Assembly (NCBI GenBank): GCA_041651115.1
Contig: JBAZJY010000002.1
Coordinates: forward strand, 158,855-222,854
Reading direction: 5' to 3'
Source: Candidatus Omnitrophota bacterium
GTDB lineage: Bacteria > Omnitrophota > Gorgyraeia > Gygaellales > Profunditerraquicolaceae
Length of the DNA: 64,000 nucleotides
The notes under the pieces are model-generated. The model ran no database searches, had not been told where the DNA came from, and worked only from the letters and a program-made list of their open reading frames with translations. How positions within the stretch are numbered: the first letter of the stretch is position 1; each line of letters begins with the position of its first letter. This document shows, one piece after another, positions 1-64,000 of this stretch. The position numbers were made by a program, and so were the translations under genes.

Positions 1-413
1 ATAAGATATTCCCGGGCAAGCGGATCAAGGTCTGGAGCGGGCCATTAAGCGTGGTAGTGGATAAATCACAGAATATCCTGATGTTAAAAAGCGACGATGA
101 GATCATCAAGACATACGTTGTTTCCACCGGCGCAAATAATTCCACTCCCGCGGGAAATTTTAAGGTAGTAAATAAGATCCAGAACCCCACATGGTTTAAA
201 GCAGGCGCTGTCGTGCCTCCGGAAAGCCCGGATAATGTCCTCGGCACGCGCTGGCTGGGTTTTGATCTGCCCGGCTACGGCATCCACGGCACGATCGAAC
301 CGCAGAACCTGGGAAAACAGGTTACCCAAGGCTGCGTGCGCATGGCCAACACCGAAGTAGAAGAGCTTTATACCATCCTTCCTATAGGCACGGAAGTAAC
401 CATCGTAGATTAA
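1..413 (+). CDS. L,D-transpeptidase (YkuD domain), 5' end truncated by window start
   Basis: Reading frame is open back to nt 3 ([21 protein letters not shown]...). It has the catalytic HGT...GCVRM motif typical of YkuD L,D-transpeptidases. Confidence 0.75.
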
Positions 414-414
414 T

Positions 415-1362
415 ATGCACAGGCTGGATTTTGAAAAACCGGTTATTGAACTGGAAAAAAAGATTGAAGAGCTCAGGGGCCTTGTCTCCGGGAATAAAAT
501 GGATTTTTCCTCGGAGATAAAAAAGCTGGAAGAAAAGCTGGAGCGGCTGAAAAAAGAGACCTACGGCAATCTCAGCGCCTGGCAAAAGGTGCAGATCGCC
601 CGCCATCCCCAACGGCCGTATACCCTGGACTACATTAATATGATGATGACCGATTTTATCCAGCTGCACGGCGACCGGATATTTTCCGATGATAAGGCGA
701 TTATTACCGGCCTTGCCAAGCTTGATAACCAGAAGGTCGCGGTGATCGGCCATCAAAAAGGCAGGGATACTAAAGAGAACCTGCAGCGTAATTTTGGCTG
801 CGCGCACCCGGAAGGGTATCGTAAGGCCTTAAGAATAATGCAACTGGCAGAAACGAGCAATTTGCCGGTAATAATTTTTATTGATACTCCCGGGGCTTAT
901 CCGGGCATCGGCGCCGAGGAGCGCGGACAGGCGCAGGCAATCGCGCTTAACTTGCGGGAAATGGCCTGCATCCAGACGCCGATCATCAGCACGGTCATCG
1001 GGGAAGGCGGATCAGGCGGAGCGCTGGGCATCGGGGTCGCAGACAAAGTGCTGGTGCTTGAGAATGCCTATTATTCGGTGATTTCTCCCGAGGGGTGTGC
1101 AGCGATATTATGGAAGAGCGGTTCCCGCGCCCCGGACGCGGCAGAGGTATTAAAGCTTACCGGCGAAGATCTTTTGAAGATGGGGATTATCGACGAAGTT
1201 GTGCCTGAGCCGTTGGGCGGCGCGCACCGCCAGCCGCAAAAAATGGCAGAGACCTTGAAGGAAACCTTGCTCAAACACTTGAAGGTATTAAAGGCCCAAA
1301 ATAAAGATAAACTTATCGAAGCAAGGTATGAGAAATTCCGCAGCATAGGCAGCTTAGGATGA
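415..1362 (+). CDS. accA: acetyl-CoA carboxylase carboxyltransferase alpha subunit
   Basis: 315 aa. N-terminal [17 protein letters not shown] matches AccA, and the carboxyltransferase GGSGGAL glycine loop and overall length fit. Confidence 0.9.
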
Positions 1363-1874
1363 TCGAACACGAACTGATCTTACTGGGGTTGTTAAAAGAA
1401 AGCCCGAAGCATGGCTACGAAATAAAGAAAAAGATCAGGGAAATATTATCTTTTTTCGCCGGGCTGGACCTGAAGTCGGTTTATTACCCGCTTGCGGTTA
1501 TGGAGAACAAGGGGCTGGTGGTAAAGCACGCTGACCAGCAGGGCAAGCGGCCCCAGCGGTTTATCTACGCGTTAACTCCCAAGGGCAAGCTGCGCTTCAA
1601 AGAACTTTTGACAAAGAGCTTCCTCGATTTTAAGCGGCCGCAGTTTTGTCTGGACTCAAGCCTTTATTTCCTGAATGAGCTGCCTGCGGAGGCGGTAAAG
1701 CGCCGGCTGCGCGGCCGTATGCAGATCCTCAAAAAAATCAGCCGCTCGCTTAAACTGCAATCCCGCGCCTTTAAGCTGAAAGGGCCGGTCCCGCTGAACA
1801 AGATCCTCGATCATAACCTCCAGATGCTGGAAGCAGAATCAAAATTCCTCGCCGGACTGATCAAAACGATATAA
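1359..1874 (+). CDS. PadR family transcriptional regulator
   Basis: N-terminal winged helix [21 protein letters not shown]...[13 protein letters not shown] is characteristic of PadR. It overlaps the accA stop by 4 nt. Confidence 0.75.
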
Positions 1875-1898
1875 AAACGTCCCCCCTTCATTTTTTGC

Positions 1899-1926
1899 TT
1901 GACATTTCCCAAATATGTCTTATACT
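1899..1926 (+). promoter_or_regulatory. sigma70-like promoter (TTGACA-16nt-TATACT) upstream of the marR/efflux operon
   Basis: TTGACA lies at 1899-1904 and TATACT at 1921-1926 with a 16-nt spacer. A TTAATA..TTAATAA repeat follows, and the region sits in a 79-nt intergenic gap. Confidence 0.55.
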
Positions 1927-1962
1927 CTTGATAGTTAATATACTTAATAATCAGTGAGGTTA

Positions 1963-2436
1963 ATGATGACGCAGCTTTCCATAGCCCAGTTTACCGATAA
2001 GCTGGCAGAGATCATGCCGGTGGTAATGAAGGAATTTGGCCGGCGAATAATCGATGGCCTGGAGAATAAGGTTACCCTGCCGCAGGTGCTGATCCTTGAA
2101 TTTTTAGAGAGGCAACAGGAATCCAAAATGAAGGACCTTGCCGGGTTTATGGGCGTCAGCACTGCCGCCTCTACCGGGATTGTTGACCGGTTGGTAAAAT
2201 GCGGCTATGTTGTCAGGGCATTTGACCCGGAAGACCGGCGCGTGATCAAGATAAGGCTTACGCCTAAAGGCTTTGGACTCTTAAAACAGATCAACCTGCA
2301 AAAGCACCGGATGGTCATGGGGGTATTCGGAAAAGTTTCCGAAGAAGACCGCCGCGATTATTTAAGGATCCTCACCCAAATCAAGGATATTCTGCTTAGT
2401 AACGGCAATCATCAGGAAAAAGGCAGCCATGTATAG
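1963..2436 (+). CDS. MarR family transcriptional regulator
   Basis: The wHTH LPQVLILEFL...MKDLAGFMGVSTAASTGIVDRLVKCGYV...DRRVIKIRLTPKG is a MarR signature. ATG at 1963 is chosen over the upstream GTG because GTGAGG serves as the RBS. Confidence 0.8.
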   Translation: MMTQLSIAQFTDKLAEIMPVVMKEFGRRIIDGLENKVTLPQVLILEFLERQQESKMKDLAGFMGVSTAASTGIVDRLVKCGYVVRAFDPEDRRVIKIRLTPKGFGLLKQINLQKHRMVMGVFGKVSEEDRRDYLRILTQIKDILLSNGNHQEKGSHV

Positions 2437-3997
2437 GGTTTTTCTAACCGTTTTCTTATTTAATCTTATATTTTTAGGTAACGTCTGTCCACTCAGCGCA
2501 AAAGAAAATAAATCGGGGGATGAGGAGAGGCAGCTTGAGATCGAAAAGGCAATTTTCCTTGCTTCCAGCAGCCAGAGCCGGGTCTTGAGGATCGGCCTGG
2601 TCGACTGCCTGCTTTATGCTCTGAAGAATAATCATGATATATTGATCAAACAAGTTGATCCGCAACTAAAGGCTGACGACGTAAAGATTGCGCAAGCAGA
2701 TTTTGAGCCGCAGTTCACCGTCGATCTCAACGTGCATGAATCTACCGAGCTCGCCTCATCAGCCCTGCAGGGAGCGAATGTCTACACCACGCATGAGATA
2801 GATTTAAATTCCGGAGTATCGGGGAAATTGCCTACCGGCACAAAATACAGCGTTGATTATTATAATCAAAGGTACAAGAGTGATTCTATCTATGACATCT
2901 TTAATCCTGCTTATACCGTAGAGCCGACGATCACTATTACTCAGCCGCTTTTTAAAGGTTTCGGAATAGCCGTTAATAAGGCAGATATCACCATCGCCAG
3001 GAACAATAAAGTGATATCGGAAAAATCTTTTAAGGACACGGCGATAAATACCGTCAGCAAGGCAAAGGCGGCGTATTATAATTACGTTTTTTCTTTGGAA
3101 ACTTATTCCTTGGATAAACTTTCTCTTGAACGCACTGTTGACTTGTTGGAAATAGATAAGGCCAGGTACGAGAAAGGCATGGTAAGTTCGGTCGGCCTGT
3201 TAGAAACCGAAGCCGCAGTCGCGCAAAAGGAGAAAACCCTGCTTGCCGCGGAAGCCGCAGTCAAAAAATCCGAAGATGAATTAAAACTGGTAACTAACCT
3301 GGTAAGTGACCCGGAGATCTGGAACGCGAAAGTAGAATTGATCGATAAACTCCAAATGCGACAGGAAGAAGCCGATCTCCTGCAGTCGTTGAAAAACGCG
3401 TTTTCTTTCCGGCCGGATTATCAGTCTATGTGCATTGACCTGAAAAGCCGCGATGTTAAAATTATGGTTGCAAAAAACTCCCTGCTTCCTACAATAGACT
3501 TAAGCGGAAGCTTTGGCATGAACGGGCTGGGTAAAGATTATAACAACGCCCTGCAGAAGACTAACATCAATTATCCTGACTGGAGCGCCGGGGTTAATGT
3601 CACTATTCCCTGGGGCGGGGCAGACCGCGCAAAATACGATCAGCGTAAGCTGGAAAAAGCGCAGGCATTAATCGCGCTTAAAAAACTGGAACAAGAGATT
3701 ATCCTGGATATAAGAGATAAGGTAAGAGAGGTAAACGTGCGTTTCCGGCAGGAGCAAGCGGCAAGGATCTCCCTGGACAAAGAAACCCAGAATTACGCAG
3801 CGCAGAAAGAACGCTATGCCGCAGGCCAGGTTTCTACGCATGATATGCTGGATTATCAGGATAAACTATCGCAGGCAGAACTCGACCACGTCAGGGCAGT
3901 GGTTGATTATAATCTGGCGTTGATCAACCTGGACAGATCGCAGGGTTTGACCCTGGTGAAAAATAACGTTAAATTAGATGAATCATTAAAGGAGTAG
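2429..3997 (+). CDS. TolC-family outer membrane efflux protein
   Basis: 522 aa with signal peptide, two repeated coiled-coil/beta halves and OEP-family composition. It is followed by MFP and RND genes. Confidence 0.8.
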   Translation: MYRVFLTVFLFNLIFLGNVCPLSAKENKSGDEERQLEIEKAIFLASSSQSRVLRIGLVDCLLYALKNNHDILIKQVDPQLKADDVKIAQADFEPQFTVDLNVHESTELASSALQGANVYTTHEIDLNSGVSGKLPTGTKYSVDYYNQRYKSDSIYDIFNPAYTVEPTITITQPLFKGFGIAVNKADITIARNNKVISEKSFKDTAINTVSKAKAAYYNYVFSLETYSLDKLSLERTVDLLEIDKARYEKGMVSSVGLLETEAAVAQKEKTLLAAEAAVKKSEDELKLVTNLVSDPEIWNAKVELIDKLQMRQEEADLLQSLKNAFSFRPDYQSMCIDLKSRDVKIMVAKNSLLPTIDLSGSFGMNGLGKDYNNALQKTNINYPDWSAGVNVTIPWGGADRAKYDQRKLEKAQALIALKKLEQEIILDIRDKVREVNVRFRQEQAARISLDKETQNYAAQKERYAAGQVSTHDMLDYQDKLSQAELDHVRAVVDYNLALINLDRSQGLTLVKNNVKLDESLKE

Positions 3998-4000
3998 GCA

Positions 4001-4891
4001 ATGAATGTGAAAACAAAAACGGCCTTATATATTTTTCTGCTGCTTTCGCTATGCGTATCTGCCGGATGCACAAAGGCAAAGAGCGCAGCGGTAGAAAAAG
4101 AAGTGATCCCGGTTAAAGGGATACGCGTTGAATTCCGCGACCTGGATGAAGCAATCGACTATGTCGGTAATATCAAGGCGCAGGATGAGGCAATGGTTTA
4201 TCCGAAGGTCAGCGGTAAGATCATTGAGAAAGTCAGGGAAGACGGCAGCTTTGTAGTTAAAGGCGAAGTGATCGCTTATATTGACCGCGATGAAGTAGGT
4301 TTTAAGTTTGAGAAGGCACCGGTAGAAAGCCCGCTAAGCGGCGTTATCGGCAGAGTTGCCATGGATATAGGTTCGCAGGTTACTCCGCAGACAGCGATCG
4401 CGCTGGTTGTAGATATGAGCAAGGTCAAGATAGACCTGGATATTCCGGAAAAATATCTTTCCCGGATATCTTTGGGGCAGGACGCCACGATTTCCGTAGA
4501 TGCGTACCCGCAAGAAAAATTTTCCGGTAAAGTTTCTAAGATCAGCCCGGTTGTGGACCTTTCTACGCGCACGGCGCCGATCGAAATAACCGTAGATAAC
4601 CCCAAGCAGCAGTTAAAATCCGGGATGTTCGCCAGGGTAAGCCTGATCCTTGAGCATAGAAAAGATGTGCCTGTGATCTTAAAAGAGGCGATCATGGGTA
4701 AAGAACCGAGCCTTTATGTATATACTATTGAGGATAACCGCGCAATGCTCAAAAAAATCAAATTAGGCATACGCCAAGGCCCTTATTTTGAAGTAAAAGA
4801 AGGGTTAAAAGAAGGCGATACGGTAGTGACCATGGGCCAGCAAAAGCTTTATGAAAACGCAGCCGTGGCCGTAGAAACGGAAAAACAATGA
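4001..4891 (+). CDS. efflux RND transporter periplasmic adaptor subunit (MFP/HlyD family)
   Basis: Lipoprotein-like signal (LSLCVSAGC), biotinyl-lipoyl-like and beta-barrel segments typical of AcrA/MFP. Its position between TolC and RND genes supports the call. Confidence 0.8.
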   Translation: MNVKTKTALYIFLLLSLCVSAGCTKAKSAAVEKEVIPVKGIRVEFRDLDEAIDYVGNIKAQDEAMVYPKVSGKIIEKVREDGSFVVKGEVIAYIDRDEVGFKFEKAPVESPLSGVIGRVAMDIGSQVTPQTAIALVVDMSKVKIDLDIPEKYLSRISLGQDATISVDAYPQEKFSGKVSKISPVVDLSTRTAPIEITVDNPKQQLKSGMFARVSLILEHRKDVPVILKEAIMGKEPSLYVYTIEDNRAMLKKIKLGIRQGPYFEVKEGLKEGDTVVTMGQQKLYENAAVAVETEKQ

Positions 4892-7800
4892 ACCTTCCTG
4901 AATTCGGGGTAAAAAAACCGGTCACTAACTTAATGATCTTTTTGGCGATCATTATCCTTGCCGCCTACAGCATGACGCGCATCGGCATAGATATGATGCC
5001 TGAGATCGAACCGCCTGCGATCTCCGTGATTTCCACATATCCGGGAGCCAGCCCGGAAGACGTAGAGATCAAGGTTACCGAAGAGCTGGAAAACCAGCTT
5101 GCCACGACACCCGGCCTTGAGAAGCTGACTTCGGTTTCTTACGAAGGGGCATCATTAATCACTTTGAAATTCCTCTGGGGTACAAACCTGGATGAGGCTT
5201 CCAATGATATCCGCGACCGCATTGAATTGGCAAAGCGTTTCCTTCCCGACATACCCGATGAAATGGAGAATCCGTTCATTTTTAAATTCAATACGGCAAA
5301 TATTCCGATCATCTACTTAGGTATTACTGCAAAACAGTCTTATGCCGAGCTCTATGATATGGTGGACAAAAAAATCGGTGATGTGCTTCGTCAACTCCCG
5401 GGAGTAGGCACGGTGCAGATACAAGGCGGCGGCCTGGAGCGCCAGATCAATGTCTGGATCGATCGCCAGCAACTGGAGGGTTATGGATTTCCCATCCTTG
5501 ATATCAGCAACGCCCTGAAACGGGAAAATGTTACCCAGCCGGTAGGCAACCTGAAAACCGGGCTTACGGATTATCTCATCCGCCTGCCGGGTGAATTTGC
5601 CAATCCCGATGAAATAAACTTAGTGATCCTCGGTAAACGTAACGGGAATTTGGTTTATTTAAAAGATGTGGCGCGCATCGAGGATAGCTTCAAGGAAGAG
5701 ACCACGCGCGTACGCATCAACCAGGAGCCGGGCTTGATGTTGATGATCCAGAAACAAAGCGGTACCAATACCGTGGAAGTATCCGGCCGGGTAAAGGAAA
5801 AACTCAAAGAGTTAGAGAAGGTCATGCCTTCCGACGTGCGGCTGAATCTTATCTTTGATACCTCAAAAGACATCATTGATTCGGTAAATTCCTTGAAATC
5901 TTCGCTGTGGCTGGCGATCATCATGGTTATTGTCGTAGTCTGGTTCTTCCTGCGCCAGTTTGCGCCCAGCATGATCATTGCCCTGACCATTCCTTTTTCA
6001 CTCTTGATCAGCTTTATCTATCTTTTTTTAAGCGGCAAAACGATCAATACGATCAGCCTTTCTTCCATCGCCATTGCCACGGGCATGGTCGTGGATAACG
6101 CGATCGTTGTTGTGGATAATATAGTCAGGCGCTTTGAGCGGGGCAGCCGGCTGCAGGAAGCGGCGATCTTCGGTACTTCGGAAATGTTCCTTTCTATTGC
6201 CGCTTCTACAATGACCACAATAGTGGTCTTTATGCCGATGTTGTTCATCCCCGGTGTAGTCGGGATCATGTTCGGCGAGCTGGCGATCATCGTTATCGTT
6301 ACACTATTGGCGTCGCTTTTTACGGCCGCGACTTTTAGCCCGATGCTTTGCTCAAAATGGCTAAGGCCAAGCGCCAGTGGTAAAAACGGCAAAGCAAAGC
6401 TATTTTCCCAATTTTACGCGCTCTCCGAAAAATGGTTTATTAGCCTGGAGAGTTTCTATAGCCGCTGCCTGGGCCGGGCATTGCGGCATAAAAAAATAGT
6501 TGTCTTTGGTTTTTTTGCCGCATTTATTTTTAGCCTGCTTTTGGTTCCGCTGGTGGGAAATGAATTTATCCCCGAGGAAGATTCCGGCGACGTACGCATG
6601 ACCGTTTTTCTTCCGATCGGCACGCGCATGGAAGAGTCCGATAAGGTGGCGCAGAGGATAGAAGGGCTATTTAAAAGCAATGTCCCGGAAGCGCGGTTTT
6701 ATTATGCCCGAAGCGGTCAGATCACCGGCATGGGCAGGGTAATGGGTAATGCATCGGGTACACATATTATTTCTGCCGGGGTGAAGCTCGTGCCTAAGCA
6801 GCAAAGAAAGCGCTCGGTAGATGATGTGGCGCAGATGCTTAGAGGCAAGATAAAAAATATACCCGGAGTCTTAAAAACCGATATCGGTACCGGTAATCCT
6901 TTAAATCGCCTGATCACCGGAGCAGGCGGCAAGACCGTACAATTGGAGATCATCGGCCATTCCTTTGAGGAGACAGATGTTTTAGCTGAAAAGATCAAGG
7001 CTATCCTTGAAAAAATACCCGGCGCTGTAGATGTCAGCGTATCAAGAGAGGCTAACCGGCCGGAATTAAAGATTGAAGTTGACCGGCAAAAAGCCGCTAG
7101 CTTGGGTTTGGATATGAAGACCATTGCCGATTCCCTTAATATGTTCATCCAGGGCAGCTCGGCGACAAAATACCGCGAAAAGGGCGAAACTTACGATATA
7201 TATGTCCGGCTGGAAGAAAGCTCGCGCGCCACGCTGGAAGATATTGATAACCTTGCGGTCACCGCGCCGCTTCCGGAAGAAAGATCGTCATTCGCGGGGC
7301 TTGAGAACCTGGCTTCTTTAAAAGGAGTTTCCCGCAAGGCGATCAAGCTTTCCAATATCGCTAAAATTTACGAAACGGCAGTCCCGGAAAGCATTGAACG
7401 TAAGAATCGCGAAAGGGTGGTGCGCGTAGAATGTAATGCATTTAAGCGTTCATCGGGAAAGATCGTTGAGGATTTAAAACGGGAGTTGGATAAGATCGCC
7501 CTGCCGCAGGATATCCAGCTCGCTTTTGGCGGCACGGCAGAAGAGCAGACAAAGGCGTTTAAAGACTTGACCCTGCTTTTATTATTGGGCATTTCTCTTG
7601 TTTATATGGTTATGGCTGCGCAGTTTGAATCTTTTCTTGACCCGTTTATCGTTATGTTTGCTATTCCTTTTACTTTTATCGGCGTTGTCCTGGGTTTTAT
7701 CTTGACCGGAACGACTTTAAGCGTGATCACGTTCCTCGGCATAGTTATGCTGATGGGGATTGTCGTTAATAATGCTATTGTTTTGATCAGTTACATCAGC

Positions 7801-8079
7801 ATATTGCGCCAGCGCGGGCTATCAATGTTTGATGCGGTAACTGCCGGAGGCAGGGATAGGCTGCGTCCGGTTTTAATGACTACGATCACTACTCTTGCCG
7901 GCCTTTTACCTTTGGCGCTTTCGCGCGGCGAAGGCTCGGAGATCTGGCAGCCGCTGGGCATTACTATGATCGGCGGATTAAGCGTCTCTACTTTAATTAC
8001 TATGTTTTTTGTTCCCACGCTTTATGCGATATTCCATAAGAAGACGCAAATTGCGGCTGCAGGAGGGCCGGTAAAATGA
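4888..8079 (+). CDS. efflux RND transporter permease subunit (AcrB/HAE family)
   Basis: 1063 aa with 12 TM segments and two large periplasmic loops. Conserved RND segments such as GMVVDNAIVVVDNI and IVVNNAIVLI are present. Confidence 0.9.
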   Translation: MNLPEFGVKKPVTNLMIFLAIIILAAYSMTRIGIDMMPEIEPPAISVISTYPGASPEDVEIKVTEELENQLATTPGLEKLTSVSYEGASLITLKFLWGTNLDEASNDIRDRIELAKRFLPDIPDEMENPFIFKFNTANIPIIYLGITAKQSYAELYDMVDKKIGDVLRQLPGVGTVQIQGGGLERQINVWIDRQQLEGYGFPILDISNALKRENVTQPVGNLKTGLTDYLIRLPGEFANPDEINLVILGKRNGNLVYLKDVARIEDSFKEETTRVRINQEPGLMLMIQKQSGTNTVEVSGRVKEKLKELEKVMPSDVRLNLIFDTSKDIIDSVNSLKSSLWLAIIMVIVVVWFFLRQFAPSMIIALTIPFSLLISFIYLFLSGKTINTISLSSIAIATGMVVDNAIVVVDNIVRRFERGSRLQEAAIFGTSEMFLSIAASTMTTIVVFMPMLFIPGVVGIMFGELAIIVIVTLLASLFTAATFSPMLCSKWLRPSASGKNGKAKLFSQFYALSEKWFISLESFYSRCLGRALRHKKIVVFGFFAAFIFSLLLVPLVGNEFIPEEDSGDVRMTVFLPIGTRMEESDKVAQRIEGLFKSNVPEARFYYARSGQITGMGRVMGNASGTHIISAGVKLVPKQQRKRSVDDVAQMLRGKIKNIPGVLKTDIGTGNPLNRLITGAGGKTVQLEIIGHSFEETDVLAEKIKAILEKIPGAVDVSVSREANRPELKIEVDRQKAASLGLDMKTIADSLNMFIQGSSATKYREKGETYDIYVRLEESSRATLEDIDNLAVTAPLPEERSSFAGLENLASLKGVSRKAIKLSNIAKIYETAVPESIERKNRERVVRVECNAFKRSSGKIVEDLKRELDKIALPQDIQLAFGGTAEEQTKAFKDLTLLLLLGISLVYMVMAAQFESFLDPFIVMFAIPFTFIGVVLGFILTGTTLSVITFLGIVMLMGIVVNNAIVLISYISILRQRGLSMFDAVTAGGRDRLRPVLMTTITTLAGLLPLALSRGEGSEIWQPLGITMIGGLSVSTLITMFFVPTLYAIFHKKTQIAAAGGPVK

Positions 8080-8372
8080 GTTTAAAAATGGCAATGGTTG
8101 TTTATAATGAGGCCCTGGATATGGAAGTTATGGAGGCTATGGATTCCTGCGGGTTAAAAAATTATACAAAGGTAATGGGTGTTTTTGGCCGGGGAGAAGC
8201 TTCCGGCAGCCATTTAGGCAATGATATCTGGCCCGGAAGGAATAACATCCTGTATATTGCCTGCGAAGACGCGCAGGCCAGGAAGCTTATTGAGGCGATT
8301 AAGCAGCTGAGAAAAAAGATCGGCCATGAAGGCGCAAAGGCCTTTATTCTGCCGGTAGAAGAGATCACCTAG
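8076..8372 (+). CDS. PII-like (GlnB-like fold) small protein associated with the RND operon
   Basis: 98 aa with a beta-alpha-beta-beta-alpha-beta pattern (MVVYNEALDMEVMEAMD...GVFGRGEASG). It overlaps the RND stop. Confidence 0.4.
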   Translation: MSLKMAMVVYNEALDMEVMEAMDSCGLKNYTKVMGVFGRGEASGSHLGNDIWPGRNNILYIACEDAQARKLIEAIKQLRKKIGHEGAKAFILPVEEIT

Positions 8373-8376
8373 GCTT

Positions 8377-9555
8377 ATGAAGATCGGGCTGGGCCAGCCG
8401 AGCCGCGCTTTCCCTGTTTTCATCTATTCCGCGATAATATTTTATTTTTTTATCTGCACTTTACATCTGATCTTACGCCGGCCGCCATGGCTGGACGAGA
8501 TATTCCTGATCAATAACCTCAAAGAGCTTTCTCCCGCAGGTATATTCGGGCCGCTGAAATATTCCCAGGGGTTTCCCCGTCTCTACTTATTCATTATCCA
8601 AAATTTAAGCCGGGCGTTTAATTACGGCGTAATATCGTTAAGGGCTCTGCCGTTCGTATTCATGATAACCGGTTTTGGCCTGTGGTTGGCTGCCTTTCGG
8701 AAACAGTATGGCAGGGGCGATGCGTATCTCTTGTTTATACTTTGCTGGTGCGGCTCGTGGTTTATGACTTATTACGCGGCGGAATTCAAGCAGTATTCCG
8801 CGGACGTGTTCGCGGCAGGGGCCTTTACTTATTTTATCCTGAAGCAGAAAGAATCCGTTTTATCAGGGGCTTTACGGCCGCGCCTTTTTTTACAATACTT
8901 ATTCCTGCCGGTGCTGCTTTTATTTTCTTACGCTGCCTATTTTTTTATCATCATTCCCGCGTATAATCTTTTATTGTCTTCCCTGCGCCAAAGGCGGAGT
9001 CTTTTCTATCTGGCGGCTTATCTGTTATCCATCGCGGCGTTTTCTTTCCTGTCCTATAATTATGACCTGAAATATACGCTTGCCGCGCCGGCGCTGCACG
9101 GATATTGGGAAAGCTATTTTATTTCTACGGCATCCCCGGCAGCTTTTATGGAAACTTTTTGGGAAGGCTTAAGGAATATCTTTGTGCGCTGGTTTGAGCA
9201 GGGGCCGCCGGTTACGTGGATAATGACCATATTTATGCCCTTTGCGCTGTATTATGCCTTCCGTTATGGGATAAAGCAGTTCAGGGCCGATAAATACCTG
9301 TGTGTATCGCTGGATAGTCTGACAATCGTTTTATTAGCCGGCCTGTTTTTTACCGGCCTGTTACGCGCTTTTCCTTTTACCGCGGGAAGGGTTACCTTAT
9401 TTATCGCGCCGTTTATTTTTTGCGCGATAATAAAAGGCGCAGAGATCTTTAAGGCAAAGTTTTGGGCAGGGTACGCTGTTTTGACTGCCGGGTTCGTATT
9501 TACCTTATTATCGGTGTCTATGCGGCTGGTGTCGCGCTATATGCCGTTGTATTAA
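8377..9555 (+). CDS. polytopic membrane protein, possible GT-C-fold glycosyltransferase
   Basis: 392 aa with about 10 TM helices. The first loop carries a RRPPWLDEIF motif resembling the DE motif of ArnT/PMT-type GT-C enzymes. Confidence 0.3.
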   Translation: MKIGLGQPSRAFPVFIYSAIIFYFFICTLHLILRRPPWLDEIFLINNLKELSPAGIFGPLKYSQGFPRLYLFIIQNLSRAFNYGVISLRALPFVFMITGFGLWLAAFRKQYGRGDAYLLFILCWCGSWFMTYYAAEFKQYSADVFAAGAFTYFILKQKESVLSGALRPRLFLQYLFLPVLLLFSYAAYFFIIIPAYNLLLSSLRQRRSLFYLAAYLLSIAAFSFLSYNYDLKYTLAAPALHGYWESYFISTASPAAFMETFWEGLRNIFVRWFEQGPPVTWIMTIFMPFALYYAFRYGIKQFRADKYLCVSLDSLTIVLLAGLFFTGLLRAFPFTAGRVTLFIAPFIFCAIIKGAEIFKAKFWAGYAVLTAGFVFTLLSVSMRLVSRYMPLY

Positions 9556-9562
9556 CAAATAC

Positions 9563-9590
9563 TTGCAAAAATAATTATCAGGGTTATAAT
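9563..9590 (+). promoter_or_regulatory. sigma70-like promoter (TTGCAA-16nt-TATAAT) upstream of the pilin-like gene
   Basis: TTGCAA lies at 9563-9568 and TATAAT at 9585-9590. A GGGAGGAGG RBS precedes the GTG start at 9652. Confidence 0.55.
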
Positions 9591-9651
9591 AGCATACAAG
9601 AAGCTTAATTAACTTTCCTTTAATGTTTTTTCAGTAGGGAGGAGGTGCAGA

Positions 9652-10071
9652 GTGAAAAAAGGTTTTACGCTCTTGGAATTGATCGTTGTTATTGTTATTC
9701 TCGGCATCCTGGCGACATTAGCCACTACACAATACACGAGGATGGTAGAGAAGTCACGCGGCGCAGAGGCAAGGATCATCATCGGTTCTATCCGTACAAA
9801 CCAGGCTGCGATCAGGCTGCAGAATGGATCTTGTACAAGCACAGCTGCGGACGTGGGCATCGCAGCCGGCTCAGACGCGCCATCGCCATGCACAATAACC
9901 CATTATTTTTCCTATAGCCTTGCCGGCGCATCGGGCAATTCATTTACTGCTGTGGCTACCAGGTGCACAGTTAATGGCAAGAACCCGAATGCCGCAACAG
10001 CCGGAACGATCAGCCTGGTTACTAATTTTGATACCGGTGCGGACAGCTGGACTTCGGCAAGCGCGTATTAA
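9652..10071 (+). CDS. type IV pilin / pseudopilin-like protein (prepilin N-terminal methylation domain)
   Basis: N-terminus MKKGFTLLELIVVIVILGILA is a class III signal peptide with the G/F cleavage motif and Glu at +5. The start codon is GTG with a strong RBS. Confidence 0.85.
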   Translation: MKKGFTLLELIVVIVILGILATLATTQYTRMVEKSRGAEARIIIGSIRTNQAAIRLQNGSCTSTAADVGIAAGSDAPSPCTITHYFSYSLAGASGNSFTAVATRCTVNGKNPNAATAGTISLVTNFDTGADSWTSASAY

Positions 10072-10116
10072 TTAGTATAGATAGCCAGGTTGAATTCAGT
10101 CCGAAAGGAGGCAATA

Positions 10117-10365
10117 ATGGATGAAATTGTCTTTGGTGACTTTATTAGATATACGAGTTTAGTAATCGGTATTTTTGGCGTTTTAGCCGGGGTCGACTTG
10201 GTCCTGGGGGCCAAGGTGATCATTTATCTTAAGGCTATATTGGACAAAGGGACTGATATTGTAGATAAAGCAATAGTCAGCGCGCACTCCAAAAGGATCT
10301 TTGGTTCCGTGATCCTTTTTCTTTCACTGGTCATATTGTTCTTAAGCAATAAGATCAGGATGTAA
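10117..10365 (+). CDS. small two-TM membrane protein (hypothetical)
   Basis: ATG at 10117 follows an AGGAGG RBS. The protein has two hydrophobic helices. Confidence 0.4.
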   Translation: MDEIVFGDFIRYTSLVIGIFGVLAGVDLVLGAKVIIYLKAILDKGTDIVDKAIVSAHSKRIFGSVILFLSLVILFLSNKIRM

Positions 10366-10404
10366 CCCGCGTTACCGGCTCCTCCGCAGCATCTGAAAAA
10401 CTTC

Positions 10405-10432
10405 TTGACTTAAGGAATCGGATTCGTATAAT
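10405..10432 (+). promoter_or_regulatory. sigma70-like promoter (TTGACT-16nt-TATAAT) of the biosynthetic operon
   Basis: TTGACT lies at 10405-10410 and TATAAT at 10427-10432. It is the only sizeable intergenic gap before 11 kb of co-directional overlapping genes. Confidence 0.6.
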
Positions 10433-10436
10433 AAAT

Positions 10437-10454
10437 ATAGTAAAATTTTACTAT
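10437..10454 (+). promoter_or_regulatory. 18-bp perfect palindrome ATAGTAAAATTTTACTAT (candidate operator) immediately downstream of the -10
   Basis: The sequence equals its own reverse complement. It overlaps the predicted transcription start of the operon beginning at 10471. Confidence 0.5.
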
Positions 10455-10470
10455 ACACGAGGCATAACCT

Positions 10471-10734
10471 ATGAATTGGGAACCGGGTACAGAGGCAAGG
10501 TTCAAGGCAGTCATCTCTAAACTTCCGATCTTTCACCGCCGGATCGCCGAGAACGCTGTGGCCGTAAAGGCCGAAGAAAACGCCGGCGCAAGGAAAAGCC
10601 CGCAGGTTGAAGAGCAGGATGTGGTTGCCGCGTTCTTTTCAGACGTGCCTTCCCCGTTTTACAGTATGATGGTCCGCCTCCTGGAGCAGTCCGGTTTTGA
10701 TTATAAAAAATACGGTTACCCTAAGAACAAATGA
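10471..10734 (+). CDS. PCP-reductase-family small protein (protochlorophyllide reductase 57 kDa subunit C-terminal domain-like)
   Basis: 87 aa. The W..EA.ARFK....P.F.RR.AE..V...AE pattern matches standalone PF08369-type proteins. Confidence 0.45.
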   Translation: MNWEPGTEARFKAVISKLPIFHRRIAENAVAVKAEENAGARKSPQVEEQDVVAAFFSDVPSPFYSMMVRLLEQSGFDYKKYGYPKNK

Positions 10735-11735
10735 TGATTGCGGTGATTGGCAGCGGCGCCATAGGCGGCCTTGTTGCCGGGTATCTTAAAGAAAAAGGCC
10801 GGGACGTCCTATTGGTGGGTAACCCGGCTGCGGTAGAAGCGGTCAAGGTTAACGGCCTATCCATAAGCGGGGTAAGGGGCAATATTAAGGTAAAGATAGA
10901 TATTGCCAACCGTTTAGACCGGCAATACGGTCTGGTAGTGCTTGCGGTTAAGACGCAGGACGTTGAAAAAGCTGTAAAAGATAACCTCGCTTTTTTAAAG
11001 GACTCCGTAATCCTGACCGCGCAGAACGGTATTCAGGCGGATAATATTGTCAGCCGCTTTGTTGCCGAGGAAAAGATCGTTTCCAGTATTGTGATGTTCG
11101 GCTCAACCTGTATTGAGCCGGCAAAAATAGTGCATAATTTTGAAGGCGGCTGGATCATTGGCAAGGCCTTTGGCGCTGATGACAGCGTCGTAGATAAGGC
11201 GGCAGCGGCGCTTGGTGAAATATTCCCCGTAACCGTTGCTGCGGATATCCGGGGAATGAAATACCTGAAAGTATTTGTGAATGCCAATAACTGCATTCCG
11301 GCGATCCTGGGCATAAGCATGCAGGAAGCGTTTGCCGATATCCAAGTCAGCCGCATCAGCATTGCTATCTGGCGCGAAGGGTTTGATATTATCAGAAGGG
11401 CGGGGATAAAAATGGCTTCTTTGCCGGATTTTCCTCTGGAACGGCTGACCAGGCTTTTATCTTTACCCGCGCCTGAAGCGGCAAAGATTTTCTCCGGGAT
11501 CATGGCCAGCCTCAGTAAAGAGCCTTTATACGGGTCGATATTACAGAGCATAAAACGGGGAAAGTCTTCGGAAATAGATTATATCAACGGCGAATTCGTA
11601 AACATTAGCCGGCAGAATAACAGCCACGCTCCTTTAAATGAAAAATTAACGGAGATGGTGCATCGGGTGGAAAAAACCGGCAAATTCCTTTCTAAGCAGG
11701 AATTGCTTGAGGAAACGAAGGATTTAGTCGATTAA
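10731..11735 (+). CDS. 2-dehydropantoate 2-reductase family NAD(P)-dependent oxidoreductase (ApbA/PanE-like)
   Basis: N-terminal Rossmann IAVIGSGAIGGLVAGYL, 334 aa, KPR-family layout. Confidence 0.6.
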   Translation: MMIAVIGSGAIGGLVAGYLKEKGRDVLLVGNPAAVEAVKVNGLSISGVRGNIKVKIDIANRLDRQYGLVVLAVKTQDVEKAVKDNLAFLKDSVILTAQNGIQADNIVSRFVAEEKIVSSIVMFGSTCIEPAKIVHNFEGGWIIGKAFGADDSVVDKAAAALGEIFPVTVAADIRGMKYLKVFVNANNCIPAILGISMQEAFADIQVSRISIAIWREGFDIIRRAGIKMASLPDFPLERLTRLLSLPAPEAAKIFSGIMASLSKEPLYGSILQSIKRGKSSEIDYINGEFVNISRQNNSHAPLNEKLTEMVHRVEKTGKFLSKQELLEETKDLVD

Positions 11736-11736
11736 T

Positions 11737-12366
11737 ATGCAAGGCAAAAACGAAAATTATGACGCGGGCTCTGTAAATAGCCCGTTCCCAAAGCTAAAGC
11801 TTACCGTAACCAATGTTTTTGGGGAATGTTACCACGGGTATAAAGTAGGCGACGAGCTGGTTCTCGGCGATTTTACCCATCCGCCGAAACATTTTTGCCT
11901 GGGGCTGGCGCATGCCTTATTCCCGGTGATCTACGCGTTAAGTTTCGGGGCAAAGTTCGGCTTCCGCGATAACCAGCGTTCACTTTTAGTTACCTGCCCG
12001 GACGGCGGCAAGCTTGAATTCAAGGCTGAAGTTTTAGATAAGGACGGCAAGGTTGAATTCCTGCCTAAGGACCCCGGCCATAAAGGGCCGAACCCTAAAA
12101 AAATGATCATCGAGGCAGTCAAAGCAAAAGGTAAATGCGCATTTGGTTATAAAGTAGGAGATAAGTGGGAAACTACCGGGCTTAAATGCATTCCCGGGTT
12201 TTGCGGGGCTGCGTTTCATACCGCATTCCCCGCGTTATTTGCGCTTAATTTCGGGGCAAAGTTCTTTTTTATGCCCGATCCAAATTCCGTAGATACAGTT
12301 ACCTGCCCGGACGGCGGGAATATCGTGTTCAAAGTAAAAAGAGTGGAAGAAGAAGAGAAGGAATAG
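11737..12366 (+). CDS. tandem-duplicated TIGR04076-like Cys-containing protein
   Basis: Two internal repeats each carry C.HGYKVGD...G..C.G......FP...AL.FGAKF.F.......V.CPDGGN..FK. Each repeat resembles the ~90-aa TIGR04076 family. Confidence 0.5.
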   Translation: MQGKNENYDAGSVNSPFPKLKLTVTNVFGECYHGYKVGDELVLGDFTHPPKHFCLGLAHALFPVIYALSFGAKFGFRDNQRSLLVTCPDGGKLEFKAEVLDKDGKVEFLPKDPGHKGPNPKKMIIEAVKAKGKCAFGYKVGDKWETTGLKCIPGFCGAAFHTAFPALFALNFGAKFFFMPDPNSVDTVTCPDGGNIVFKVKRVEEEEKE

Positions 12367-12367
12367 T

Positions 12368-13630
12368 ATGAAAAAGAGAAGAGTGGTGATCACCGGTATC
12401 GGCACGGTTTCGCCTAATGGGATTGGTAAGGAGAATGCATGGAAGGCAATGTCTTCGGGAAAATCCGGGGTAAAGCTCGTGGATGGTTTTGACGTGTCAA
12501 TGTTCAACACGCAGATCGCTGCCGAGGTCAGGGATTTTGACCCGTTCAAATTAGGCCTGACGCATGAAGAAGCCGTGCGTATGGACAGGTATGTGCAATT
12601 TGGCGTAGTTGCCGGAGATATGGCAATAAAGGATTCCAGCCTTGATTTTTCCAAGGAAGACCCTGAGCGCGTAGGCGTTTGCCTTGCTAACGCCATCTGC
12701 GGCACGAAGTATATGGAAGAAGAGTTCGTTATGGTTACCGATAACGGTAAAAATCCCATTGACCCTTCGCGGGTGAGGCAGGACCTTTATGACGCGGCAA
12801 TGTTTAATACTCCTTCGATCGAACTGTCCGCGCGTTATAAATTAAAAGGCATCTGCAATACTTTATCCACCGGCTGTACTGCCGGCACGGATTCTTTAGG
12901 TTTTGCCCTGGAAACCATCCAGGATGGCGAACAGGATATCATGGTCGCGGGCGCAGCAGAGGCCCCGATCACCCCGATCACTTTCGGCGCGTTTGACGTG
13001 GTGAACGTCCTTTCCAGCCGCAATGCCGAGCCGGAAAAAGCGTCACGCCCGTTTGACAATAAGCGGGACGGCTTTGTGCTTTCGGAAGGCGCTGGTATTT
13101 TAATATTAGAAGAGCTTCAGCACGCGTTAAAACGTAACGCCCGCATATATTGCGAAGTGCTCGGCTTTGGCACGAGCTGCAATGCTTTCCATATGACTGA
13201 TCTGCCGGGTGATGGATCGGCAATGGCAAATTGCATAAGCATGGCGCTTAAGGACGCGGAAATGAAACCTCAGGAGATCGATTATATCAACGCGCACGGC
13301 TCATCTACGCGCATGAACGATATTTTTGAGACTTCTGCATATAAGATGATCTTTGGCGATTACGCCTATAAGCTGCCGATGAGCTCCTTTAAGTCAATGA
13401 TCGGCCATCCTTTGGCAGCGTCTAACGCAATTGAGCTGACGGTTTGCTCGATGATCTTCGAGAAAAATATCCTTCCTCCTACGATAAACCAGGAAGAAAA
13501 AGACCCCCTCTGCGACCTGGATTACATCCCGAATGTTGCCCGGGCAAAGAAGGTGAATACGATATTAAAGACAAGCAGCGGGTTTTCCGGAATTCATTCT
13601 TCGCTGATTATTAAACGTCTGGAGATATAA
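12368..13630 (+). CDS. beta-ketoacyl synthase, type II PKS KS-alpha-like
   Basis: 420 aa. Active-site LSTGCTAGTDSLG matches the KS-alpha signature, and His-His motifs are present (HMTD, NAHGSST). Confidence 0.8.
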   Translation: MKKRRVVITGIGTVSPNGIGKENAWKAMSSGKSGVKLVDGFDVSMFNTQIAAEVRDFDPFKLGLTHEEAVRMDRYVQFGVVAGDMAIKDSSLDFSKEDPERVGVCLANAICGTKYMEEEFVMVTDNGKNPIDPSRVRQDLYDAAMFNTPSIELSARYKLKGICNTLSTGCTAGTDSLGFALETIQDGEQDIMVAGAAEAPITPITFGAFDVVNVLSSRNAEPEKASRPFDNKRDGFVLSEGAGILILEELQHALKRNARIYCEVLGFGTSCNAFHMTDLPGDGSAMANCISMALKDAEMKPQEIDYINAHGSSTRMNDIFETSAYKMIFGDYAYKLPMSSFKSMIGHPLAASNAIELTVCSMIFEKNILPPTINQEEKDPLCDLDYIPNVARAKKVNTILKTSSGFSGIHSSLIIKRLEI

Positions 13631-14869
13631 ATGGCAAAGACAGCAATTACAGGGATCGGTATTGTCGCGCCCTCGGGTATAGGTAAGCGCCAGTTCTGGG
13701 CAAACGTTAAATCCGGACGTTCGTCCATAAAAGAGATCACCCGTTTTGACGCTTCAAAATATCCCGCGCATATTGCCGGCCAGATCGACGACTTAGAAAA
13801 ATATAGCCATGTTTCCGAGCGGCTTTTAAAAAAGATCGACGCATTTTCGCATATGGCCTTGATCGCATCCGAACTTGCGCTGCAGGATGCGGGTATTGAT
13901 ATCAAAAATGAAGACCCGAACCTCGTAGGTATATTTTTAGGCAATGCCATCGGCGGATGGCTCTATGCCGAAACCGAGCTGCGCGACCTGTATATTGAAG
14001 GCCGCGAGGGTGTGTCGCCTTATATGGCGTCGGCGTGGTTTCCCGCGGCGCCGCAAGGCCAGGTCTCCATTTATTACGGGATAAAAGGTTTCAGTAAAAC
14101 TGTAGTTGCCGACCGCGCCAGTTCTGCGATGGCCATCGGCTATGCCAATAAAACTTTAAGTAAGGATAAATTGAATATGATCCTTGCCGGCGGCATGGAA
14201 GCGCCGGTAACGCCTTACGCGCTGTTATGCTGCAATACTTACGGCGGGCTTTCTGTCGATAACGCGCATCCCGCGGCTGCTTACCGGCCGTTTGACAGGA
14301 AACGCAGCGGCTTTGTCATCGGCGAAGGCGCGGGGATCATGGTTATGGAGCCTATAGAGCGCGCAAAGGCGCGGAAGGCAAATATTTTAGCCTATACCTG
14401 CGGCTATGGTTACAGTTGTGACGCTATTGATCGGATTAATCCCGATGCTTCAGGTGTGCAATTGGCACGCGCGATAAAAATGGCGCTGAGTGACGCAAAA
14501 GTAAAAGCAGAAGAGATCGATTATATAAGCTTAGATGGACTGGCGGTAAAATCATGGGATGCAGGAGAGGTAGCGGCAATAAAGGAAGTTTTCGGGCCAA
14601 AGGCCAAAGGCATACCTGTAAGTTGCCCAAAATCAATGTTCGGTAATTTACTGGGCGCTTCCGGCGCAGTTGACCTGATCACCGCGGTTATGGCAATGGA
14701 AAACAGCCTGGTGCCTCCGACAATCAACCTTGACGACCCGGACTTGAACGGGCTAAACTATGTTACCGGGGAATCGCGCGAGTATAAAATAAATAAAGCC
14801 CTGATCATTTCCCGCGGCAGGGGCGGGATCAATTCAGCGTTGGTAATAGAAAAAGGAGGGTCAAAGTGA
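13631..14869 (+). CDS. ketosynthase-like chain-length-factor (KS-beta/CLF-like), catalytically inactive partner
   Basis: 412 aa KS fold. The active-site Cys is replaced (VADRASSAM aligns to STGCTAGTD), and the second His motif is lost (YISLDG instead of NAHG). Confidence 0.7.
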   Translation: MAKTAITGIGIVAPSGIGKRQFWANVKSGRSSIKEITRFDASKYPAHIAGQIDDLEKYSHVSERLLKKIDAFSHMALIASELALQDAGIDIKNEDPNLVGIFLGNAIGGWLYAETELRDLYIEGREGVSPYMASAWFPAAPQGQVSIYYGIKGFSKTVVADRASSAMAIGYANKTLSKDKLNMILAGGMEAPVTPYALLCCNTYGGLSVDNAHPAAAYRPFDRKRSGFVIGEGAGIMVMEPIERAKARKANILAYTCGYGYSCDAIDRINPDASGVQLARAIKMALSDAKVKAEEIDYISLDGLAVKSWDAGEVAAIKEVFGPKAKGIPVSCPKSMFGNLLGASGAVDLITAVMAMENSLVPPTINLDDPDLNGLNYVTGESREYKINKALIISRGRGGINSALVIEKGGSK

Positions 14870-16326
14870 AAATATTATTCGTAATGCCAAAAGTAGGGGC
14901 GTGGGCAACGCACGGCATTCATCGTTCGCCAAATCAACTTTATGCGCATTGGGCGGCATATGTGCGCGAAAGAGGCTATGAGGATGTGGCGGTTATAGAC
15001 GGCAAAGCCGATCAGATACCCATGGATCAACTGATTGAGCAGGTAAAAGAGAAGAATCCCGATGTCGTGGTCATGGGTGAACAGCTGCATGGTTATGGCG
15101 GATACGGAGTTTTGCGGCATTTTCACGATGCAGCCGTCGGCATTAAAAAAGCGCTTCCCAAAACAAAAATAGTTTTTGGCGGGTTATGGTATTCTGCCAT
15201 GCCTGTGCATACATTAGAAGGTATCCCTGAGGTAGACTTTGTAGTCATGGGCGAAGAAGAATCTTTCGGCGATCTGATCGAGGCAATCGATAAAAAGAAA
15301 GATTTTAAAGACGTGGGCGGAGTTACTTCGCGCATCGGCAGCGAGATTGTCATGGGGCCGCACAAGCCGCTCATGGAAGACCTGGATAAACTGCCGCTTC
15401 CGGCATATGACCTGTTCCCGATGGGTAAATACGTCGGGCACACCTATTGGAAGCCGTTCGTAGATATGGTTACTTCCCGCGGCTGCCCTTCTGCGTGTAC
15501 TTTTTGTTATGAGTGGGACCAGTTTGACCCGCGCAGCCCTTCGGATTTCCTGAAATGGCGCGCTAAATCACCGGAGCGGGTGATCGAAGAGATGGAGCTT
15601 TTACAGAATAAATACGGGGTCAAGGTAGTGGTGATCCAGGACGATAATTTTAACGTTGATCCTGCGCGCGTGAAAAGATTCTGCGAACTAAAGAAGCAGA
15701 AAAAGATAGATATTAAATGGGTTTCCCTGGGCCGCGCCATTGACTGGGTCAATTGCGAAAGCGTGCTTCCCCTGATGAAGGAGACCGGCTTGTTCATGGG
15801 CGTATTCGGCATTGAAGTTACTACGCAATCAGAGCTTAAAAAGATCGCCAAGGGCATAACTTTAGATCAGATCAAAAAAACCATCGAGATCCTGCGCAAG
15901 AACGACATCGCGATTGTCGCGGACATTATGATGGGTTTTGATTACGATACAGAAGAGATCATCAAACAGCGGTTTGAATTCACCGATCAGGTTGACCCGG
16001 ATATCCTTTGGGTCGGCTATGTCACGCCTGCGCCGAATTCCCCGATGTGGAAGATCGCCTTGAAGAAAAACTGGATTGACCCCAAAAAAGTTGATTTCAG
16101 CACCTGGGATTTCCTGCACCCGGTCATCCCTACCGATCATTTAAGTACTGAAGACCTGGGCAGGCTGGGTTCCTGGTGTATGCGTGAATTTTTCTCAAAG
16201 CCGGGCAGGATCAACCGGATCATGGAAAGCAATTTTGATATGCTTGCCAAGCTCTGTTTCAAGGATGTTATGGACGGGATTAACAAATGGGAAGCCGGAG
16301 CGACAAAAGGCGAGGTGCATATTTAA
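14866..16326 (+). CDS. B12-binding domain radical SAM protein (class B)
   Basis: N-terminal cobalamin-binding Rossmann-like domain. CPSACTFC cluster (CxxxCxxC) at residues ~200. 486 aa. Confidence 0.8.
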   Translation: MKILFVMPKVGAWATHGIHRSPNQLYAHWAAYVRERGYEDVAVIDGKADQIPMDQLIEQVKEKNPDVVVMGEQLHGYGGYGVLRHFHDAAVGIKKALPKTKIVFGGLWYSAMPVHTLEGIPEVDFVVMGEEESFGDLIEAIDKKKDFKDVGGVTSRIGSEIVMGPHKPLMEDLDKLPLPAYDLFPMGKYVGHTYWKPFVDMVTSRGCPSACTFCYEWDQFDPRSPSDFLKWRAKSPERVIEEMELLQNKYGVKVVVIQDDNFNVDPARVKRFCELKKQKKIDIKWVSLGRAIDWVNCESVLPLMKETGLFMGVFGIEVTTQSELKKIAKGITLDQIKKTIEILRKNDIAIVADIMMGFDYDTEEIIKQRFEFTDQVDPDILWVGYVTPAPNSPMWKIALKKNWIDPKKVDFSTWDFLHPVIPTDHLSTEDLGRLGSWCMREFFSKPGRINRIMESNFDMLAKLCFKDVMDGINKWEAGATKGEVHI

Positions 16327-16337
16327 CGGAGGCGGAT

Positions 16338-16577
16338 ATGGAAGTAAAAGAAAAGATTAAAGATGTGTTCGTGGATCTTTTAAAGGTCAAGCGCGCAGAA
16401 TTAAAAGACGATATCAACCTGCAGAGTTCGATCGGCGTGGATTCCACGGAAATGGTAGAGAGCGTGATCGCCCTGGAAAAGGCCTTCGGCGTGAAATTAA
16501 GCCCGAAAGAGATCACCAAATTTTCCACGCTTAACGACATTGAAAAGAATATCCAGTCCAAGCTGGCAGGTAAATAA
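16338..16577 (+). CDS. acyl carrier protein
   Basis: 79 aa from ATG at 16338, which follows a GGAGG RBS. It has the phosphopantetheine-attachment motif GVDSTEMVE. Confidence 0.75.
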   Translation: MEVKEKIKDVFVDLLKVKRAELKDDINLQSSIGVDSTEMVESVIALEKAFGVKLSPKEITKFSTLNDIEKNIQSKLAGK

Positions 16578-16578
16578 A

Positions 16579-17379
16579 ATGACGATAATCGACTTAAGCC
16601 TACCCATTGACGAACGCGCCCCGGAAGTGCACCCCTTCGGCATTGAACGGCTTGGCCATAAAGAAGGCGTGCGCCATTTAAACTGGGTGATGATGAAGAA
16701 AACCCTTTTGGGCCGGGTATCTTTTTTCCTGGGCAAGCGGCTGATCAAACCGCAGGAGCTTCCCGACGAGGAATTCCTTTCTTTGGAGACCGTGCATTGC
16801 CCGGTGCATATCGGCACGCATATTGACTATACATACCATTACGGCACGAAATGCGAAGGCCGCGCATCTAAGAGCATCAGCGAACTGCCCTTAAAATGGT
16901 GTTTTTCCGACGGCGTTGTCTTGAATTTCACTTTCCGCCAGCCCGGAGAGGTGATCTCGCGGCTGGACGTGGAAGAGGCGCTTAAGAAAATAAATTACAG
17001 CGTAAAGCCCAACGACATCGTGCTTTTCCATACGGCAGCGGACCGGTTTTTCGGCACGCTTGATTACCTGAATAATTACCCGGGAGTTTCTCCGGATGCC
17101 ATAGAATTCCTGCTGAATATGGGGGTGAAGATCATCGGTATAGACACCCTTGGGTTTGACCGGCCGTATAAATTCATGATGCGCGATTTTATGCGCACGA
17201 AAAACCCGGCATTCCTCTGGCCGGCGCATTTTTTCGGCAGGAAGCGGGAATACGCGCATATTGAGCGTCTTACTAATTTGGACAAGCTGCCGCCGTTTGG
17301 TTTCAAGATACAGTGTTTCCCGATCAAGATCCTTGATTGCGGCGCTGCCTGGGCAAGAGTAGTAGCAATATTAGATTAG
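16579..17379 (+). CDS. putative cyclase family protein (PF04199, kynurenine formamidase-like)
   Basis: The HCPVHIGTHIDYTYH metal-binding motif is typical of this family. Start is taken at ATG 16579, just after the ACP stop. Confidence 0.65.
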   Translation: MTIIDLSLPIDERAPEVHPFGIERLGHKEGVRHLNWVMMKKTLLGRVSFFLGKRLIKPQELPDEEFLSLETVHCPVHIGTHIDYTYHYGTKCEGRASKSISELPLKWCFSDGVVLNFTFRQPGEVISRLDVEEALKKINYSVKPNDIVLFHTAADRFFGTLDYLNNYPGVSPDAIEFLLNMGVKIIGIDTLGFDRPYKFMMRDFMRTKNPAFLWPAHFFGRKREYAHIERLTNLDKLPPFGFKIQCFPIKILDCGAAWARVVAILD

Positions 17380-17391
17380 AGAGGTGGAAAT

Positions 17392-17838
17392 ATGGGCCAT
17401 ACGTGTAATTCCATTATCATCAACGCGCCTTACGATTTGATTTTTGATATTTCCAACGACATCCCGCGCTGGACAGAATTGTTCGGCACAGAGTACCAGA
17501 AAGCCGAGATTGTAAAAAAAGAAGGCAATAAGATCACCTTCCGGCTTACCGATGACGAAGGAAAATCATGGCAGTCATGGCGGCTCTTGTTCAAGGACAA
17601 TTACCTTGCGTATGCGGAAAGAGAAGAGCCGAAATTCCCCTTTAAATATATGAAGATCATTTGGCTCTATACACCTAAGCCCGGGGGAATTGAGTTGACC
17701 TGGATTCAGCATTTTGAAATGGATGAAAAGGCCAAATTCAACGACGAGCAGGTGGAAGGCTTTATCAATAAGCACTCCAAGGACAATCTTAAGATATTTA
17801 AAGAAGTTATTGAAAAAGAAGCCAAGACAAATAAGTGA
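17392..17838 (+). CDS. SRPBCC / polyketide cyclase-dehydrase (Polyketide_cyc2-like) protein
   Basis: 148 aa, START/Bet v1-like composition resembling TcmN-type ARO/CYC domains. Confidence 0.5.
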   Translation: MGHTCNSIIINAPYDLIFDISNDIPRWTELFGTEYQKAEIVKKEGNKITFRLTDDEGKSWQSWRLLFKDNYLAYAEREEPKFPFKYMKIIWLYTPKPGGIELTWIQHFEMDEKAKFNDEQVEGFINKHSKDNLKIFKEVIEKEAKTNK

Positions 17839-18959
17839 AAAGGTCCTTATTCATTATCTTCTGTCTTGAAGGCGCGATCCTCTCTTTTAACGTCGCTGCC
17901 TGTTCAGCTTTGATCCCCTCAATCTCCCAGGAATTTTCTGTTTCACAATTTATCGCCGGCAGGGCAGTGTGGCTGTATATGCTGCCTTACGGGATCGCCG
18001 CGCTTTTATACGGTCCGCTGGTGCGGCGCTTTGACGCGCGCAGGATAGAATTAACCTGTTTTTTATTTTTTTCTTTGGCAAACCTGTTTGCCGCGCTTTC
18101 CCCGGACATCAACAGGTTTTTCACCGCCAGGCTTTTAATGGGCATATTCGGCGCTTCGGTGATCCCGCTGGTGTTGATACTGATCGCCCGCCACGGCGCG
18201 GCAAAGACAAGGGGCAGGCAGATAGGCGTATTTTTCAGCGCTACTTTTGTTGCCTCGCTTGCCGGTTTATTCTTAAGCGGGCTGATTAATTGGCGGATGA
18301 TCTTTCTTATTCCCGGCCTGGCAGGCATTGCGCTTTGGGTATACATGTATTTTAACCTGCCAAGTTTCCAGAAAGACTGCGGCGGTTTTAAAATAAATTA
18401 CCTGGCTGCTTTTAAAAGCAGGGCAGTGGTTTCCATATTTACCTATATATTCCTTATCAGCCTGCTTTATCACGGCGTTCAGCAGTGGCTGGGAGTATTT
18501 TTCTCCGTGAAATTCGGTTTAAGCCAGTTTTTAGTCAGCATGCTGGTAACGCTTACCAGCCTAAGCGGCATATTCGGCGAGGTGATCGGCGGCTGGCTTG
18601 CGGATACGCTCGGCAGGATAAGGACCATTGATTTGGGCATAATGATCATGATAGTGTCTTTAATATTACTGCTTTTTAAAATACCGCTTGTGATGATTGC
18701 CGTAGCGATGATTGCCTGGGGCCTGGGCTGGACATTTAATCATGCGGGTTTGTCTACGCTGCTTACCGACCTGCCGTCTGAATTCCTTAACGAGGCAGCG
18801 AGTTTGAACAGCAGCGTGCGTTTTGTTTCCGGCGGTGTAGGCGCGGCAGCAGGCGGCATGATCATGCAAAAAAGTTTTTCAACCGGTTTCATCATCGCGG
18901 CCGTAGCTTTAACCGCACTGGCCGTTTCAGCGAAAAAACTATTAAACCAAGGGGGATAA
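17835..18959 (+). CDS. MFS transporter
   Basis: 374 aa, ~12 TM helices with MFS loop motifs. Confidence 0.7.
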   Translation: MKRSLFIIFCLEGAILSFNVAACSALIPSISQEFSVSQFIAGRAVWLYMLPYGIAALLYGPLVRRFDARRIELTCFLFFSLANLFAALSPDINRFFTARLLMGIFGASVIPLVLILIARHGAAKTRGRQIGVFFSATFVASLAGLFLSGLINWRMIFLIPGLAGIALWVYMYFNLPSFQKDCGGFKINYLAAFKSRAVVSIFTYIFLISLLYHGVQQWLGVFFSVKFGLSQFLVSMLVTLTSLSGIFGEVIGGWLADTLGRIRTIDLGIMIMIVSLILLLFKIPLVMIAVAMIAWGLGWTFNHAGLSTLLTDLPSEFLNEAASLNSSVRFVSGGVGAAAGGMIMQKSFSTGFIIAAVALTALAVSAKKLLNQGG

Positions 18960-18960
18960 C

Positions 18961-19734
18961 ATGTCAGAACTAAAAGGAAAGACAGCGATCGTTACCGGCG
19001 CAAGCCGGGGCATTGGTAAGGCGCTTGCCTGTACAGCAGCAAGCCTGGGGATCAATTTAGCAATTGCCGCCCGGCAGGAAGGCCCGTTAAAAGAGACGGC
19101 GGATGAAATCGCCAAAAAATATAACGTTCAGGTCTTGCCGGTAGCCTGCGATGTTACCAAGCTTGAAGACCTTGAGAATCTGGTGAATAAGGCAAAGGAA
19201 AAATTCGGGAAAATAGATATCCTGATCAATAACGCCGGCGTTTCCAGCCAATACCCGTTCCATGAACAGCCGATAGAAGACTTTGAGAAACTGGCGCATA
19301 CCAATTACCTGGGCTATGTGCGCTTGATTCGCCTGGTGATCAATGATATGATTAAAAATAAATCCGGGGCGATCATTAACATGGTTTCCGGGTCAACGCT
19401 TTGTGACCCTTTACCGAGGAATTTTATCGTCTATAGTTCTTTAAAAGTCGGCTTGCGCGCATTTTCCAAGGCTTTATTTTGGGAGTTGCGCGACTACGGC
19501 ATAAAAGTGACTTCTCTTTTACCCGGGGTCACCGATACGGACCTGACCGGAAAGCTTAAAGAGATTACCAATGAAAATTCCCGGTTAATGTCTACCGAGG
19601 CAATTGAAAATGCAGTGAAATTCGCGCTTACTGTCCCGGCAAATGTCTGTCCATTGGAAATTGCCGTGATCAACCAGCAGACGCCGTGGACTGCGCCGGT
19701 TATACCATACAAGCAGGCACACCCGGGAAAATAA
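18961..19734 (+). CDS. SDR family oxidoreductase (ketoreductase)
   Basis: TGASRGIGKA Rossmann motif, NNAG, and the YSSLK catalytic Tyr-Lys pair. Confidence 0.85.
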   Translation: MSELKGKTAIVTGASRGIGKALACTAASLGINLAIAARQEGPLKETADEIAKKYNVQVLPVACDVTKLEDLENLVNKAKEKFGKIDILINNAGVSSQYPFHEQPIEDFEKLAHTNYLGYVRLIRLVINDMIKNKSGAIINMVSGSTLCDPLPRNFIVYSSLKVGLRAFSKALFWELRDYGIKVTSLLPGVTDTDLTGKLKEITNENSRLMSTEAIENAVKFALTVPANVCPLEIAVINQQTPWTAPVIPYKQAHPGK

Positions 19735-19775
19735 CTTCGTCTGGTGCATCATCTTTGTTGAAAAAGGAGGAGAAT

Positions 19776-20381
19776 GTGAAGAAAATATTATTAGCAGCGA
19801 TGTTTTTACTGATTTCGGCTTCTCTGTCTTTCGCGCAAGGGGATAATCTTCTCATTGATGATTTTGAAGGTGCGATTTCCGGCGGGCCTGAAGGCACGGT
19901 TGATTTTGGGGCGGGCAACGGCTCCGCGGTCCAGGTTTTGGCAGCTACGGATATTAAACATTCCGGCAGCCATTCGCTTAAAGTTGATTATGATGCCCTG
20001 GCCGGAGGGTATATTTATGTGGCAAAGGGCAGCGGCCTTGATGCAAAAAATGCCGGATGGCTGGTTAAGCCGGAAGACATTGACTGGAAGGCTTACAAGG
20101 CAATAATTTTTTATATGTACGGCAGTGATTCCAAGGTTGATGTGGCATTTGACATCAAGGACAGCGGCGGGGAGCTGTGGCGTTTTATTGTCAAAGATGA
20201 TTTTACCGGTTGGAAACCGATCCTTTGCCCGTTTGCGGAGTTTTTTGCCCGCAGCGATTGGCAGCCGGAAAGCGCGGATAAAAACGGGAATATAGATTTC
20301 CCTCTTAAGCACTACCAATTTGAGCCGTTGCCCGAAGCAAAGGGCGTGCTTTATTTTGACGAAGTTGAGCTGGTAAAATAG
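19776..20381 (+). CDS. secreted beta-sandwich protein (CIA30/CBM-like), hypothetical
   Basis: GTG start after AAGGAGG. Signal peptide KKILLAAMFLLISASLSFAQG, then a DDFEG...W.......G galactose-binding-like pattern. Confidence 0.4.
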   Translation: MKKILLAAMFLLISASLSFAQGDNLLIDDFEGAISGGPEGTVDFGAGNGSAVQVLAATDIKHSGSHSLKVDYDALAGGYIYVAKGSGLDAKNAGWLVKPEDIDWKAYKAIIFYMYGSDSKVDVAFDIKDSGGELWRFIVKDDFTGWKPILCPFAEFFARSDWQPESADKNGNIDFPLKHYQFEPLPEAKGVLYFDEVELVK

Positions 20382-20405
20382 GATAACCTTAATGGAGGGC
20401 AGGAA

Positions 20406-20822
20406 ATGACTAAGCAGGATATCAAGAATTTGAAGAAACGCTACCTTGTCTGGCTGTATATGACCACCAAAGAGGCATTTGACCGCTACGAAAGAAAATT
20501 CACCCAGCTGGACATTGATACATTCATGCTTTTTGAGATGGAGAAAGAGCTTAAAGGCGCATACCTGCCCGGAGACAAAAAGACGTTGGAAAAATACATT
20601 AATGATTTTCGCGAATATATTGCCGAGAAAGAAAAAGTCTGCCTGAAGTTAAAGTATAAAGATAAAAGGATCGACCCGGAATTCCTTTTTCTTGATATAA
20701 AACTGGATGCGCTTGAAAAAGCGATCGTCAAAGAATTAGGCACAAAGGCCCTGGATGAGATAAAGGCGTTTTACGAATCTGAAATGACCGAGAAGATCTC
20801 GCGGGGGACAAAGCATAAATGA
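20406..20822 (+). CDS. hypothetical protein
   Basis: 138 aa charged helical ORF, co-directional and overlapping the next gene. No recognisable motif. Confidence 0.35.
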   Translation: MTKQDIKNLKKRYLVWLYMTTKEAFDRYERKFTQLDIDTFMLFEMEKELKGAYLPGDKKTLEKYINDFREYIAEKEKVCLKLKYKDKRIDPEFLFLDIKLDALEKAIVKELGTKALDEIKAFYESEMTEKISRGTKHK

Positions 20823-21730
20823 TCATTGACGCGCACAGCCACTGGCTTCCCGAAGAAATAATCAGCAATGCCCATTTTTATTCCAAGGCATGGGGCCAGA
20901 TCAGCTCGCAGATAGAGATCATGGCAGCTGCGGGCATTGATAAGGCGGTCTTAAGCTATCCGACTTCCGACGCGCACTTAAAATTAGGCGGGTCACTTGA
21001 GGTGGCGCAGATCTATAACGACAACGTGGCGGATATCATCAAGCAGGCGCCGGATCAATTCATCGGGGCAGCAATCCTGCCCGTGGAAGATAAAATGAAA
21101 ATGCTCGCGGAATTCAGGCGGGCAACCGAAGATCTCGGGTTTAAGGCATTGTCACTGGCATCAAGCTATGACGGCGCATATCTTGACGATAAGCGCTTTT
21201 TCCCGCTTTATGAAAAAGCAGCGCAAAAGAACCTGCCGGTCTTCGTGCATTCCCAGATCGTTAATCCTATCGGCTTTGAGCGCGTGCAGGATCCGCTGCT
21301 GACGCCGGTGATTGAGTATGTCTTTGATACGACGATCTGCATCGGCAAATTATTAATGAGCGGGGTGCTTGCGGAATTTAACAGCGTAAAATTCATTTTT
21401 GCGCATTTTGGCGGGGTAATCCCGCATCTTGCTTACCGTTTTGACGCGACTTACCAGATGCTGCGTTCAATAAATTTCGTCAAAGACTTAAAAGGCAATC
21501 CTACGCAATTCTTAAAGAATATTTATGTGGATACCAGCGGAGACGTGCGCCAGGCTAATTTCCTTGCCGCGCTTGAGCTGGTGGGCCCGGACCATATTTT
21601 GTGGGGCAGCGATTGGCCGGCAAAAAAAGACCCGGCTGCTTCGATCAAAGCAGTACAGGACTTAGACATATCCGCTGCCGATAAAACAGCAATCCTCGGC
21701 AACAATTTAGCAAAGCTGTTCGCTCTTTAA
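20819..21730 (+). CDS. amidohydrolase-2 family protein (PF04909, decarboxylase/hydrolase type)
   Basis: N-terminal IIDAHSHWLPEEI and C-terminal ILWGSDWP metal-ligand motifs of the ACMSD-type amidohydrolase family. Confidence 0.75.
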   Translation: MIIDAHSHWLPEEIISNAHFYSKAWGQISSQIEIMAAAGIDKAVLSYPTSDAHLKLGGSLEVAQIYNDNVADIIKQAPDQFIGAAILPVEDKMKMLAEFRRATEDLGFKALSLASSYDGAYLDDKRFFPLYEKAAQKNLPVFVHSQIVNPIGFERVQDPLLTPVIEYVFDTTICIGKLLMSGVLAEFNSVKFIFAHFGGVIPHLAYRFDATYQMLRSINFVKDLKGNPTQFLKNIYVDTSGDVRQANFLAALELVGPDHILWGSDWPAKKDPAASIKAVQDLDISAADKTAILGNNLAKLFAL

Positions 21731-22190
21731 TATACGCACGGTTAATTCATGCCTTTTTATTCTCGGCGCTGCAAACATTTTGCCGTCGGCTACGGTTTAC
21801 TCGTCGCTCTCAGGCATACTTTCGTAACATTAGGGCTTCCGCTCCTCGTAAAGCCTTGCCGACTGGCCTGTAAACGAATTGGCAAAAATTTGCAATGCGC
21901 CTGCGAACAAAAAGCATGAATTTATTAATGTGTATCCATAAGCATCCAAGATAAGTATAAATCATAGCAGCGGCTGGCTTGGCTTTGCTTTGAGCAGCAC
22001 GTAGGAGGCTTGAGCGGGCACGGTTGCCCTCATATACGTTAGGGCAGAGCGAAAGCCGACTCACGAGCGAAGATTTTCCTCGCAGGGGAAAATCAAGCGG
22101 TGCTGCGAAAAGCAAGACAAGGCAGACGCTACAAGATTGATTAGATAAGGAAATATAAGTTTGTTAAACTAACCAACAAGGAGTATAACG

Positions 22191-22940
22191 ATGCAAATGG
22201 TTAAGGATGTGCATTTGACGGGTAAGGATTTGACGCAGATGGTGCAGCTCAGACCGCAGGACGTGGGCAAATACGCGATCGTGCCCGGGCCAAAGGACCG
22301 GCTGGAAGTTTTATTAAAAAAGATGGAGAATCCGGTAAAGAATTTCTCATTCATGGAATACACCATGTACACCGGTATGTATCAAGGCATCAAGCTCACC
22401 GGTATAAACGGCGGCAGGTTCTCCACCGACACTTCCATCACTTCGGAAGTAATGTGCAATGCCGGTATACAGAATATCATCCGTATCGGCACCTGCGGTT
22501 CTTTGGATGAAAATATTAAAGTCGGGGACATTGTTGTGGTAGATAAAGTGATCCGCGGCGACGGAGTAACCCCGTATTATGTGGATAAGGATTTTCAGAC
22601 CGTAGCCGACAAAAAGATCACCGATACTTTATTTGAAGTTGCTAAAGGTATGGGTGTCAACGTGCATCGCGGATGCGCCTGGACAACCGACGCGCTGCTG
22701 CGCGAAACAAGGGAGATCGTAGAGGCAAAGCGCAAAGAAGGTGCGATTGCCGTGGATATGGTTTCCTCAACGCTCCTGACCATTGCCCAAACATATAATG
22801 TCAAAGCCGGATCGATCCTGGCGGTAAGCGACAACGTGATCACCGGCGAGATGGGTTTTATGAACCCGCTTTATTATATGGCAGAATCAAGCTTGATCAG
22901 CATTGCTTTGGAAACCGTAAAGAAGCTGGAAGGAAAATAA
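22191..22940 (+). CDS. PNP/UDP phosphorylase family nucleoside phosphorylase (MTA/5'-deoxyadenosine phosphorylase candidate)
   Basis: 249 aa. GTCGSL phosphate-binding segment and PNP_UDP_1 fold pattern. AAGGAG RBS. Confidence 0.65.
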   Translation: MQMVKDVHLTGKDLTQMVQLRPQDVGKYAIVPGPKDRLEVLLKKMENPVKNFSFMEYTMYTGMYQGIKLTGINGGRFSTDTSITSEVMCNAGIQNIIRIGTCGSLDENIKVGDIVVVDKVIRGDGVTPYYVDKDFQTVADKKITDTLFEVAKGMGVNVHRGCAWTTDALLRETREIVEAKRKEGAIAVDMVSSTLLTIAQTYNVKAGSILAVSDNVITGEMGFMNPLYYMAESSLISIALETVKKLEGK

Positions 22941-23881
22941 TGAAATTTTCTCCGCTTTTCTGGCCGATTGAATACAAGAATAGCGCTGTTTATATCCTTG
23001 ATGAGACGCTGCTGCCGCATAAAGTGCGCTATATAAAGGCAGGCAACTATATCCAGGCCTGCAAGGCGATTAAAGAAATGAAAACGCGCGCTGTGGGCCA
23101 GGTGATCTTGGTGTTCTATACTTTTCTGATGGTATTAAACCAGAATAAGGGCAAAAAAGATATTCTGCCGATATTAAAAAAAGTTAGCGAAGAAATTAAC
23201 GCCACGCGGCCCACGCTTTCCTTTAAATATCTCACGGATATGGTACTTGGTTGGGCTGCTCAAGGAGCGCCGTTAGAAAAAAGTATCCCGGGATTTTTGG
23301 AAACTTTAAAGAACAGCCGGATCAAACAGGCAGAACAAGCGGCAAAGCTCTTGAACGATAAAGACGTGGTCCTGACGCATTGCAATGTCAGCGGCCTCCT
23401 GCCTTTGATCGCGGAATTCTGCCGTAAAGAAAACAAAACGATCAGTTTTTTTGCCACGGAAACCCGGCCTTATTTACAGGGTTCGCGCCTGACTGCATGG
23501 GAATTAAGCGAAGCAGGCATTGACGTGACTATCATTGCCGATAATATGGTGGCCCAGGTCATGCAGGAAGGAAAGATCAATAAGGTGATCGTCGGCGCAG
23601 ACCACTTGGCGCAGAACGGCGACATTGCCAATAAGATCGGCACGTACCAGATCGCGATCATTGCCAGGCGTTTTAATGTGCCGTTCTATGTCTTATGCCC
23701 GCCGGCATCAAGGCTGGCAACGGGAAAAGAGATCAAGATCGAGATCCGGCCGGACAAAGAGTTATTGGAATATCAGGGTATTCAGCTTGCGCCAAAAGGG
23801 GCAAAAGGGTATTATCCGGCATTTGACGTCACACCCGCGGAATTGATCACTAAACACATTTACTTGGAGATTCCCCGATGA
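22940..23881 (+). CDS. mtnA: S-methyl-5-thioribose-1-phosphate isomerase family (eIF-2B alpha/beta/delta-like, MtnA-like)
   Basis: 313 aa with the e2B-family layout. The N-terminus ...AVYILDETLLPHKVRYIKAG..AC.AIKEM.TRAVGQ is typical of MtnA. Confidence 0.65.
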   Translation: MKFSPLFWPIEYKNSAVYILDETLLPHKVRYIKAGNYIQACKAIKEMKTRAVGQVILVFYTFLMVLNQNKGKKDILPILKKVSEEINATRPTLSFKYLTDMVLGWAAQGAPLEKSIPGFLETLKNSRIKQAEQAAKLLNDKDVVLTHCNVSGLLPLIAEFCRKENKTISFFATETRPYLQGSRLTAWELSEAGIDVTIIADNMVAQVMQEGKINKVIVGADHLAQNGDIANKIGTYQIAIIARRFNVPFYVLCPPASRLATGKEIKIEIRPDKELLEYQGIQLAPKGAKGYYPAFDVTPAELITKHIYLEIPR

Positions 23882-24879
23882 TTCTCAATAAAGAAAAAGC
23901 GCTCAAGGAAAACATCATCAATATCGGAAAAAAATTATACGGCTTGCGGCTGGTAGTTGCCCGTTCGGGTAACTTAAGCTGCCGCATTGATAAAAATAAT
24001 GTCTTGGTTACTGCCACCGGCACCTGCCTTGGCAGCTTGACTTATGACGATGTGATCAAAGTTGATCTGTCTTCTAATGTGGACATTAAAAAAGAACGGC
24101 TGACTTCAGAATTCCCCCTGCATTCGTTGATCTATAAAAATTTCCCTCATAAAGCAGTGATCCATTGCCATGCCACGCTGATCAATGCTTATTTTGCCGT
24201 TTATCCGGAGATCAAAGCATTGACTTTTGAAACCAAGCTTTACCTGGGTAACATCCCGGTTGTTGAGCAGGACACGCCCACAGTGACTAAGCCGGAAGCA
24301 GTGGTTGAGGCGCTTAAAAACAGCAATATCGTGGTTTTGAAAAATCACGGCGTAATTTCTGTTGCCGATAAATTCTCTGATGCCCTGTATCTTATCGAGG
24401 CGCTGGAAGAAGCGGTCAAGGTTGCGGCAGTGGCGCGTTTGTTTAAGAAAGATATCCTTGATGACCTGGATAAAGCAATAAAAGAAGACCTTGGCCAGGA
24501 TAATGCTTTTCTGATGTTTTCACAGGAGCATATTCAGGCGATCGTAGATCTGGTGAATAAAGACGAGCTGATCGCTAAAAAAGGCGAAGAATTAGACCTC
24601 ACGGTTAAATTGGCAATAAAACTCGACGGCCAGGACAAAGCCTATAAATTTAATTTTGAAAAGGGTAAGATCCCCAGGCTTGATAATGACGAGGACGCGG
24701 CATTTGTGATCTCTGCGCCTTCTGACGTTTGGGAAGCGGTATTCCTCGGCAAGATCGACCCGTTTGTGGCAACAATGCAGGGTAAGATGAAATTGAAGGG
24801 CGAATTCGGCAAGCTCTCGCGATGGTACGTGCCGTTTAACCGACTGTTCCAGTTATTTAAACAGGTAAAGATAAAATAA
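23878..24879 (+). CDS. class II aldolase/adducin-family protein fused to a C-terminal SCP2 sterol-carrier-like domain
   Basis: N-terminal 210 aa carry the class II aldolase Zn-His motifs (HCHA, KNHG). The C-terminal ~110 aa (LTVKLAIK...ATMQGKMKLKGEFGKL) match the SCP2 pattern. Confidence 0.6.
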   Translation: MILNKEKALKENIINIGKKLYGLRLVVARSGNLSCRIDKNNVLVTATGTCLGSLTYDDVIKVDLSSNVDIKKERLTSEFPLHSLIYKNFPHKAVIHCHATLINAYFAVYPEIKALTFETKLYLGNIPVVEQDTPTVTKPEAVVEALKNSNIVVLKNHGVISVADKFSDALYLIEALEEAVKVAAVARLFKKDILDDLDKAIKEDLGQDNAFLMFSQEHIQAIVDLVNKDELIAKKGEELDLTVKLAIKLDGQDKAYKFNFEKGKIPRLDNDEDAAFVISAPSDVWEAVFLGKIDPFVATMQGKMKLKGEFGKLSRWYVPFNRLFQLFKQVKIK

Positions 24880-24880
24880 A

Positions 24881-26353
24881 ATGTATATTAACGGTGAATT
24901 CAAGGAAACCCGCGAAAAGCAGGATGTAATTGACCCTTGTACCGGCCAGGCAATCGCTAAGGTTTCGCTTGCCGGCCCTGCCGAGATAAACGAGGCGCTG
25001 GAAGCGGCGAGAAATGCTTTTGATCACGGGCCATGGCCAAAGCTTCCGCTTCAGCAGCGTAAAGAATTCCTGCTGAAGATATCGCAGGCAATTTTTGATC
25101 ACGCCGCAGAGCTCGCCCGCATTGAAGCGCAAAATACAGGTAAGCCGATCAAAGAAGCCACGTTCATGGATGTGCCTTCCGCGGCAAAAACTTTTGAATA
25201 TTTCGCCAATAACCTGGAAAAGTATCTGGAGCCGGAAACCATAAACATTTCCGCGGAAACCCAGGCGCAGGCAAAGCTTATGCGTCAGCCGCAAGGAGTA
25301 GTTGTCCTGATCGTGCCGTGGAATTATCCGCTTTTGATCGCCGCATGGAAAATGGCTCAAGCCCTGGCAGCCGGCAATGCCGTAGTCCTTAAGTCCTCAA
25401 GCTTGACCCCGCTAAGCGTTTTAGAATTGGCAAAAATAATCAACGCTTGCGGCCTGCCTAAAGGCGCAGTAAATATTATCAACGGCTCGGGCGCAAAACT
25501 TGGCCAGGCTTTATGCGCTGATCCGGCCGTGGACATGGTTTCTTTTACCGGAAGCAATGAAGTGGGGAAACAGGTCATAAATTATGCTTCCCAAAACGTT
25601 AAAAAGCTGACGATAGAGCTGGGCGGGAAATCAGCTGCCGTTGTCTTAAAAGACGCCGACCTCGAAACGGCGGTGAACGGCCTATTGTGCGCGATTTTCT
25701 TGAACCAGGGCCAGATGTGCACGGCAATGTCGCGGATATTTGTTGATGCGGCGGTATATGAAAAATTCTCTGCGGATTTCATTACCAAGGCAAAAAAGAT
25801 CAAATTAGGCAGCAGCCTTGATTTTGAAACTCAAATGGGGCCGTTGATCTCTGAGGCGCAGCGTAAAAAAGTCATTGCCTACGTGGAAAAGGCAGTTAGG
25901 GACGGAGCAAAGTTACTTTGCGGCGGGAAAGCCCCTTCCGCAGAGCTTAAAGACGGCTTTTTCTTTGAGCCGACAGTATTGACGGACATTAAGCCGGATA
26001 TGCCTATTTTTAAAGAGGAAGTTTTCGGGCCGGTTGCCTGTTTGAATAAATTTTCCGGCATTGACGAAGCAGCTAAGCTTGCGAATTCAAGCGAATTCGG
26101 TTTAGCGGCAAGTATTTGGACAAAAGACGAAAAAACCGCGCAAGAGCTGGCTTTGCAGATCAATGCCGGCACAGTTTGGATCAATACCTACGGTATGTTT
26201 TACAACGAACTTCCTTACGGCGGATTTAAGCAAAGCGGTTTTGGAAAAGAACTGGGCAGGGAAGGGTTTTTGGAATACACGCGGCTGAAAAATATCGTTT
26301 CAGACCGCGCGGAAAGCGGTAAGCCGCTGGTAAGTTACTGGTACGGATTCTAA
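24881..26353 (+). CDS. aldehyde dehydrogenase family protein
   Basis: 490 aa. ELGGKS and catalytic QGQMCTA motifs. Confidence 0.85.
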   Translation: MYINGEFKETREKQDVIDPCTGQAIAKVSLAGPAEINEALEAARNAFDHGPWPKLPLQQRKEFLLKISQAIFDHAAELARIEAQNTGKPIKEATFMDVPSAAKTFEYFANNLEKYLEPETINISAETQAQAKLMRQPQGVVVLIVPWNYPLLIAAWKMAQALAAGNAVVLKSSSLTPLSVLELAKIINACGLPKGAVNIINGSGAKLGQALCADPAVDMVSFTGSNEVGKQVINYASQNVKKLTIELGGKSAAVVLKDADLETAVNGLLCAIFLNQGQMCTAMSRIFVDAAVYEKFSADFITKAKKIKLGSSLDFETQMGPLISEAQRKKVIAYVEKAVRDGAKLLCGGKAPSAELKDGFFFEPTVLTDIKPDMPIFKEEVFGPVACLNKFSGIDEAAKLANSSEFGLAASIWTKDEKTAQELALQINAGTVWINTYGMFYNELPYGGFKQSGFGKELGREGFLEYTRLKNIVSDRAESGKPLVSYWYGF

Positions 26354-26368
26354 AACAGGAGCAGGTAA

Positions 26369-27883
26369 ATGGATGTGATAAAACTTCTGGAAGAAAAAGC
26401 AAAGAAGCTTTCTGACAAACCGGCAATAATTTTCCGTGACCAGTTAATAACTTTCCGCTATTTACGGGATACCGTATTCAAGCTATCCGATTCCCTGAAA
26501 AAACTGGGCATAAGAAAAGGCGACAAAGTCGCGATCTATTTGCCGAGCTGGCCGGAATATGTTTACAGTTACCTCGCTGCCTGGTGCCTGGGCGCGACTT
26601 GTGTGCCGCTTGATTTTATGCTCACCGGTGACGAGCTTGCTTCCTGTATTTCTCATTCGGAGAGCAAATTATTGATCGCCAAGCATAAGGCGAATCTCGC
26701 GCTCCCCGATGTTAAATCCCGCTGCCCCAAGCTTAAAAACATCGTCATCTGCCAGGAAAAAATTAACGGGATGCTTAATTTTGAAGAATTGATCGTTTCC
26801 GGATCAAGCAGCGCCCCAACTCCGGTTTTTAATGACAAAGATTACGCGATCATTTTTTATACTTCCGGCACAACCGGAAAACCCAAGGGCGTTTTGATCA
26901 ATTATCTCCAGCTAAGCGCGCCGCCGAAATCAATGGAATATTTTGTGGATCTAAACGAAAAAGATATCACGGTTTGCGCGCTTCCTTTTTCGCACCTTGG
27001 CGGCCTGATCTATATCCAGAATTGCCTTTCTTACGGAATTAGCGTAGTTTTAATGGAACGGTTCATGCCGCTTGAATTCTTGAAGATCATCCAGAATTAT
27101 AAGGTGACCTGTTTCTGGATCGTCCCCTCAATGTATTATGCGTTCCTGCAGTTAAAAGAGTTTGAGAGCTTTGATTTGTCCAGCCTGCGCTGGATGGTTA
27201 CTTTCGGAGCGTCCAATTCGCCGGATGCCCTGCGCCGTTTTCATCAGTTTTGCCCCAAGGCGCACCTTTTAAACGGATGGGGTTTGACAGAGACAAATGC
27301 GCCGACGGTAGTCCTTCCATTAGGCTCAAACAAGATCGAGAGCGTAGGCAGGCCTGCTCCGTGGATTGAAGTAAAGATCTTTAATGAAAACGATCAGGAA
27401 TTACCCCAAGGCCAGGTAGGGGAGGTAGTAGTAAAAAGCTGGGTAGTTACCGACGGTTATTATAAAGACCCGGGCTTGACTTCCGAGACGCTGCGCAACG
27501 GCTGGTTCCACACCGGAGATTTAGGTAAATTCGACAGCGAGGGGCATTTATATATCGTCGGCAGAAAAAAAGAAATGATCAAGGTAGGCGGCGAGATCGT
27601 CTTTGAGCCGGAAGTGGAAGCGGCAATACATAAACATACGGCAATTGCCGAGGCAGCGGTAGTGGGCGTGCCCGATAAATTAAGGGGCGAGGTGCCCAAG
27701 GCTTATATCAGCGTAAAAGAAGGAGAGAAGCTCTCCGAAGAAGACCTGCGTTATTTCCTGCGCCAACACCTGGCGCATTTTAAAATCCCGCATTATTTTG
27801 AATTCAGGGAAACTCTCCCGAAAAACCGCACAGGCAAAATAGATAAAGAATTGCTGAGGCAGGGCCGGCTCGCGGACAAATGA
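26369..27883 (+). CDS. AMP-dependent synthetase/ligase (acyl-CoA synthetase family)
   Basis: YTSGTTGKPKGV P-loop and a C-terminal GEI.F..E segment. Confidence 0.8.
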   Translation: MDVIKLLEEKAKKLSDKPAIIFRDQLITFRYLRDTVFKLSDSLKKLGIRKGDKVAIYLPSWPEYVYSYLAAWCLGATCVPLDFMLTGDELASCISHSESKLLIAKHKANLALPDVKSRCPKLKNIVICQEKINGMLNFEELIVSGSSSAPTPVFNDKDYAIIFYTSGTTGKPKGVLINYLQLSAPPKSMEYFVDLNEKDITVCALPFSHLGGLIYIQNCLSYGISVVLMERFMPLEFLKIIQNYKVTCFWIVPSMYYAFLQLKEFESFDLSSLRWMVTFGASNSPDALRRFHQFCPKAHLLNGWGLTETNAPTVVLPLGSNKIESVGRPAPWIEVKIFNENDQELPQGQVGEVVVKSWVVTDGYYKDPGLTSETLRNGWFHTGDLGKFDSEGHLYIVGRKKEMIKVGGEIVFEPEVEAAIHKHTAIAEAAVVGVPDKLRGEVPKAYISVKEGEKLSEEDLRYFLRQHLAHFKIPHYFEFRETLPKNRTGKIDKELLRQGRLADK

Positions 27884-28908
27884 AGGACATTAAAGACCTT
27901 ACGCTGAAAGAATTGGAAAAGGCGCTGGCAGATATAGCCGAAGAGCGTTTTCACGCCCGCCAAGTCTGGTCGTGGATATATAAAAAGGCTGCGGCTGACT
28001 TCGGCTCAATGAGTAACTTATCCGCCGATTTACGCAGCAGCCTGGCAAAAGAATTCTTTGTCCGTTCTATTTCCTTATCCGATAAGTTGATCTCTATAGA
28101 CGGCACGCAAAAGCTGCTATTTAAGCTAAAAGACGGCAACTTTATCGAAACGGTGATTATACCGGCGGAAAAGCGCGTAACCGGATGCCTTTCCACGCAG
28201 GCAGGATGTAAATTCGCCTGCGGTTTTTGCGCCAGTGGCGCAACAGGATTTAAAAGGAACCTGACAACCGGGGAAATAATTGAAGAGGCCGTTCTTCTAA
28301 AAAATAATTCCGCGGATAATAAACTTACCCACATCGTATTTATGGGTACGGGCGAGCCGCTGGATAATTACGACAATCTGCTTAAGGCAATACGGATCAT
28401 TAATTCAGCAGACGGCCTGAATATCGGCGCGCGCAGGATCACCATTTCTACCTGCGGGATAATCCCCGGGATCGCGCGGCTGGCGCATGAAGGCATCCAG
28501 GTAGAACTGTCAGTCTCCCTGCATGCCAGCGACGACAAAACGCGGTCGCTCTTGATGCCGGTAAATAAGATCTATCCTTTAAAAGAATTACTGGACGCCT
28601 GCCGCGCGTATGTCGAAAAGACCGGCCGTCAGGTTACCTTTGAATACATTTTGATCAAAGGCGTGAATTCCGGTTTGCAAAGCGCGCAAAAGTTGATTAC
28701 AATATTAAAGGGGTTTAACTGCAAGGTAAACCTTATTCTTTCTAACCCCGCGGCTGGTTTCCGCGGCCAGCCTCCGGGCAAACTGGAAATTTTAATGTTT
28801 AAAGACCTGCTTTTAAAATCCGGGGTAAATGCTACGCTGCGTAAAAGCCGTGGAGCGGATATTGCCGCTGCCTGCGGGCAATTGAGATTGAAGTATGAGA
28901 AGGGTTAG
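27880..28908 (+). CDS. rlmN: 23S rRNA/tRNA adenine-C2 methyltransferase (radical SAM)
   Basis: CKFACGFCASG radical SAM cluster, an RlmN-type N-terminus and 342 aa length. Confidence 0.85.
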   Translation: MKDIKDLTLKELEKALADIAEERFHARQVWSWIYKKAAADFGSMSNLSADLRSSLAKEFFVRSISLSDKLISIDGTQKLLFKLKDGNFIETVIIPAEKRVTGCLSTQAGCKFACGFCASGATGFKRNLTTGEIIEEAVLLKNNSADNKLTHIVFMGTGEPLDNYDNLLKAIRIINSADGLNIGARRITISTCGIIPGIARLAHEGIQVELSVSLHASDDKTRSLLMPVNKIYPLKELLDACRAYVEKTGRQVTFEYILIKGVNSGLQSAQKLITILKGFNCKVNLILSNPAAGFRGQPPGKLEILMFKDLLLKSGVNATLRKSRGADIAAACGQLRLKYEKG

Positions 28909-29572
28909 GTGCCAGGTGCCAGGTATCAGGTATCAGGTTTTTAAAAAATTAAGTTTAATTTTACTCGCCGTTGGTTTCTTCTTTTTTGGCTGCGCCCGGA
29001 AAGAAACGGTGAATATCGGATCAAGCGGTACAAGCATCGTCTGTTACGGCGATAGCTTAACTTTCGGCTACGGCGCCGGGCCGGGGGAGGATTATCCTAC
29101 TGCCCTGGCAAAATTAGTAGATGTTCCGGTGGTCAACGCGGGCGTTGACGGCGACACGAGTGCCGAGGGGCTTGGGCGTATAGATTCCGGCGTCTTGGAC
29201 AGGGACCCGTTCCTGGTGATCATTGAGTTCTGCGGCAATGATTTTTTAAAAAAAGTCCCGATGGAGGAGACGCTTAAGAATATAAGCGCGATGATCGATA
29301 AAATACATGCCTACGGATCAATGGTCGCGCTGGTAGATATCAGCGCGGGCCTTTTACTTAAAGAATACCGGCAGCAGTTCAGGCAGCTTGCCCGGCGTAA
29401 AAACGTGCTTTTTATCCCCGCGATATTAAGCGGCATCGTTACTAACCCGAGCCTCAAAAGTGATTTTCTCCACCCTAATGCAAGCGGCTATAGTATGATC
29501 GCCCACAAAATATACCGCGCGATCTCCCCCTACCTTCAGAAAAACAAGCTTGCCAGATTAACCAAGAAGTAG
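28895..29572 (+). CDS. SGNH/GDSL hydrolase (arylesterase-like)
   Basis: CYGDSLTFGYG block I and GDTSAEG block II. Confidence 0.7.
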   Translation: MRRVRCQVPGIRYQVFKKLSLILLAVGFFFFGCARKETVNIGSSGTSIVCYGDSLTFGYGAGPGEDYPTALAKLVDVPVVNAGVDGDTSAEGLGRIDSGVLDRDPFLVIIEFCGNDFLKKVPMEETLKNISAMIDKIHAYGSMVALVDISAGLLLKEYRQQFRQLARRKNVLFIPAILSGIVTNPSLKSDFLHPNASGYSMIAHKIYRAISPYLQKNKLARLTKK

Positions 29573-29609
29573 TAATATGGTTTCACTTTAAATTTAATTG
29601 GAGGATACC

Positions 29610-29804
29610 ATGAAAAAATCAGGATTATTATTGGCTGCTTTTATTGTCGTATTATCTGTCTCCGGATGTGTGGCTATGCAGGAATGCGTTGAGACATCCG
29701 ATAAAGACGCCAAGATCAAGAACTTGCAGGAGATCATTGACGATCAACAACAGCAGCTGCGGCAAATAAACGACAGCCTGGCTGCGTGCGAGGCCCGGAA
29801 TTAG
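29610..29804 (+). CDS. small lipoprotein with coiled-coil
   Basis: LSVSGC lipobox, then a Q-rich helix. Confidence 0.4.
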   Translation: MKKSGLLLAAFIVVLSVSGCVAMQECVETSDKDAKIKNLQEIIDDQQQQLRQINDSLAACEARN

Positions 29805-29805
29805 G

Positions 29806-30552
29806 ATGTTTTTAAATAAGCAACTGGTTTTATCGGCTGTTTTATGCGTCTTACTGGCCGGCTGCGCCACTGCGCCGCAGGTAAGGCCTCCGGCCGTCCC
29901 TCTTCAGCCCGGGACATACCATATTGTAGGCAGCGGCCAGACCCTCTACAGTATTTCCAGGGCATATGATGTCAGCATCAATGATATCATGGCTGCCAAC
30001 GCTATCAAAAACCCCAACCTTATCGGCGTAGGAGAAAGATTGCTTATCCCGCACGCGCAACAGCCGCTGCATATACAGCCGTCTGTCTGCGTAGGCTTGG
30101 GCCCGGTAGAAGATATTGTCGGTGAAAAACAATACCACGTGCGCTGGAACAGGATCACCGTGCATCACAGCGCGACAAAAGAGGGCAATGCCGGGGCTTT
30201 TGACCGCAACCACCGTCGCAGGGGAATGGGCGGGTTATTTTACCATTTTGTCATCGGTAACGGCACCGGGTCAGGCGACGGAGAGATAGAAGTAGGCTGG
30301 CGCTGGCGCAGGCAGAAAGAAGTCAACCGTAAGGCCGAGATTGAAATATGCCTGGTAGGTGATTTTAACCGGCAGCAGATGTCTGATGCGCAATATGTTT
30401 CTTTGGCCAAGCTCATCAAGGTGCTGATGAACCAGTATTCTATCCCGGTTTCCCGCGTCAGGAGGCACCGGGACATCCCCGGGCTGATCACCGAATGCCC
30501 TGGCAGGAACTTTCCTTTTAACCGCCTCAAAGAGGAATTGCGTAAACCGTAA
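29806..30552 (+). CDS. LysM domain + N-acetylmuramoyl-L-alanine amidase (amidase_2/PGRP)
   Basis: LysM (YHIVGSGQTLYSISRAYDVSINDIMAAN) followed by an amidase_2 domain (HHSAT.). Confidence 0.7.
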   Translation: MFLNKQLVLSAVLCVLLAGCATAPQVRPPAVPLQPGTYHIVGSGQTLYSISRAYDVSINDIMAANAIKNPNLIGVGERLLIPHAQQPLHIQPSVCVGLGPVEDIVGEKQYHVRWNRITVHHSATKEGNAGAFDRNHRRRGMGGLFYHFVIGNGTGSGDGEIEVGWRWRRQKEVNRKAEIEICLVGDFNRQQMSDAQYVSLAKLIKVLMNQYSIPVSRVRRHRDIPGLITECPGRNFPFNRLKEELRKP

Positions 30553-30554
30553 TT

Positions 30555-31484
30555 ATGGCCCAAAAGAATAAATTTTTAACCCTGTCTTTACCGGCCCTGC
30601 TGGTTGCCGTATTGTTTTTTGCTTCTCTGGCCGCGTGGAATTATTGGCAGCTGAGAAAACAATTCCTGCAGAAAAAAGCCGCCTGGGCTGTTCTGGAAAA
30701 ACAGGTAGCTGCGGCAGCAAATAATTTCCATCAGGAAGCCGGCATTGTGATCAAGGACCTTTCTATGGGATGGGAAATAAAGGTCAACGAAGATAAGTTA
30801 TTTCCTTCCGCAAGTATGGTTAAGGTGCCGGTTATGGCTGCTTATATGCTTGCCTCAAGCCTTGGCAAGATAGATTTAAAGCGTAACCTTACGCTTAGGA
30901 ACCGCGACCGCGCCCTGGGATCAGGCATATTAAAAGATTATGCCCCGGGCACGCAGTTTAGCATTGAAGATTTGATTGAGATCATGATTGTGCACAGCGA
31001 TAATACTGCCGCAAACATGCTTATCGGCTATATGGGGTTTGAGCCGCTCAATGCTTATTTCCGTAAACTTGGCTTAGAGAATACTAATCTTAGCCGTAAG
31101 ATGATGGATTTTAAAAGCCGTAAAGCCGGGGTTGAAAATTATACCTCTGCCCGTGACACCGCCTTCCTGCTGGAAGAAATCTATCGTAACCGGCTGGTAA
31201 ACAAAGCATATTCCCAAAGATGCCTTGCTATTCTAAGCCGCCAGAAGATCCGTGACCGCATCCCGGCAAGGCTTCCTGCCGATACTCCGGTAGCCCATAA
31301 GACCGGTTTGGAGCGCGGCATCTGTCATGATGCCGGCATAATCTTTACTTCCCGTGGGGATCTTCTTATTTGCGCCCTGACAAAGCATAATTATAAAACC
31401 GCAAGGCCCGCCAAAAAATTCATCTCTAATCTAGCGCTTTACGTGTATAACTACTATGCTGCAGGCGCCTCCAGCCGCCGATAA
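30555..31484 (+). CDS. class A beta-lactamase-like serine hydrolase
   Basis: SMVK (SxxK), SDN and KTG motifs in the correct order. Has an N-terminal TM/signal. Confidence 0.65.
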   Translation: MAQKNKFLTLSLPALLVAVLFFASLAAWNYWQLRKQFLQKKAAWAVLEKQVAAAANNFHQEAGIVIKDLSMGWEIKVNEDKLFPSASMVKVPVMAAYMLASSLGKIDLKRNLTLRNRDRALGSGILKDYAPGTQFSIEDLIEIMIVHSDNTAANMLIGYMGFEPLNAYFRKLGLENTNLSRKMMDFKSRKAGVENYTSARDTAFLLEEIYRNRLVNKAYSQRCLAILSRQKIRDRIPARLPADTPVAHKTGLERGICHDAGIIFTSRGDLLICALTKHNYKTARPAKKFISNLALYVYNYYAAGASSRR

Positions 31485-31489
31485 TCAGC

Positions 31490-31518
31490 TTGATTTTTTT
31501 GTTCGCGCGGTTTATAAT
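31490..31518 (+). promoter_or_regulatory. sigma70-like promoter (TTGATT-17nt-TATAAT) for the ABC-transporter/radical-SAM glycan operon
   Basis: TTGATT lies at 31490-31495 and TATAAT at 31513-31518, in a 96-nt gap before wzm. Confidence 0.5.
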
Positions 31519-31580
31519 ATAGGCTAATAAATCGTTTCTATTAAAGAAGATACGCATAATCCCGCTCGCCTGCCGCAAAC

Positions 31581-32360
31581 ATGATTAAGCAGAGATTAGA
31601 AAGACTGTATTTATCCCGCCGTATCTTATGGGATATGACTACCCGCCAGTTAAAGGCAAATTACGCCGGTTCATTCCTGGGGATCTGGTGGGCAGTGGTA
31701 ACCCCGCTTTTATTGGCAGTAAGCATTAATTTTATCTTTACGGTGGTCTTTAAGGTGACCATGAAAGATTACTATCTTTTTGTGCTGGCGGGGATTATCC
31801 CGTGGATGTTCTTTATTAATGCCTTAAATGAAGCCGCGAATTCTTTTAGCGTCAATCGCTCGATCCTTAAGCAGGGCGTTTTCCCGAGAGAATTAGTCCC
31901 GCTTTCCTGTGTCTTGGCGTATCTGCTGAATTTTCTTATCGGGTTTATTTTCCTGCTGCCGCTGTTTGCCGCCGCTGACGTGCGGGTAGCCGTATTCATA
32001 CCCGTCTTATTCCTGCTGGCTCTACTTGAATTTATTTTTATCGCCGGCGCAAGCTTGTTGCTCTCCTGCCTGAATGTTTTTTGGCCTGACTTACGCTGCA
32101 TGCTGCCGGTAATATTTATGGTCTGGTTCTGGATAACCCCGGTATTTTATTCATTAAACATGCTGACCCCTTCATTACGCTGGATCTGCCTTTTAAATCC
32201 GGTAACTCATTATATCGTTGCCTATCAGAGGATACTCTTTGAAATAAAGCCGCCCGCGTTCTCAAGTTTTTTCTTATTATCCTGCCTGTCTTTTCTCTCA
32301 ATCGCTTTGGGCGGACTGTTCTTCATAAAGAAAGAATCGCAACTGTTAAAACGGATATGA
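31581..32360 (+). CDS. wzm: ABC-2 type polysaccharide/O-antigen export permease
   Basis: 259 aa, 6 TM helices, and an ABC-2 signature at the N-terminus (YRRILWDMTTRQLKANYAGSFLGIWW). Confidence 0.8.
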   Translation: MIKQRLERLYLSRRILWDMTTRQLKANYAGSFLGIWWAVVTPLLLAVSINFIFTVVFKVTMKDYYLFVLAGIIPWMFFINALNEAANSFSVNRSILKQGVFPRELVPLSCVLAYLLNFLIGFIFLLPLFAAADVRVAVFIPVLFLLALLEFIFIAGASLLLSCLNVFWPDLRCMLPVIFMVWFWITPVFYSLNMLTPSLRWICLLNPVTHYIVAYQRILFEIKPPAFSSFFLLSCLSFLSIALGGLFFIKKESQLLKRI

Positions 32361-33736
32361 GCATAATAAAATTTGATAACGTCAGCGAGAAATACCGCAT
32401 TAAGTTCGTCAGGGAAAATAAAGTCTCATGGGAAGAGATATGGGCGCTTAAAGACGTCTCTTTTGAAATAAAAGAGGGAGAGGTATTCGGGGTAATCGGC
32501 CAGAACGGCGCCGGCAAAACTACGCTGCTTAAGCTGATTGCCGGTATGATCGTGCCTGATTCAGGCAGTATCAATGTCGGAGGCAAGGTTGCTACTCTGA
32601 TGGAATTAGGCGCCGGCTTTAACGCCGAATTTACTGGCAGGGAAAATATCACGCTCAATGCCCGGATCTACGGCTTGGCGGAAGACGTGTTCAGCCGCAC
32701 GGTAGAGCAGATCATTGCTTTTGCAGACCTCGGCAAGTTCATAGACGCGCCGATCAAATATTACTCGCAGGGTATGTATATGCGTCTTGCCTTTGCCTTG
32801 GCAATTTTTATCAATCCCGATATCCTGCTGATCGACGATGTCCTGGCAGTGGGGGACACCGAGGCGCAGCAGAAATGCATTAAGAAGGTAATGGAATTAA
32901 AGCAGTCCGGTAAGACCGTTGTGGTGGTGACCCATGATATGGATATGATCTGCCGGCTCTGTAACCGCGCCTTACTCCTTGAAAAAGGCAAGATTATTTT
33001 GCAGGGCGATCCGGAAAGGGTGGTTTCCCGTTATACGGAAACCTCCGGCGACAAAAAAGGCATAGCGGTAATGGAAAAGTCCGGCATGCGCATAGTTTTT
33101 AATAACGGCAAGATTAGCCTTAGCTATAACGGCGTGGCGATCACCAATAAAATGGCCGGCTATATGGCATTCCTTCCGTTTTCCAATACCTGGAATTTCT
33201 CTTTTAATCTTTACTGGGAGGCAAGGCCGTTGCCGGAGAACAAGATCATCGCGGAAGGCAAATCCAGTGACGCTGCGATTTCCCAGAATTGGCAGTTTTC
33301 CCTGGAAGACGGTTGTTTATGCGCGCAGGCGGATATTAAAGGGGGCATTAAAGAGCCGCATATAGATTGGTTACTTTCCTGCCAATACGACCAATGGCAG
33401 GTTTTAGGCCAGCGCGGCGATTTCCCTCCTTATCTGCATAGGACAAACTGGCATGATATCGGCCTGGCCGAATCACCCGGCGGCATACTTGCCATATCCA
33501 GCAGCGCGCAGGAGAATGGGCTGCCCGGGATCATTTTTAGCGTTGACGACAAAGACGCCAGGATAAAACTGCTTAATACCGGTATGGAACTGGAGTGCCA
33601 CGTTATACAGCTATGCTTAAACAATAATAACCTTATTTCTTTCCGTATGATGATTTTCCCGGAGAGAAGAAAATTTGATGAATATCTGGAGATGAAGAAG
33701 GCGCAGCATGAGCAGGGTTCTGACATCGCGGCTTAA
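32357..33736 (+). CDS. wzt: ABC transporter ATP-binding protein with C-terminal extension domain (Wzt-like)
   Basis: Walker A GQNGAGKTT, an ABC signature and Walker B, followed by a ~230-aa C-terminal non-ATPase domain. Confidence 0.8.
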   Translation: MSIIKFDNVSEKYRIKFVRENKVSWEEIWALKDVSFEIKEGEVFGVIGQNGAGKTTLLKLIAGMIVPDSGSINVGGKVATLMELGAGFNAEFTGRENITLNARIYGLAEDVFSRTVEQIIAFADLGKFIDAPIKYYSQGMYMRLAFALAIFINPDILLIDDVLAVGDTEAQQKCIKKVMELKQSGKTVVVVTHDMDMICRLCNRALLLEKGKIILQGDPERVVSRYTETSGDKKGIAVMEKSGMRIVFNNGKISLSYNGVAITNKMAGYMAFLPFSNTWNFSFNLYWEARPLPENKIIAEGKSSDAAISQNWQFSLEDGCLCAQADIKGGIKEPHIDWLLSCQYDQWQVLGQRGDFPPYLHRTNWHDIGLAESPGGILAISSSAQENGLPGIIFSVDDKDARIKLLNTGMELECHVIQLCLNNNNLISFRMMIFPERRKFDEYLEMKKAQHEQGSDIAA

Positions 33737-36104
33737 AGATAATTACGCGAAACTCAAGCAGCACTATAAGAGCGGCGGCATGGCGTATGCCGTTTGGCGC
33801 GGCCTGCAATATTTCGGTTTTCTATTCAAAAAAGTCGTAGTCCGGCCAAAGCATCCGCGGTATGAAGAGATCTCAAACGGGAACATCAAGATCAGGTTTT
33901 ACGGAAACGGCCTGAGTTTATTCTGGAACAATGCCAGGATCACCGAGGGCGCGGGTTTGAACCTGTCGGTGAATACGCTGGAGCAGTGGACTGATTCCGC
34001 AAAGGCGGACTGGAGTATTCTAAAGAAGACCGGCAATTGTTTTACTTTCAGGGTAGCGTTCAAGGAATTGCCGTTGAGTGTAATCTGGGCCATTGAGATA
34101 GAAGATAACGACAGGATCTCCTGGCACATGGAAATGGAAACAGAAGAGTGGCTGCATATTGATGAGCTGCGTATCGTCTGTTTTGTTTCCGGCCGTTATA
34201 AGATATGGATCGCCGATACGCAGCAGTGCGATTTTCCCCGTTTATGCGGCTGGTGGCAAGACCTTTATTTATCGGATGTGCCGGTTTCCCTGATCGGGGT
34301 AAGATTTCCGGCAAAAGGCGAGTTCCTGCCTTCGCTTGTCCTTGAGACCGCCGAAAAAGAATGGCACTCCCTGATCCAGAACCCGCCTATAAATGAAAAC
34401 ACGCACCTTATCGGCTTAAGGCATACTATCTCCCAGGGCAAACATGATCATTCCCCCGGCCGCTTTCATGTTTTTACCGGCCGCTTGAGTTTATTCGGCA
34501 AAGATAATTTATTGGATAGCAAGTTAGAAAACTTCCGGCAAAGATCATTGCGTAAGACGATCGTTGAGAAATCAAAGCTGGATACTTCCCGGCGGCAATT
34601 AAAGGTCCTTTTGGCAAATCTTCCCTGGTATCAAGGCGGCAGATGGGGCGTCAGGGCAGGTTCCCGCTGGCCGCACATTAAATACGAGACCGAGCGCGAC
34701 TATCAGCCGTTCCCTTTCTTTCTTGCCTACGCGACTTCTCTGTTGCAAAAATTCGGCATTGACGTTTCGATAATTGATGCTGTTGCCGGCCATATGAGCG
34801 AGGCGATATTTTTGGAAAAGGCGCACAGCATGGGTATTGATTATCTGGTCGCGGAAACCTCTATTCCTTCGTTTGATTACGACCTGGCTTTGCTGCAGAA
34901 GGTATCTGATGCAGGTATTAAAATCATCCTTTGCGGCCCGAATTCGGAAATTTATAAATTGGAATTTTTAAAGAAACACCCGTTCATTGATTTTGTGTTA
35001 TACGGAGAATACGAATTCACCCTGCTTGAATTGGTTGAATGCCTGGAGGCAGGCAGGGCCCCTTCCGGTATCAAGGGCCTGATCTATCGCGATAAAGCCG
35101 GGCCGATAAAAAATCCTCCCCGGGAACCGTTTGATATAAATCTCCTGCCGTGGCCGCACAGGGACAGCCTGCCGATGGGTAAGTACCTTGACGCTCCCGG
35201 AGAGCTGCCTTTGCCCAGCGTGCAAATGATCGCTTCCCGCGGCTGCCCGTTTAAGTGCCAGTTTTGCCTCTGGCCGCAGGTAATTTACGCCGGCAGGCAT
35301 TACCGCGCCAGGTCGGTGGAAGATACCATTGATGAGATGGAATACCTTGTCCGGGAAAGAGGCTTCAAGTCCGTTTATTTCGACGATGATACTTTTAATA
35401 TCGGTAAAGAAAGGATGCTTTACTTTTGCCAGGAATTAAAACGCCGCGGCCTGGACAAAACCCCGTGGGCAATAATGGCCAGGCCTGACTTGATGGATAA
35501 GGAGATACTGGAAAGCATGAAGGACGCCGGGCTGTGGGCGGTAAAATACGGCATGGAGTCAACCACGCAATCCCTCGTTGACAACATAGAAAAGAATATG
35601 GATTTAAATATCGCCGAACAGATGATTCGGCTGACCAATAAGTTGGGGATCAGGGTGCACTTGACGTTTACTTTCGGCCTGCCGGGAGAAACGATGGAAA
35701 CGATCCGTAACACGATCAAGCGCGTCCGGGAGCTGGACCCTTTTTCGGTCCAGTTTTCCATCACTACGCCTTTTCCGGGGACAAAATATTATGACGCGCT
35801 GGACAAACAGGGTTTTATCGTATCAAAGAATTTTTCCGATTATGACGGGCATTATAAAAGTACGATCCGGCTGGAAGGGCTTAAGCCCCAGGACCTGGAA
35901 ATGGCAAAAGAAATGGCTTACCGCTCCTGGCGCGACCATTTGAGGAAAAGAAGGGGATTTGCCGGGGACATTAAGAGATTTTTTACTTACTTGAAAGATA
36001 AGGGCCCGGCTTATGCCGCGTCCAAGTCTTTCAGTTACCTCAATTATGTTTTTGTCGGCAGGCCCAAATATCTCAAGATGGATAATTCATCCACGGAGAA
36101 ATAA
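33708..36104 (+). CDS. B12-binding radical SAM protein with N-terminal Wzt-C-terminal-like domain
   Basis: 798 aa. The N-terminal ~300 aa share motifs with the Wzt C-terminal domain (I.F.NG.SL..N..IT, HID.L..C, DFP). They are followed by a B12-binding domain and a CPFKCQFC radical SAM cluster. Confidence 0.75.
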   Translation: MSRVLTSRLKDNYAKLKQHYKSGGMAYAVWRGLQYFGFLFKKVVVRPKHPRYEEISNGNIKIRFYGNGLSLFWNNARITEGAGLNLSVNTLEQWTDSAKADWSILKKTGNCFTFRVAFKELPLSVIWAIEIEDNDRISWHMEMETEEWLHIDELRIVCFVSGRYKIWIADTQQCDFPRLCGWWQDLYLSDVPVSLIGVRFPAKGEFLPSLVLETAEKEWHSLIQNPPINENTHLIGLRHTISQGKHDHSPGRFHVFTGRLSLFGKDNLLDSKLENFRQRSLRKTIVEKSKLDTSRRQLKVLLANLPWYQGGRWGVRAGSRWPHIKYETERDYQPFPFFLAYATSLLQKFGIDVSIIDAVAGHMSEAIFLEKAHSMGIDYLVAETSIPSFDYDLALLQKVSDAGIKIILCGPNSEIYKLEFLKKHPFIDFVLYGEYEFTLLELVECLEAGRAPSGIKGLIYRDKAGPIKNPPREPFDINLLPWPHRDSLPMGKYLDAPGELPLPSVQMIASRGCPFKCQFCLWPQVIYAGRHYRARSVEDTIDEMEYLVRERGFKSVYFDDDTFNIGKERMLYFCQELKRRGLDKTPWAIMARPDLMDKEILESMKDAGLWAVKYGMESTTQSLVDNIEKNMDLNIAEQMIRLTNKLGIRVHLTFTFGLPGETMETIRNTIKRVRELDPFSVQFSITTPFPGTKYYDALDKQGFIVSKNFSDYDGHYKSTIRLEGLKPQDLEMAKEMAYRSWRDHLRKRRGFAGDIKRFFTYLKDKGPAYAASKSFSYLNYVFVGRPKYLKMDNSSTEK

Positions 36105-36105
36105 T

Positions 36106-37512
36106 ATGGATAAAGTAGCTAGCGCAGATATATTGCTTATACAATCCCCGCCCTGGGATACGGAGATGCCCCCGCTTGGCACGGCGTATCTTTCCAGCTA
36201 TCTTAAAAAATTCGGCCGCAATGTTTCGCTTCTGGATTTGAATATCGCATTATACCAGATGGCAGGCGAAGATAGTAAATATCTCTGGGAACAGAAAAAT
36301 TATGACTGTTGGGTAGATACCAATTTATTTAAGGATACCTGGTGCAAACTCCAGGATAATGTCCTTTCCTGTTTTACCAAAGCGCTAAAAGAATCAGGCG
36401 CTAAGCGCATCGGGTTGTCGGTAAATTATGCAAGCATTAATTTCGCGGGGGAATTCCTTAAGCTGGTTACCGGCCTGCACAAGGACCTGAAAATCATCGT
36501 CGGAGGGTGGGGGTGTTCTACCTCGCATATGCGCAGCCTCTTCCCGGCAGGCTCGGTAGATGTATTTGTCGTGGGCGAAGGCGAAGAGACCTTATTTGAA
36601 GTGATGGAAGTTTTAGACGGCGAGAGGCCGGAGGCAGAGGTCGCAGGAGCGGTGTTTAGCAAAAATCCCGCTATCGAGTACAGGCCGCGGCCGCCGATCA
36701 AGGACCTTGACAGCATCCCCTGGCCGACATTTGAGGAATTCCAACTCAACCAATATAAGCACAGGGTGCTCCCGGTTTTTACCAGCCGGGGCTGCATCGG
36801 CCACTGCAGCTTCTGTAATGATTGGTATATTTCCAAGCCTTATCGCCACCGCAGCGCCGGGCACATCTTCGAAGAATTAAAATACCAGAAGGAGCGTTAT
36901 AAAATACAGACCTTTAGTTTTAAAGACCTGTTATGCAACGGCGACATAGATGAACTTAGCCGCCTGGCTGATTTGATAATTGAATCCGGGCTTGGCATCA
37001 ACTGGGATTCCCAGGCCATCCCGCGCAAGGAAATGACCTATGACCTGTTATGTAAACTCAAGGAATGCGGCTGCGGCACGTTGATCTACGGCATTGAGAC
37101 GTTTTCCGATAACGTGCTCAAGCGGATGCGCAAATTATTCACCAGCGAGATCGCAGAAAGGGTGATCAGGGACACTCACAAAGCGGGCATACCGGTGATG
37201 TTCAATATCATCGTCGGTTTTCCCGGAGAAACAGAAGAAGATTTCCAGAAGACTTATGATGCGATAAAAAGGAACCGGCAGTATATCGACCGGATAGGCG
37301 CTGTCAGCGTCTGCCTTGTCAATGCCGAAAGCGACCTGGAGGTGGTTTCCCAGAATTACGGCCTGGTTTTAAGCCCGGACCACCGGATCAGGGCCAAGCA
37401 GTGGCATACCGAAGATAATACCAATACTTATTCGATCAGAAAAAAAAGGGCAGAGCGTATTTATGAACTGATCAGCCAGCTCGGGCTTTCATACGCGACG
37501 TTAACTATATAG
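36106..37512 (+). CDS. B12-binding radical SAM protein
   Basis: Start is ATG 36106, right after the upstream stop. It has a cobalamin-binding N-domain and a CIGHCSFC cluster. Confidence 0.8.
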   Translation: MDKVASADILLIQSPPWDTEMPPLGTAYLSSYLKKFGRNVSLLDLNIALYQMAGEDSKYLWEQKNYDCWVDTNLFKDTWCKLQDNVLSCFTKALKESGAKRIGLSVNYASINFAGEFLKLVTGLHKDLKIIVGGWGCSTSHMRSLFPAGSVDVFVVGEGEETLFEVMEVLDGERPEAEVAGAVFSKNPAIEYRPRPPIKDLDSIPWPTFEEFQLNQYKHRVLPVFTSRGCIGHCSFCNDWYISKPYRHRSAGHIFEELKYQKERYKIQTFSFKDLLCNGDIDELSRLADLIIESGLGINWDSQAIPRKEMTYDLLCKLKECGCGTLIYGIETFSDNVLKRMRKLFTSEIAERVIRDTHKAGIPVMFNIIVGFPGETEEDFQKTYDAIKRNRQYIDRIGAVSVCLVNAESDLEVVSQNYGLVLSPDHRIRAKQWHTEDNTNTYSIRKKRAERIYELISQLGLSYATLTI

Positions 37513-37522
37513 GAGACAAGAT

Positions 37523-38731
37523 ATGTTCTTTAAGAAAGAAGACCTTCTGTTAAAAGGCGTATTGGACGGTGCGCGGGCATTTTTAGGCCCGGAGATCGTG
37601 CAGTTTGACATTACCAATAGATGCAACAACGACTGTTTGTGCTGCTGGAACAATTCGCCGCTTTTGGGCGATGTAGCCGTAAATGATAAGCTCGACAAGA
37701 GAGACGAGTTGCCGGTTGATCTGGTCAAGCGGACCATCAAAGAGCTACGGCAGATGGGCACGCGTACCCTGTTCTTTGCCGGCGGAGGAGAGCCGTTTAT
37801 CCATCCGCATATCATGGAGATCCTGGAATACGCCAAAAAAAACCAGATGCGCGTGTTTATCAATACCAATTTTACGCTGGTCGATAAAGAGCGCGCGGAG
37901 CGGATAGTGACCGCCAAAGTAGACCATATCCACGTCAGCCTCCTGGCAGGCACTGCCCCGACCTATGCCGTGATCCATCCCAATAAGAATGAGGATACCT
38001 TTGCGGGGATCAAGCAGATACTTAAATACATCTCCGTGTTAAAAGCCAATCGCAAACAGCACCTTTACAATCCCCTGCCGCATATCAACCTGTATTACGT
38101 TATCTTTAACCGTAATTATCATGAGATAGATAAGATGGTTGACCTGGCCATGGAAGTAAGAGCAGACAGCGTTGAGTTTACGCCGGTAGATATCGTCCCC
38201 GGCAAAACCGCGTCGCTGCTCATGGATAAAGAACAGATCGCGCAGGTAGTGCAGGCGGTGAATGAACAGGCCAGCAGGCTTGAGCGCTATAATATAGACG
38301 AGCCGGTAAAAGTATATATTGCGCAGAAAGACAGTTTCATTAAGCGGATCAACTCCCCTTTTGCCATGGAAGGCAAATATGAAGCCGAGACGATCACCAA
38401 GCAGCCATGTTATGTAGGCTGGGCCTTTGCGCGCATCAATGCCGACGGAAGCGTGGAGCCCTGCCTTAAGGCCCACCGTTTGTCCGTGGGCAGTCTCTAT
38501 AAGCATTCCTTCCGGGAAATCTGGAATAACCCTGAGCAGCAGTTATTCAGGAAAAAGACCTTTTCCCTTGATTTTAACGATCCGTATTTTCAGCAGATAG
38601 GCAATGACCCGAATTACCCCTGCGGCTGCCTGAAAAGCTGCGATAATATCCAGATCAACGTTGATATAGAAAAGAGATTGGGGGAGACGCTGAGGAAAAA
38701 TGGACGAATTCAGGAAAGTAATTCGCGATAA
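37523..38731 (+). CDS. radical SAM/SPASM domain protein, paralog 1
   Basis: DITNRCNNDCLCCW cluster, GGGEPF SAM motif, and C-terminal Cys motifs (PCYVGW...C.KAH, PCGCLKSCDN). Confidence 0.75.
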   Translation: MFFKKEDLLLKGVLDGARAFLGPEIVQFDITNRCNNDCLCCWNNSPLLGDVAVNDKLDKRDELPVDLVKRTIKELRQMGTRTLFFAGGGEPFIHPHIMEILEYAKKNQMRVFINTNFTLVDKERAERIVTAKVDHIHVSLLAGTAPTYAVIHPNKNEDTFAGIKQILKYISVLKANRKQHLYNPLPHINLYYVIFNRNYHEIDKMVDLAMEVRADSVEFTPVDIVPGKTASLLMDKEQIAQVVQAVNEQASRLERYNIDEPVKVYIAQKDSFIKRINSPFAMEGKYEAETITKQPCYVGWAFARINADGSVEPCLKAHRLSVGSLYKHSFREIWNNPEQQLFRKKTFSLDFNDPYFQQIGNDPNYPCGCLKSCDNIQINVDIEKRLGETLRKNGRIQESNSR

Positions 38732-39947
38732 GAATAAGCTGCTTCTGGCTGCCGGGATACTGCATTCATCAAAGGCGTTCCTTGGCCCGGAAGTGCTGCA
38801 CATAGACCTTACCAACTGGTGTAATTTTAACTGCATTGCCTGCTGGTGCAGGTCGCCGCTCTTGGGTGATAAAGCAATGCCGGAATGGGAAAAGAAACTG
38901 ATCATCCCGTTTAAGCTGATAAAGAGTATTTTTGACGATATCTCGCGGATGGGCGGATTGAAGCAGGTAAAATTAGTGGGAGGCGGAGAGCCGTTCATGC
39001 ATCCGGATATCCTCAAGATAGTGGAATACATAAAGAAGAAGGATAAAAATATCCAGATTGACATAAATACCAACTTTAGCCTGGTTACCGAGGAGGTCGC
39101 GGAAAAATTGCTGGATTTAGGCCTTGATCTCTTTACCGTCAGCCTCTGGGCAGGCACGCCTGAAGTATACGCGGCAGTGCATCCGAACCAGAGCGGCCAG
39201 ACTTTTAAGAAGATCGCCAAGGTCCTTAAATTTATCGCCGCTAAAAAAAGAGGGAGGAAATGGCTGCACCCGAGTATCGTTATCCACGACGTGATCTTTA
39301 AACATAATTATAAGGATATTGAAGAGATGGTGCGTTTTGCCCTGGACGTGGAAGCCAGTAACATCCAGTTCGTGCCCGTAGACCCGGTTAAAGACAGGAC
39401 CGAATCTTTACTTTTAAATGATATTGAAAGGGCAGAGCTGCTTGAGATGTGCCGGCGCATCCGCGAGAATTATGACGCGCGGAGTTTCGATTATACTGCC
39501 GGGGACGGCCGGGTAGTAAAGCTGCCTGATTTTGACGGCTTTATCCAGCGGATCAAAAGGCAGGATCTTGCAAGCGGAGCGTACGATGAGCAGGTGGTGG
39601 ATGAGTTCCCCTGTTATGTGGGCTGGCTCTTTGCCCGGATCATGACTACGGGCAATGTAGTTCCCTGTTGTAAAGGCCACAGGATGATCCTCGGCAATGT
39701 TTTTAAAAACAGGTTCAGGGATATCTGGTTTGGCAAGTCCTATAATGAATTCCGGGATAAATGCCTGAAGATCTCAAAATCCGACTCTTATTTTTCCAAG
39801 ATCGGCAATGACGCGGTCAGCCGCACAGGCTGTTATAACTGCGATAATATGTGGCAGAATATCCCTACGCACAAAAAGATAACTTCGCTTAAAAAAAGCA
39901 GCCGGCTCGTTCCTTTAGCCGAGTCGTTGTTAAAACGGATATTTTAA
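38700..39947 (+). CDS. radical SAM/SPASM domain protein, paralog 2
   Basis: DLTNWCNFNCIACW and GGGEPF motifs, plus C-terminal FPCYVGW...CCKGH and GCYNCDN. Confidence 0.75.
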   Translation: MDEFRKVIRDKNKLLLAAGILHSSKAFLGPEVLHIDLTNWCNFNCIACWCRSPLLGDKAMPEWEKKLIIPFKLIKSIFDDISRMGGLKQVKLVGGGEPFMHPDILKIVEYIKKKDKNIQIDINTNFSLVTEEVAEKLLDLGLDLFTVSLWAGTPEVYAAVHPNQSGQTFKKIAKVLKFIAAKKRGRKWLHPSIVIHDVIFKHNYKDIEEMVRFALDVEASNIQFVPVDPVKDRTESLLLNDIERAELLEMCRRIRENYDARSFDYTAGDGRVVKLPDFDGFIQRIKRQDLASGAYDEQVVDEFPCYVGWLFARIMTTGNVVPCCKGHRMILGNVFKNRFRDIWFGKSYNEFRDKCLKISKSDSYFSKIGNDAVSRTGCYNCDNMWQNIPTHKKITSLKKSSRLVPLAESLLKRIF

Positions 39948-39948
39948 A

Positions 39949-41202
39949 ATGCTGGGCAGAATATTAAACAGGCTTTCTTTGTCCGAGAATAAGAGAAGGT
40001 ACCTTAATTTAAAAGGCATTATCAGCGGCCGCTATGCCTATAAGGGCCCGGATGTCGTGCAGATAGACCTGACGGATAAATGCGACTGCGGCTGCACCGC
40101 CTGCTGGCTACATTCACCGTTTTTGAATAAGCCCCCGCATGGCGACTTTCCGGAATTGGAGTATGGCGCGGTAATAAATCTTATTGATGAGCTAAAGCGG
40201 CGAGGGACTAAAGAGCTGATATTCTCCGGCGGAGGAGAGCCGTTCATGCACCCGCGTATCTGGCAGGTGCTTGAATATGCCCAAGGCGCTAATTTACGTT
40301 TTCGCCTGAATACCAATCTTGCCTTGCTAGACGAAAAAGACATTCTTCGTTTGACAAGTTTCAGGAAGCTTGTCTCTGTGACTGCCAGCGTCTGGTCCGG
40401 CAGGCAGGACCTGTATGCTTTCTTGCACAATCGTCCTGCGCAGCAGTTCTTGCGGGTCAAGCAGAACCTAAGGGCCCTTAACGCCGCCAGGAAGAAAGGA
40501 ATGGAAGTAAAGTTATATGCGGTGATCAGCAACCTGAATTATTTTGACCTGAAGGCAATAGCTGCCATGGCGCAGGAAACCGGCTGCACGGGGATTGAGT
40601 TTGGGGTGATTGATGCGGTAGCCGGAGCAACCGACCGCTTGCTTTTAAATGAAGACCAGCTTGATATCCTGAAAAACGGTTTTCTAAAGCTCGTCAACCG
40701 GATGAAAAATAAAAAAGTCAGGATCGTCAACAAGGGCCTGTTTTTAAGAAGGATCTCCAGCCCAGGCGCAGCCCGGGGGGAATATGACGGAGCCGTCTCA
40801 AAGACCCCCTGCTATGCGGGGTGGTTTTTTTTAAGGGTAAGGGCCAATGGCAGCGTCAATTCCTGCCTGAAGTCCCATCGTTTTCCCGTCGGTAACATTT
40901 ATAAAGAAAGTTTCGGCGCTATCTGGAACGGCCGCAAACAGCAGTTTTTCAGGATGAGCGGCATTTGCCTGCCGCGCGACAAGCGGCTTTTCAGCCTGAT
41001 GGGTAATTCCGCGGGGAGTTTAGGCTGCAGCGCGCTTTGCGATAATACCGTAATCAACGAACACGTGCATAACCGGCTGCGCTATACTTTCGCGGCCAAA
41101 AACCTTATGCTTTACGGTAAAGAGAGGCATTGGCCGCTTCAAGTATTCCGCTTGCGGGAAACATTGGGGCTCCATTTTTTTAAAGGCCGCAGGCCACGAT
41201 GA
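39949..41202 (+). CDS. radical SAM/SPASM domain protein, paralog 3
   Basis: DLTDKCDCGCTACW and GGGEPF motifs, plus C-terminal PCYAGW...C.KSH and GCSALCDN. Confidence 0.75.
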   Translation: MLGRILNRLSLSENKRRYLNLKGIISGRYAYKGPDVVQIDLTDKCDCGCTACWLHSPFLNKPPHGDFPELEYGAVINLIDELKRRGTKELIFSGGGEPFMHPRIWQVLEYAQGANLRFRLNTNLALLDEKDILRLTSFRKLVSVTASVWSGRQDLYAFLHNRPAQQFLRVKQNLRALNAARKKGMEVKLYAVISNLNYFDLKAIAAMAQETGCTGIEFGVIDAVAGATDRLLLNEDQLDILKNGFLKLVNRMKNKKVRIVNKGLFLRRISSPGAARGEYDGAVSKTPCYAGWFFLRVRANGSVNSCLKSHRFPVGNIYKESFGAIWNGRKQQFFRMSGICLPRDKRLFSLMGNSAGSLGCSALCDNTVINEHVHNRLRYTFAAKNLMLYGKERHWPLQVFRLRETLGLHFFKGRRPR

Positions 41203-41206
41203 TGCT

Positions 41207-41326
41207 ATGAAAAAGATCCGGGCCCTGACAGTAATATTATTTTTATTTGCCATTGCCGTAGTCATGGATACGGCCTTGTTTTTGCTGAAGAAATTAAGGG
41301 GATCGCTGTATTTTCCCGGCGGCTAA
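41207..41326 (+). CDS. 39-aa hydrophobic peptide (MKKIRALTVILFLFAIAVVMDTALFLLKKLRGSLYFPGG)
   Basis: Unannotated short ORF immediately after the third SPASM gene. It has a single TM helix and no obvious RBS. Confidence 0.25.
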   Translation: MKKIRALTVILFLFAIAVVMDTALFLLKKLRGSLYFPGG

Positions 41327-41332
41327 TCTACT

Positions 41333-42499
41333 ATGAAGATATTGATGGTGCATCCTCATGACCTGCATTCTCCTTCGGAGCCCTGGACTATCCGCATCAA
41401 GAAGATCGCCGCTGAATTCAGGAAAATGGGGCATGAGGTAAAAATAGTTTATTTCCCGCTTAATTCCGGCCGCGCTTATATGAGCCTTAAGGAAGACGGC
41501 ATTGAAATGTATACCTTAAGCAGGAGGCTGGGGATATTGGTGCTTTTGCGCAATATTATCCGCATGGCCAGGCTGACCGGATGGTGCGATATCATTCATT
41601 TTCAGAAATGCTACTATCATGTAGCCCTGCCGGTATTGATCTCTGCCTTAATCAAGAATAAGCCGGTGCATTATGACTGGGATGATTGGGAGACGAAAAT
41701 ATTTTATTACTCTAATCCCAGGGTAGTAGCTGTGGGAGGGTTTATAGATATTTTTGAAAAGCTGATCCCGGGCATCGTGGATACGGTTTCCGTATCAAGC
41801 CGGCATGTGCGCAGGCTTAGCCTGAAAAGGGGAGTGCCGGAAAACAGGATATTCCCCGCATCCGTAGGCGCTGACCTGGAAAAATTCCATCCGGACCTGG
41901 ATCGCGGCGCGGTAAAAAAGAAATACGGCATTAATAACCATCTTGTTCTATATTTAGGCCAATTGCACGGCGCGCAATATGCCGAACTTTTTATAAAAGC
42001 AGCCCGCATGATCATAGATAAAGGTTTGGATGCCACCTTCATGATTGCCGGAGACGGTTACCGTTTACGGGAACTCAAAGAGTTGGCAGGGCAGCTCAAG
42101 ACTGGCAGCCGGCTTATTTTTACCGGATATGTGCCGCACGAAGAAGTCCCCGGCTATATTGCCGCTGCCGATATCTGCGTGGCCTGTTTTGAAGAAAATG
42201 ATATAACCAAATGCAAAAGCCCTTTAAAGATAGTGGAATACCTGGCTTGCGGCAAGGCGATCGTTGCCAGCAATGTGGGAGAGGTGCGTAATATGGCCGG
42301 AGGCGTTGCCGTGTTGACAAAACCCGGAGACGTGGATTCGCTTGCTAATGGGATTACCCTTTTGTTGCAGGATCATGAGTTAAGGGAAAAATTAGCGAAA
42401 ACAGCTGTAGAAAGGGCGAAAAGAAGGTATAATTGGAAGGTTACCGCGGAGAGTATCATGCGCGCGTATGATACGGCGCTCTGCGGCAGAGGAAATTAA
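41333..42499 (+). CDS. glycosyltransferase family 4 (GT-B)
   Basis: 388 aa. The C-terminal E..G..I.EA.A.G.P.V motif set is typical of GT4. Confidence 0.7.
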   Translation: MKILMVHPHDLHSPSEPWTIRIKKIAAEFRKMGHEVKIVYFPLNSGRAYMSLKEDGIEMYTLSRRLGILVLLRNIIRMARLTGWCDIIHFQKCYYHVALPVLISALIKNKPVHYDWDDWETKIFYYSNPRVVAVGGFIDIFEKLIPGIVDTVSVSSRHVRRLSLKRGVPENRIFPASVGADLEKFHPDLDRGAVKKKYGINNHLVLYLGQLHGAQYAELFIKAARMIIDKGLDATFMIAGDGYRLRELKELAGQLKTGSRLIFTGYVPHEEVPGYIAAADICVACFEENDITKCKSPLKIVEYLACGKAIVASNVGEVRNMAGGVAVLTKPGDVDSLANGITLLLQDHELREKLAKTAVERAKRRYNWKVTAESIMRAYDTALCGRGN

Positions 42500-42514
42500 A
42501 AAGGGGGGTGTGCT

Positions 42515-43138
42515 ATGGTTATCGTTGGCATTATTTTATTCGCAGTTATGGCAGTTGCGGTTGTCTGGTTTTTTGCTAAGAAGGGCCGCAAGGGCCCTCG
42601 TAATGTTGACAAGTCGTCAAGGACAAGGAGCGGCAGGATAGACATTTACAGCCAGGACCTGGAGTTTGAGCTTAAGGACATAAAGGCAGGCGGCACTAAT
42701 AAGACGCGCTACGATTACGCGCATTGGTTAAGCCCTGACGACCAGAGAAAGCATTGGGTCGTGGAAGGAGAGGTTGGCAGTCAATGGGAGAAGTTGTGGA
42801 TAGAGTTTACTCCTTCTGCTTCCGGATATGTGCTGATCAATCTCAGGGGGTCGTATTACGAAGATATCCAGGAGAATCATCATGATGTCTGGGTGGATGA
42901 TTGCGATGTGTCGGGAGCGTCAATAAAAAACGGCGACTTTGAAATGATTGACCCTACTGGCAAGCCCGCGTATTGGGGATGGAACGGCACGCCGGACAGG
43001 TATGTAACCGACGGCAGTCAGTCGCACGGCGGACAATGCTCGGTCTTGGTCTGGCACGATATTGCCCTAGTGCAGAAGATCAGCGTAACCGCGTGGCAGA
43101 GATATACGATCAGCGCGTGGTTTAAGGCGTATAAATAA
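42515..43138 (+). CDS. membrane-anchored carbohydrate-binding-module-like protein, paralog A
   Basis: N-terminal TM, then WIEFTPSASGYV...LRGSYY...VWVDD...NGDFE (CBM_4_9-like). Confidence 0.45.
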   Translation: MVIVGIILFAVMAVAVVWFFAKKGRKGPRNVDKSSRTRSGRIDIYSQDLEFELKDIKAGGTNKTRYDYAHWLSPDDQRKHWVVEGEVGSQWEKLWIEFTPSASGYVLINLRGSYYEDIQENHHDVWVDDCDVSGASIKNGDFEMIDPTGKPAYWGWNGTPDRYVTDGSQSHGGQCSVLVWHDIALVQKISVTAWQRYTISAWFKAYK

Positions 43139-43148
43139 TACTTAAGCT

Positions 43149-43808
43149 GTGCAAGGAGGGAAAAGGAAAGTGAAAAAAGCCATATTTTCCTGTTTTTTCA
43201 TTCCGGTATTCTGCATTTGTTGCGGCCTTTTGGCCGCAGAAAAGAGTTTGGCTGCCGATATTAACGAGTCCAGCGCCCGGATAGACATCAATAGTGAAAA
43301 TTCCGCGTTTAGCTTTACTAACGTAAGCAGCAACGGCCAATGTAACGTCGCCGACTGGGTGCCTGTAAAAGAGCAGCCAAAAAACTGGCTGACGCAAATG
43401 GCGCTGCGGCTTGATGAGGAATGGCAGGAGCTTTGGATCGAGTTTACGCCTTCAGCCTCGGGATACGTAGTTATGCAGCTAAGAGGTTCGTATTATCCCG
43501 ATATCAAAAAAAACCGTCATGAAGTATGGGTTGATGATGTGACCGTGCAGGGTAAAGGCGCTGCGCTGGTAAACGGCAGTTTTGAATATCTGCGTAATCC
43601 CAACGGTAACCTGATTGGCTGGGCATGGGCTGACCTGTCCGGGGCCAAATACCGCCAGGTGCCCGAATTTGCCAAGCACGGGAAGAACTGCATCCTGGTC
43701 TGGCATGATAATCCGGTAATTGCCAAGATCGCCGTCAAGGCAGGCGAGAAATATAAGATCAGTGCCTGGTTCAGGCCGAATTATAAAAAGCCGCAGAAGT
43801 CTTCATAG
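43149..43808 (+). CDS. secreted carbohydrate-binding-module-like protein, paralog B
   Basis: Signal peptide, then the same WIEFTPSASGYV/LRGSYY/VWVDD/NGSFE blocks as paralog A. The true start may be GTG 43170. Confidence 0.45.
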   Translation: MQGGKRKVKKAIFSCFFIPVFCICCGLLAAEKSLAADINESSARIDINSENSAFSFTNVSSNGQCNVADWVPVKEQPKNWLTQMALRLDEEWQELWIEFTPSASGYVVMQLRGSYYPDIKKNRHEVWVDDVTVQGKGAALVNGSFEYLRNPNGNLIGWAWADLSGAKYRQVPEFAKHGKNCILVWHDNPVIAKIAVKAGEKYKISAWFRPNYKKPQKSS

Positions 43809-43825
43809 CTAGCCCTAAAATAATC

Positions 43826-45403
43826 ATGCGCGCATTATTACTGGCCATTATTATACTCTTCCACGGCATTAATAATTATTTCTGGCTGAAGCAGGACAAT
43901 GAAAGCATGGGCACGGATGTGGCCAGCCACGTCAGCTGCGCAGTTTCTTTCCATCAACAGCTAAAGAACATATTCTTCTCCGGAGAGCAGCCGGCAGAAA
44001 AATGTAAGTGGCTTGTTTTTTTGTTCCTTAGCGGCCCGTTCTATTGGCCCCATCTGGTACATTTCCTTGCTGCGCTAGCCGCTTTTATCTCACAGGACGT
44101 CCTTTTCTGGATCAGGTTTTCCAATCTATTTTATTTTGCGGCCCTCGTCATCGGCACCTATCTTTTGGGGAAAAAGGTGCACAGCACGCAGGCAGGCTTG
44201 CTTGCCGCAGTTTTTATTTCTTTGTATCCGGGCATATTCGGCCTATCCCGTAAATTCGGGTTGGATTTTCCGCTTACCAGTATTGTCTGTCTGGCGATTT
44301 ATTTTCTCCTAAGCAGCGAAGGATTCCAGAACCGACGCTATAGCGCATTGTTCGGGATTGCCTCGGGGTTAGGCATGCTGATAAAGGGGCAGTTCCTGCT
44401 TTTTTTGGCCGGCCCGTCTTTATTTGTGGCGGTTACGGGGTTTATGCGCAGCCGGGATAAAAGAAATTATTTTTTTAATCTTTCTTTTTCTGCCGCGCTT
44501 GCCGCCGGTATCGCTTTTGTCTGGTGGCATAAGTTTTTTTCTCCCGCCATTGAAGCGCCGCGGTATATAGATTTTTTATGGTATAAGCCCGGTGCCCTAC
44601 GGAGCTTCTATTTTTATTTGAGGGGTGCGTTTTTGTACATCTCACCGTTATTTTTTGCGGCGTTTCTCCTGGGCCTGGCCTTATATTTGAAGAATTTTAA
44701 GAAAGTGAGGCTATTTTTCCTGTCTTGGGCAGCCTTGCCGTGCATTTTTTTTCTCCTATTCTATAAACTCGACAACGAAAGGTATATTTTCCCATTTTTT
44801 CCGGCGCTGGCATTGATTACCGCGATTGGAATACTGGAGCTTGCCTCCAGGAAGTTAATGCGGCGGCTAATCATATTTTTTATCCTTACCGGCGCATTGC
44901 AATTTTTTGGCTTAAGCTACGCCGGCCTTGCCCCGCCGTCATGCTGGATGGTCCATAGCCCGCAGAAGAATACTCACCGTTTGATCATAAATGAATTTAA
45001 CCGGATCATGCAGGGGGTTAAGCCGGGCAGGAGAGAAATCGGGATTATTGAAGAGGAATATTTTTCCGGCGACCCTTGCCTGCGGCTGGCATACTTTCTT
45101 AAGCTGGCCGATGAGAAAAATAATGTCTCTTTAAGTGCTGATGGTGTGCGCATATATCATTTAAGCCTATCAAGAGAACTCCTTTCAAAGGCATTTCTTA
45201 GCCGGCAGGACAATTATGATTTTTTGATTGTTTTCTCGCAGGACGGGGAAGGGCCTGATTTTTCCGGGCTTGAAAAATTCTCCACTGAGCAGGAAAAAGA
45301 AATGGCTGCCGCGGCGATAAAGAAATTTAAAAAATTTCAGATCATAAAACGAAGGATCTTCTGGCCGGGAGAAATATATGTATTCCTCCTTAAAAAAACA
45401 TAA
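43826..45403 (+). CDS. GT-C fold glycosyltransferase (ArnT/PMT_2-like), paralog 1
   Basis: 525 aa, ~11 TM in the N-terminal half plus a soluble C-terminal domain. Layout resembles GT39/83. Confidence 0.55.
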   Translation: MRALLLAIIILFHGINNYFWLKQDNESMGTDVASHVSCAVSFHQQLKNIFFSGEQPAEKCKWLVFLFLSGPFYWPHLVHFLAALAAFISQDVLFWIRFSNLFYFAALVIGTYLLGKKVHSTQAGLLAAVFISLYPGIFGLSRKFGLDFPLTSIVCLAIYFLLSSEGFQNRRYSALFGIASGLGMLIKGQFLLFLAGPSLFVAVTGFMRSRDKRNYFFNLSFSAALAAGIAFVWWHKFFSPAIEAPRYIDFLWYKPGALRSFYFYLRGAFLYISPLFFAAFLLGLALYLKNFKKVRLFFLSWAALPCIFFLLFYKLDNERYIFPFFPALALITAIGILELASRKLMRRLIIFFILTGALQFFGLSYAGLAPPSCWMVHSPQKNTHRLIINEFNRIMQGVKPGRREIGIIEEEYFSGDPCLRLAYFLKLADEKNNVSLSADGVRIYHLSLSRELLSKAFLSRQDNYDFLIVFSQDGEGPDFSGLEKFSTEQEKEMAAAAIKKFKKFQIIKRRIFWPGEIYVFLLKKT

Positions 45404-46958
45404 ATACGCCTTTTGCGTAGCCGTAATCATACTTTTTCATGGCATTAACAATTATCTCTGGCTGAAGCAGGATAATGAAAGTATGGGCACTGATGTGGCG
45501 ATACACATCAACTCGGCAGTATCATTGCGCCAGGGTTTAGGCGAAATAGCTTTTTCCAGGGTAAGCCTAGCGCAGAAAGGCAAACAGTTCGCAGGGCTTT
45601 TTTTCAGCGGCCAATCATACTGGCCGAAGTTCGTGCCTTTTTTTGCGGCGCTGGCATCTTACCTGCCCCCTGATCCGCTTTTCTGGATCAGGTTTTCCAA
45701 TATGTTTTATTTCGCCATCCTCATCATCAGCGTGTACCTTCTGGGAAAAAAGGCGCACAGCCCGCAGGCAGGCGTGCTTGCCGCAGTTTTTATTTCTTTA
45801 TATCCGGGTATCTTCGGCCTGTCCCGGAAATTCGGCCTGGACTTTCCGTTGATCGGCATAACCGCCCTGGCCATGTATTTGCTTTTCAGCAGCGATAATT
45901 TCCAAAACCGGCGCTACAGCATACTATTCGGAATAACTTCAGGCCTGGGCATGCTGATAAAAGGGCAATTGTTGCTTTTTCTAATCGGGCCATTTTTATA
46001 TACGGCCGGAAACGGCTTTATGAACAGGGAGAGCAGAAAGAAATCCCTGGTTAATATTTCTGTAATGTTGGGGATTGCGCTGGCCATTGCCCTATCCTGG
46101 TGGTACAGGATGCATTCGGGACTATGGGGGGTTTATCTAAGATACAATATCCCGGTTGCGCTGCAGTACTTTTTGGTTACCGCATATCATCAAATGTCCC
46201 CGCTGTTTTTTACCGCCTTCCTCATGGGCATTGCTTTTTATCTAGTGCGCCGGAAACTCCCGCCGTTATTCTTATTATTGTGGCTTGTCACGCCGTGCCT
46301 TCTCTTACTTGCATTTTATACGTCCAACCATGAGCGCTATATTTTTCCGGCGTTTGCTGCGCTGGCGCTGATCTCTGTAACGGGCATACTTGAAATGCCT
46401 TCCCGCAAAGCCAGGCTGGCGCTGTTTTTATTTTTTATTTTTTTCGGGCTGGTAAATTTTTTCAATTCAAGCTATACGGCCGAGTTCTCTAGCTCCTCAT
46501 GGATCACGCATCGCCCGCAACAGCACAATCACCGTAAGGTTATGGACATCTTTAGCCGTGAGGTTAAGAGGCATGGCGCAGTAAACAGCAATATCGGCAT
46601 GATCGAAGAAGATTATTTCCGGGGCGACCCCTGCATCCGCCTGGGATATTTTTTAAAGCTTATTAATCCTCAAAGCAAAGTTTTTTTAAGCGCCGACGGG
46701 TACATCATACTTTACCCCTACGAGGCGGGATTTCGTGCGTCCGAAGGGTTCCTCGCTAATTTAAACAATTTTGATTTTTTGCTTGTTTTCTCGCAGAACC
46801 CGCTAAAACCAAGTTTTTGGAATGCCCAAAAACCTTCGGGCAATGCGGAAAGGGACGTCCTGCTTGAGGCGCAAAAGGCATTCCGGGATTTCAAAATAAT
46901 AAAGCGCGGCGTACTCAGGCCGGAAGAAATATACGTTTTTCTTTTAAAAAGGCAATAA
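45378..46958 (+). CDS. GT-C fold glycosyltransferase (ArnT/PMT_2-like), paralog 2
   Basis: 526 aa. N- and C-termini are near-identical to paralog 1 (ILFHGINNY.WLKQDNESMGTDVA, EIYVFLLK). Confidence 0.55.
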   Translation: MYSSLKKHKYAFCVAVIILFHGINNYLWLKQDNESMGTDVAIHINSAVSLRQGLGEIAFSRVSLAQKGKQFAGLFFSGQSYWPKFVPFFAALASYLPPDPLFWIRFSNMFYFAILIISVYLLGKKAHSPQAGVLAAVFISLYPGIFGLSRKFGLDFPLIGITALAMYLLFSSDNFQNRRYSILFGITSGLGMLIKGQLLLFLIGPFLYTAGNGFMNRESRKKSLVNISVMLGIALAIALSWWYRMHSGLWGVYLRYNIPVALQYFLVTAYHQMSPLFFTAFLMGIAFYLVRRKLPPLFLLLWLVTPCLLLLAFYTSNHERYIFPAFAALALISVTGILEMPSRKARLALFLFFIFFGLVNFFNSSYTAEFSSSSWITHRPQQHNHRKVMDIFSREVKRHGAVNSNIGMIEEDYFRGDPCIRLGYFLKLINPQSKVFLSADGYIILYPYEAGFRASEGFLANLNNFDFLLVFSQNPLKPSFWNAQKPSGNAERDVLLEAQKAFRDFKIIKRGVLRPEEIYVFLLKRQ

Positions 46959-46974
46959 AATACAGGCATCGGAT

Positions 46975-47703
46975 ATGGGGCCCATACTTTATTCCGTAGT
47001 CATCCCGGTTTATAACGAAGAAGCCGCGATCACTTCTACGATTAAACGCATAGAGGATTACTTTAACAAAAGAAGGTCAACATACGAAGTGATCCTGGTA
47101 AACGACGGAAGCACGGATGCAACCGTCACAAAGATCAGGAATGAAATATCCGACCGGCCGAACGTGCGGCTGCTGGCAAACCGCCGCAATGAAGGTAAGG
47201 GCGCGGCAGTCCGAAAAGGGATGTTATCTTCCCGCGGGGATTATCTTATCTTTACGGATGCGGATATGTCAACGCCCATAGAAGAGCTGGACAGCATCCT
47301 GGAACCGGGGTTTGCCTATAATGATAAGATCGTCATCGGCATAAGAGACGAGACGGTAAAAAATAAAAAAGTAGACAGGCCGGCAATCCGCAAAATAGTC
47401 AGCAGGACGTATAACTTCATGGCCAACTTTTTATTCGGCCTGAAAATGAATGATATCGGCTGCGGCTTTAAATGTTTTCCTTCGGCAATTGCCAAGTCAA
47501 TATTTGCCGAGCAAAAGATAAAAGGCTGGGTATTTGACGCCGAGCTTTTACTTAAGGCAAGGAAGATGGGCGTGCCTGTCAAAGAAGTGCCGGTATCATG
47601 GGCAAACCACCTCATTACCCGCGTAAACATCATTCCGGACAGCGCGTATTGCGCTTTTGACCTCTTGAGGCTGTTCTACTATAATCTGGCAGGCAAATTA
47701 TAA
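46975..47703 (+). CDS. GT2 polyprenyl-phosphate sugar synthase (Dpm1/ArnC/GtrB-like)
   Basis: SVVIPVYNEE, DGSTD and FTDADMSTP (DxD) motifs. 242 aa. Confidence 0.75.
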   Translation: MGPILYSVVIPVYNEEAAITSTIKRIEDYFNKRRSTYEVILVNDGSTDATVTKIRNEISDRPNVRLLANRRNEGKGAAVRKGMLSSRGDYLIFTDADMSTPIEELDSILEPGFAYNDKIVIGIRDETVKNKKVDRPAIRKIVSRTYNFMANFLFGLKMNDIGCGFKCFPSAIAKSIFAEQKIKGWVFDAELLLKARKMGVPVKEVPVSWANHLITRVNIIPDSAYCAFDLLRLFYYNLAGKL

Positions 47704-47735
47704 AACGCACGCTTATCTTGCGTTCCGGGGGTATT

Positions 47736-48617
47736 ATGGATTTTAGCATAGTTGTGCCGGTATATAATAAGGAAAAAACCCTTGAAGCCTGCATCAATTC
47801 TTTATTGGCACAGGATTATACCGAAGGCAGGTACGAGATAATATTCGTCAATAACAACTCAACCGATAATTCCTGCGCGATCATCGGCAGGCGCCCTTCG
47901 CTTAAGTTGATCCATGAAAAAAAGCAGGGCAGCTATGCCGGCCGCAATGCCGGGATACGGCAGGCAGAAGGTTCGGTAGTGGTTTTTACCGACGCGGATA
48001 TAGAGGTCAGGCGCGACTGGCTGAAAAATATCCGTTCTGCATTCGCGAAAAATAATTATGATATACTTATCGGCTGGTGCCTGCCGGCTGTTCCCGTAAA
48101 GCTCCTGGAAGTCCATAGTTTATTTATCCGTGAAAAAATAAAGGCCGCGCTCGCGCAGAAAGATTACCGTATGCTTATAGCCGGAGCAGGCAACCTGGCG
48201 ATAAAAAGGAGTGTTTTTGCCGCAGAGGGATTATTTTCGGCCGATTCCAATTCCGATGATACCAATTTTGTGATCCGCTGCTGCGAAAAAGGATACAAAG
48301 CGGGGTTTAGTGACGATATAGAAGCGAGAAGAAACGATATTAGCGGTATCGGAATTTACCTGCTAAAGAACTTTATTTCCGGCTGTTCTTACGTTCCGGA
48401 ATCAACGGGTAAGCCGTCTTTAGCAGCGCGGTTGAAAAACGCCGGACTGCTCATAAAATTCATGTTCAGGCATTTCCCGGTTGGATTAGGGATGCCCGTG
48501 ATTACGCTTTTCTATTTCATGGGGAATTTCTTGAACAGGATCGGCGTGATCAAGCCTTCCATCAGGCAGAGGCTGGTGCTTAATTATACGAACTTCATGA
48601 CTAAAAAGGGGCTTTAG
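47736..48617 (+). CDS. glycosyltransferase family 2
   Basis: IVVPVYNKE and FTDAD motifs. Start is chosen at ATG 47736. Confidence 0.7.
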   Translation: MDFSIVVPVYNKEKTLEACINSLLAQDYTEGRYEIIFVNNNSTDNSCAIIGRRPSLKLIHEKKQGSYAGRNAGIRQAEGSVVVFTDADIEVRRDWLKNIRSAFAKNNYDILIGWCLPAVPVKLLEVHSLFIREKIKAALAQKDYRMLIAGAGNLAIKRSVFAAEGLFSADSNSDDTNFVIRCCEKGYKAGFSDDIEARRNDISGIGIYLLKNFISGCSYVPESTGKPSLAARLKNAGLLIKFMFRHFPVGLGMPVITLFYFMGNFLNRIGVIKPSIRQRLVLNYTNFMTKKGL

Positions 48618-48622
48618 GGATC

Positions 48623-49720
48623 ATGGCCGCGGTTAAGGTAGTTTTTGTTACGCGTGAAGGCTATAATTTGCCCGGCGCAAGGATCAGATGTTATAATTTT
48701 AGCCGCGAACTCAACCGCAACGGCATAGCCAGTGAAGTGCTGTCATTCTCCGACACCTTGGGCGCAAAGGACGGGGAACGCGAGAGCCAACTGACCTTAA
48801 GGGAAAAAATAGCATTTAACCAACAGGCCTTGGCCAGGCTTTTAAAAAACAAAGGCGCGGTTATCTGCATCCAGCGCTTTAATTACCATTCCTTTGCCCC
48901 GTATCTGGCGCATCTGGTAAACCGGAATAAAATTATCCTTGATCTTGATGATTGGGAAATGCGCGAAGATCCGGTATATCATTTCGGTTTTTATCCGTCT
49001 TCCAAGGCGCATTATTTCACGCGCCAGATCGCCAGAAGAAGCATCTTCTGCATAGCGGCCAGTCGTTTCCTGGAAAAGTTCCTCCTGGAATTTAATAAAA
49101 AAGTTTATTATATCCCTTCGGGAGTAGATATGGAATTATTCCGGCCCGGACCTGAAATTCCGGAAAGGGAGAAAATAGTTTTTTCCTGGATCGGGACTTT
49201 TCACCGCAGCGAATACGTTGAAAATATCCGTTTTGCCGTGGATTGTTTTATGCGCCTGAGGAAGCGCTATGACCATATATTTTTGGAAATATTGGGCGCG
49301 GGCATTCACGGTAACCAGGTGCAAAAGATCATTGCGGAAGCAGGCGACAGTAATATTTTATTAAAGGGCTGGATCGCTCCGCAGGATGTGCCGGGGTACC
49401 TTACGAAGATAGGCGCGGGCCTTTTGCCGGTGGCCCGGGATTCAAAATTTAACCGGGCAAAGAGCCCGACCAAGCTCTTTGAATATATGGCAATGGCCAA
49501 ACCGTCGGTTTGCTCAAGTATCGGCGAAGCAGCAGAGGTCATCCGTGACGGCGAAAACGGGTTGCTTGCCGCGGATAAGGAAGAGTTTACGGAAAAGATG
49601 CGGCTATTGATAGAGGACCGGCAGCTTTGTTTACGTATAGGCAGCAGCGCCCGCAAGACAGTAGAGAGCAGCTATTCACTGGAAGCGCTTGGCATACAGC
49701 TGGCCGAATTATTAAAATAA
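48623..49720 (+). CDS. glycosyltransferase family 4-like
   Basis: 365 aa GT-B fold with the C-terminal EY.A..KP motif region. Confidence 0.6.
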   Translation: MAAVKVVFVTREGYNLPGARIRCYNFSRELNRNGIASEVLSFSDTLGAKDGERESQLTLREKIAFNQQALARLLKNKGAVICIQRFNYHSFAPYLAHLVNRNKIILDLDDWEMREDPVYHFGFYPSSKAHYFTRQIARRSIFCIAASRFLEKFLLEFNKKVYYIPSGVDMELFRPGPEIPEREKIVFSWIGTFHRSEYVENIRFAVDCFMRLRKRYDHIFLEILGAGIHGNQVQKIIAEAGDSNILLKGWIAPQDVPGYLTKIGAGLLPVARDSKFNRAKSPTKLFEYMAMAKPSVCSSIGEAAEVIRDGENGLLAADKEEFTEKMRLLIEDRQLCLRIGSSARKTVESSYSLEALGIQLAELLK

Positions 49721-50562
49721 TGCCTGAATTATCGGTAGTTATCTTAACTTCTAACAGCATTGGAACGATTGGGCCGTGCCTGGATTCTGTTTTTAGCCAA
49801 GACTATAAAGACCGGGAAGTGATCGTCGTTGATAACGGCTCATCCGACAGAACTCAAGATTTTATAAAACGGCAGTATCCGGCGGTAATATTATTAGAAA
49901 ATAAAGAAAATTTAGGCGCGGCCAAGGCGAGAAATCAAGGCATTGATATTGCCAGGGGCAATTGGGTCTTTACGCAGGATTGCGATGTCGTGCTGGAGAA
50001 TGGCTTTTTCCCACAGGCAATCGCTGTGATCAATTCCGTGCCCTTTGATACCGCGATGATCCAGCCAAAGATCTTATGCGCAGATAAGAAAACTATTTAT
50101 TCCTGCGGCATTTATCTTTCCCGGATATTGAAAAGATTCTACGATATCGGAAGGGGAAAGATTGACCGCGGACATTTTTCCGTAAGAAAATATATTTTTG
50201 GCGCCTGTTCTGCCGCGGCTTTTTACCGCCGGAAAATGCTGGATGAGGTAAGGGAAAGTACCGGCTATTTTGACGAGCGGTTTTTCTTTTTGGTTGAGGA
50301 CGTTGATTTATCGTGGCGGTTGCAGAGAAATGGTTATAAAGCATTGTATGCCCCTGATGCCGTATGTTATCATCAGGGCAACAGCTCTTTAACCAACGCA
50401 AAGATGCGCCAGTATCTCTGCTGGAGGAACAGAAAGTACCTTCTGGCAAAGCTCAAATTAAATAAAGCGCTATCGGCGCTGATATTTTTAATATACGATC
50501 TCCCGCGTTATATTTTCCTCATTTTAACCAACCCCTTTGTGCGTACGAACAATCAGGCTTGA
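49720..50562 (+). CDS. glycosyltransferase family 2
   Basis: ATG overlaps the previous stop. Motifs LSVVILTSN, VVDNGSSD and QDCD (DxD). Confidence 0.7.
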   Translation: MPELSVVILTSNSIGTIGPCLDSVFSQDYKDREVIVVDNGSSDRTQDFIKRQYPAVILLENKENLGAAKARNQGIDIARGNWVFTQDCDVVLENGFFPQAIAVINSVPFDTAMIQPKILCADKKTIYSCGIYLSRILKRFYDIGRGKIDRGHFSVRKYIFGACSAAAFYRRKMLDEVRESTGYFDERFFFLVEDVDLSWRLQRNGYKALYAPDAVCYHQGNSSLTNAKMRQYLCWRNRKYLLAKLKLNKALSALIFLIYDLPRYIFLILTNPFVRTNNQA

Positions 50563-50587
50563 CAATTACCGCTACACATGTTATATT
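50559..50587 (+). promoter_or_regulatory. sigma70 consensus-like promoter (TTGACA-17nt-TATATT) of the DUF134/arsenic operon
   Basis: TTGACA at 50559-50564 and TATATT at 50582-50587. A GGGAGG RBS precedes the TTG start at 50619. Confidence 0.55.
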
Positions 50588-50603
50588 ATGAACATATGTT
50601 CAT
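50588..50603 (+). promoter_or_regulatory. 16-bp perfect palindrome ATGAACATATGTTCAT (candidate operator)
   Basis: The sequence is self-complementary and sits directly after the -10 element. Confidence 0.5.
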
Positions 50604-50618
50604 AACCGGGAGGCTAGC

Positions 50619-50924
50619 TTGAGGCCAAAGAAGACCAGATGGATAAAATGCGCTCCGCAGGAAAGGTGCTTTAAGCCTTTATGCCGGCCGCTAAGCAAGC
50701 TGGAAGATGTATTTCTTTCGCTTGATGAGTTTGAGGCAGTGCGCCTGGCCTGCCTGGAAGGATTGAAGCAGGTTGATGCCGCGAGAAAAATGAAAATCTC
50801 CCGGCCGACATTTTCCCGCATCCTTACCGCGGCACAAAATAAAATTGCTGACGGCCTGGTGAACATCAAAGCGATCAGGATCGAAGGCGGCTGCTGCCAG
50901 GTAGGCGGAAGGAGCAAGAAATGA
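50619..50924 (+). CDS. DUF134/UPF0251 family DNA-binding protein
   Basis: The MRPKK.RWIKCAPQERCFKP...LDEFEAVRLA.LEGL.Q..AA..M.ISR.TFSRIL..A..K.ADGLVNIKAIRIEGG pattern matches UPF0251. Confidence 0.7.
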   Translation: MRPKKTRWIKCAPQERCFKPLCRPLSKLEDVFLSLDEFEAVRLACLEGLKQVDAARKMKISRPTFSRILTAAQNKIADGLVNIKAIRIEGGCCQVGGRSKK

Positions 50925-52093
50925 AAGATTGGAAAAAATTTCTATATATTTTAGCAGCTTTTCTGTCATGTTTTTATCTACCGGTTGAAAACATGCATTT
51001 CAGCAACGCGATATTTGAAGCTTTAGCGCTGGTAAAATGGTATGCCCGCGAACACGTGCTGTTATGTTTAGTGCCGGCATTTTTTATTGCCGGCGCGATC
51101 TCCGTATTTGTCAGCCAGGCGTCGGTGATGAAGTATTTCGGGGCAAAGGCGAATAAGTTCCTTTCATATAGCGTGGCATCGGTATCCGGAACGATCCTGG
51201 CTGTTTGTTCCTGTACGGTTTTACCATTGTTCTCCGGTATATATAAACGAGGGGCAGGGCTTGGGCCGGCGATCGCGTTTCTTTATTCCGGGCCCGCGAT
51301 AAATGTTCTAGCTATCATTCTTACGGCGCGTATCCTTGGTTGGCAATTAGGTTTGGCAAGGGCAATTGGCGCAGTGATCTTTAGCGTAGTTATCGGCTTA
51401 TTAATGCATCTTATATTTTTGAAGGAAGAAAGGGCGCGCCATGCAAGCGGCGATCTGCAATTCGGAGAGGTTAAGGCAGGCAGGCCGCTTTGGAAAGATA
51501 TTATTTATTTTTTCTCCATGGTTGCGATACTTGTTTTCGCCAATTGGGGCAAACCCCTGGAGGGCGACACCGGGATATGGGGTATTATTTATGCTTATAA
51601 GTGGTGGATTACCGGTTTCTTCTCGGTGGTTTTAACCTTTACTCTTTTTAGATGGTTTAAAAAGAATGAATTAAAAGAATGGACCGGAGCAACCTGGGGA
51701 TTCGCTTTGCAGATATTGCCGCTTCTCTTAGGCGGGGTACTTGTATCGGGATTTTTATTAGGAAGGGTCGGCCACGAGGGGATAATCCCATCGCGTTTTG
51801 TTGAAATGCTGGTGGGGGGCAATTCGTTACGGGCGAATTTCTTTTCTTCAATAGTTGCGACATTCATGTATTTTGCCACGCTTACCGAGGTACCTATTCT
51901 ACAGGGGTTGATCGGTTCAGGTATGGGTAAGGGGCCTGCCTTAGCGCTTCTTTTAGCCGGGCCTGCGCTGAGCCTGCCGAGTATGCTGGTGATCCGCAAG
52001 GTCATTGGTACGAAAAAGACAATGGTTTACGTATCTTTAGTAATTATTATGGCAACGATCAGCGGAATGATCTTTGGGTTTATAGCCAAGTAA
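50921..52093 (+). CDS. DUF318/ArsP-like permease
   Basis: 390 aa, two homologous halves. The AVCSCTVLPLF motif resembles the ArsP TPFcSCS motif. Confidence 0.55.
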   Translation: MKDWKKFLYILAAFLSCFYLPVENMHFSNAIFEALALVKWYAREHVLLCLVPAFFIAGAISVFVSQASVMKYFGAKANKFLSYSVASVSGTILAVCSCTVLPLFSGIYKRGAGLGPAIAFLYSGPAINVLAIILTARILGWQLGLARAIGAVIFSVVIGLLMHLIFLKEERARHASGDLQFGEVKAGRPLWKDIIYFFSMVAILVFANWGKPLEGDTGIWGIIYAYKWWITGFFSVVLTFTLFRWFKKNELKEWTGATWGFALQILPLLLGGVLVSGFLLGRVGHEGIIPSRFVEMLVGGNSLRANFFSSIVATFMYFATLTEVPILQGLIGSGMGKGPALALLLAGPALSLPSMLVIRKVIGTKKTMVYVSLVIIMATISGMIFGFIAK

Positions 52094-52103
52094 GGGGTTT
52101 ATC

Positions 52104-52397
52104 ATGAAAATAGAAATATTAGGGGCTGGCTGTCCTAGGTGCAAACAGCTTACAGCTAATACCGAAGCGGCAATAAAAGAATTGAACATTCCCGCTGCGG
52201 TCAATAAAGTTGAGGATATCGATAAGATTATTGAATCCGGCGTGATAGTGACCCCGGCGCTGGTGATTGACGGCAAGGTTGTTTCCGCGGGGAAAGTTTT
52301 AAGCAAGGACGAGATCAAAAAAATAATTGCGGGACAAAGCGGAGGGAAAGTTGAAGAAGCCGATCGTAGTACTTCTGGCGGTTGCTGCGGTAATTAG
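52104..52397 (+). CDS. redox-active disulfide protein 2 (thioredoxin-fold, CPRC) with C-terminal Cys-Cys tail
   Basis: MKIEILGAGCPRCKQL...VTPALVIDGKVV matches TIGR00412-type small thioredoxins. An extra tail ends in GGCCGN. Confidence 0.65.
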   Translation: MKIEILGAGCPRCKQLTANTEAAIKELNIPAAVNKVEDIDKIIESGVIVTPALVIDGKVVSAGKVLSKDEIKKIIAGQSGGKVEEADRSTSGGCCGN

Positions 52398-52773
52398 CGC
52401 AAATTTTTCAGCCTTTGCCGGAGAAGATATATCTTCGGGTAAAGTGATCGCCTATTATTTTCATGGAACAGCGCGTTGTCCCACCTGTCATAAACTTGAG
52501 CAGTATTCAAAAGAAGCGATAGAGGCTAACTTTAAAGATGCGCTTGCTTCCGGAAAGCTGGAGTTTAAAGTAGTCAACATAGAAGATAAAGGCAACGAAC
52601 ACTATGGAGACGATTACCGGCTTTATACAAAATCGCTTATTCTGTCTTTAGTCAAAGACGGTAAGGAGATTAAATGGAAGAATCTCGATAAGATATGGGA
52701 GTATGTAGGCAACAAGCAGAGGTTCATTGATTACGTAAATAACGGAGTCGCCGATTTATTAAAGGAAGTTTAA
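52327..52773 (+). CDS. secreted thioredoxin-like protein (CPTC motif)
   Basis: Signal peptide KKPIVVLLAVAAVISANFSAFAG, then the YYFHGTARCPTCHK motif. The true start is probably TTG 52351, because the 52327 start is TTG and overlaps the upstream gene by 70 nt. Confidence 0.45.
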   Translation: MRDKAEGKLKKPIVVLLAVAAVISANFSAFAGEDISSGKVIAYYFHGTARCPTCHKLEQYSKEAIEANFKDALASGKLEFKVVNIEDKGNEHYGDDYRLYTKSLILSLVKDGKEIKWKNLDKIWEYVGNKQRFIDYVNNGVADLLKEV

Positions 52774-53462
52774 TGACGGAGATATTCATAGGTTTTGCTT
52801 CAGCGTTGTGGCTGGGGATTCTGACATCCATTAGCCCGTGCCCTTTAGCCAGTAATGTGGCTGCTATTTCCTTCCTCTCTAAGAAGATCGCCCATCCGGC
52901 GCTGGTATTTATTTCGGGGTTGGCGTATACGCTAGGCAGGATGGTTTCTTACGCTATTTTGGGATGGATCATTATTAGTTCTCTTCTTAGTGTTCCCCAG
53001 GTTGCCCAGTTCCTGCAGAAATACCTGGGTAAAGCCCTAGGCCCGCTGTTAATCGTTACCGGATTATTCCTATTAGAAGCAGTTACTATCCGCCTACCGG
53101 GGCTGTCACTGTCGCATAAGCAGCATAATAAACTTGCGGAGGCCGGCGCTCCCGGAGCTTTTCTCCTGGGTTTTATCTTTGCCCTGGCATTTTGCCCGAT
53201 TTCCGCGGCGCTATTCTTTGGAAGCTTAATACCCCTGGCCCTTAACAGTAAAGCAGGGGTTCTCTTGCCGTTTGTTTACGGCATAGGAACAGGGCTTCCC
53301 GTATTGCTGTTTGCGGTGGCGATTGCGCTTGGTATTACTTCATTGAGTCATTGGTTCCGCCGGATCACGAAACTTGAATACTATACCCGCAGGATAACCG
53401 GAGCTATATTTATTCTCGTCGGATTGTATTACACGGGAATTTATATTTTAAGGATATTTTAG
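52773..53462 (+). CDS. CcdA/DsbD-family thiol-disulfide transmembrane electron transporter
   Basis: 229 aa, 6 TM, with Cys in TM1 (SISPCPLAS) and in TM4 (FALAFCPIS). Confidence 0.6.
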
Positions 53463-53473
53463 AAGGAGAATAC

Positions 53474-54574
53474 ATGGAGCATATTGTTCATGAAGAACGT
53501 CGGTTGAGTTTTTTCGAAAAATACCTGACGGCATGGGTCTTTGGTTGTATCGGTTTGGGCATACTTCTGGGAAAATTCTTTCCGTACATAGCGGTGGCGC
53601 TGGATAGTTTTTCGGTTTATCAGGTTTCTATCCCCATCGCCATCTGCCTGTTCTTTATGATGTATCCGATCATGGTAAAAATTGATTTCGCCGAGGTTAT
53701 TAAAGCCGGGAAAACGCCGAAGCCGGTTGTTCTTACTTTGATTGTGAACTGGTGCATTAAGCCTTTTACCATGTTGGCCATAGCAACGCTTTTTCTCGGA
53801 GTTCTATTTAAGGGCTGGTTACCGGGAGTAGAAATTATCAAGGGCGGTGCGCAGGTAGAGCTTTTCAGGTCTTATATCGCAGGATGTATTTTACTCGGCA
53901 TTGCGCCTTGCACGGCAATGGTGCTGATCTGGGGGCATTTAGCAAAAGGTAACGACGGCCATACGCTGGTAATGGTGGCAATCAATTCGCTGACCATGCT
54001 TTTTCTTTATGCCCCGCTTGGCGGATGGCTGCTGGGAGTTAACCAGATGCCGATCCCCTGGCAAACGATAGTATTGTCAGTGGTTATTTACGTCGGCCTG
54101 CCCCTTTTATTAGGGTATTATTCCCGCAAGCAGATCATCGCTCGTAAGGGGCTAAAGTGGTTTGAAAAAAAATTTTTACATTATCTTACCCCGGTGTCGA
54201 TCTCTGCCCTGCTTTTAACTCTGGTTTTGTTATTCTCTTTTAAGGGAGGGCTGATCATCAAGCAACCGCAGGTCATATTTTTGATCGCGGTCCCGTTATT
54301 TATCCAGACCTGTTTGATTTTCCTGGTGACCTATGTTTTAGCCAGATGGCTTAAGTTACCTTACCGCGACGCAGCGCCGTCGGCATTAGTCGGAGCAAGC
54401 AATCATTTTGAGGTCGCTATTGCGACCGCGACCTTGTTATTCGGGCTTTCTTCAGGCGCGGCGCTGGCAACAGTGGTAGGGGTTTTGATCGAAGTGCCGG
54501 TAATGCTTATGCTGGTGAAGGTTTGCGTAAAAACACAAGGTTGGTTTGTTCGTCAAGGCGTCAAGAGAACTTGA
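53474..54574 (+). CDS. acr3: arsenite efflux transporter ACR3 family
   Basis: The N-terminus [27 protein letters not shown] matches ACR3. 366 aa with 10 TM. Confidence 0.75.
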
Positions 54575-55847
54575 GCTTTTTTACGGTAACATAGGTAATG
54601 GTAAAGATCCCCGCTTCAATGATCACCGTTGCGATCGCCGCCCCCACATAAGAAAAAGAATATATCAAAAGAAAGATCAACGGCAGGCCTACGAGCGCCA
54701 TAACTACGTGGATGCGGGAATAGATGTGTGTTTTGCCGCAGACAAGGAGGAATTGGACGCGAAAGGCATTCGCGCTGATAAAGAATACCGAGACAAGTAA
54801 GAGCCTTAAAGATAATACTGCCGCAGGGTAGTCGCCGCCGCAAATAAACCTGACGATCCAACGCGCAGACACAAAGATCAGCGGCAGGCAGATCAAAGAG
54901 ATGCCGGTAGTGATGCGTTGTACATGCTGCATGATCTCCAGCGCTTTTTTCGTGTTTCTATGGAATATCTTGCTTAGGCGCGGAAAAATCGCCTGTGAGA
55001 AAGAGATCAGGGGGAATGTTTGGATAAGGTTGGCGGTTTTCTCCGCGATGGAATAGAACCCGGTGATCGCGTTGGTGGTAAGCAGTCCGACGGTAAAAAT
55101 ACGCGTGGTAGTATAAGCGTTCACCGCCACGATAGAAATAAAAATATCCCACCCAGCCGTTAGCTGCTGACGGAGGCTGCCGTATCCCGGGAACTTAAAT
55201 AATACCCCAAAGCGCCTAAAGACAACGCGTAAGCCGGCCACGCCGGTGATCAAGAATACCGCGGAGTTTATCAGGGGGACCATCAGGTAATCCTGCGGCC
55301 TTTTTACGAAGAGAAAAATAGCAAGCGTAAAAAGCGCCCCTCCGAATATATTCAAGTTGGTAATGTGCATCATTTTTTCCGTGCCTTGAAAAAACCAGAC
55401 AGGGAAAAGGGTGTTCCCGATGACCGCACCGAAGCTGAATACGTAAACCATCCAGTCATTCCTGAATCTCGGCACAAAATACACGATAATGCTTAATGCC
55501 AGCAGGCTCAGCAGCGCAAGGGCGATTTTTACCGTCATCACCGAAGAAAAAACCGCGCAGACTTTATCATGTTCTTCGCGGCAAAGGGAAATTTCTTTTG
55601 TAGCGGAAATACTGAAGCCGTAATCCGTCAGGATCATAAAGTACTGCACAAAAGCCTGCGCAAAAGCGATCAATCCGAATTTTTCCGGGCCGATCGTCCT
55701 GAAGAGGTAAGGCAGGATGACTACCGGCAGGAGGTAGGTGATGGCCTGCAACGCGGAAAGAGAGGCAAAGTTTTTCATTACCACTTTGCGTTCTTCCTGC
55801 TCTGCCATCCTGTAGGTTTTCCTGATCAGCTTTATCAGGGAATACAT
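54561..55847 (-). CDS. wzx: oligosaccharide/polysaccharide flippase (Wzx / MOP superfamily)
   Basis: 428 aa with 12 TM and a PF01943-like N-terminal pattern. It converges on the acr3 3' end with a 14-nt overlap. Confidence 0.7.
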
Positions 55848-55890
55848 GCGCTTAATTTACACCTTTGTCAACCTTAAGTCAAGCCGCGCC

Positions 55891-55990
55891 TGTTAGCCAG
55901 CGGGTCCTGTCTGCTGATTTACCCCGCTGCGCTCAAGCTTTCGCTTTCGCTCGCGGGGTCCCCCAATCAGCAGCCACCCGCTGGCTAACA
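55891..55990. repeat. 100-nt nested inverted repeat in the divergent wzx/GH1 intergenic region
   Basis: Outer arms are TGTTAGCCAGCGGGT..CTGCTGATT (55891-55919) and AATCAGCAG..ACCCGCTGGCTAACA (55965-55990). Inner stem is CCCCGC/GCGGGG, with an internal CTTTCG direct repeat. Confidence 0.6.
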
Positions 55991-56035
55991 AGAGAATCAG
56001 TTTTGATTTTATCTTTATAGTGATATAATCTTATC

Positions 56036-57259
56036 ATGATCAAGTTTCCGCAAGGTTTCTTATGGGGGGCGGCAACATCCGCTTACCAGGTTGAAGGCAA
56101 CAATGCCAACTGTGACTGGTGGCAATGGGAAAAGGCTGCCGGCCGGGAAAATTCCGGCGAGGCTTGCCGGCACTATGAGCTTTACGAGCAGGATTTTGAC
56201 CTCGCCAAAAGCCTGAACCATAATAGCCACCGTCTTTCCATTGAGTGGAGCCGCATTGAGCCGGAAGAAGGCAAATTTTCCGAAGAGCAATTAAAGCACT
56301 ACCTTGATGTTGTCCTCGCATTAAAGGCGCGTAATATCGAACCCGTAGTAACGCTGCACCATTTTACCAATCCGCTTTGGATCAGCAGAACAGGCGGCTG
56401 GGAAAACAGGCGTTGCGTTGCTGCTTTCTCGCGTTACTGCGATTTTGTAGTCAGGGCGCTGGCAAAACATGTGCGTTACTGGGTCACTATAAATGAACCC
56501 GTCGTATATGCATACCATGCCTATATCCTCGGAGTATGGCCGCCGCAGGAGAAATCTTACCTGAAGGCTAAAGCGGTAGAAGACAATTTTGTTGCAGGGC
56601 ATATTAAAACTTATCGGCTGATACGCGGGATTTATCAGGGGCTGGGATTACCCTTGCCCTTTATCAGCATTGCTCATAATATGCAGGCTTTTGTGCCGTG
56701 CTCACCGGACCTAAAGAACCGTTTTGCCGCTTATTTGCGGGACAAATGGTATAATTTCGGGTTCCTGGATAAGATAATGGCGCAGAAGACCATGGATTTT
56801 ATCGGAGTAAATTATTACTCGCGGCAATTGGTGGATTTGAAAAAATGGGGGATCAGCAATCTGGCAATGGATGTTTGTAATGAGGGCCACCATCCGGTGA
56901 AAAAAAATTCGCTTGGCTGGGACATCTATCCTGAAGGCCTGTATGACCTGCTTTTAAAGCTGATGAAAAGATATGGATTGGCCGTGATGGTCACGGAAAA
57001 CGGCATCTGCACTTCCGACGATGACTTACGCTGGGAATATATCGAATCTCATTTAAGGAACATCCATCGGGCAATGGGAAAGGGAGCTAATGTTATCGGC
57101 TATCTTTACTGGTCGCTGATGGATAACTTTGAGTGGGATAAAGGGTTTGGCCCGAGGTTCGGATTGGTGGATATTGATTATCGCACTTATAGAAGGACTG
57201 CCAGGGAAAGCGCGCTGAACTTAGCGCGGGTCTGCAAGACCGGGATTCTCCCGGAATAA
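56036..57259 (+). CDS. glycoside hydrolase family 1 beta-glucosidase
   Basis: FLWGAATSAYQVEGN N-terminus, acid/base TINEP and nucleophile VTENG motifs. A TATAAT sits only 7 nt upstream of the ATG, which suggests a leaderless mRNA. Confidence 0.85.
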   Translation: MIKFPQGFLWGAATSAYQVEGNNANCDWWQWEKAAGRENSGEACRHYELYEQDFDLAKSLNHNSHRLSIEWSRIEPEEGKFSEEQLKHYLDVVLALKARNIEPVVTLHHFTNPLWISRTGGWENRRCVAAFSRYCDFVVRALAKHVRYWVTINEPVVYAYHAYILGVWPPQEKSYLKAKAVEDNFVAGHIKTYRLIRGIYQGLGLPLPFISIAHNMQAFVPCSPDLKNRFAAYLRDKWYNFGFLDKIMAQKTMDFIGVNYYSRQLVDLKKWGISNLAMDVCNEGHHPVKKNSLGWDIYPEGLYDLLLKLMKRYGLAVMVTENGICTSDDDLRWEYIESHLRNIHRAMGKGANVIGYLYWSLMDNFEWDKGFGPRFGLVDIDYRTYRRTARESALNLARVCKTGILPE

Positions 57260-57345
57260 TGGTGCCGGAGAAGGGACTTGAACCCCCATGAGGTTGCCCT
57301 CGGCAGCTTTTGAGGCTGCTGCGTCTGCCATTCCGCCACTCCGGC
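57260..57345 (-). tRNA. tRNA-Leu (anticodon CAA), type II with long variable arm, CCA encoded
   Basis: The reverse complement folds as a cloverleaf. Acceptor stem is GCCGGAG/CTCCGGC, anticodon loop CUCAAAA, T-loop TTCAAGT, with a 17-nt variable arm. Confidence 0.85.
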
Positions 57346-57354
57346 AATAACTTG

Positions 57355-57382
57355 TTGACCCAGCCATTCATTCAAGTATAAT
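57355..57382 (+). promoter_or_regulatory. sigma70-like promoter (TTGACC-16nt-TATAAT) upstream of tRNA-Ala
   Basis: TTGACC at 57355-57360 and TATAAT at 57377-57382. Confidence 0.5.
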
Positions 57383-57454
57383 ATAGCCTTGACGAAGGGC
57401 CGGATCTATTTTATATTCTAAAATAGTAAAGTCAATCAATTTCGTAAATATACT

Positions 57455-57528
57455 TGGGGCTGTAGCTCAGTTGGGAGAGCACTTGCATGGCATGCAAGGG
57501 GTCGAGGGTTCAACTCCCTCCAGCTCCA
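57455..57528 (+). tRNA. tRNA-Ala (anticodon GGC)
   Basis: GGGGCTGTAGCTCAGTTGGGAGAGC 5' half with a G3:U70 pair. Anticodon stem-loop CTTGC-ATGGCAT-GCAAG, T-loop TTCAACT. No CCA is encoded. One extra nucleotide lies between the D- and anticodon stems, so the boundaries are +/-1 nt. Confidence 0.8.
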
Positions 57529-57552
57529 CTTTTGTTCCCCTCCCGGTAAGTT

Positions 57553-58560
57553 ATGGCAGACAGGCAAAGCAGCGACCGTAATTATGATGCCTGGCTGCAT
57601 TGGCAGCTTCCCTGCCAATGCAGCTTATCCTGCGCCTACTGTTATAACCTCCCCCTGAAAAACGACCCTGCCGCAGCGTTAAGGCATATTTTCCCCTGGA
57701 TAAAAAAAGAAGCCATCGCAATATCCCGGGGAAAATTTCCCGAGGCAATAAACAGGGTCAGGCTATATATAAAAAAAAGCAAGGGCAAGGCCGTTAAAGC
57801 CAGCGGCACCATAGATGTTGCCGCCTTACTGATCGCCTTGAAGAAAACAGGCAAAATCTTCCGGGTCAGCCTTACAGGCAGAGGAGAGCCTTTTCTGGCG
57901 GATAATATTGTTGAGGCCTGCAGACAAATAACAAAAAAACATTACCTTTCTCTTAATACCAATTTAATTTCCGGGAAGATCGGTGAATTCTGCGAGAAAA
58001 TAGATCCGCAAAAGGTCGTCGCAATCGAGGCGTCTTTACATATTAAAGAGCTGGAAAGGCTCGGCCTGACAGATATTTTTATCCGCAATTTTTTATTATG
58101 CCAGGAAAAAGGGTTTAAGATATCGGCTAAAGAAGTTGCCTATCCTCCGCTCTTAGAAGAGATAGAAAAATATAAAGGATTTTTTCAAAAAAACGGGATT
58201 AAATTAAGTTTTACCGGTTTTAACGGATATTATAACCGCAAGGAATACCCTGCCGCCTATACGCAGCGCGAGGTGGAAATATTCGGCCTGGAAAATGCCC
58301 CGGATTTTCAAATGTTTAATTCACGGGGGAAGATATGCAATGCCGGTTATAATGCGATTGTGGTCTATGAAAACGGCGATGTAGCGCCTTGCTGGAGCGC
58401 GCAGGATAATTTAGGCAGCATCTATAATAGCTTTAAACTAAAAGATAAATTGTTCGCGTGCCCCCAGGAGCATTGCGTATGCCCGTTAAGCGCTTATGAC
58501 AGTTACCTTTTTGAGAAGGCGCTTAAAGAGAACTTCAGCGATGCAGCGCGGCAAGCCTGA
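57553..58560 (+). CDS. radical SAM protein with C-terminal Cys-rich (SPASM/twitch-like) region
   Basis: CQCSLSCAYC (CxxxCxxC plus an extra Cys) at residues 21-30, GRGEPF, and a C-terminal PCW...CPQEHCVCP motif. Confidence 0.6.
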   Translation: MADRQSSDRNYDAWLHWQLPCQCSLSCAYCYNLPLKNDPAAALRHIFPWIKKEAIAISRGKFPEAINRVRLYIKKSKGKAVKASGTIDVAALLIALKKTGKIFRVSLTGRGEPFLADNIVEACRQITKKHYLSLNTNLISGKIGEFCEKIDPQKVVAIEASLHIKELERLGLTDIFIRNFLLCQEKGFKISAKEVAYPPLLEEIEKYKGFFQKNGIKLSFTGFNGYYNRKEYPAAYTQREVEIFGLENAPDFQMFNSRGKICNAGYNAIVVYENGDVAPCWSAQDNLGSIYNSFKLKDKLFACPQEHCVCPLSAYDSYLFEKALKENFSDAARQA

Positions 58561-58921
58561 TCTCTTCGGCAATACATTTAATATCGCAGGGCTTTTCCAT
58601 GCATTTTATGGCCGGCCCAGGCATGCCGGCGATCAGGGGTTCCACGCGACTTTGGGCAGATAAGAAGATCACCGGAATATTCTGCGTATCCGGCCTTTCC
58701 CTGAGCCGTTTGCACGTTTCAATCCCATCCATTACCGGCATTGCCACGTCAAGGACAATAGTATCCGGCTTGTTCCGGGAGATCTTGTTCAGCGCTTCCC
58801 GCCCGTTTTTCGCAGCCTGAACGCTAAAGCCCATTTCCTTAAGCATAAAGACCGTAGATTCCCTGACATAGTCGTCGTCCTCAACAATAAGGACTTTGAT
58901 AGAGTCATTCTTTGCAGCCAT
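58535..58921 (-). CDS. single-domain response regulator (CheY-like receiver)
   Basis: KVLIVEDDDYVRE...DTIVLDVAMPVMDG...IPVIFLSAQ receiver motifs. Start is taken at ATG 58921, preceded by an AAGGGGAGG RBS. Confidence 0.75.
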   Translation of the reverse strand: MAAKNDSIKVLIVEDDDYVRESTVFMLKEMGFSVQAAKNGREALNKISRNKPDTIVLDVAMPVMDGIETCKRLRERPDTQNIPVIFLSAQSRVEPLIAGMPGPAIKCMEKPCDIKCIAEEIRLAALHR

Positions 58922-58944
58922 GTTTAAGCCTCCCCTTAACACCG

Positions 58945-58989
58945 TATTCCATTTTGGAATATATGACAAGAAAGTATATCATATATTCC
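58945..58989. promoter_or_regulatory. overlapping inverted repeats in the REC/XRE divergent promoter region
   Basis: ATTCCA-ttt-TGGAAT (58946-58960) and GGAATATAT-16nt-ATATATTCC (58956-58989). Confidence 0.45.
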
Positions 58990-59005
58990 AGGAGGCGTCA
59001 ACCCG

Positions 59006-59227
59006 ATGGATAAGACAATTTATACTGACAGCCACAGGCATCTGGTCAGCAGGCTGATAGATGCGCGTAAGAAGTCAAAATTAAAACAGTCCGATGTTGC
59101 CAAGAAACTCGGGCGCACGCAGTCGTATATTTCCAAGATCGAATCCGGCCAGCGCCGCATTGATACTGTCCAGTTAAAGGAATTTGCTGCGATTTACAAA
59201 AAGAAGATCGATTTCTTCCTCAAATAG
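59006..59227 (+). CDS. XRE-family helix-turn-helix transcriptional regulator
   Basis: LKQSDVAKKLGRTQSYISKIESGQRRIDTVQL is a classic Cro/C1 HTH. Confidence 0.8.
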   Translation: MDKTIYTDSHRHLVSRLIDARKKSKLKQSDVAKKLGRTQSYISKIESGQRRIDTVQLKEFAAIYKKKIDFFLK

Positions 59228-59234
59228 CCCGTTT

Positions 59235-59963
59235 TTAGATCAATCCCTCGTCCGCAAAACTGAAATAATCATTATCGCCGATAATTATATGATCCAGCGG
59301 TTTTACTGAAAGTATTTCTCCGGCAGCAACCAGCTCGCGGGTGAATTTTTTGTCTTCTTCGCTGGGCTCAGGATCGCCTGAGGGATGGTTATGGCTGCAG
59401 ATAAGGAAGGGCGCGAAATTCTGCAGCGCCTTGTGATAGATCTCCCTTAACAGCGGCTGCACCTGGTTCACCGTACCTTCTCCGGCTTCGGCAATTTCAA
59501 TGATCCTGCTTTTGGAATTCAGGAAAATCACCTTAAATATTTCTTTCTTTAAGTCGCGCATCCGCGGCATCAGGATTTCCACTGCCTCTGCCGCAGACTC
59601 TATTTTTGGCCGGCATTCTTTAACCTCTCCTTCTTTCAGCCGCCTGCCGATCTCTACCGCGGCTTTGATCTGGGCCAGCTTTGCGCTGCCCAAACCTTTA
59701 AATTCCTGCCATTGAGAAGGATCCGTGTGGCTTAAAGCCCCGAAAGTCTTGAATTTATGCATGATTTTTCTTGCCAGGTCCACGGCGCTTAAGCCTTTTT
59801 CTCCCGACCTTAAGATGATCGCCAGTAACTCGGAATCGGTTAAGGTGTGTTCGCCGTGTTTAAGTAATTTTTCCCGCGGCCGGTCTTCTTCTGGCCAGCG
59901 GTTGATTGGGTTGCTGTATTTAGCCATCTTTTTCCCCGAATAAATAGACGGCGTAACCGGCAC
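59235..59963 (-). CDS. radC: RadC-family JAMM protein (UPF0758)
   Basis: N-terminal HhH LTDSELLAIILRSG and the C-terminal JAMM motif HNHPSGDPEPSEED. Confidence 0.85.
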   Translation of the reverse strand: MPVTPSIYSGKKMAKYSNPINRWPEEDRPREKLLKHGEHTLTDSELLAIILRSGEKGLSAVDLARKIMHKFKTFGALSHTDPSQWQEFKGLGSAKLAQIKAAVEIGRRLKEGEVKECRPKIESAAEAVEILMPRMRDLKKEIFKVIFLNSKSRIIEIAEAGEGTVNQVQPLLREIYHKALQNFAPFLICSHNHPSGDPEPSEEDKKFTRELVAAGEILSVKPLDHIIIGDNDYFSFADEGLI

Positions 59964-60079
59964 TTTCTAACAGGATTATTTTAGCGCAAACCTCATAACG
60001 CGCTTTTAATATCTTGACCCCATAGCTTCAAGATGTATAATAAAAATAAATTAATCCTAACGCTATAATAAGAGGAGAG

Positions 60080-61432
60080 TTGATGAGTATGGTGAAAAAG
60101 CGGTTCTTCTATATCATTCTCACTTTGTCTTTTTTGACTTCATTGTTTCCGGTTTGCGCCTTTGCAGAGGTAAAATTCAAATGGGGCCCGTATTTGAGGG
60201 TGCGGCATGAGTTTTGGAAAAATATTTTCGATATGGACAACCATAGGCTGGATAACCGTAATTTCTTCAGGTTTAAAACCTCCTTATGGGGGCAGGCAGA
60301 TATTGACGAGAATTTTACTTTACATGCCAAGCTTACCGATGAATTCCGCGCCTATACTTATTATGCGCCTTCTGCAAGCAAGCCTTCCGGGAAAACCGAT
60401 AAATACATGAAATTCCAGATCAACGAAGCAGTCTTTGATAATCTCTATTTTGATTGGAGGAATATCTTAGACTTTCCTTTGGATTTGCGTTTTGGAAGGC
60501 AGGACCTGCCGCCCGCTGAATACGGTGAGGGTTTTGTCCTGGCCGACGGCACGCCCCGCGACGGATCAAGGACTTATTATTTCAACGCCGCAAAAGTCAT
60601 CTGGCGCATGGATGATAAGAATAAGCTTGAATTCATCGCGATCAAAGATGATAAAACAGACGACACGCTGCCGATCATTAACGAGCTAAAGGGGAAGTAC
60701 CTGCTTAATTACAGCGATGAATATGCCTTTTTGCTTTACCACCGAAACGATGCGATCAAAAACCTTCATTTGGAAAATTACTACATCTATAAAAGGGAAG
60801 AAAAGGACCGGCCAAGCCCGTTAACGGAAAAGAGCCTCATCAATACCCTTGGCTCGTTTGCCAGATACACTTTTTTCCCCTGGGAACTGCGCGGCCAACT
60901 GGCCGGGCAGTTCGGCAAGTACGGCACTAAAGACCGGCAGGCTATCGGCGGTTATGTATTTTTAGACAGGGAATTCAATGATGTTTTGTTTTCTCCCAAG
61001 GCAAGCCTCGGCTATTATTATCTTTCCGGCGGAAATACCAACGAGAAAAAATACGAGGGTTTTGCCCAGTTGTTTTCAACCTATTCCTGGGTATCTGAAC
61101 TTTATAATTTGTCCTATAGCATGGAAACCGGCACAAACTACTGGACAAATCTGCAGATGTACAGGGCTTGGCTGGAGTTAGATCTTACAAAAAAAGCCAA
61201 GCTATGCATGATTTACGATTATCTAAGGGCAAACCAGCCGCAGCCGGGAGTCAATGCTTCCTTCGGTAACGGGAAAACCCGCGGGCATCTGGCGCACGCG
61301 ATATTCAACTATGCCTTTAATAAACATGTCGGCGCATACGTAATGGCGGAATATTTTATCCCCGGAGATTTCTACGTAGATGGCTCTGACCCGGCGTTAT
61401 TTCTAAGGAGCGAATTACAGATCAAGTTTTAA
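60080..61432 (+). CDS. outer-membrane beta-barrel protein (porin/alginate-export-like), hypothetical
   Basis: Signal peptide, alternating amphipathic beta-strands, and a C-terminal ...LQIKF ending in Phe. Confidence 0.45.
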   Translation: MMSMVKKRFFYIILTLSFLTSLFPVCAFAEVKFKWGPYLRVRHEFWKNIFDMDNHRLDNRNFFRFKTSLWGQADIDENFTLHAKLTDEFRAYTYYAPSASKPSGKTDKYMKFQINEAVFDNLYFDWRNILDFPLDLRFGRQDLPPAEYGEGFVLADGTPRDGSRTYYFNAAKVIWRMDDKNKLEFIAIKDDKTDDTLPIINELKGKYLLNYSDEYAFLLYHRNDAIKNLHLENYYIYKREEKDRPSPLTEKSLINTLGSFARYTFFPWELRGQLAGQFGKYGTKDRQAIGGYVFLDREFNDVLFSPKASLGYYYLSGGNTNEKKYEGFAQLFSTYSWVSELYNLSYSMETGTNYWTNLQMYRAWLELDLTKKAKLCMIYDYLRANQPQPGVNASFGNGKTRGHLAHAIFNYAFNKHVGAYVMAEYFIPGDFYVDGSDPALFLRSELQIKF

Positions 61433-61434
61433 GC

Positions 61435-62496
61435 ATGGCAAACGCAGGAGGGCGCATGCAAAAGCATAGAGTTTATATTATTTTAGCTATTGCAGCCGGG
61501 TTATTATTCAGCGCGTGGGGGCATCCGGCTAATGCCCAGGCAGCCGGTAAAAAGAAATTTAAGATACTGCATATTATGAGCTATCATTCTCCCTGGGAAT
61601 GGACCGACGACCAGTTGATCGGGTTTAAGGAACAATTAAAGGATCTGGATGTTGAATATAAGGTATTCCAGATGGATACCAAGCGCAAAAGCAGCGAAGA
61701 ATGGAAAGAGGTGGTGGGAAAAGAAGCGCGGGATTTGATTGACAGTTGGCAGCCTGACCTGGTTTATACAACCGATGACAATGCCCAGAAATATGTAGTA
61801 AAATATTATGTCAATACAGCCACGCCTTTTGTATTCGGCGCAGTAAATGCTGATCCTGCGGTTTACGGCTTTAGCGGCGCTAAAAACATTACCGGCGTCA
61901 TGGAGCACGAGCATTCGGTTGAAACAATAAACCTGCTTAAAGAGATCGTTCCCTCCGTTAAAAGAGTCGCGGTGATCATTGATGATGATCCGACTTGGCC
62001 GGGAGTGGTAAAACGCATGAGAGAAAGAATAGCCAGGCAGCTGCCATCAATAGAATTAATTGTCGGCGAACCGATCTCTACCTTTAAGGAATACAAAGAA
62101 AAGCTTGCCGCATATCAGAAAGAAGCAGATGCCCTGGCCTTGCTTGGGGTCCATACGTTTAAGGATGAAAGCGGCAATAATGTTGCCTGGCAGGAAGTAT
62201 TAAAGTGGACAGCGGAAAATTCCCAGCTTCCCGATTTCAGCTTCTGGAAAGACAGGATCCTTTATGGCACGCTCTGCGTGGTTTATGTCTCCGGCTATGA
62301 ACAGGGGCTGGCAGCGGGAAAGATCGCGCGGGGCATTTTAACGGAAGGCAAAGTTGCTTCGGATTATCCGATATTGCCTACAATAAAAGGGGAACCGATC
62401 ATAAGCCTTGCCCGGGCAAAAAAATTGGGCCTGCGCCCGAAAAGCACGATTCTCTTGAACTCAGAAATAGTAAATAAATTTGAGTGGGAAAAATAA
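61435..62496 (+). CDS. ABC-transporter substrate-binding-protein-like periplasmic sensor partner (PF04392 ABC_sub_bind)
   Basis: Signal peptide plus a type I periplasmic-binding fold pattern. It sits directly upstream of a histidine kinase, as is typical of this family. Confidence 0.55.
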   Translation: MANAGGRMQKHRVYIILAIAAGLLFSAWGHPANAQAAGKKKFKILHIMSYHSPWEWTDDQLIGFKEQLKDLDVEYKVFQMDTKRKSSEEWKEVVGKEARDLIDSWQPDLVYTTDDNAQKYVVKYYVNTATPFVFGAVNADPAVYGFSGAKNITGVMEHEHSVETINLLKEIVPSVKRVAVIIDDDPTWPGVVKRMRERIARQLPSIELIVGEPISTFKEYKEKLAAYQKEADALALLGVHTFKDESGNNVAWQEVLKWTAENSQLPDFSFWKDRILYGTLCVVYVSGYEQGLAAGKIARGILTEGKVASDYPILPTIKGEPIISLARAKKLGLRPKSTILLNSEIVNKFEWEK

Positions 62497-62497
62497 A

Positions 62498-64000
62498 ATG
62501 AAACTAGACCTAAGGAACAAGATCGTTATTATCATGCTGGCCGGGCTGTTTTTGGCCATCGGCGCAAACACCTGGATCAGCAGCTATATTTTTACCAAAG
62601 AATATTCCGCGGCAATAAAAGCAAAGAGCATGGTTATCGGTGAAACCCTGGAATTGCAGATGGAGAAGTTATTGTCTTTAGGCATACCTTTAAATGAGCT
62701 GGTAGGATTTGAAGAACAATGCGCGGATATAGTCTATAAGTATGGCGTAGCGTATGCGCTGGTCACGGACGGTAGCGGCAAGGTGCTCTTCCACAGCAGC
62801 GCGCCCGGCCAATACGCCGCAAGTATCGGAGATGAAAAGGCGTTGAAGGCGATCCGCTCTGCCGAAAAGTCCATGCAGGTTTATTCGGAAAAGGGCCATA
62901 AATATTACGGTGCCATAGTGCCGGTTATCGGCATTAACAATATGCCCCTTGGCGCAGTAATCATCGGCGTGCCCGTTGAAATAATTACCAAGAAAACCGG
63001 CGAATTGGTCGCGTTATCGCTGCTTGTGGCAACCATTTCTTTCTTATTGGCGGTAATTTTGCTGTTTTTTGCCATTTCAAAATGGGTTACCAGCCCATTG
63101 CAGAAATTGGTAAATATGATTATGGAAATCAGGCAAAAGGGCACGGATTCCGCCAAAGAGCTTGATATTTATTCCGAAGATGAAATAGGAGAGCTGGCCT
63201 CTGCCTTTAACCTGATGGTTAAAGACCTGAATAAATCACACCGGGAAGTTTTAAAATATGCCGAAACACTGGAAACAAAAGTTCAAGAACGCACCGTTGA
63301 ACTGGAAGAAGCCAACGGACAGCTAAAGCGCGCCTACGAACAGCTTAAGCAGGCCCAGTTCCAGCTCATACAATCTGCCAAAATGGCTTCTATAGGCCAG
63401 CTTGCCGGAGGCGTGGCGCATGAGATAAATAATCCCTTGACCGGAGTTTTAAATAACGTGCAGCTAATACGGATGCAGGCAGAAATGAAAAAAGAGTTTA
63501 ACGCAGATGACTTTATGGCCATCCTGCAGGCTATCGAAGAGTCCGCCTTCAGGTGTAAGAAGATCACCGAGGCCCTGCTGAATTTCTCCCGCGGGTCTAC
63601 CGGCCAATTCCGGAGGATTTCTCCGAATGAATTGATTAAAAAGGTGATCAATCTTGTCGCGCATGAAATACAACTGGAGAATATCACTATCCATACAGAA
63701 TTTGCAGACGGCGTTCCTGAAGTCACGGGCGATGTGCAGCTCCTGCAGCAGGTTATCTTTGATCTGATCGCCAATGCCAAGTGGGCAATTAATAAGAAAT
63801 CCGCTAAGCAGGGCGGTACCATCACCATAAAGACTTCCGCTGATTTAAATAATAAACAGGCCTTGATCTCCGTAGCTGATACGGGGATAGGCATCCCGAA
63901 AGATAACTTAGATAAAATTTTTGAGCCCTTTTTTACTACCAAGAGCGTGGGCGAAGGAACGGGCCTTGGCTTAAGTATAGCCTATGCTATTATCCGGGAG
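62498..64000 (+). CDS. sensor histidine kinase (TM-sensor-TM-HAMP-HisKA-HATPase), 3' end beyond window
   Basis: Two TM helices flank a ~150-aa periplasmic domain. It has a HAMP domain, an H-box (AHEINNPL), and N/G boxes (GTGLGL). No stop occurs before the window end. Confidence 0.8.

Follow-up and report, generated by a model that had tools for sequence, protein, structure and literature searches.

A 64,000-nucleotide stretch of DNA from a Candidatus Omnitrophota bacterium (hereafter, the window) contains a dense run of genes resembling those for aromatic polyketides. This raises the question of whether the genes form a genuine type II polyketide synthase (PKS) locus, and what such a locus would do in this phylum. 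From the ORF listing and the gene calls of the source contig, we observed 14 tightly packed, co-directional genes on the + strand between positions 10471 and 21730 (Table 1). Their junctions are, in order, -4, +1, +1, 0, -4, +11, +1, +12, -4, +1, +41, +24 and -4 nt, and the operon shows no compositional break. It sits on a 487-kb ENA metagenome contig. The initial annotation had described 13 co-directional, mostly overlapping genes; orientation and tight packing were as described, while the count had to be corrected, as a 138-aa ORF (g12b) had been overlooked. The single strong promoter proposed there was borne out: the near-consensus site matches at 11 of 12 positions, is the top-scoring one in the 16 kb scanned (9500–25500), and 50 of 56 related loci keep a match of at least 11/12 5' of g1. 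Chance falls far short of explaining the arrangement: the entire order of genes is found again in 80 loci at species level. Judged from its gene content, determined by Pfam and NCBIfam profile searches, this is a real 14-gene locus predicted to specify an aromatic (type II) polyketide and carrying an unusual B12 radical SAM enzyme.

Table 1. Features of the putative polyketide locus and its surroundings (positions in the window; g, operon gene)
Feature	Position	Strand	Basis or remark
PadR-family regulator	1359..1874	+	45–47% identical copies directly 5' of ligase/salvage genes in L098, L099
MarR + tripartite efflux system (OEP, membrane-fusion protein, RND pump)	1954..8079	+	contig gene calls
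Sigma-70-like promoter, TTGACT-16-TATAAT	10405..10432	+	39 nt 5' of g1
g1, 87-aa protein	10471..10734	+	beside KPR-like gene in both lineages
g2, ApbA/PanE-family (ketopantoate-reductase-like) NAD(P)H oxidoreductase	10731..11735	+	ApbA 7.6e-29, ApbA_C 3e-16
g3, tandem TIGR04076 protein	11737..12366	+	94.9 bits vs cutoff 33, two stretches
g4, KS-alpha, Cys-His-His triad	12368..13630	+	ketoacyl synthase domains, PDB/plasmid rankings, tree
g5, chain-length factor (KS-beta), Arg/Asp/Asn replacing Cys/His/His	13631..14869	+	rankings, alignment, tree
g6, B12-binding radical SAM, CPSACTFC cluster motif (CxxxCxxC), unnamed clade	14866..16326	+	B12-binding + Radical_SAM
g7, acyl carrier protein (GVDSTE)	16338..16577	+	PP-binding 1.3e-10
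g8, PF04199 'OxyN-type' metal-dependent cyclase (HIGTHIDYTYH motif)	16579..17379	+	Cyclase 1.9e-29
g9, monodomain TcmN/WhiE-type aromatase/cyclase (SRPBCC)	17392..17838	+	Polyketide_cyc2
g10, MFS transporter	17835..18959	+	MFS_1; variable, 44/80 loci
g11, classical SDR oxidoreductase	18961..19734	+	adh_short
g12, secreted CBM_11-like beta-sandwich protein	19776..20381	+	CBM_11 4.6e-23; signal peptide MKKILLAAMFLLISASLSFA
g12b, 138-aa protein	20406..20822	+	ORF + contig gene call
g13, amidohydrolase-2, closest to non-oxidative aryl-acid decarboxylases	20819..21730	+	Amidohydro_2 1.8e-32
PNP_UDP_1 nucleoside phosphorylase, Udp/DeoD type	22191..22940	+	Pfam
MtnA-like (methylthioribose- or 5-deoxyribose-1-phosphate) isomerase	22940..23881	+	IF-2B 6.5e-59; TIGR00524 207.7 vs 185.9
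Class II aldolase, C-terminal SCP2 domain	23878..24879	+	aldolase models 97–116 bits
NAD(P)-dependent aldehyde dehydrogenase (ALDH)	24881..26353	+	directly 3' of aldolase; adjoins aldolase in L098/L099 too
AMP-forming acyl-CoA ligase, closest to fatty-acid–CoA ligases	26369..27883	+	family match

Among GTDB species representatives there were 287 matches, and the best 80 of these, which were inspected, are all Omnitrophota MAGs with a fully syntenic gene order (thus at least 80 species representatives); they may come from no more than a few related orders. Nearly every named homologue carries the label Candidatus Omnitrophota, in agreement with the non-actinomycete context noted earlier. Median identities in the related loci are 90% for the radical SAM enzyme, 87% for the SDR (across 62 loci), 83% for the SRPBCC protein and 82% for the KS, compared to 71% and 69% for the neighbouring RND pump and MtnA. 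A rearranged cluster is present in a second Omnitrophota lineage (loci L098 and L099), where the radical SAM enzyme is only 47% identical. On these comparisons the cluster is best described as a conserved, strongly promoted, lineage-wide Omnitrophota trait and not a sporadic antibiotic island. Its earlier treatment as a stand-alone biosynthetic cluster could not be maintained, as the locus is conserved across the lineage and linked to genes of a predicted SAM by-product salvage module.

The initial annotation had read g4 (KS1) as a KS-alpha from its STGCTAGTD motif, g5 (KS2) as a Cys-less CLF-like partner and g7 as an ACP from its DSTE motif. All three readings held. KS1 has the motif LSTGCTAGTDSLG, KS2 is without the Cys, and g7, whose start was taken from the contig gene call, has a PP-binding domain and the motif GVDSTEMVE. 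The replacement residues of the CLF (R162/D302/N339) are invariant in 73 sequences (the window and its orthologues). In a neighbour-joining tree of 23 sequences with 300 bootstraps, built without anammox, aryl-polyene or ishigamide references, KS1 nested among the KS-alphas (bootstrap 99) and KS2 among the CLFs (bootstrap 100), and the two clades were split from five FabFs, FabB and NodE (bootstrap 95). Among PDB entries, KS1 scored highest with act KS-alpha (382 bits) and AntD (374 bits) and at most 349 bits with FabF; the anammox, aryl-polyene and ishigamide entries gave 285, 216 and 226 bits, the first two of these scores being those of the anammox pair 9s5h_B/C. Among annotated plasmids, KS1 is 43–49% identical to type II PKS KS-alphas and 38–41% to FabF, and KS2 matched a 'ketosynthase chain-length factor' with 283 bits compared to 253 for FabF. 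However, KS1 also scores above the cutoff of PRK07314, a broad FabF 'subfamily' model of NCBIfam (452 bits, cutoff 387), which counts against the type II reading.

Both cyclase families were confirmed by Pfam, and closer comparison shows that they are not unrelated housekeeping proteins. The g9 protein matches TcmN ARO/CYC over its full length (E 2e-26) and WhiE (E 4e-22), and it retains the equivalents of the catalytic residues W28, Y35, S67, R69, W95, W108, Q110 and N136 in the TcmN comparison. The g8 protein is 42% and 50% identical to cyclases in the type II PKS clusters of Priestia and Bacillus, respectively, its PDB matches being weak and only to kynurenine formamidase and isatin hydrolase. 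With both ketosynthases outside the FabF/FabB group, the combination of KS-alpha, CLF, ACP and cyclases supports the proposed type II PKS. The amidohydrolase-2 and KPR-like assignments were also correct: the top PDB matches of g13 are LigW (3e-25), gamma-resorcylate decarboxylase and ACMSD, and its sequence shows the HxH and Asp metal ligands, while g2 scored 151.9 with TIGR00745 (cutoff 141) and is found in both Omnitrophota lineages. Of the 'SDR ketoreductase' only the SDR part stood, as g11 is ∼30% identical to type II PKS ketoreductases and likewise to E. coli FabG; a role as ketoreductase is plausible. The Pfam search found no dehydratase or enoyl reductase gene within the operon.

The B12-binding and Radical_SAM domains of g6 were confirmed, and the enzyme belongs to no named family. 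Its top NCBIfam match is BchE (206 bits, cutoff 481), and in the plasmid set nothing exceeds 27% identity, consistent with the earlier remark that g6, g3 and g1 do not resemble companions in characterised type II PKS clusters. In a literature search, a HemN-like enzyme was the sole precedent that surfaced for a radical SAM enzyme acting on an aromatic polyketide. The PCP-reductase-like identity of g1 was not upheld: only a sub-threshold DUF2621 match was obtained (E 2.9e-4), PCP_red did not appear even when E was relaxed to 10, and the PDB gave no match. The median identity of g1 is 69% in 57 loci, and 52–56% in L098/L099. For g3 the tandem TIGR04076 family was correct, and no function comes with it; each repeat holds three Cys plus a His, all invariant, the structure model has a pLDDT of 65, and the second lineage lacks the gene. 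The MFS exporter and the secreted beta-sandwich protein were as annotated, the latter (g12) being variable (37 of 80 loci; absent in L082, L084 and L098). No family match was found for g12b in the Pfam and NCBIfam searches; its median identity is 57% in 54 related loci, and 48% in L082.

The phosphorylase gene lies 3' of the operon in nearly all sufficiently long loci. Together with the MtnA-like isomerase, aldolase and ALDH it looks like a 'DHAP shunt'-type module for disposal of 5'-deoxyadenosine and/or MTA. The aldolase fits MtnB dehydratase models less well (47–61 bits) than aldolase models. Both phosphorylase and aldolase score below every curated cutoff, and the phosphorylase is not a recognised MTA phosphorylase type. 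The acyl-CoA ligase, 55% identical copies of which adjoin PadR in L098 and L099, could serve salvage or starter-unit activation, and PadR is possibly a regulator of the PKS locus. Most likely, the linked genes dispose of the by-product of the B12-radical SAM enzyme. The adjacency of these genes, ligase included, might instead reflect inherited synteny or housekeeping placement uncoupled from g6, which we consider somewhat unlikely. A spacer of 460 bp precedes the phosphorylase gene in the window, and its length differs among loci, from 1 to 5 kb. RlmN and five other radical SAM genes are present in the window as well, all six within 20 kb, and therefore the module need not serve g6 specifically; radical-SAM-rich anaerobes in general need such a pathway. 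Against this, the linkage outlasts rearrangement, the phosphorylase-to-ligase set following the PKS genes in the window type and preceding them in the L098/L099 type, with the linked genes only 42–64% identical. The remaining flanking genes are not conserved between loci, and in L082 and L084 the salvage genes are contiguous with the amidohydrolase-2 gene (gaps of 1–2 nt).

The same enzymology could yield a polyketide-derived redox-active quinone or electron carrier, a pigment, or a membrane/outer-membrane phenolic lipid instead of a secreted antibiotic. Such a core-physiology product, which we regard as unlikely, would explain phylum-wide vertical conservation, and it fits the synteny described above (also in the second deep lineage), the higher conservation of the core enzymes (82–90%) than of their neighbours and the retained promoter. 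It is also favoured by the dispensability of the dedicated MFS exporter and by the lipid-binding SCP2 domain of the aldolase. The surroundings of the operon vary: RND and P-II genes lie upstream in 15 related loci, in L082 a MarR gene and a gene for an MMPL lipid-type transporter are instead directly fused to g1, and genes for DUF1302/DUF1329 outer-membrane proteins adjoin the operon in L082 and L084; the MMPL and outer-membrane protein genes likewise speak for such a product. On the other hand, the locus has no prenyltransferase, acyltransferase or respiratory gene, MarR/PadR regulators and tripartite efflux (here a possible export route) are typical of toxic secreted aromatics, and conservation alone, from what may be a few related orders, does not identify function.

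A fatty-acid-synthase-like 'ladderane-type' lipid pathway, with a KS heterodimer and a B12-radical SAM enzyme modifying an acyl chain, would accord with the 'ladderane' cluster calls reported for Omnitrophota MAGs (antiSMASH sometimes applies that label there), with the anammox FabF homologues whose KS/CLF-like heterodimer adjoins radical SAM genes, with the FabF-model match of KS1 and with a weak TIGR04072 match of g6, but this last reaches only 74.7 bits (cutoff 360), and the pathway is highly improbable in view of the lower score of KS1 with the anammox pair than with act KS-alpha, the grouping of KS1 and KS2 in the tree, the TcmN-type aromatase/cyclase with its catalytic residues kept, the OxyN-type cyclase, and the lack of a dehydratase or enoyl reductase in the operon.

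We consider it probable that the locus specifies a type II PKS pathway of a deep-branching ('ancestral', non-actinobacterial) kind, producing an aromatic polyketide under anoxia and equipped with a module for SAM by-product removal. Every step is assigned by homology. A PPTase would activate the ACP (g7) and an acyltransferase would load it with malonate, the genes for these two enzymes lying elsewhere, and the g4/g5 heterodimer would build the ACP-bound poly-beta-ketone chain. The g9 aromatase/cyclase would close and aromatise the first ring and the g8 cyclase a later ring; g13 may strip a terminal aryl carboxylate, and g11 and g2 may perform reductions. The g6 enzyme would carry out oxygen-independent tailoring with release of 5'-deoxyadenosine. 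C-methylation is favoured over BchE-like oxidation or ring formation, as a guess because g6 is without a characterised close relative. The product would exit via the MFS and RND transporters, and the phosphorylase/isomerase/aldolase/ALDH module would remove the inhibitory by-products 5'-deoxyadenosine and/or MTA.

Compared with known systems, the PF04199 cyclase and the SRPBCC protein (42% and 41% identity, respectively) have their orthologues side by side in a type II PKS cluster on a Priestia plasmid. The Arg at the Cys position of the g5 CLF is likewise common to the non-actinobacterial CLFs of Bacillus, Priestia and Azospirillum.

Fourteen open reading frames run along the forward strand in the ORF listing, joined by 4-nt overlaps or spacings of 0-41 nt (table below), and the same gene calls are found on the 487-kb ENA metagenome source contig. 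The initial annotation had described an operon of 13 genes behind a single strong promoter. The operon is real; the annotated gene count falls one short, g12b having been overlooked. The promoter-like site is the best match in the 16 kb scanned, and 50 of 56 related loci have a match of at least 11/12 5' of g1. The GC content is level throughout the window. When searched for riboswitches and leaders, neither the operon nor the 460-bp spacer between the amidohydrolase-2 (AH2) and phosphorylase genes gave an Rfam match at the gathering threshold; the sole sub-threshold match, cyano-S1 (E 0.12), was judged irrelevant. Further upstream, the RND and P-II genes recur 5' of the operon in 15 related loci, whereas the 392-aa and pilin-like genes do not. 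AccA heads the same co-directional gene string and is located directly 5' of PadR, MarR and efflux genes.

Features of the locus and its relatives, with family assignments from Pfam and NCBIfam. Positions are those of the window or of the locus named; L007, L010 and L032 are related Omnitrophota loci, L082 and L084 divergent copies, L098 and L099 rearranged loci of a second lineage.
Feature	Sequence	Position	Strand	Description
AccA	window	415-1362	+	acetyl-CoA carboxylase carboxyltransferase alpha (malonyl-CoA supply)
Genes from RND pump to PKS promoter	window	8076-10365	+	P-II, 392-aa family-less, N_methyl type IV pilin-like, 82-aa membrane proteins
Promoter-like site	window	10405-10432		TTGACT-16-TATAAT, 11/12
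PKS operon	window	10471-21730	+	g1-g13 and g12b
g1	window		+	87 aa; DUF2621 match, sub-threshold only
g2	window		+	ApbA/PanE (KPR-like) reductase
g3	window		+	tandem TIGR04076 protein
g4, g5	window		+	two ketoacyl synthases (KS1, KS2)
g6	window		+	B12-binding radical SAM enzyme (B12-rSAM)
g7	window		+	ACP
g8	window		+	PF04199 cyclase
g9	window		+	Polyketide_cyc2 SRPBCC protein
g10	window		+	MFS transporter
g11	window		+	SDR
g12	window		+	CBM_11-like protein with signal peptide
g12b	window		+	138 aa, without family match
g13	window		+	Amidohydro_2 enzyme (AH2)
Hairpin element	window	21955-22140	+	about 170 nt
Hairpin copies	L032	11475-11610, 12786-12939	opposite	
Hairpin copy	L007	9116-9273	opposite	
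Hairpin copy	L010	16354-16498	opposite	
Putative salvage module	window	22191-27883	+	five genes, then RlmN
Phosphorylase	window		+	Udp/DeoD type; below all curated cutoffs
Isomerase	window		+	MtnA family; TIGR00524 207.7, cutoff 185.9
Class II aldolase	window	23878-24879	+	below all cutoffs; aldolase models 97-116 bits, MtnB models 47-61; C-terminal SCP2 (sterol-carrier/lipid-binding) domain
Aldehyde dehydrogenase (ALDH), acyl-CoA ligase	window		+	last two module genes
ABC-2 permease/ATPase pair	window	31581-33736		5' of five-rSAM run
Five-rSAM run	window	33708-41202	+	798-aa, 499-aa B12-binding, three SPASM (402, 415, 417 aa)
Glycosyltransferase and PMT_2 genes	window	41333-50562		many, 3' of five-rSAM run
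Operon flanks	L082	2735-5836, 19031-21461		MarR and MMPL transporter genes before, DUF1329/DUF1302 outer-membrane proteins after
DUF1329/DUF1302 outer-membrane proteins	L084	8972-11333		follow the locus
Additional genes	L098	19010-19744		class I SAM methyltransferase of the second-lineage cluster
Additional genes	L099	4107-4405, 7033-7649, 15239-15866, 18019-18222		class I SAM methyltransferase and small toxin-antitoxin-like genes of the second-lineage cluster

A phylogeny of the two ketosynthases had been set beforehand as the refutation test of the type II PKS assignment. We built a neighbour-joining tree of 23 sequences (300 bootstraps), for which plasmid records and E. coli K-12 supplied the annotated reference pairs. 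In this tree g4 falls within the KS-alpha clade (bootstrap 99), where it clusters with the KSs of Bacillus and Priestia (95), and g5 falls within the CLF clade (100); KS-alpha and CLF together are separated from five FabFs, FabB and NodE (95). Database comparisons of g4 gave act KS-alpha as the top PDB match (382 bits), followed by AntD (374), with FabFs at 349 bits or less; scores were lower for the anammox pair (285 and 216) and for the ishigamide KS (226). Among annotated plasmids, g4 is 43-49% identical to KS-alphas of type II PKSs and 38-41% to FabF, and its best matches include Streptomyces KS-alphas adjoining TcmI cyclases. For g5, a 'ketosynthase chain-length factor' scored above FabF (283 versus 253 bits). 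The possibility that either protein is a FabF was rejected, as both KS1 (462.1) and KS2 (375.8) score below the TIGR03150 equivalog cutoff of 493.75; the broad subfamily model PRK07314 is passed by KS1 (452, cutoff 387).

The active-site residues were also compared. The Cys-His-His triad of g4 is intact. The Cys-less partner that had been proposed is borne out in g5, which has Arg, Asp and Asn at the triad positions, invariant in 73 sequences (the window and its orthologues). Arg at the Cys position is common to the Bacillus, Priestia and Azospirillum CLFs, and Gln is found in three Streptomyces CLFs only. The Arg at this position sets g5 apart from the actinobacterial subgroup, and not from type II PKSs as a whole. 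The ACP called from its DSTE motif was recovered in g7 (PP-binding, 1.3e-10), with the phosphopantetheine-Ser motif GVDSTE.

Both cyclases named in the initial annotation were recognized by homology. g9 gives full-length matches to the TcmN ARO/CYC (E 2e-26) and the WhiE ARO/CYC. TcmN R69, mutated to Ala in PDB 2res, aligns with an Arg in g9; W28, Y35, S67, W95, W108, Q110 and N136, which we take to be pocket or catalytic residues of TcmN, are also kept in the alignment. The metal motif HxGTHxDxxxH is present in g8, which is 42% identical (E 6e-86) to a Priestia megaterium 'cyclase family protein'; with the corresponding cyclase in the Bacillus bombysepticus cluster the identity is 50%. In the type II PKS cluster of the Priestia megaterium plasmid this cyclase is followed by an SRPBCC protein that is 41% identical to g9. 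OxyN belongs to the same PF04199 family. Taken together, the g4/g5/g7 set and the cyclases support a type II PKS with a predicted aromatic product, and the initial observation of such an operon is confirmed overall.

g13 scores 113.7 bits against Amidohydro_2 (cutoff 26.4), with the HxH and Asp metal ligands visible. Its top nine distinct PDB matches are decarboxylases, including 5-carboxyvanillate decarboxylase (LigW), gamma-resorcylate decarboxylase and ACMSD; since its best solved relatives are aryl-acid decarboxylases and ACMSD, g13 is probably an aryl-acid decarboxylase. The operon contains neither a dehydratase nor an enoyl reductase gene. The SDR g11 is 28-32% identical to three Streptomyces cluster ketoreductases and 32% to E. 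coli FabG; because it is equally distant (about 30%) from both and shows no preference, it is considered only a candidate ketoreductase. The tandem TIGR04076-like character of g3 was upheld (94.9 bits, cutoff 33; two repeats). Each repeat has three conserved Cys and a His, and the predicted structure is of poor quality. The PCP-reductase-like label of g1 was dropped, because PCP_red (PF08369) gave no match up to an E value of 10 and the PDB gave none; DUF2621 reached 21.3 bits (cutoff 27.7).

The B12-radical SAM enzyme had likewise been called correctly: g6 matches the B12-binding (7.7e-11) and Radical_SAM (1.3e-21) domains and has the motif CPSACTFC (CxxxCxxC). Its best named family is BchE (TIGR02026), which is a superfamily neighbour only; an anaerobic Mg-protoporphyrin cyclase of this type is rejected at 206 bits against a cutoff of 481. 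HpnJ (157 bits, cutoff 578) and the ladderane-type lipid B12-rSAM (TIGR04072, 74.7 bits, cutoff 360) were rejected likewise. In the PDB no relative better than AprD4 (59 bits) was found, and among plasmid homologues nothing exceeded 27% identity. A search of 1.8 billion cluster representatives gave nearest sister clades at 47%, 44% and 38-39% identity, none of them named, and neither g6 nor these clades matched a named NCBIfam family. In a literature search, the HemN-like methylase of coelulatin was the sole precedent found for an rSAM enzyme acting on an aromatic polyketide.

The rSAM has relatives in over 120 database clusters (72-92% identity), and the named ones are nearly all from Candidatus Omnitrophota MAGs. 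A scan of GTDB species representatives gave 287 stretches encoding a relative of it. The best 80 of these 287 loci are all from Omnitrophota MAGs (some titled by default 'uncultured Planctomycetales'), and the entire operon is syntenic in them. Median identity to the window in the related loci is highest for the rSAM (90%), followed by the SDR (87%), TIGR04076 protein (85%), SRPBCC protein (83%), KS (82%) and CLF (78%), and is lower for AH2 and g1 (69% each) and for the KPR-like protein and the cyclase (59% each). The MFS and CBM_11 genes are variable (44 and 37 of the 80 inspected loci, respectively). For the GTDB release that was scanned, a recent preprint gives Omnitrophota 'more than 700 species'; set against the 287 matches, this makes the cluster a common trait of the phylum, the proportion being rough as only the best 80 were inspected.

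Distant copies with rSAMs of 77-78% identity are located on contigs labelled Thermodesulfobacteriota and Pseudomonadota by NCBI (L082 and L084). In both, the locus is followed by genes for outer-membrane proteins. In L082, MarR and an MMPL/sterol-sensing-domain transporter lie directly 5' of the operon; the 5' flank of L084 ends with the contig. These outer-membrane and MMPL neighbours hint at a hydrophobic product delivered to the envelope.

The sister rSAM family at 47% identity is likewise large and from Omnitrophota, and is located in a rearranged version of the locus. The gene order there is PadR, acyl-CoA ligase, phosphorylase, isomerase, aldolase, ALDH, rSAM, g1-like, KPR, KS, CLF, ACP, cyclase, SRPBCC, MFS, methyltransferase, SDR and AH2, without g3, g12 and g12b. 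The methyltransferase, of the class I SAM type, is an extra gene of this version. In L099, several small toxin-antitoxin-like genes (HicB-like, nucleotidyltransferase/HEPN, DUF2204) break up the cluster, lying between the biosynthetic genes.

The phosphorylase, isomerase and aldolase genes of the putative salvage module are found 3' of the operon in nearly every sufficiently long locus. In L082 and L084 only 1-2 nt separate these genes from AH2, and in the second lineage all five module genes are directly 5' of the rSAM. The linkage therefore outlasts rearrangement between lineages at 42-64% identity, which argues for a functional coupling of the module to the PKS/rSAM locus. 5'-Deoxyadenosine is a stoichiometric by-product of radical SAM enzymes and inhibits their turnover. 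The DHAP shunt, as North et al. in 2020 and Beaudoin et al. in 2018 are said to have reported, converts 5'-deoxyadenosine and/or MTA into DHAP and an aldehyde. By analogy, the five-gene module would carry out the same conversion. The aldolase homologues of L082, L084, L098 and L099 are 334-342 aa long. Besides g6, the window holds six further rSAM genes, which the module might serve as well. Five of the six are consecutive and possibly form a modification or maturation locus of their own.

The spacer between AH2 and the phosphorylase contains a long hairpin (MFE -75.4 kcal/mol, z = -5.8), the outer stem of which shows apparent compensatory changes. The element has no Rfam match. Its copies are 72-74% identical and occupy differing intergenic positions in related Omnitrophota loci, including positions inside the PKS operon. 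These features suggest a small repeat, mobile or REP/MITE-like, rather than a regulatory RNA.

From the gene assignments we propose the following pathway. KS-alpha and the Arg-type CLF would perform iterative malonyl condensation on the ACP; the TcmN-type cyclase would aromatise the first ring, the OxyN-type enzyme would carry out further cyclisation and the AH2 enzyme a decarboxylation. The SDR and KPR-like enzymes may supply reductions, and the B12-rSAM an oxygen-independent tailoring step, either a methylation or a BchE-like oxidation. Export could proceed via the MFS and RND systems, with MarR and PadR as regulators. The wide conservation in the phylum points to a physiological role of the locus rather than that of an occasional antibiotic. 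A more far-reaching reading, which we regard as rather unlikely, is that Omnitrophota, ultra-small and probably host-dependent anaerobes, vertically keep an ancient type II PKS as core biology, in which cobalamin rSAM chemistry replaces the O2-dependent tailoring of actinomycetes and is wired to its own 5'-deoxyadenosine recycling by the phosphorylase, isomerase, aldolase, ALDH and acyl-CoA ligase, possibly returning C2 units or a starter acid to the synthase. If so, the product would be the phylum's signature metabolite, for instance a redox carrier, a phenolic of the envelope or a compound for attacking hosts, and would exemplify a 'pre-oxygen' chemistry of aromatic polyketides that is still alive today.

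Research on type II PKSs has been almost wholly on actinomycetes. A non-actinomycete type II PKS is in itself no longer surprising. Candidatus Omnitrophica is one of 14 phyla for which a 2023 catalogue lists KS-CLF pairs, with no further analysis there, and the name 'Omnitrophica' does not occur in its supplements. 'Ladderane' cluster calls by antiSMASH have been reported in Omnitrophota. In the literature on Omnitrophota or Velamenicoccus polyketides and T2PKS we found no published account of the cluster. What is new is a deep-branching Arg-type CLF system retained in much of an uncultivated phylum, a B12-rSAM without characterised relative that may tailor an aromatic polyketide independently of oxygen, and the conserved physical linkage of a natural-product operon to genes for the predicted salvage of SAM by-products, which offers a testable idea on how rSAM-heavy pathways are sustained. 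The compact, well-defined set of genes (about 11 kb) is suited to heterologous expression, and the case for the locus as an attractive one for natural-product and Omnitrophota biology is solid.

Among known systems, the 'ancestral' non-actinomycete clusters den (dendrubins, Dendrosporobacter), ant (AQ-256, Photorhabdus), clr (clostrubin) and pcy (pyxidicyclines), several hosts of which are anaerobes, share with the window cluster the discrete KS-alpha, CLF and ACP and the TcmN-family and OxyN-family (PF04199) cyclases; the AntD matched by KS1 (6smo_B) is from ant. Unlike them, the window cluster has a single monodomain TcmN instead of TcmN-TcmN, a B12-rSAM gene between CLF and ACP, and KPR-like, TIGR04076, g1 and AH2 companions. 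It is also tied to the salvage module, and is kept across the whole candidate phylum whereas their distribution is patchy.

The nearest annotated relatives are uncharacterised type II PKS clusters on plasmids of Bacillus bombysepticus (NZ_CP085408) and Priestia megaterium (NZ_CP026738). Identity to the window is 49% for the KS, 43% for the second KS, 42-50% for the cyclase and 41% for the SRPBCC protein, with an Arg-type CLF in both and the same adjacent cyclase-SRPBCC pair. Their tailoring genes, however, are oxygen-era ones (class I SAM methyltransferases, cupins and an FAD oxidoreductase), and they are without B12-rSAM, KPR, TIGR04076, AH2 and salvage genes. The Streptomyces tcm and whiE systems are related through g9, which resembles TcmN and WhiE-ORFVI, and the best PDB match of KS1 is the act KS-alpha (1TQY). 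KS identity to Streptomyces systems is only 42-46%; the window cluster is devoid of TcmI, TcmJ and oxygenase genes, and its CLF has Arg in place of the actinobacterial Gln.

The anammox ladderane locus (bioRxiv 10.64898/2026.05.19.726425; PDB 9s5h) encodes a FabF2/FabFmut heterodimer with rSAM genes alongside. The window cluster likewise has a KS and a catalytically dead partner beside rSAM genes, and the anammox host is an anaerobe of the PVC superphylum. The ladderane system is FAS-like, whereas the KS pair of the window lies in PKS clades and is accompanied by aromatic polyketide cyclases.

Finally, the module resembles the gene sets of the DHAP shunt and of 5-deoxyribose salvage, with a putative nucleoside-cleaving enzyme, an MtnA-family isomerase and a probable class II aldolase in sequence. 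The corresponding sets are reportedly (North et al.; Beaudoin et al.) MtnP/MtnA/Ald2 in Rhodospirillum and DrdK/DrdI/DrdA in Bacillus thuringiensis. In the window the aldolase is followed by an ALDH, which would fit acetaldehyde or methylthioacetaldehyde as the product. Unlike the DHAP shunt, the phosphorylase is of the Udp/DeoD type and not an MTAP, the aldolase is fused to SCP2, and the module lies beside a PKS operon.

Follow-up and report, generated by a model that had tools for sequence, protein, structure and literature searches.

An arginine-type chain-length factor predicted in a conserved type II polyketide synthase operon of Omnitrophota

The gene at positions 13631..14869 of the window analysed here (a stretch of 64,000 nucleotides from the metagenome-assembled genome of a Candidatus Omnitrophota bacterium) very likely encodes the chain-length factor (CLF, or KS-beta) of a minimal aromatic type II polyketide synthase (PKS). 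The translationally coupled ketosynthase encoded immediately upstream, KS-alpha, would be its partner and the only condensing subunit, the CLF would shape the tunnel, and an arginine, Arg162, is held by selection at the position of the catalytic cysteine in what is probably the older type of CLF. As a type II PKS CLF the protein is of a known kind; what is added is that the rule of a glutamine at the cysteine position is specific to a subclade, that Arg-type CLFs look ancestral, and that the operon is very strongly conserved in Omnitrophota. All genes described below lie on the forward strand, with positions given in the window.

The gene starts with ATG and encodes 412 residues with the vestigial triad R162/D302/N339. 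Three independent alignments, i.e., BLASTP to the upstream KS, phmmer to the FabF of Listeria (3o04), and MAFFT together with the actinorhodin (act) CLF, place Arg162 (VADRASSAM; codon CGC at 14114..14116, a single transition from the TGC of Cys) in the column of the catalytic Cys of the upstream KS (STGCTAGTD). In the same alignments Asp302 (YISLDG; codon GAT at 14534..14536) falls on the first catalytic His, which is His310 of the upstream KS, and Asn339 (SMFGNLL; codon AAT at 14645..14647) on the second; Asp is found at the first of these positions in canonical CLFs too. The initial annotation of this gene had read Arg at the active-site Cys position and YISLDG in place of the NAHG motif, and both readings hold in all three alignments; the loss of the second His at Asn339 was a point which it did not raise. 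The CLF and the upstream KS align over their full length with 35% identity (E = 5e-88, BLASTP), and none of the three alignments has a gap near residues 162, 302 or 339. The only Cys residues of the CLF are at positions 200, 201, 257, 263, and 332, so that none lies within 35 residues of Arg162 and the nearest is Cys200. A Cys merely shifted by a local indel, with the triad intact, had been named from the outset as the finding that could overturn the reading, and it is excluded by these data. The R/D/N triad was also present in all of 120 close homologs in public data (79-100% identity; an identical protein is recorded on a contig of 579 kb), an agreement which, together with the use of all six Arg codons described below, shows that it is not a sequencing artefact.

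The protein contains full-length copies of the two ketoacyl-synthase domains (Pfam PF00109, 2.1e-41; PF02801, 2.3e-25). The AlphaFold2 model of the protein (pLDDT 89.9) has the thiolase/FabF fold and superposes equally well on FabF and on the act CLF in a Foldseek search of the PDB (TM 0.93-0.96, the act CLF being at 0.93). Among solved structures, phmmer scored FabF at 1.5e-83, the act CLF (1tqy_B) at 6e-78, and the act KS (1tqy_A) at 3.5e-65. Since phmmer and Foldseek both rank FabF slightly higher, the best match cannot decide between a CLF and a FabF, and the tree, the motifs and the gene context were used instead. Identity as FabF (beta-ketoacyl-ACP synthase II) was rejected on the basis of the R/D/N triad and of scores below the NCBIfam equivalog cut-offs for FabF (TIGR03150, 375.8 against 493.75; NF005589, 364.6 against 387). 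The gate residues F109, T112, and F116 of the act system correspond by motif to W110, A113, and L117 in the Omnitrophota CLF, in a segment where model confidence is low (pLDDT 57-67), for which reason no chain length is claimed from them.

The relationship to known CLFs was addressed with a neighbor-joining tree (200 bootstraps) of 50%-identity representatives from an exhaustive HMMER search, the two window proteins, and the act CLF sequence. In this sample, which is biased towards the query and in which CLFs of the AntE, Iga12, and ApeC types are unsampled, all Cys-less sequences formed a single clade apart from the Cys-His-His ketosynthases in 194 of the 200 bootstraps, with both the query and the act CLF inside it. 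One Cys-bearing sequence, P0141, also lies inside the non-Cys clade. The query and the act CLF have in common three derived characters, i.e., Asp at the first His position, an acidic residue before the former Cys (Asp161 in the query), and the "AWF" motif (W136 and F137 in the query, invariant in the alignment of CLF relatives), and these shared derived characters support the grouping of the two proteins. On the combined evidence of tree, motifs and gene context the protein is classed as a CLF.

The textbook hallmark of a CLF is a Gln at the Cys position, which the protein at 13631-14869, with Arg162, lacks. The initial annotation had called the Arg unusual. This stands with respect to the textbook actinobacterial CLFs with their Gln/Asp/Arg triad, but not within the protein's own branch, where Arg outnumbers every other residue: of the 36 non-Cys representatives nearest to the query, 19 have Arg, four Gln, four Thr, and three Lys. 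The Arg mostly occurs within the motif D-R-A-S/G. At the two His positions the Arg-type relatives differ from one another (D, E, H, A, N or S), giving the triads RDN, REH, RDH, RHH, RAN, and others. Examples are R/E/H in Clostridium beijerinckii and C. puniceum (representative P0126), R/H/H in Ktedonobacter racemifer (P0134), R/D/H in Archangium violaceum (P0135), and the same R/D/N as in the query in metagenome-assembled genomes of Deltaproteobacteria (P0121, 59% identity to the query). Of these, the Clostridium and K. racemifer systems have already been the subject of experiments. Judged from these sequences, Arg is a clade trait of an old non-actinobacterial branch of CLFs and not an oddity of one protein. 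No remark on Arg in CLFs was found in the limited collection of literature searched.

Within the tree all 200 replicates placed the Gln-type clade within the Arg-type assemblage, two or more nodes deep, and the root set under Fitch parsimony contained Arg in about 196 of the 200 replicates and Gln in one. At the codon level the change from Cys (TGY) to Arg (CGY) takes one transition and that from Arg (CGR) to Gln (CAR) another one, whereas a direct change from Cys to Gln takes three. These steps fit the order in the tree and favor Arg before Gln, and we tentatively suggest that Arg-type CLFs represent the older state from which the Gln-type CLFs of actinobacteria were derived.

Among known systems, the act CLF (1TQY chain B) resembles the Omnitrophota CLF in fold, in its position directly after KS-alpha, in the lack of the Cys, in the three derived characters and in clade, with about 36% identity; it differs in its triad, which is Gln/Asp/Arg and not Arg/Asp/Asn, the Omnitrophota CLF having no Gln, and in its host, an actinomycete as opposed to a member of an anaerobic candidate phylum. 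Canonical triads also contain one Asp and one Arg, the Arg being instead at the second His position. Clostridium beijerinckii and C. puniceum are clostrubin producers, and their CLF, which from organism and context is very probably ClrB of the clostrubin type II PKS, shares the Arg in D-R-A-S/G (TTVADRASGMM), 44-45% identity and an anaerobic host. The clostridial cluster likewise contains the KS-CLF pair, a PF04199 cyclase, an SRPBCC cyclase, and an Amidohydro_2 protein, but the triad is R/E/H and no B12-radical-SAM, ApbA or TIGR04076 gene was seen within its flanks. The CLF of K. racemifer is again of the Arg type (TFVSDRASGAY), in the same clade and at about 39% identity, and differs in keeping both His residues, in belonging to the Chloroflexota and in the other content of its cluster; its KS-CLF pair (KrKSCLF) has been expressed in E. 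coli and purified (bioRxiv 10.1101/2020.05.18.102780). AntE, the CLF of the AQ-256 anthraquinone synthase of Photorhabdus, is characterised, non-actinobacterial and without Gln, and the legend of a published alignment (PMC6638757) indicates Asp at the Cys column, as opposed to the Arg of the query. Among solved structures, its partner KS, AntD (6smo_B), ranks second as a match of the window KS; AntE itself is absent from the PDB matches listed for the query, and an identification of the representative P0266 as AntE was rejected. The lack of Gln in the clostridial and K. racemifer CLFs and in AntE means that the hallmark marks an actinobacterial subclade and not the family.

The Gln of CLFs is credited with decarboxylative priming, and a "chain initiation factor" model has reportedly been put forward by Bisang et al. 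in 1999. It was considered whether the Omnitrophota CLF keeps a catalysis of its own, for example the decarboxylation of malonyl-ACP for priming or an acyl transfer, with Arg162 taking the part of the Gln of KSQ domains and CLFs and binding the malonyl carboxylate. Such a role would agree with the strict conservation of Arg162 despite turnover among its synonymous codons, with the invariance, in the CLF alignment, of two residues of the KS catalytic network, Lys334 (retained in this CLF) and Glu313, and with Arg-type relatives which keep both His residues, as K. racemifer does. Both His residues needed for decarboxylation are, however, gone in the query and in its 120 close homologs, and the free variation of the His positions among Arg-type relatives does not fit a shared catalytic site. 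KSQ domains, found in the loading modules of modular PKSs, share the KS fold and a replaced nucleophile, but they keep the His-His pair and decarboxylate, whereas the Omnitrophota CLF has neither Gln nor the His pair. Lacking Gln and either His, this CLF is unlikely to act as a malonyl-ACP decarboxylase, and priming would fall to KS-alpha; we regard residual catalysis as improbable and retain the reading of a non-catalytic CLF.

The gene directly upstream (12368..13630) encodes a KS of 420 residues with intact Cys170 (STGCTAGTD), His310 (NAHG), and His347 (IGHP), and with Lys342. Its best solved matches are the act KS (1tqy_A, 2.4e-113) and AntD (6smo_B, 7.8e-111), and since both outrank every FabF the protein is taken to be the KS-alpha of a type II PKS and not a FabF of fatty acid synthesis. 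The TAA stop of the KS abuts the ATG of the CLF (TAAATG), with a GGAG 8 nt 5' of that ATG, and the stop of the CLF overlaps the GTG start of the following radical SAM gene (GTGA); KS-alpha and CLF are translationally coupled. Of 84 related loci 81 have the KS-CLF pair, and the other three lie at contig ends. There are furthermore 17 natural fusion proteins in which an N-terminal KS with Cys-His-His is followed C-terminally by a dead KS (with Arg in one case), and these support a physical partnership of KS and CLF. By analogy with known pairs, a KS-alpha/CLF heterodimer with control of chain length by the CLF may be expected.

Around this pair lies an operon which was found to be syntenic in at least 80 species of Omnitrophota. 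Always directly upstream of the KS, within 10731..12366, are genes for an ApbA/PanE-like NAD(P)H reductase (10731-11735) and for a tandem TIGR04076 protein (11737-12366); nothing relevant on TIGR04076 came up in the literature searched. Downstream, and in Omnitrophota between CLF and ACP, a B12-binding radical SAM enzyme is encoded (14866..16326, GTG start), which is BchE/HpnJ-like and scores under the cut-offs of both families. It is followed by an acyl carrier protein (ACP; 16338..16577), whose true start is likely the ATG at 16338, giving 79 residues as in the ortholog of locus L001, and whose phosphopantetheine-attachment Ser lies in GVDSTE (codon start 16443). Next come a PF04199 "putative cyclase" (16579..17379, likely start ATG at 16579) with weak similarity to solved hydrolases, which we take to be the equivalent of OxyN of the OxyN/ActIV cyclases, and a TcmN-type SRPBCC aromatase/cyclase (17392..17838) with full-length matches to TcmN ARO/CYC (2rez, 2.1e-26) and WhiE (3tvr, 4.5e-22). 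The remaining genes include an MFS transporter (17835..18959), present in 42 of the 84 related loci, an SDR which is a putative polyketide ketoreductase (18961..19734; 79-90% identity across Omnitrophota), and an Amidohydro_2 protein, possibly a decarboxylase or hydrolase (20819..21730), which also occurs in the clusters of Desulfobacterota and Clostridium. The full order in nearly all loci that were long enough was DUF2621-like, ApbA, TIGR04076, KS, CLF, radical SAM, ACP, PF04199 cyclase, SRPBCC, MFS (not always present), SDR, CBM11 (likewise not always present), hypothetical, Amidohydro_2, PNP, and IF-2B; in a version from Desulfobacterota the core is the same and the radical SAM gene lies further upstream. 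For the non-actinomycete type II PKSs of dendrubin, clostrubin, AQ-256, and pyxidicycline an "ancestral" gene order KS-CLF-ACP-TcmN-OxyN has been described (PMC7693217). The content of the Omnitrophota operon matches this set, while its order differs in that the two cyclases are reversed and the radical SAM gene is inserted between CLF and ACP.

That the pair serves a pathway of the fatty acid type, i.e., a highly reducing type II system making a lipid, a polyene or a "ladderane-like" product, and not an aromatic PKS, is an alternative suggested by the B12-radical-SAM gene inside the minimal PKS, by CLF and KS scores nearly as high against FabF as against PKS proteins, and by genome mining in which Omnitrophota clusters were labelled "ladderane" (PMC9902471). 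The operon itself speaks another language, as it holds no FabZ/FabA-type dehydratase and no enoyl reductase but a full-length TcmN-type aromatase/cyclase, the KS is nearest to the act KS and AntD, and with TIGR04072 ("lipid biosynthesis B12-binding/radical SAM protein"), for which the cut-off is 360, the radical SAM protein reaches a score of 74.7. We give this alternative little credence and keep to an aromatic type II PKS. Membership among the KS-CLF pairs of known highly reducing type II PKSs (ishigamide, aryl polyene, cispentacin) was likewise considered and rejected, the dehydratase being absent and the AmcF model giving a score of 147 where its cut-off is 325.

The distribution of the CLF was addressed by a scan of species-representative genomes, which gave 570 confirmed relatives. 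The best 80 of these had 76-89% identity to the query CLF and were nearly all labelled as Omnitrophota or "uncultured Planctomycetales". Stray labels among the same best 80 were one "Patescibacteria group" and several plain "bacterium". KS-CLF pairs of Candidatus Omnitrophica are already present in a bioinformatic catalogue (PMC10132072). The flat GC content across the operon gives no sign of a recent transfer. A codon motif scan, which matched 82 of the 84 related loci and missed two, found Arg162 encoded by CGG (37 loci), AGG (20), CGC (15), CGT (5), AGA (3), and CGA (2); since all six Arg codons are used, it is the residue itself which is maintained by selection. In pairwise comparison with 78 orthologs the CLF had a dN/dS of about 0.05, with slightly lower values for the KS (0.036) and the radical SAM gene (0.03); dS is saturated in these comparisons. 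The CLF is under purifying selection. The loss of the whole catalytic triad is also what would be expected of a decaying, functionless duplicate of the KS, a pseudo-enzyme, but the reading frame is intact in every locus examined, the dN/dS is similar to that of the active KS, and both the 76-89% identity over at least 80 species and the conservation of Arg through six codons speak against decay. These selection data exclude such a duplicate and leave it a practically negligible chance.

For the CLF, the view of the initial annotation that it is a non-condensing, CLF-type partner is borne out by its adjacency and translational coupling to KS-alpha, by its clade, by the accompanying minimal PKS and cyclase genes, and by the natural KS-CLF fusions. 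In the most likely mechanism KS-alpha and CLF would form a heterodimer in which only KS-alpha, through Cys170, His310, and His347, condenses malonyl-ACP units, while the CLF, by analogy, would provide half of the tunnel at the dimer interface which sets chain length. Arg162, Asp161, and Asp302 probably fill the vestigial active-site pocket of the CLF and neutralise its charge. The nascent ACP-bound chain would next be acted upon by three enzymes, the SDR ketoreductase, the TcmN-type aromatase/cyclase, and the PF04199 cyclase, and anaerobic tailoring may fall to the B12-radical-SAM enzyme together with the ApbA-like reductase and the Amidohydro_2 protein. That a BchE-like radical SAM enzyme is conserved within the minimal PKS, in a lineage which is anaerobic, points to tailoring independent of oxygen, by methylation or oxidation.

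A wider scenario can be drawn which we consider speculative and, taken as a whole, rather doubtful. In it the Arg-type would be the ancestral CLF, with Arg as the single-nucleotide intermediate between Cys and Gln, and the operon would be a vertically inherited, near-housekeeping and oxygen-independent pathway to an aromatic polyketide with a built-in B12-radical-SAM step. The compound made would belong to the core metabolism of the phylum, e.g., as a polyketide-derived quinone or cofactor, and would not be an occasional antibiotic.

For the CLF family, these results mean that the equation of a CLF with a KS carrying Gln covers the actinobacterial subclade only, and that annotation based on Gln misses or mislabels the apparently older CLFs of non-actinobacterial lineages. 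The role of the Arg is directly testable in Arg-type systems which are tractable in the laboratory, such as those of Clostridium and Ktedonobacter. For the Omnitrophota, a phylum which is largely uncultured and mostly anaerobic, the analysis describes a very strongly conserved type II PKS operon. Conservation of a CLF across so many species, and under such constraint, is not what one usually sees in secondary-metabolite clusters, and it suggests that the product is important to the biology of the Omnitrophota.

Natural fusions of the two ketosynthase halves were found in the representative library, in which an active KS (Cys-His-His) and a dead CLF-like half are joined in a single chain (P0122, P0124, P0127 and 14 others; 759-869 aa, from metagenomes). 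The former Cys position of these KS-CLF fusions is highly varied, being occupied by T, R, G, A, N, W, M, Y, V or F. In the library protein P0141 the nucleophile position is occupied by Cys (E-C) and the two His positions by Ala and His. This protein is placed within the CLF clade in 199 of the 200 bootstrap replicates; its Cys represents either a retention or a reversion.

Directly upstream of the KS lies a tandem-duplicated TIGR04076 protein gene (11737-12366), whose position immediately 5' of the KS is constant across the related loci (72-92% identity) and which has a counterpart in the Desulfobacterota locus L001. A literature search found no tie of the TIGR04076 family to polyketide synthesis. 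The B12-binding radical SAM gene (14866-16326), which overlaps the CLF stop codon, encodes a BchE/HpnJ-like protein scoring under both family cut-offs, which may act anaerobically as a methylase or oxidase. In the window this gene sits between CLF and ACP; in L001 it belongs to the same cluster and is located further upstream. The mechanically called ORFs of the ACP (16287-16577) and the PF04199 cyclase (16540-17379) have starts running into neighbouring genes; the true starts are likely ATG 16338, giving an ACP of 79 aa as in L001, and ATG 16579, giving a cyclase of 266 aa.

An RND efflux operon (OEP, HlyD-like and AcrB-like; 2429-8372) ends in a small P-II-like gene overlapping the AcrB stop codon, and this AcrB-PII pair also precedes the PKS operon in 13-15 further loci from Omnitrophota. 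After the operon are methionine-salvage-like genes (22191-24879; PNP/MTA-phosphorylase-like, IF-2B/MtnA-like, and a class II aldolase fused to SCP2), which retain this place in many loci, including that of Desulfobacterota; a role in recycling the radical SAM enzyme's by-products is possible, as is an adjacency due to chance. At a greater distance, an ABC transporter (31581-33736) precedes five radical SAM genes in a row (33708-41202): three encode SPASM-domain proteins, another a protein that includes a B12-binding domain, and the fifth a 798-aa protein. They are followed by a run of glycosyltransferase genes with two PMT_2 genes (41333-50562). This region may be a cluster modifying a peptide or glycan.

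Two contigs of a single MAG (binchicken_co115_127; L077 and L080) both carry the PKS operon with identical per-gene identities, and are probably an assembly or binning duplicate and not two genuine copies. At least 80 Omnitrophota genomes at species level keep the entire operon (10471-21730) in synteny (loci L005-L084, the best 80 of 570 confirmed relatives), with identities of 80-87% for the KS, 75-94% for the radical SAM protein, 66-94% for SRPBCC and 79-90% for the SDR. This conservation is at housekeeping level, which is unusual for a secondary-metabolite cluster.

Follow-up and report, generated by a model that had tools for sequence, protein, structure and literature searches.

Results

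A strongly constrained radical SAM enzyme in a type II PKS-like operon

The radical SAM enzyme encoded at positions 14866-16326 (plus strand, 486 aa) is best explained as a tailoring component, fixed and under strong constraint, of a conserved anaerobic type II polyketide synthase (PKS)-like pathway. Positions refer to the window, that is, the whole 64,000-nucleotide stretch of Candidatus Omnitrophota DNA analyzed here. Sequence features identify the reading frame as a real gene for a class B-type (B12-domain) enzyme with a B12-binding domain, a CX3CX2C core and a helical C-terminal domain. Pfam matches place the B12-binding domain at residues 30-133 (PF02310, E 7.7e-11, 42.3 bits; gathering score 32.1) and the Radical_SAM domain at residues 201-371 (PF04055, E 1.3e-21), with no further Pfam domain at E<=0.01. 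The motif SRGCPSACTFC provides C207-x3-C211-x2-C214, which is invariant in alignments A1, A2 and A4. No other cysteine is invariant across the family, so that an auxiliary cluster is not indicated. An AF2 model of the protein has a pLDDT of 92.6. The preliminary description of a class B enzyme with a cobalamin domain and a CPSACTFC cluster is therefore borne out by both domains and by the cysteine spacing, and the enzyme is predicted to use cobalamin.

Inspection of the gene junctions retains one of the two overlaps described earlier. Upstream, the GTG start codon at 14866, with AGGAGG (14853-14858) 7 nt ahead of it, overlaps the TGA of the chain length factor (CLF)-like gene by 4 nt as GTGA. 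Downstream, the overlap with the acyl carrier protein (ACP) gene is probably an artefact. Any such overlap needs the long ACP reading frame starting at ATG 16287, in which the PP-binding match begins only at residue 22. The most likely ACP start is ATG 16338, which lies 11 nt past the radical SAM stop codon (TAA 16324-16326) and is preceded by GGAGG at 16328-16332. In homologous loci, the ACP genes are called at 77-82 aa with starts beyond the radical SAM stop, and 0 to 214 nt separate the end of the radical SAM gene from the ACP alignment across 73 loci. Given the revised and homologous ACP starts, the CLF-like, radical SAM and ACP genes are tightly packed and probably co-translated, with an overlap at the CLF junction only.

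Composition of the operon

The operon (~10471-27883, ~17 kb) is of the polyketide/lipid type and occurs across the uncultivated phylum Omnitrophota. All genes described here lie on the plus strand; counts out of 53 refer to the loci with enough upstream DNA and counts out of 43 to those with enough downstream DNA. The first gene (10471-10734; 51 of 53 loci) encodes a small DUF2621-like protein of 87 aa with a weak PF11084 match. Its sequence shows 37% identity (E 7e-16) with the C-terminal domain of Peptidase_U32 proteins flanking a radical SAM homologue of 33% identity. A promoter-like TTGACT-16-TATAAT at 10405-10432 has 11 of 12 matches, and such sites are not enriched relative to shuffles. 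The following genes encode an ApbA/PanE-family NAD(P)H reductase (10731-11735; PF02558, PF08546; TIGR00745 at 152 bits; 52 of 53 loci) and a tandem TIGR04076-domain protein (11737-12366; 95 bits in two stretches; median 84% identity) with three invariant Cys plus His per domain (C31/C54/C87 and C134/C156/C190).

The minimal features of a type II PKS are present: a ketosynthase (KS-alpha, 12368-13630; PF00109/PF02801) with an intact Cys-His-His triad, an adjoining homologue without the catalytic Cys (13631-14869), and a discrete ACP of 79 aa from its revised start (16338-16577; PF00550, GVDST serine motif). Pairwise alignment of the homologue with the KS reveals Arg at the cysteine position and Asp and Asn at the two His positions. 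Actinobacterial CLFs carry a priming Gln, which is absent here, and since Arg stands in its place the CLF label applies, at the level of sequence, only to the extent that this is a dead KS partner. Among solved structures the KS is closest to the actinorhodin KS (1tqy_A, 382 bits), AntD (6smo_B, 374 bits) and then FabF (~349 bits), and the CLF-like protein to FabF (284 bits) and the actinorhodin CLF (1tqy_B, 265 bits). The KS scores 285 and 216 bits against 9s5h, a heterodimeric 3-oxoacyl-ACP synthase that we tentatively take to be the anammox pair.

Aromatase/cyclase partners of type II PKS are likewise represented by Pfam matches. The start codon of a PF04199 "putative cyclase" (16579-17379; E 1.9e-29, 103 bits; HxGTHxD motif; metal-dependent cyclase/hydrolase fold), ATG 16579, directly follows the ACP stop, and an SRPBCC polyketide cyclase/dehydrase-like protein comes next (17392-17838; PF10604 at 29.9 bits versus 27.4, PF03364; median 83% identity). 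Beyond these lie an MFS transporter (17835-18959; PF07690), seen in 45 loci and not in all, an SDR ketoreductase of the FabG/KR type (18961-19734; PF00106, PF08659; median 87% identity), a conserved 138-aa protein lacking Pfam and NCBIfam matches (20406-20822; 48 loci) and an Amidohydro_2 family protein of the decarboxylase/lactonase type (20819-21730; PF04909, E 1.8e-32; 43 of 43 loci). No oxygenase was found among the operon gene matches; the operon likewise contains no FabZ or phytoene-dehydrogenase homologues and no tetrapyrrole genes, and no shc or hpn genes lie nearby.

With the KS nearest to that of actinorhodin, a dead partner and an ACP, the earlier placement of the radical SAM gene within a genuine type II PKS-like operon stands. 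So does the remark that no such case was known to it from characterized type II systems, as a literature search yielded no class B-type radical SAM enzyme in a characterized aromatic type II PKS. The nearest systems recovered were only the anammox ladderane cluster and the coelulatin cluster (PMC9714029), where a radical SAM methylase tailors an aromatic type II PKS product but is HemN-like (class C) rather than class B.

The remaining genes form a nucleoside/sugar-phosphate module. Adjacent genes, conserved in 37-42 of 43 loci, encode a nucleoside phosphorylase (22191-22940; PF01048, PNP_UDP_1; 37 loci), an MtnA-like sugar-1-phosphate isomerase of the IF-2B family (22940-23881; PF01008; 42 loci) and a class II aldolase that carries an SCP2 lipid-binding domain as a C-terminal fusion (23878-24879; PF00596, PF02036; 40 loci). 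The phosphorylase is of the hexameric uridine phosphorylase/DeoD-like type, with uridine phosphorylase as its best NCBIfam match (123 bits, cut-off 280). The isomerase reaches 257 bits with PRK05720 (cut-off 271), 240 with another MtnA model (cut-off 279) and 208 with TIGR00524 (cut-off 186). The aldolase scores 116 (cut-off 203), DrdA (6btd) gives only 34 bits, and the SCP2 fusion is retained in homologues down to 36-40% identity. An NAD(P)-dependent aldehyde dehydrogenase (24881-26353; PF00171, E 9e-171) follows the aldolase here and in loci L004, L006, L008, L099 and L100. The last gene encodes a FadD/MenE-like AMP-forming acyl ligase (26369-27883; PF00501; linked in L006, L008, L009 and L099), which is not Acs-like: it scores 428 bits with the long-chain ligase PRK06187 versus 259 with acetate-CoA ligase (cut-off 729).

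The series of phosphorylase, isomerase and class II aldolase is that of the published 5-deoxyribose/DHAP-shunt design for disposal of radical SAM by-products (PMC6079011), and a salvage role would fit these sugar-phosphate enzymes. With an aldehyde dehydrogenase added, it is also the fluoroacetate route from 5'-fluoro-5'-deoxyadenosine (PMC3999930, PMC6079011). In contrast to both, the phosphorylase here is not MTAP-like, the aldolase is SCP2-fused, the genes lie within a PKS/radical SAM operon and are followed by a FadD-like ligase, and there is no halogenase.

Conservation and co-inheritance

The radical SAM gene is the most conserved gene of the operon, with a median identity of 88% over 80 species-level genomes. 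For the same genome pairs it is 74% identical, compared with 48% for RlmN. In its own clade it always occurs with KS, CLF-like, ACP and cyclase genes (53 of 53 loci). Its place is less constant. Related operons carry it in three positions other than the CLF-ACP gap: behind the SDR gene (L006, L084-L086, L088, L089), behind the Amidohydro_2 gene (L101) or ahead of the first gene (L007, L093). The preliminary description had taken the position between CLF and ACP as a sign of action during chain assembly. Since the order is not conserved among related operons, it is silent on this point and that argument falls away.

The preliminary description also missed that the radical SAM gene is co-inherited with the 5'-deoxynucleoside-processing module, which opens other readings of the enzyme. 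In L008/L009 and L099/L100 it occurs with the nucleoside module, an MMPL transporter and DUF1329 (DUF1302 in L099 only), with no PKS genes in the locus sequence examined. In type B operons, the genes of the module are interspersed among PKS tailoring genes, with start/stop overlaps. Neither Ca. Velamenicoccus archaeovorus nor L093, a variant cluster that adds a xanthine-dehydrogenase-type molybdoenzyme, has the module within 10 kb, and the Thermodesulfobacteriota locus is without dehydrogenase and ligase. Diverged relatives retain the PKS genes or else the nucleoside module, which makes the radical SAM gene the hub. In a Methanoperedenaceae-labelled subfamily, the B12-binding signal is only "weak".

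Family scores and structural relatives

Curated family models, scored in bits against their cut-offs, gave 24 NCBIfam matches, and the enzyme lies below every curated family cut-off. The top family is BchE (TIGR02026; 206 bits, E 1e-60, cut-off 481), followed by HpnJ (TIGR03471; 157, cut-off 578). The BchE model also draws other class B enzymes, giving 279 bits for the homologue in L094. The earlier identification as a methylase finds no support in these scores: every curated methylase model falls far short (TsrM, TIGR04428, 24 of 500; KedN5, NF033712, 68 of 700; RiPP C-methyltransferase, TIGR03975, 80 of 282; HpnR, TIGR04367, 99 of 650; PhpK, TIGR04479, 104 of 600; TIGR04014, 61 of 360), and the best matches are the non-methylating BchE, HpnJ, AprD4 and OxsB. 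The models for AprD4 (NF033070, 77 of 500) and the ladderane enzyme (TIGR04072, 75 of 360) are also far from their cut-offs, and HpnH is not among the NCBIfam matches. A HemN-like (class C) enzyme, named earlier as a finding that would speak against the proposal, is not supported: the protein has a B12 domain, and neither a HemN family among the 24 NCBIfam matches nor HemN_C in Pfam was matched.

Among solved structures, AprD4 (6fd2) comes closest both in sequence (E 3e-15; profile 93 bits) and in fold (TM 0.72/0.77). The sequence alignment spans residues 165-435 only and leaves the N-terminal domain outside. According to the literature, AprD4 shares this architecture but does not use cobalamin. 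OxsB, a ring-contraction enzyme, is the second profile match, and the profile alignment extends through the N-terminal domains of OxsB and TokK, both of which were crystallized with cobalamin. Fold matches with a B12-binding domain include TsrM, OxsB, TokK, CysS and MgmA, and MqnE (6xi9) is a remote match (rank 44, TM 0.32).

Discussion

For the reaction itself, C-methylation of a tethered intermediate is our modal guess, held tentatively and somewhat short of an even chance. As proposed, the CX3CX2C [4Fe-4S] cluster would split SAM to give a 5'-deoxyadenosyl radical, which would take hydrogen from an unactivated carbon of a polyketide or acyl intermediate, probably tethered as a thioester (pantetheine or ACP). 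Cobalamin would help to resolve the substrate radical, with C-methylation from methylcobalamin as the single most probable outcome, and the freed 5'-deoxyadenosine would be cleared by the co-encoded phosphorylase, MtnA-like isomerase and class II aldolase in a DHAP-shunt-like manner. Most characterized class B enzymes are methylases. The architecture and fold are those seen in cobalamin-dependent radical SAM enzymes, and the structural neighbors include four B12-dependent methylases (MgmA, TsrM, TokK and CysS), two of them crystallized with pantetheinylated substrates according to their PDB titles, so that carrier-tethered action has precedent. These two, the C-methyltransferases CysS and TokK/ThnK, share the three-part architecture and fold class (Foldseek E ~1e-20, TM 0.63-0.69) and act on unactivated carbons in natural-product pathways, but they are only ~15-18% identical, are ~640-680 aa long versus 486 aa and, unlike the enzyme here, are not part of a type II PKS. 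Methylation further accords with the invariable company of PKS genes within the enzyme's own clade, the top conservation, the start codon overlapping the CLF stop and the fit of the trio to by-product disposal (PMC6079011). Against it, no methylase family model comes near its cut-off and the top scores are non-methylating, the best solved relatives are AprD4 and the ring-contracting OxsB, the unfixed gene order gives no hint of action during chain assembly, and cobalamin biosynthesis is not universal in Omnitrophota (PMC10066038). Pure salvage, moreover, leaves unexplained the conserved SCP2 domain on the aldolase, a ligase that is FadD/MenE-like and not acetate-activating, and the loci in which the radical SAM gene accompanies the nucleoside module, MMPL and DUF1329 with no PKS genes in the sequence examined.

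These features count in favor of a use of the SAM ribose as a building block, a reading that we consider unlikely but place foremost among the rivals. The enzyme would then not be a methylase but would form a 5'-substituted 5'-deoxyadenosine on a hydrophobic intermediate, in the simplest case through addition of the 5'-deoxyadenosyl radical at an olefinic or aromatic carbon in the manner of HpnH and MqnE. The phosphorylase would strip adenine, the MtnA-like isomerase would give a ribulose-1-phosphate and the SCP2-fused aldolase would release DHAP and an aldehyde two carbons longer, which the dehydrogenase would oxidize to an acid and the FadD-like ligase would convert to an acyl thioester, as a starter for KS/CLF or as an exported envelope lipid. 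MqnE and MqnB of the futalosine pathway follow the same logic, in which a radical SAM enzyme and a PNP_UDP_1-family enzyme bring SAM ribose carbons into the product. HpnH and HpnG of adenosylhopane synthesis establish that a PNP-family enzyme can remove the base from an adenosylated lipid and that SAM ribose carbons can reach a product, with a radical SAM enzyme beside a PNP_UDP_1-family enzyme and, in the related loci here, an MMPL-type lipid exporter (PMC13459092). The enzyme series matches the fluoroacetate route exactly, the radical SAM hub keeps the phosphorylase-to-ligase and MMPL/DUF1329 genes in loci with no PKS genes in the sequence examined, and the module is interleaved with tailoring genes in type B operons. 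The SCP2 fusion and long-chain-type ligase argue for a hydrophobic 5'-substituent, and the CLF-like Arg in place of Gln makes an externally loaded starter plausible. In contrast to both precedents, the enzyme here is of the B12-domain type, and an isomerase and aldolase follow the phosphorylase. We know of no B12-domain radical SAM enzyme that adenosylates its substrate, MqnE is a remote fold match and HpnH no match, the module is missing or incomplete in the loci noted above, and plain 5'-deoxyadenosine salvage explains the trio without new chemistry. An O2-independent oxidation or cyclization of the BchE kind ranks next and is likewise improbable. Here, successive hydrogen abstractions by the 5'-deoxyadenosyl radical, with cobalamin or water as oxygen relay, would convert a benzylic or activated methylene of the aromatic polyketide to a hydroxyl or ketone (for example a quinone) or close a ring, and the consumption of several SAM per product would explain the co-encoded disposal genes. 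BchE and HpnJ lead the curated families, the molybdoenzyme of L093 is another type of water-dependent hydroxylase, and the 33%-identity homologue sits among Peptidase_U32 proteins, whose C-terminal domain is homologous to the first operon gene. Peptidase_U32 is the family of the O2-independent hydroxylases UbiU/UbiV. BchE, the anaerobic Mg-protoporphyrin monomethyl ester cyclase, and HpnJ, the hopanoid cyclitol-ether enzyme, are non-methylating class B enzymes of anaerobic or lipid contexts, but their scores are below half the cut-offs, the BchE model attracts other class B enzymes, tetrapyrrole and hopanoid context is absent, and no extra C-terminal Pfam domain such as the BchE-type DUF4070 is detected (E<=0.01). 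In its favor, too, the hosts are anaerobes (PMC10066038), and the operon shows no oxygenase.

Distinctly less probable is a cobalamin-independent rearrangement or elimination of the AprD4/OxsB type, with a purely structural N-terminal Rossmann domain. The enzyme would dehydrate a vicinal diol or contract a ring on a polyketide or a sugar/nucleoside, and the SDR or ApbA reductase would complete the reaction, as AprD3 does for AprD4. The 1,2-diol dehydratase AprD4, an aminoglycoside enzyme with a partner NADPH reductase, leads the solved relatives, and the enzyme here has the same C-terminal "TPxPxS...W...WID...H.V..TD.LS..DL" region; OxsB comes second among the profile matches, the operon keeps two conserved NAD(P)H reductases, and the B12-binding signal is weak in one subfamily. 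Yet identity to AprD4 is 19%, its family model is far from the cut-off, and the N-terminal domain, unaligned with that of AprD4 at the sequence level, scores above the B12-binding threshold of Pfam and can be aligned to the cobalamin domains of OxsB and TokK. A ladderane-type lipid pathway, in which the enzyme would be the orthologue of the anammox Cluster I B12 radical SAM enzyme and build cyclobutane rings on an ACP-bound chain, is very improbable. Cluster I (kuste3603-3608) likewise brings together a KS/dead-KS heterodimer, an ACP of its own and a cobalamin radical SAM enzyme (bioRxiv 10.64898/2026.05.19.726425), and "ladderane" gene cluster calls are reported in metagenome-assembled genomes of Omnitrophota and Desulfobacterota (PMC9902471). 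However, its radical SAM enzyme belongs to another family, as the TIGR04072 score reflects; the operon here lacks FabZ and phytoene dehydrogenase and has aromatic-PKS-type cyclases, a decarboxylase-like protein and the nucleoside module, none of which appear in descriptions of Cluster I. The KS is nearer to the actinorhodin KS than to the 9s5h pair, and ladderanes are known from anammox bacteria only.

Were the enzyme to act as BchE does, it would take the place of the oxygenases that use O2 in aerobic type II PKS pathways. If the SAM ribose is instead built into the product, the operon would encode a lipid-world pathway analogous to those of fluoroacetate, futalosine and adenosylhopane, conserved across Omnitrophota and common to Thermodesulfobacteriota and other anaerobes.

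Gene borders and domain architecture

Inspection of the + strand at 14866-16326 reveals an uninterrupted ORF of 486 aa encoding the cobalamin-type radical SAM protein (rSAM). Its GTG start lies 7 nt 3' of AGGAGG and, as GTGA, overlaps the stop codon of CLF (13631-14869), the preceding gene. The preliminary description had rSAM overlapping both of its neighbors, which holds on the CLF side but not on the ACP side. There, the rSAM stop (TAA, 16324-16326) is followed by GGAGG at 16328-16332 and by an ATG at 16338 that starts an ordinary 79-aa ACP. The longer ACP ORF from 16287 gives a PP-binding match (Pfam) from residue 22 only, and ACP genes at homologous loci encode 77-82 aa and start past the rSAM stop; the rSAM/ACP overlap is probably not real.

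Pfam places a B12-binding domain at residues 30-133 (42.3 bits; gathering score 32.1) and the radical SAM core at residues 201-371 (E 1.3e-21). The SRGCPSACTFC motif supplies C207-x3-C211-x2-C214, the sole invariant cysteines in three family alignments, and the cobalamin domain and CPSACTFC cluster described previously are thereby confirmed. No other cysteine is invariant, which leaves an auxiliary Fe-S cluster without support, and this candidate was discarded.

No curated NCBIfam family claims the protein, as every listed score falls below its cut-off. BchE scores highest (206 against a cut-off of 481), followed by HpnJ (157/578), ApyD (121/750), the P-methylases (about 105/575-600), HpnR (99/650), BzaD (95/450), AprD4 (77/500), the ladderane-type family TIGR04072 (75/360) and TsrM (24/500). 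HemN-type families are absent from its NCBIfam matches, so that the HemN-like clustering considered beforehand as counting against the original proposal is not seen. Assignments as a HemN-like class C enzyme, a BchE orthologue or a ladderane enzyme orthologue were each dismissed in view of family scores and gene context.

By sequence, the best solved relative is AprD4 (E 3e-15; profile 93 bits), then OxsB, TokK, MgmA, CysS and TsrM, where the OxsB alignment (85 bits) spans the N-terminal domain. A confident AlphaFold model built from 50 sequences (pLDDT 92.6) likewise retrieved AprD4 first with Foldseek (TM 0.72/0.77), then MgmA, TsrM, OxsB, TokK and CysS. The architecture is that of a class B enzyme, with putative cobalamin use, and neither sequence nor fold separates a methylase from a non-methylase identity. 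CysS and TokK have been crystallized with pantetheinylated substrates (PDB), which provides precedent for acting on a carrier-tethered intermediate. Cobalamin synthesis is not universal across the Omnitrophota (PMC10066038).

Conservation of the operon

Homologues of rSAM occur in more than 120 clusters at 72-92% identity, nearly all exactly 486 aa and chiefly from Omnitrophota. Contigs representing one genome per species hold 569 relatives, and the best 80 of these (73-93% identity) are almost all from Omnitrophota, one complete 1.27-Mb chromosome among them. To score gene presence, window proteins were mapped by tblastn onto 89 loci, with upstream counts limited to the 53 loci with enough upstream DNA and downstream counts to the 43 with at least 9.5 kb downstream. 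Upstream, KS (12368-13630), CLF and the tandem TIGR04076 protein are each found in 53/53 loci, ApbA in 52/53 and the DUF2621-like gene in 51/53. Downstream, Amidohydro_2 is present in 43/43, SDR and the MtnA-like isomerase each in 42/43, the aldolase-SCP2 gene in 40/43 and the phosphorylase in 37/43.

Median identity is highest in the operon set for rSAM (88%), with SDR at 87%, the phosphorylase and TIGR04076 protein at 84%, and KS at 82%. Even in the most distant Omnitrophota genomes, rSAM retains 74% identity versus 48% for the housekeeping protein RlmN. The whole operon is also present in a Thermodesulfobacteriota genome (L001) with rSAM at 77% identity, which suggests lateral transfer. The matches listed in an aldolase-SCP2 homologue search are filled by relatives at 71% identity or more, and include a 100% match in a Candidatus Omnitrophota MAG, in line with the origin of the window.

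Gene order and cluster types

Placement of rSAM between CLF and ACP is confined to 'type A' loci. It comes after SDR in 'type B' loci (L006, L084-L086, L088, L089), after Amidohydro_2 in Ca. Velamenicoccus archaeovorus, and ahead of the first operon gene in loci L007 and L093. Position is therefore uninformative on when the enzyme acts, and the earlier reading of this site as a sign of action during chain assembly is not sustained.

Diverged full-length family members (37-51% identity, more than 70 invariant positions) fall in three kinds of cluster. The first combines PKS genes with a nucleoside module (most Omnitrophota, and L001), and the second has PKS genes with the module absent within 10 kb (Ca. 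V. archaeovorus CP019384, L093). The third joins the module to an MMPL transporter, DUF1329 and FadD-like ligases (L008/L009, L099/L100), and PKS genes are absent from the available sequence of these clusters. Cluster L099 also carries DUF1302, and L099/L100 are labelled Methanoperedenaceae. These distant contexts rest on single contigs, those of two further homologues (P0123 and P0128) are too short for their surroundings to be read, and the MAG labels Planctomycetales, Methanosarcinales and Methanoperedenaceae may be wrong. The element common to all three kinds, and so their hub, is rSAM.

Locus L093 (GCA_040753015.1, JBFMHM010000007.1) encodes two B12-rSAM paralogues, which share 56% and 38% identity with the window protein. 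Its cluster lacks SDR and MFS genes, contains additional unknown genes, and adjoins a xanthine-dehydrogenase-type molybdoenzyme (molybdo-hydroxylase) and Moco biosynthesis genes.

The KS/CLF pair and the nucleoside module

CLF is a KS homologue with 35% identity to the adjoining KS, in which Cys-His-His reads Arg-Asp-Asn. The 'CLF' label is apt insofar as the protein is a predicted dead partner subunit; the priming glutamine of actinobacterial systems is replaced by Arg. Against solved structures, the active KS scores 382 bits with the actinorhodin KS, 374 bits with Photorhabdus AntD and about 349 bits with FabF, which bears out the 'type II PKS' label.

The phosphorylase, MtnA-like isomerase and class II aldolase (22191-24879) form the same enzyme series as a published 5'-deoxyadenosine disposal design (PMC6079011) and, with an aldehyde dehydrogenase, the route from 5'-fluoro-5'-deoxyadenosine to fluoroacetate (PMC3999930), with functions here inferred from sequence and context. 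In these clusters the aldolase is always fused to SCP2, a lipid-binding domain, even in homologues at 36-40% identity. The ligase after the module is FadD/MenE-like and not acetate-activating. In type B operons, module genes are intermingled with PKS tailoring genes, with start/stop overlaps between them. The fusion, ligase type and interleaving do not fit simple salvage.

Other genes in and around the operon

The 87-aa product of the first operon gene (10471-10734) is homologous to the C-terminal domain of Peptidase_U32-family proteins, at 37% identity (E 7e-16). At L094 (11438-12889) those proteins are neighbors of a B12-rSAM homologue of 33% identity, and their cluster also holds many genes for UbiE-like methyltransferases and for HemW-like and SPASM radical SAM proteins. 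This domain may be a shared adaptor for anaerobic tailoring enzymes. Each repeat of the tandem TIGR04076 protein (11737-12366) carries three invariant Cys and a His, which suggests a metal or Fe-S site; its single-sequence structure model was unusable (pLDDT 39.6). A secreted CBM_11-domain protein (19686-20381) is inserted between the SDR and 138-aa genes; it is found in about 30 Omnitrophota loci and is missing from the Thermodesulfobacteriota and type B versions.

Amidohydro_2 and the phosphorylase are separated by 460 nt of non-coding DNA (21731-22190) that has no Rfam family match and splits the operon in two. The length of this junction ranges from 11 to about 2100 nt at related loci, and that of L004 contains CrcB and DUF190 genes. 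Across the whole window, Rfam returned two tRNAs only and neither a SAM nor a cobalamin riboswitch, and promoter/terminator counts were not above shuffled controls, with only a promoter-like site at 10405-10432 of note.

Upstream lie a gene for the acetyl-CoA carboxylase carboxyltransferase alpha subunit (415-1362), which would supply malonyl-CoA, a block encoding an outer-membrane factor, HlyD-type adaptor, AcrB-type RND pump and small P-II-like protein (2429-8372), and, directly before the operon, a type IV pilin-like gene (9652-10071). In at least 10 further Omnitrophota loci, synteny with the operon extends to the RND and P-II-like genes, pointing to a linked export system. A second block (33708-41202) comprises five consecutive radical SAM genes, encoding a 798-aa protein, a 499-aa B12-binding protein (36013-37512) and three rSAM-SPASM proteins, and is followed by glycosyltransferase and PMT_2 genes. 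It looks like another tailoring or maturation cluster, unrelated to rSAM.

Proposed role and alternatives

All functions of operon proteins are assigned from sequence, fold and gene context. Our tentative preference is that rSAM carries out cobalamin-assisted C-H functionalization of a tethered pathway intermediate, with the 5'-deoxyadenosine cleared by the co-encoded enzymes. Methylation would be the most probable outcome, since characterized class B enzymes are mostly methylases. AprD4/OxsB-type chemistry, after two of the solved relatives, is improbable, and ladderane orthology is very improbable given the TIGR04072 score.

Two further explanations account for other features. Use of SAM's ribose as a building block accounts best for the hub pattern, the SCP2 fusion, the FadD/MenE-like ligase and the missing priming glutamine, but it needs chemistry not known for class B enzymes and has a real, if minority, chance of being correct. 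BchE-like anaerobic oxidation, to which we give a nearly equal chance, draws on the top family score, the anaerobic hosts, the absence of oxygenases and the homology of the first operon gene to the C-terminal domain of U32 proteins flanking an rSAM homologue; U32 is the family of the UbiU/UbiV O2-independent hydroxylases.

Significance

The literature search found no description of the operon, its nucleoside module or product; the only related record found was a 2023 catalogue that includes KS-CLF pairs of Candidatus Omnitrophica, within a non-actinobacterial clade that is unexplored (PMC10132072). Unexplained 'ladderane' BGC calls have been reported from MAGs of Omnitrophota and Desulfobacterota (PMC9902471), and operons of this sort may lie behind some such calls in anoxic metagenomes. 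Anammox Cluster I carries an analogous KS/dead-KS/ACP/B12-rSAM set.

This is a class B rSAM in a very widely conserved pairing for which the literature search gave no precedent. The operon would be a third case, far more widespread, and rSAM the first class B enzyme tied to an aromatic-type KS/CLF system. The nucleoside module could represent either the first 5'-deoxyadenosine disposal system that is dedicated and wired to a single rSAM, or a new way of using SAM's ribose. Because the operon is retained even in a 1.27-Mb Omnitrophota genome (L084) and conservation of rSAM exceeds that of a ribosomal RNA methyltransferase, the operon's product is probably central to the biology of these ubiquitous, uncultivated anaerobic nanobacteria.
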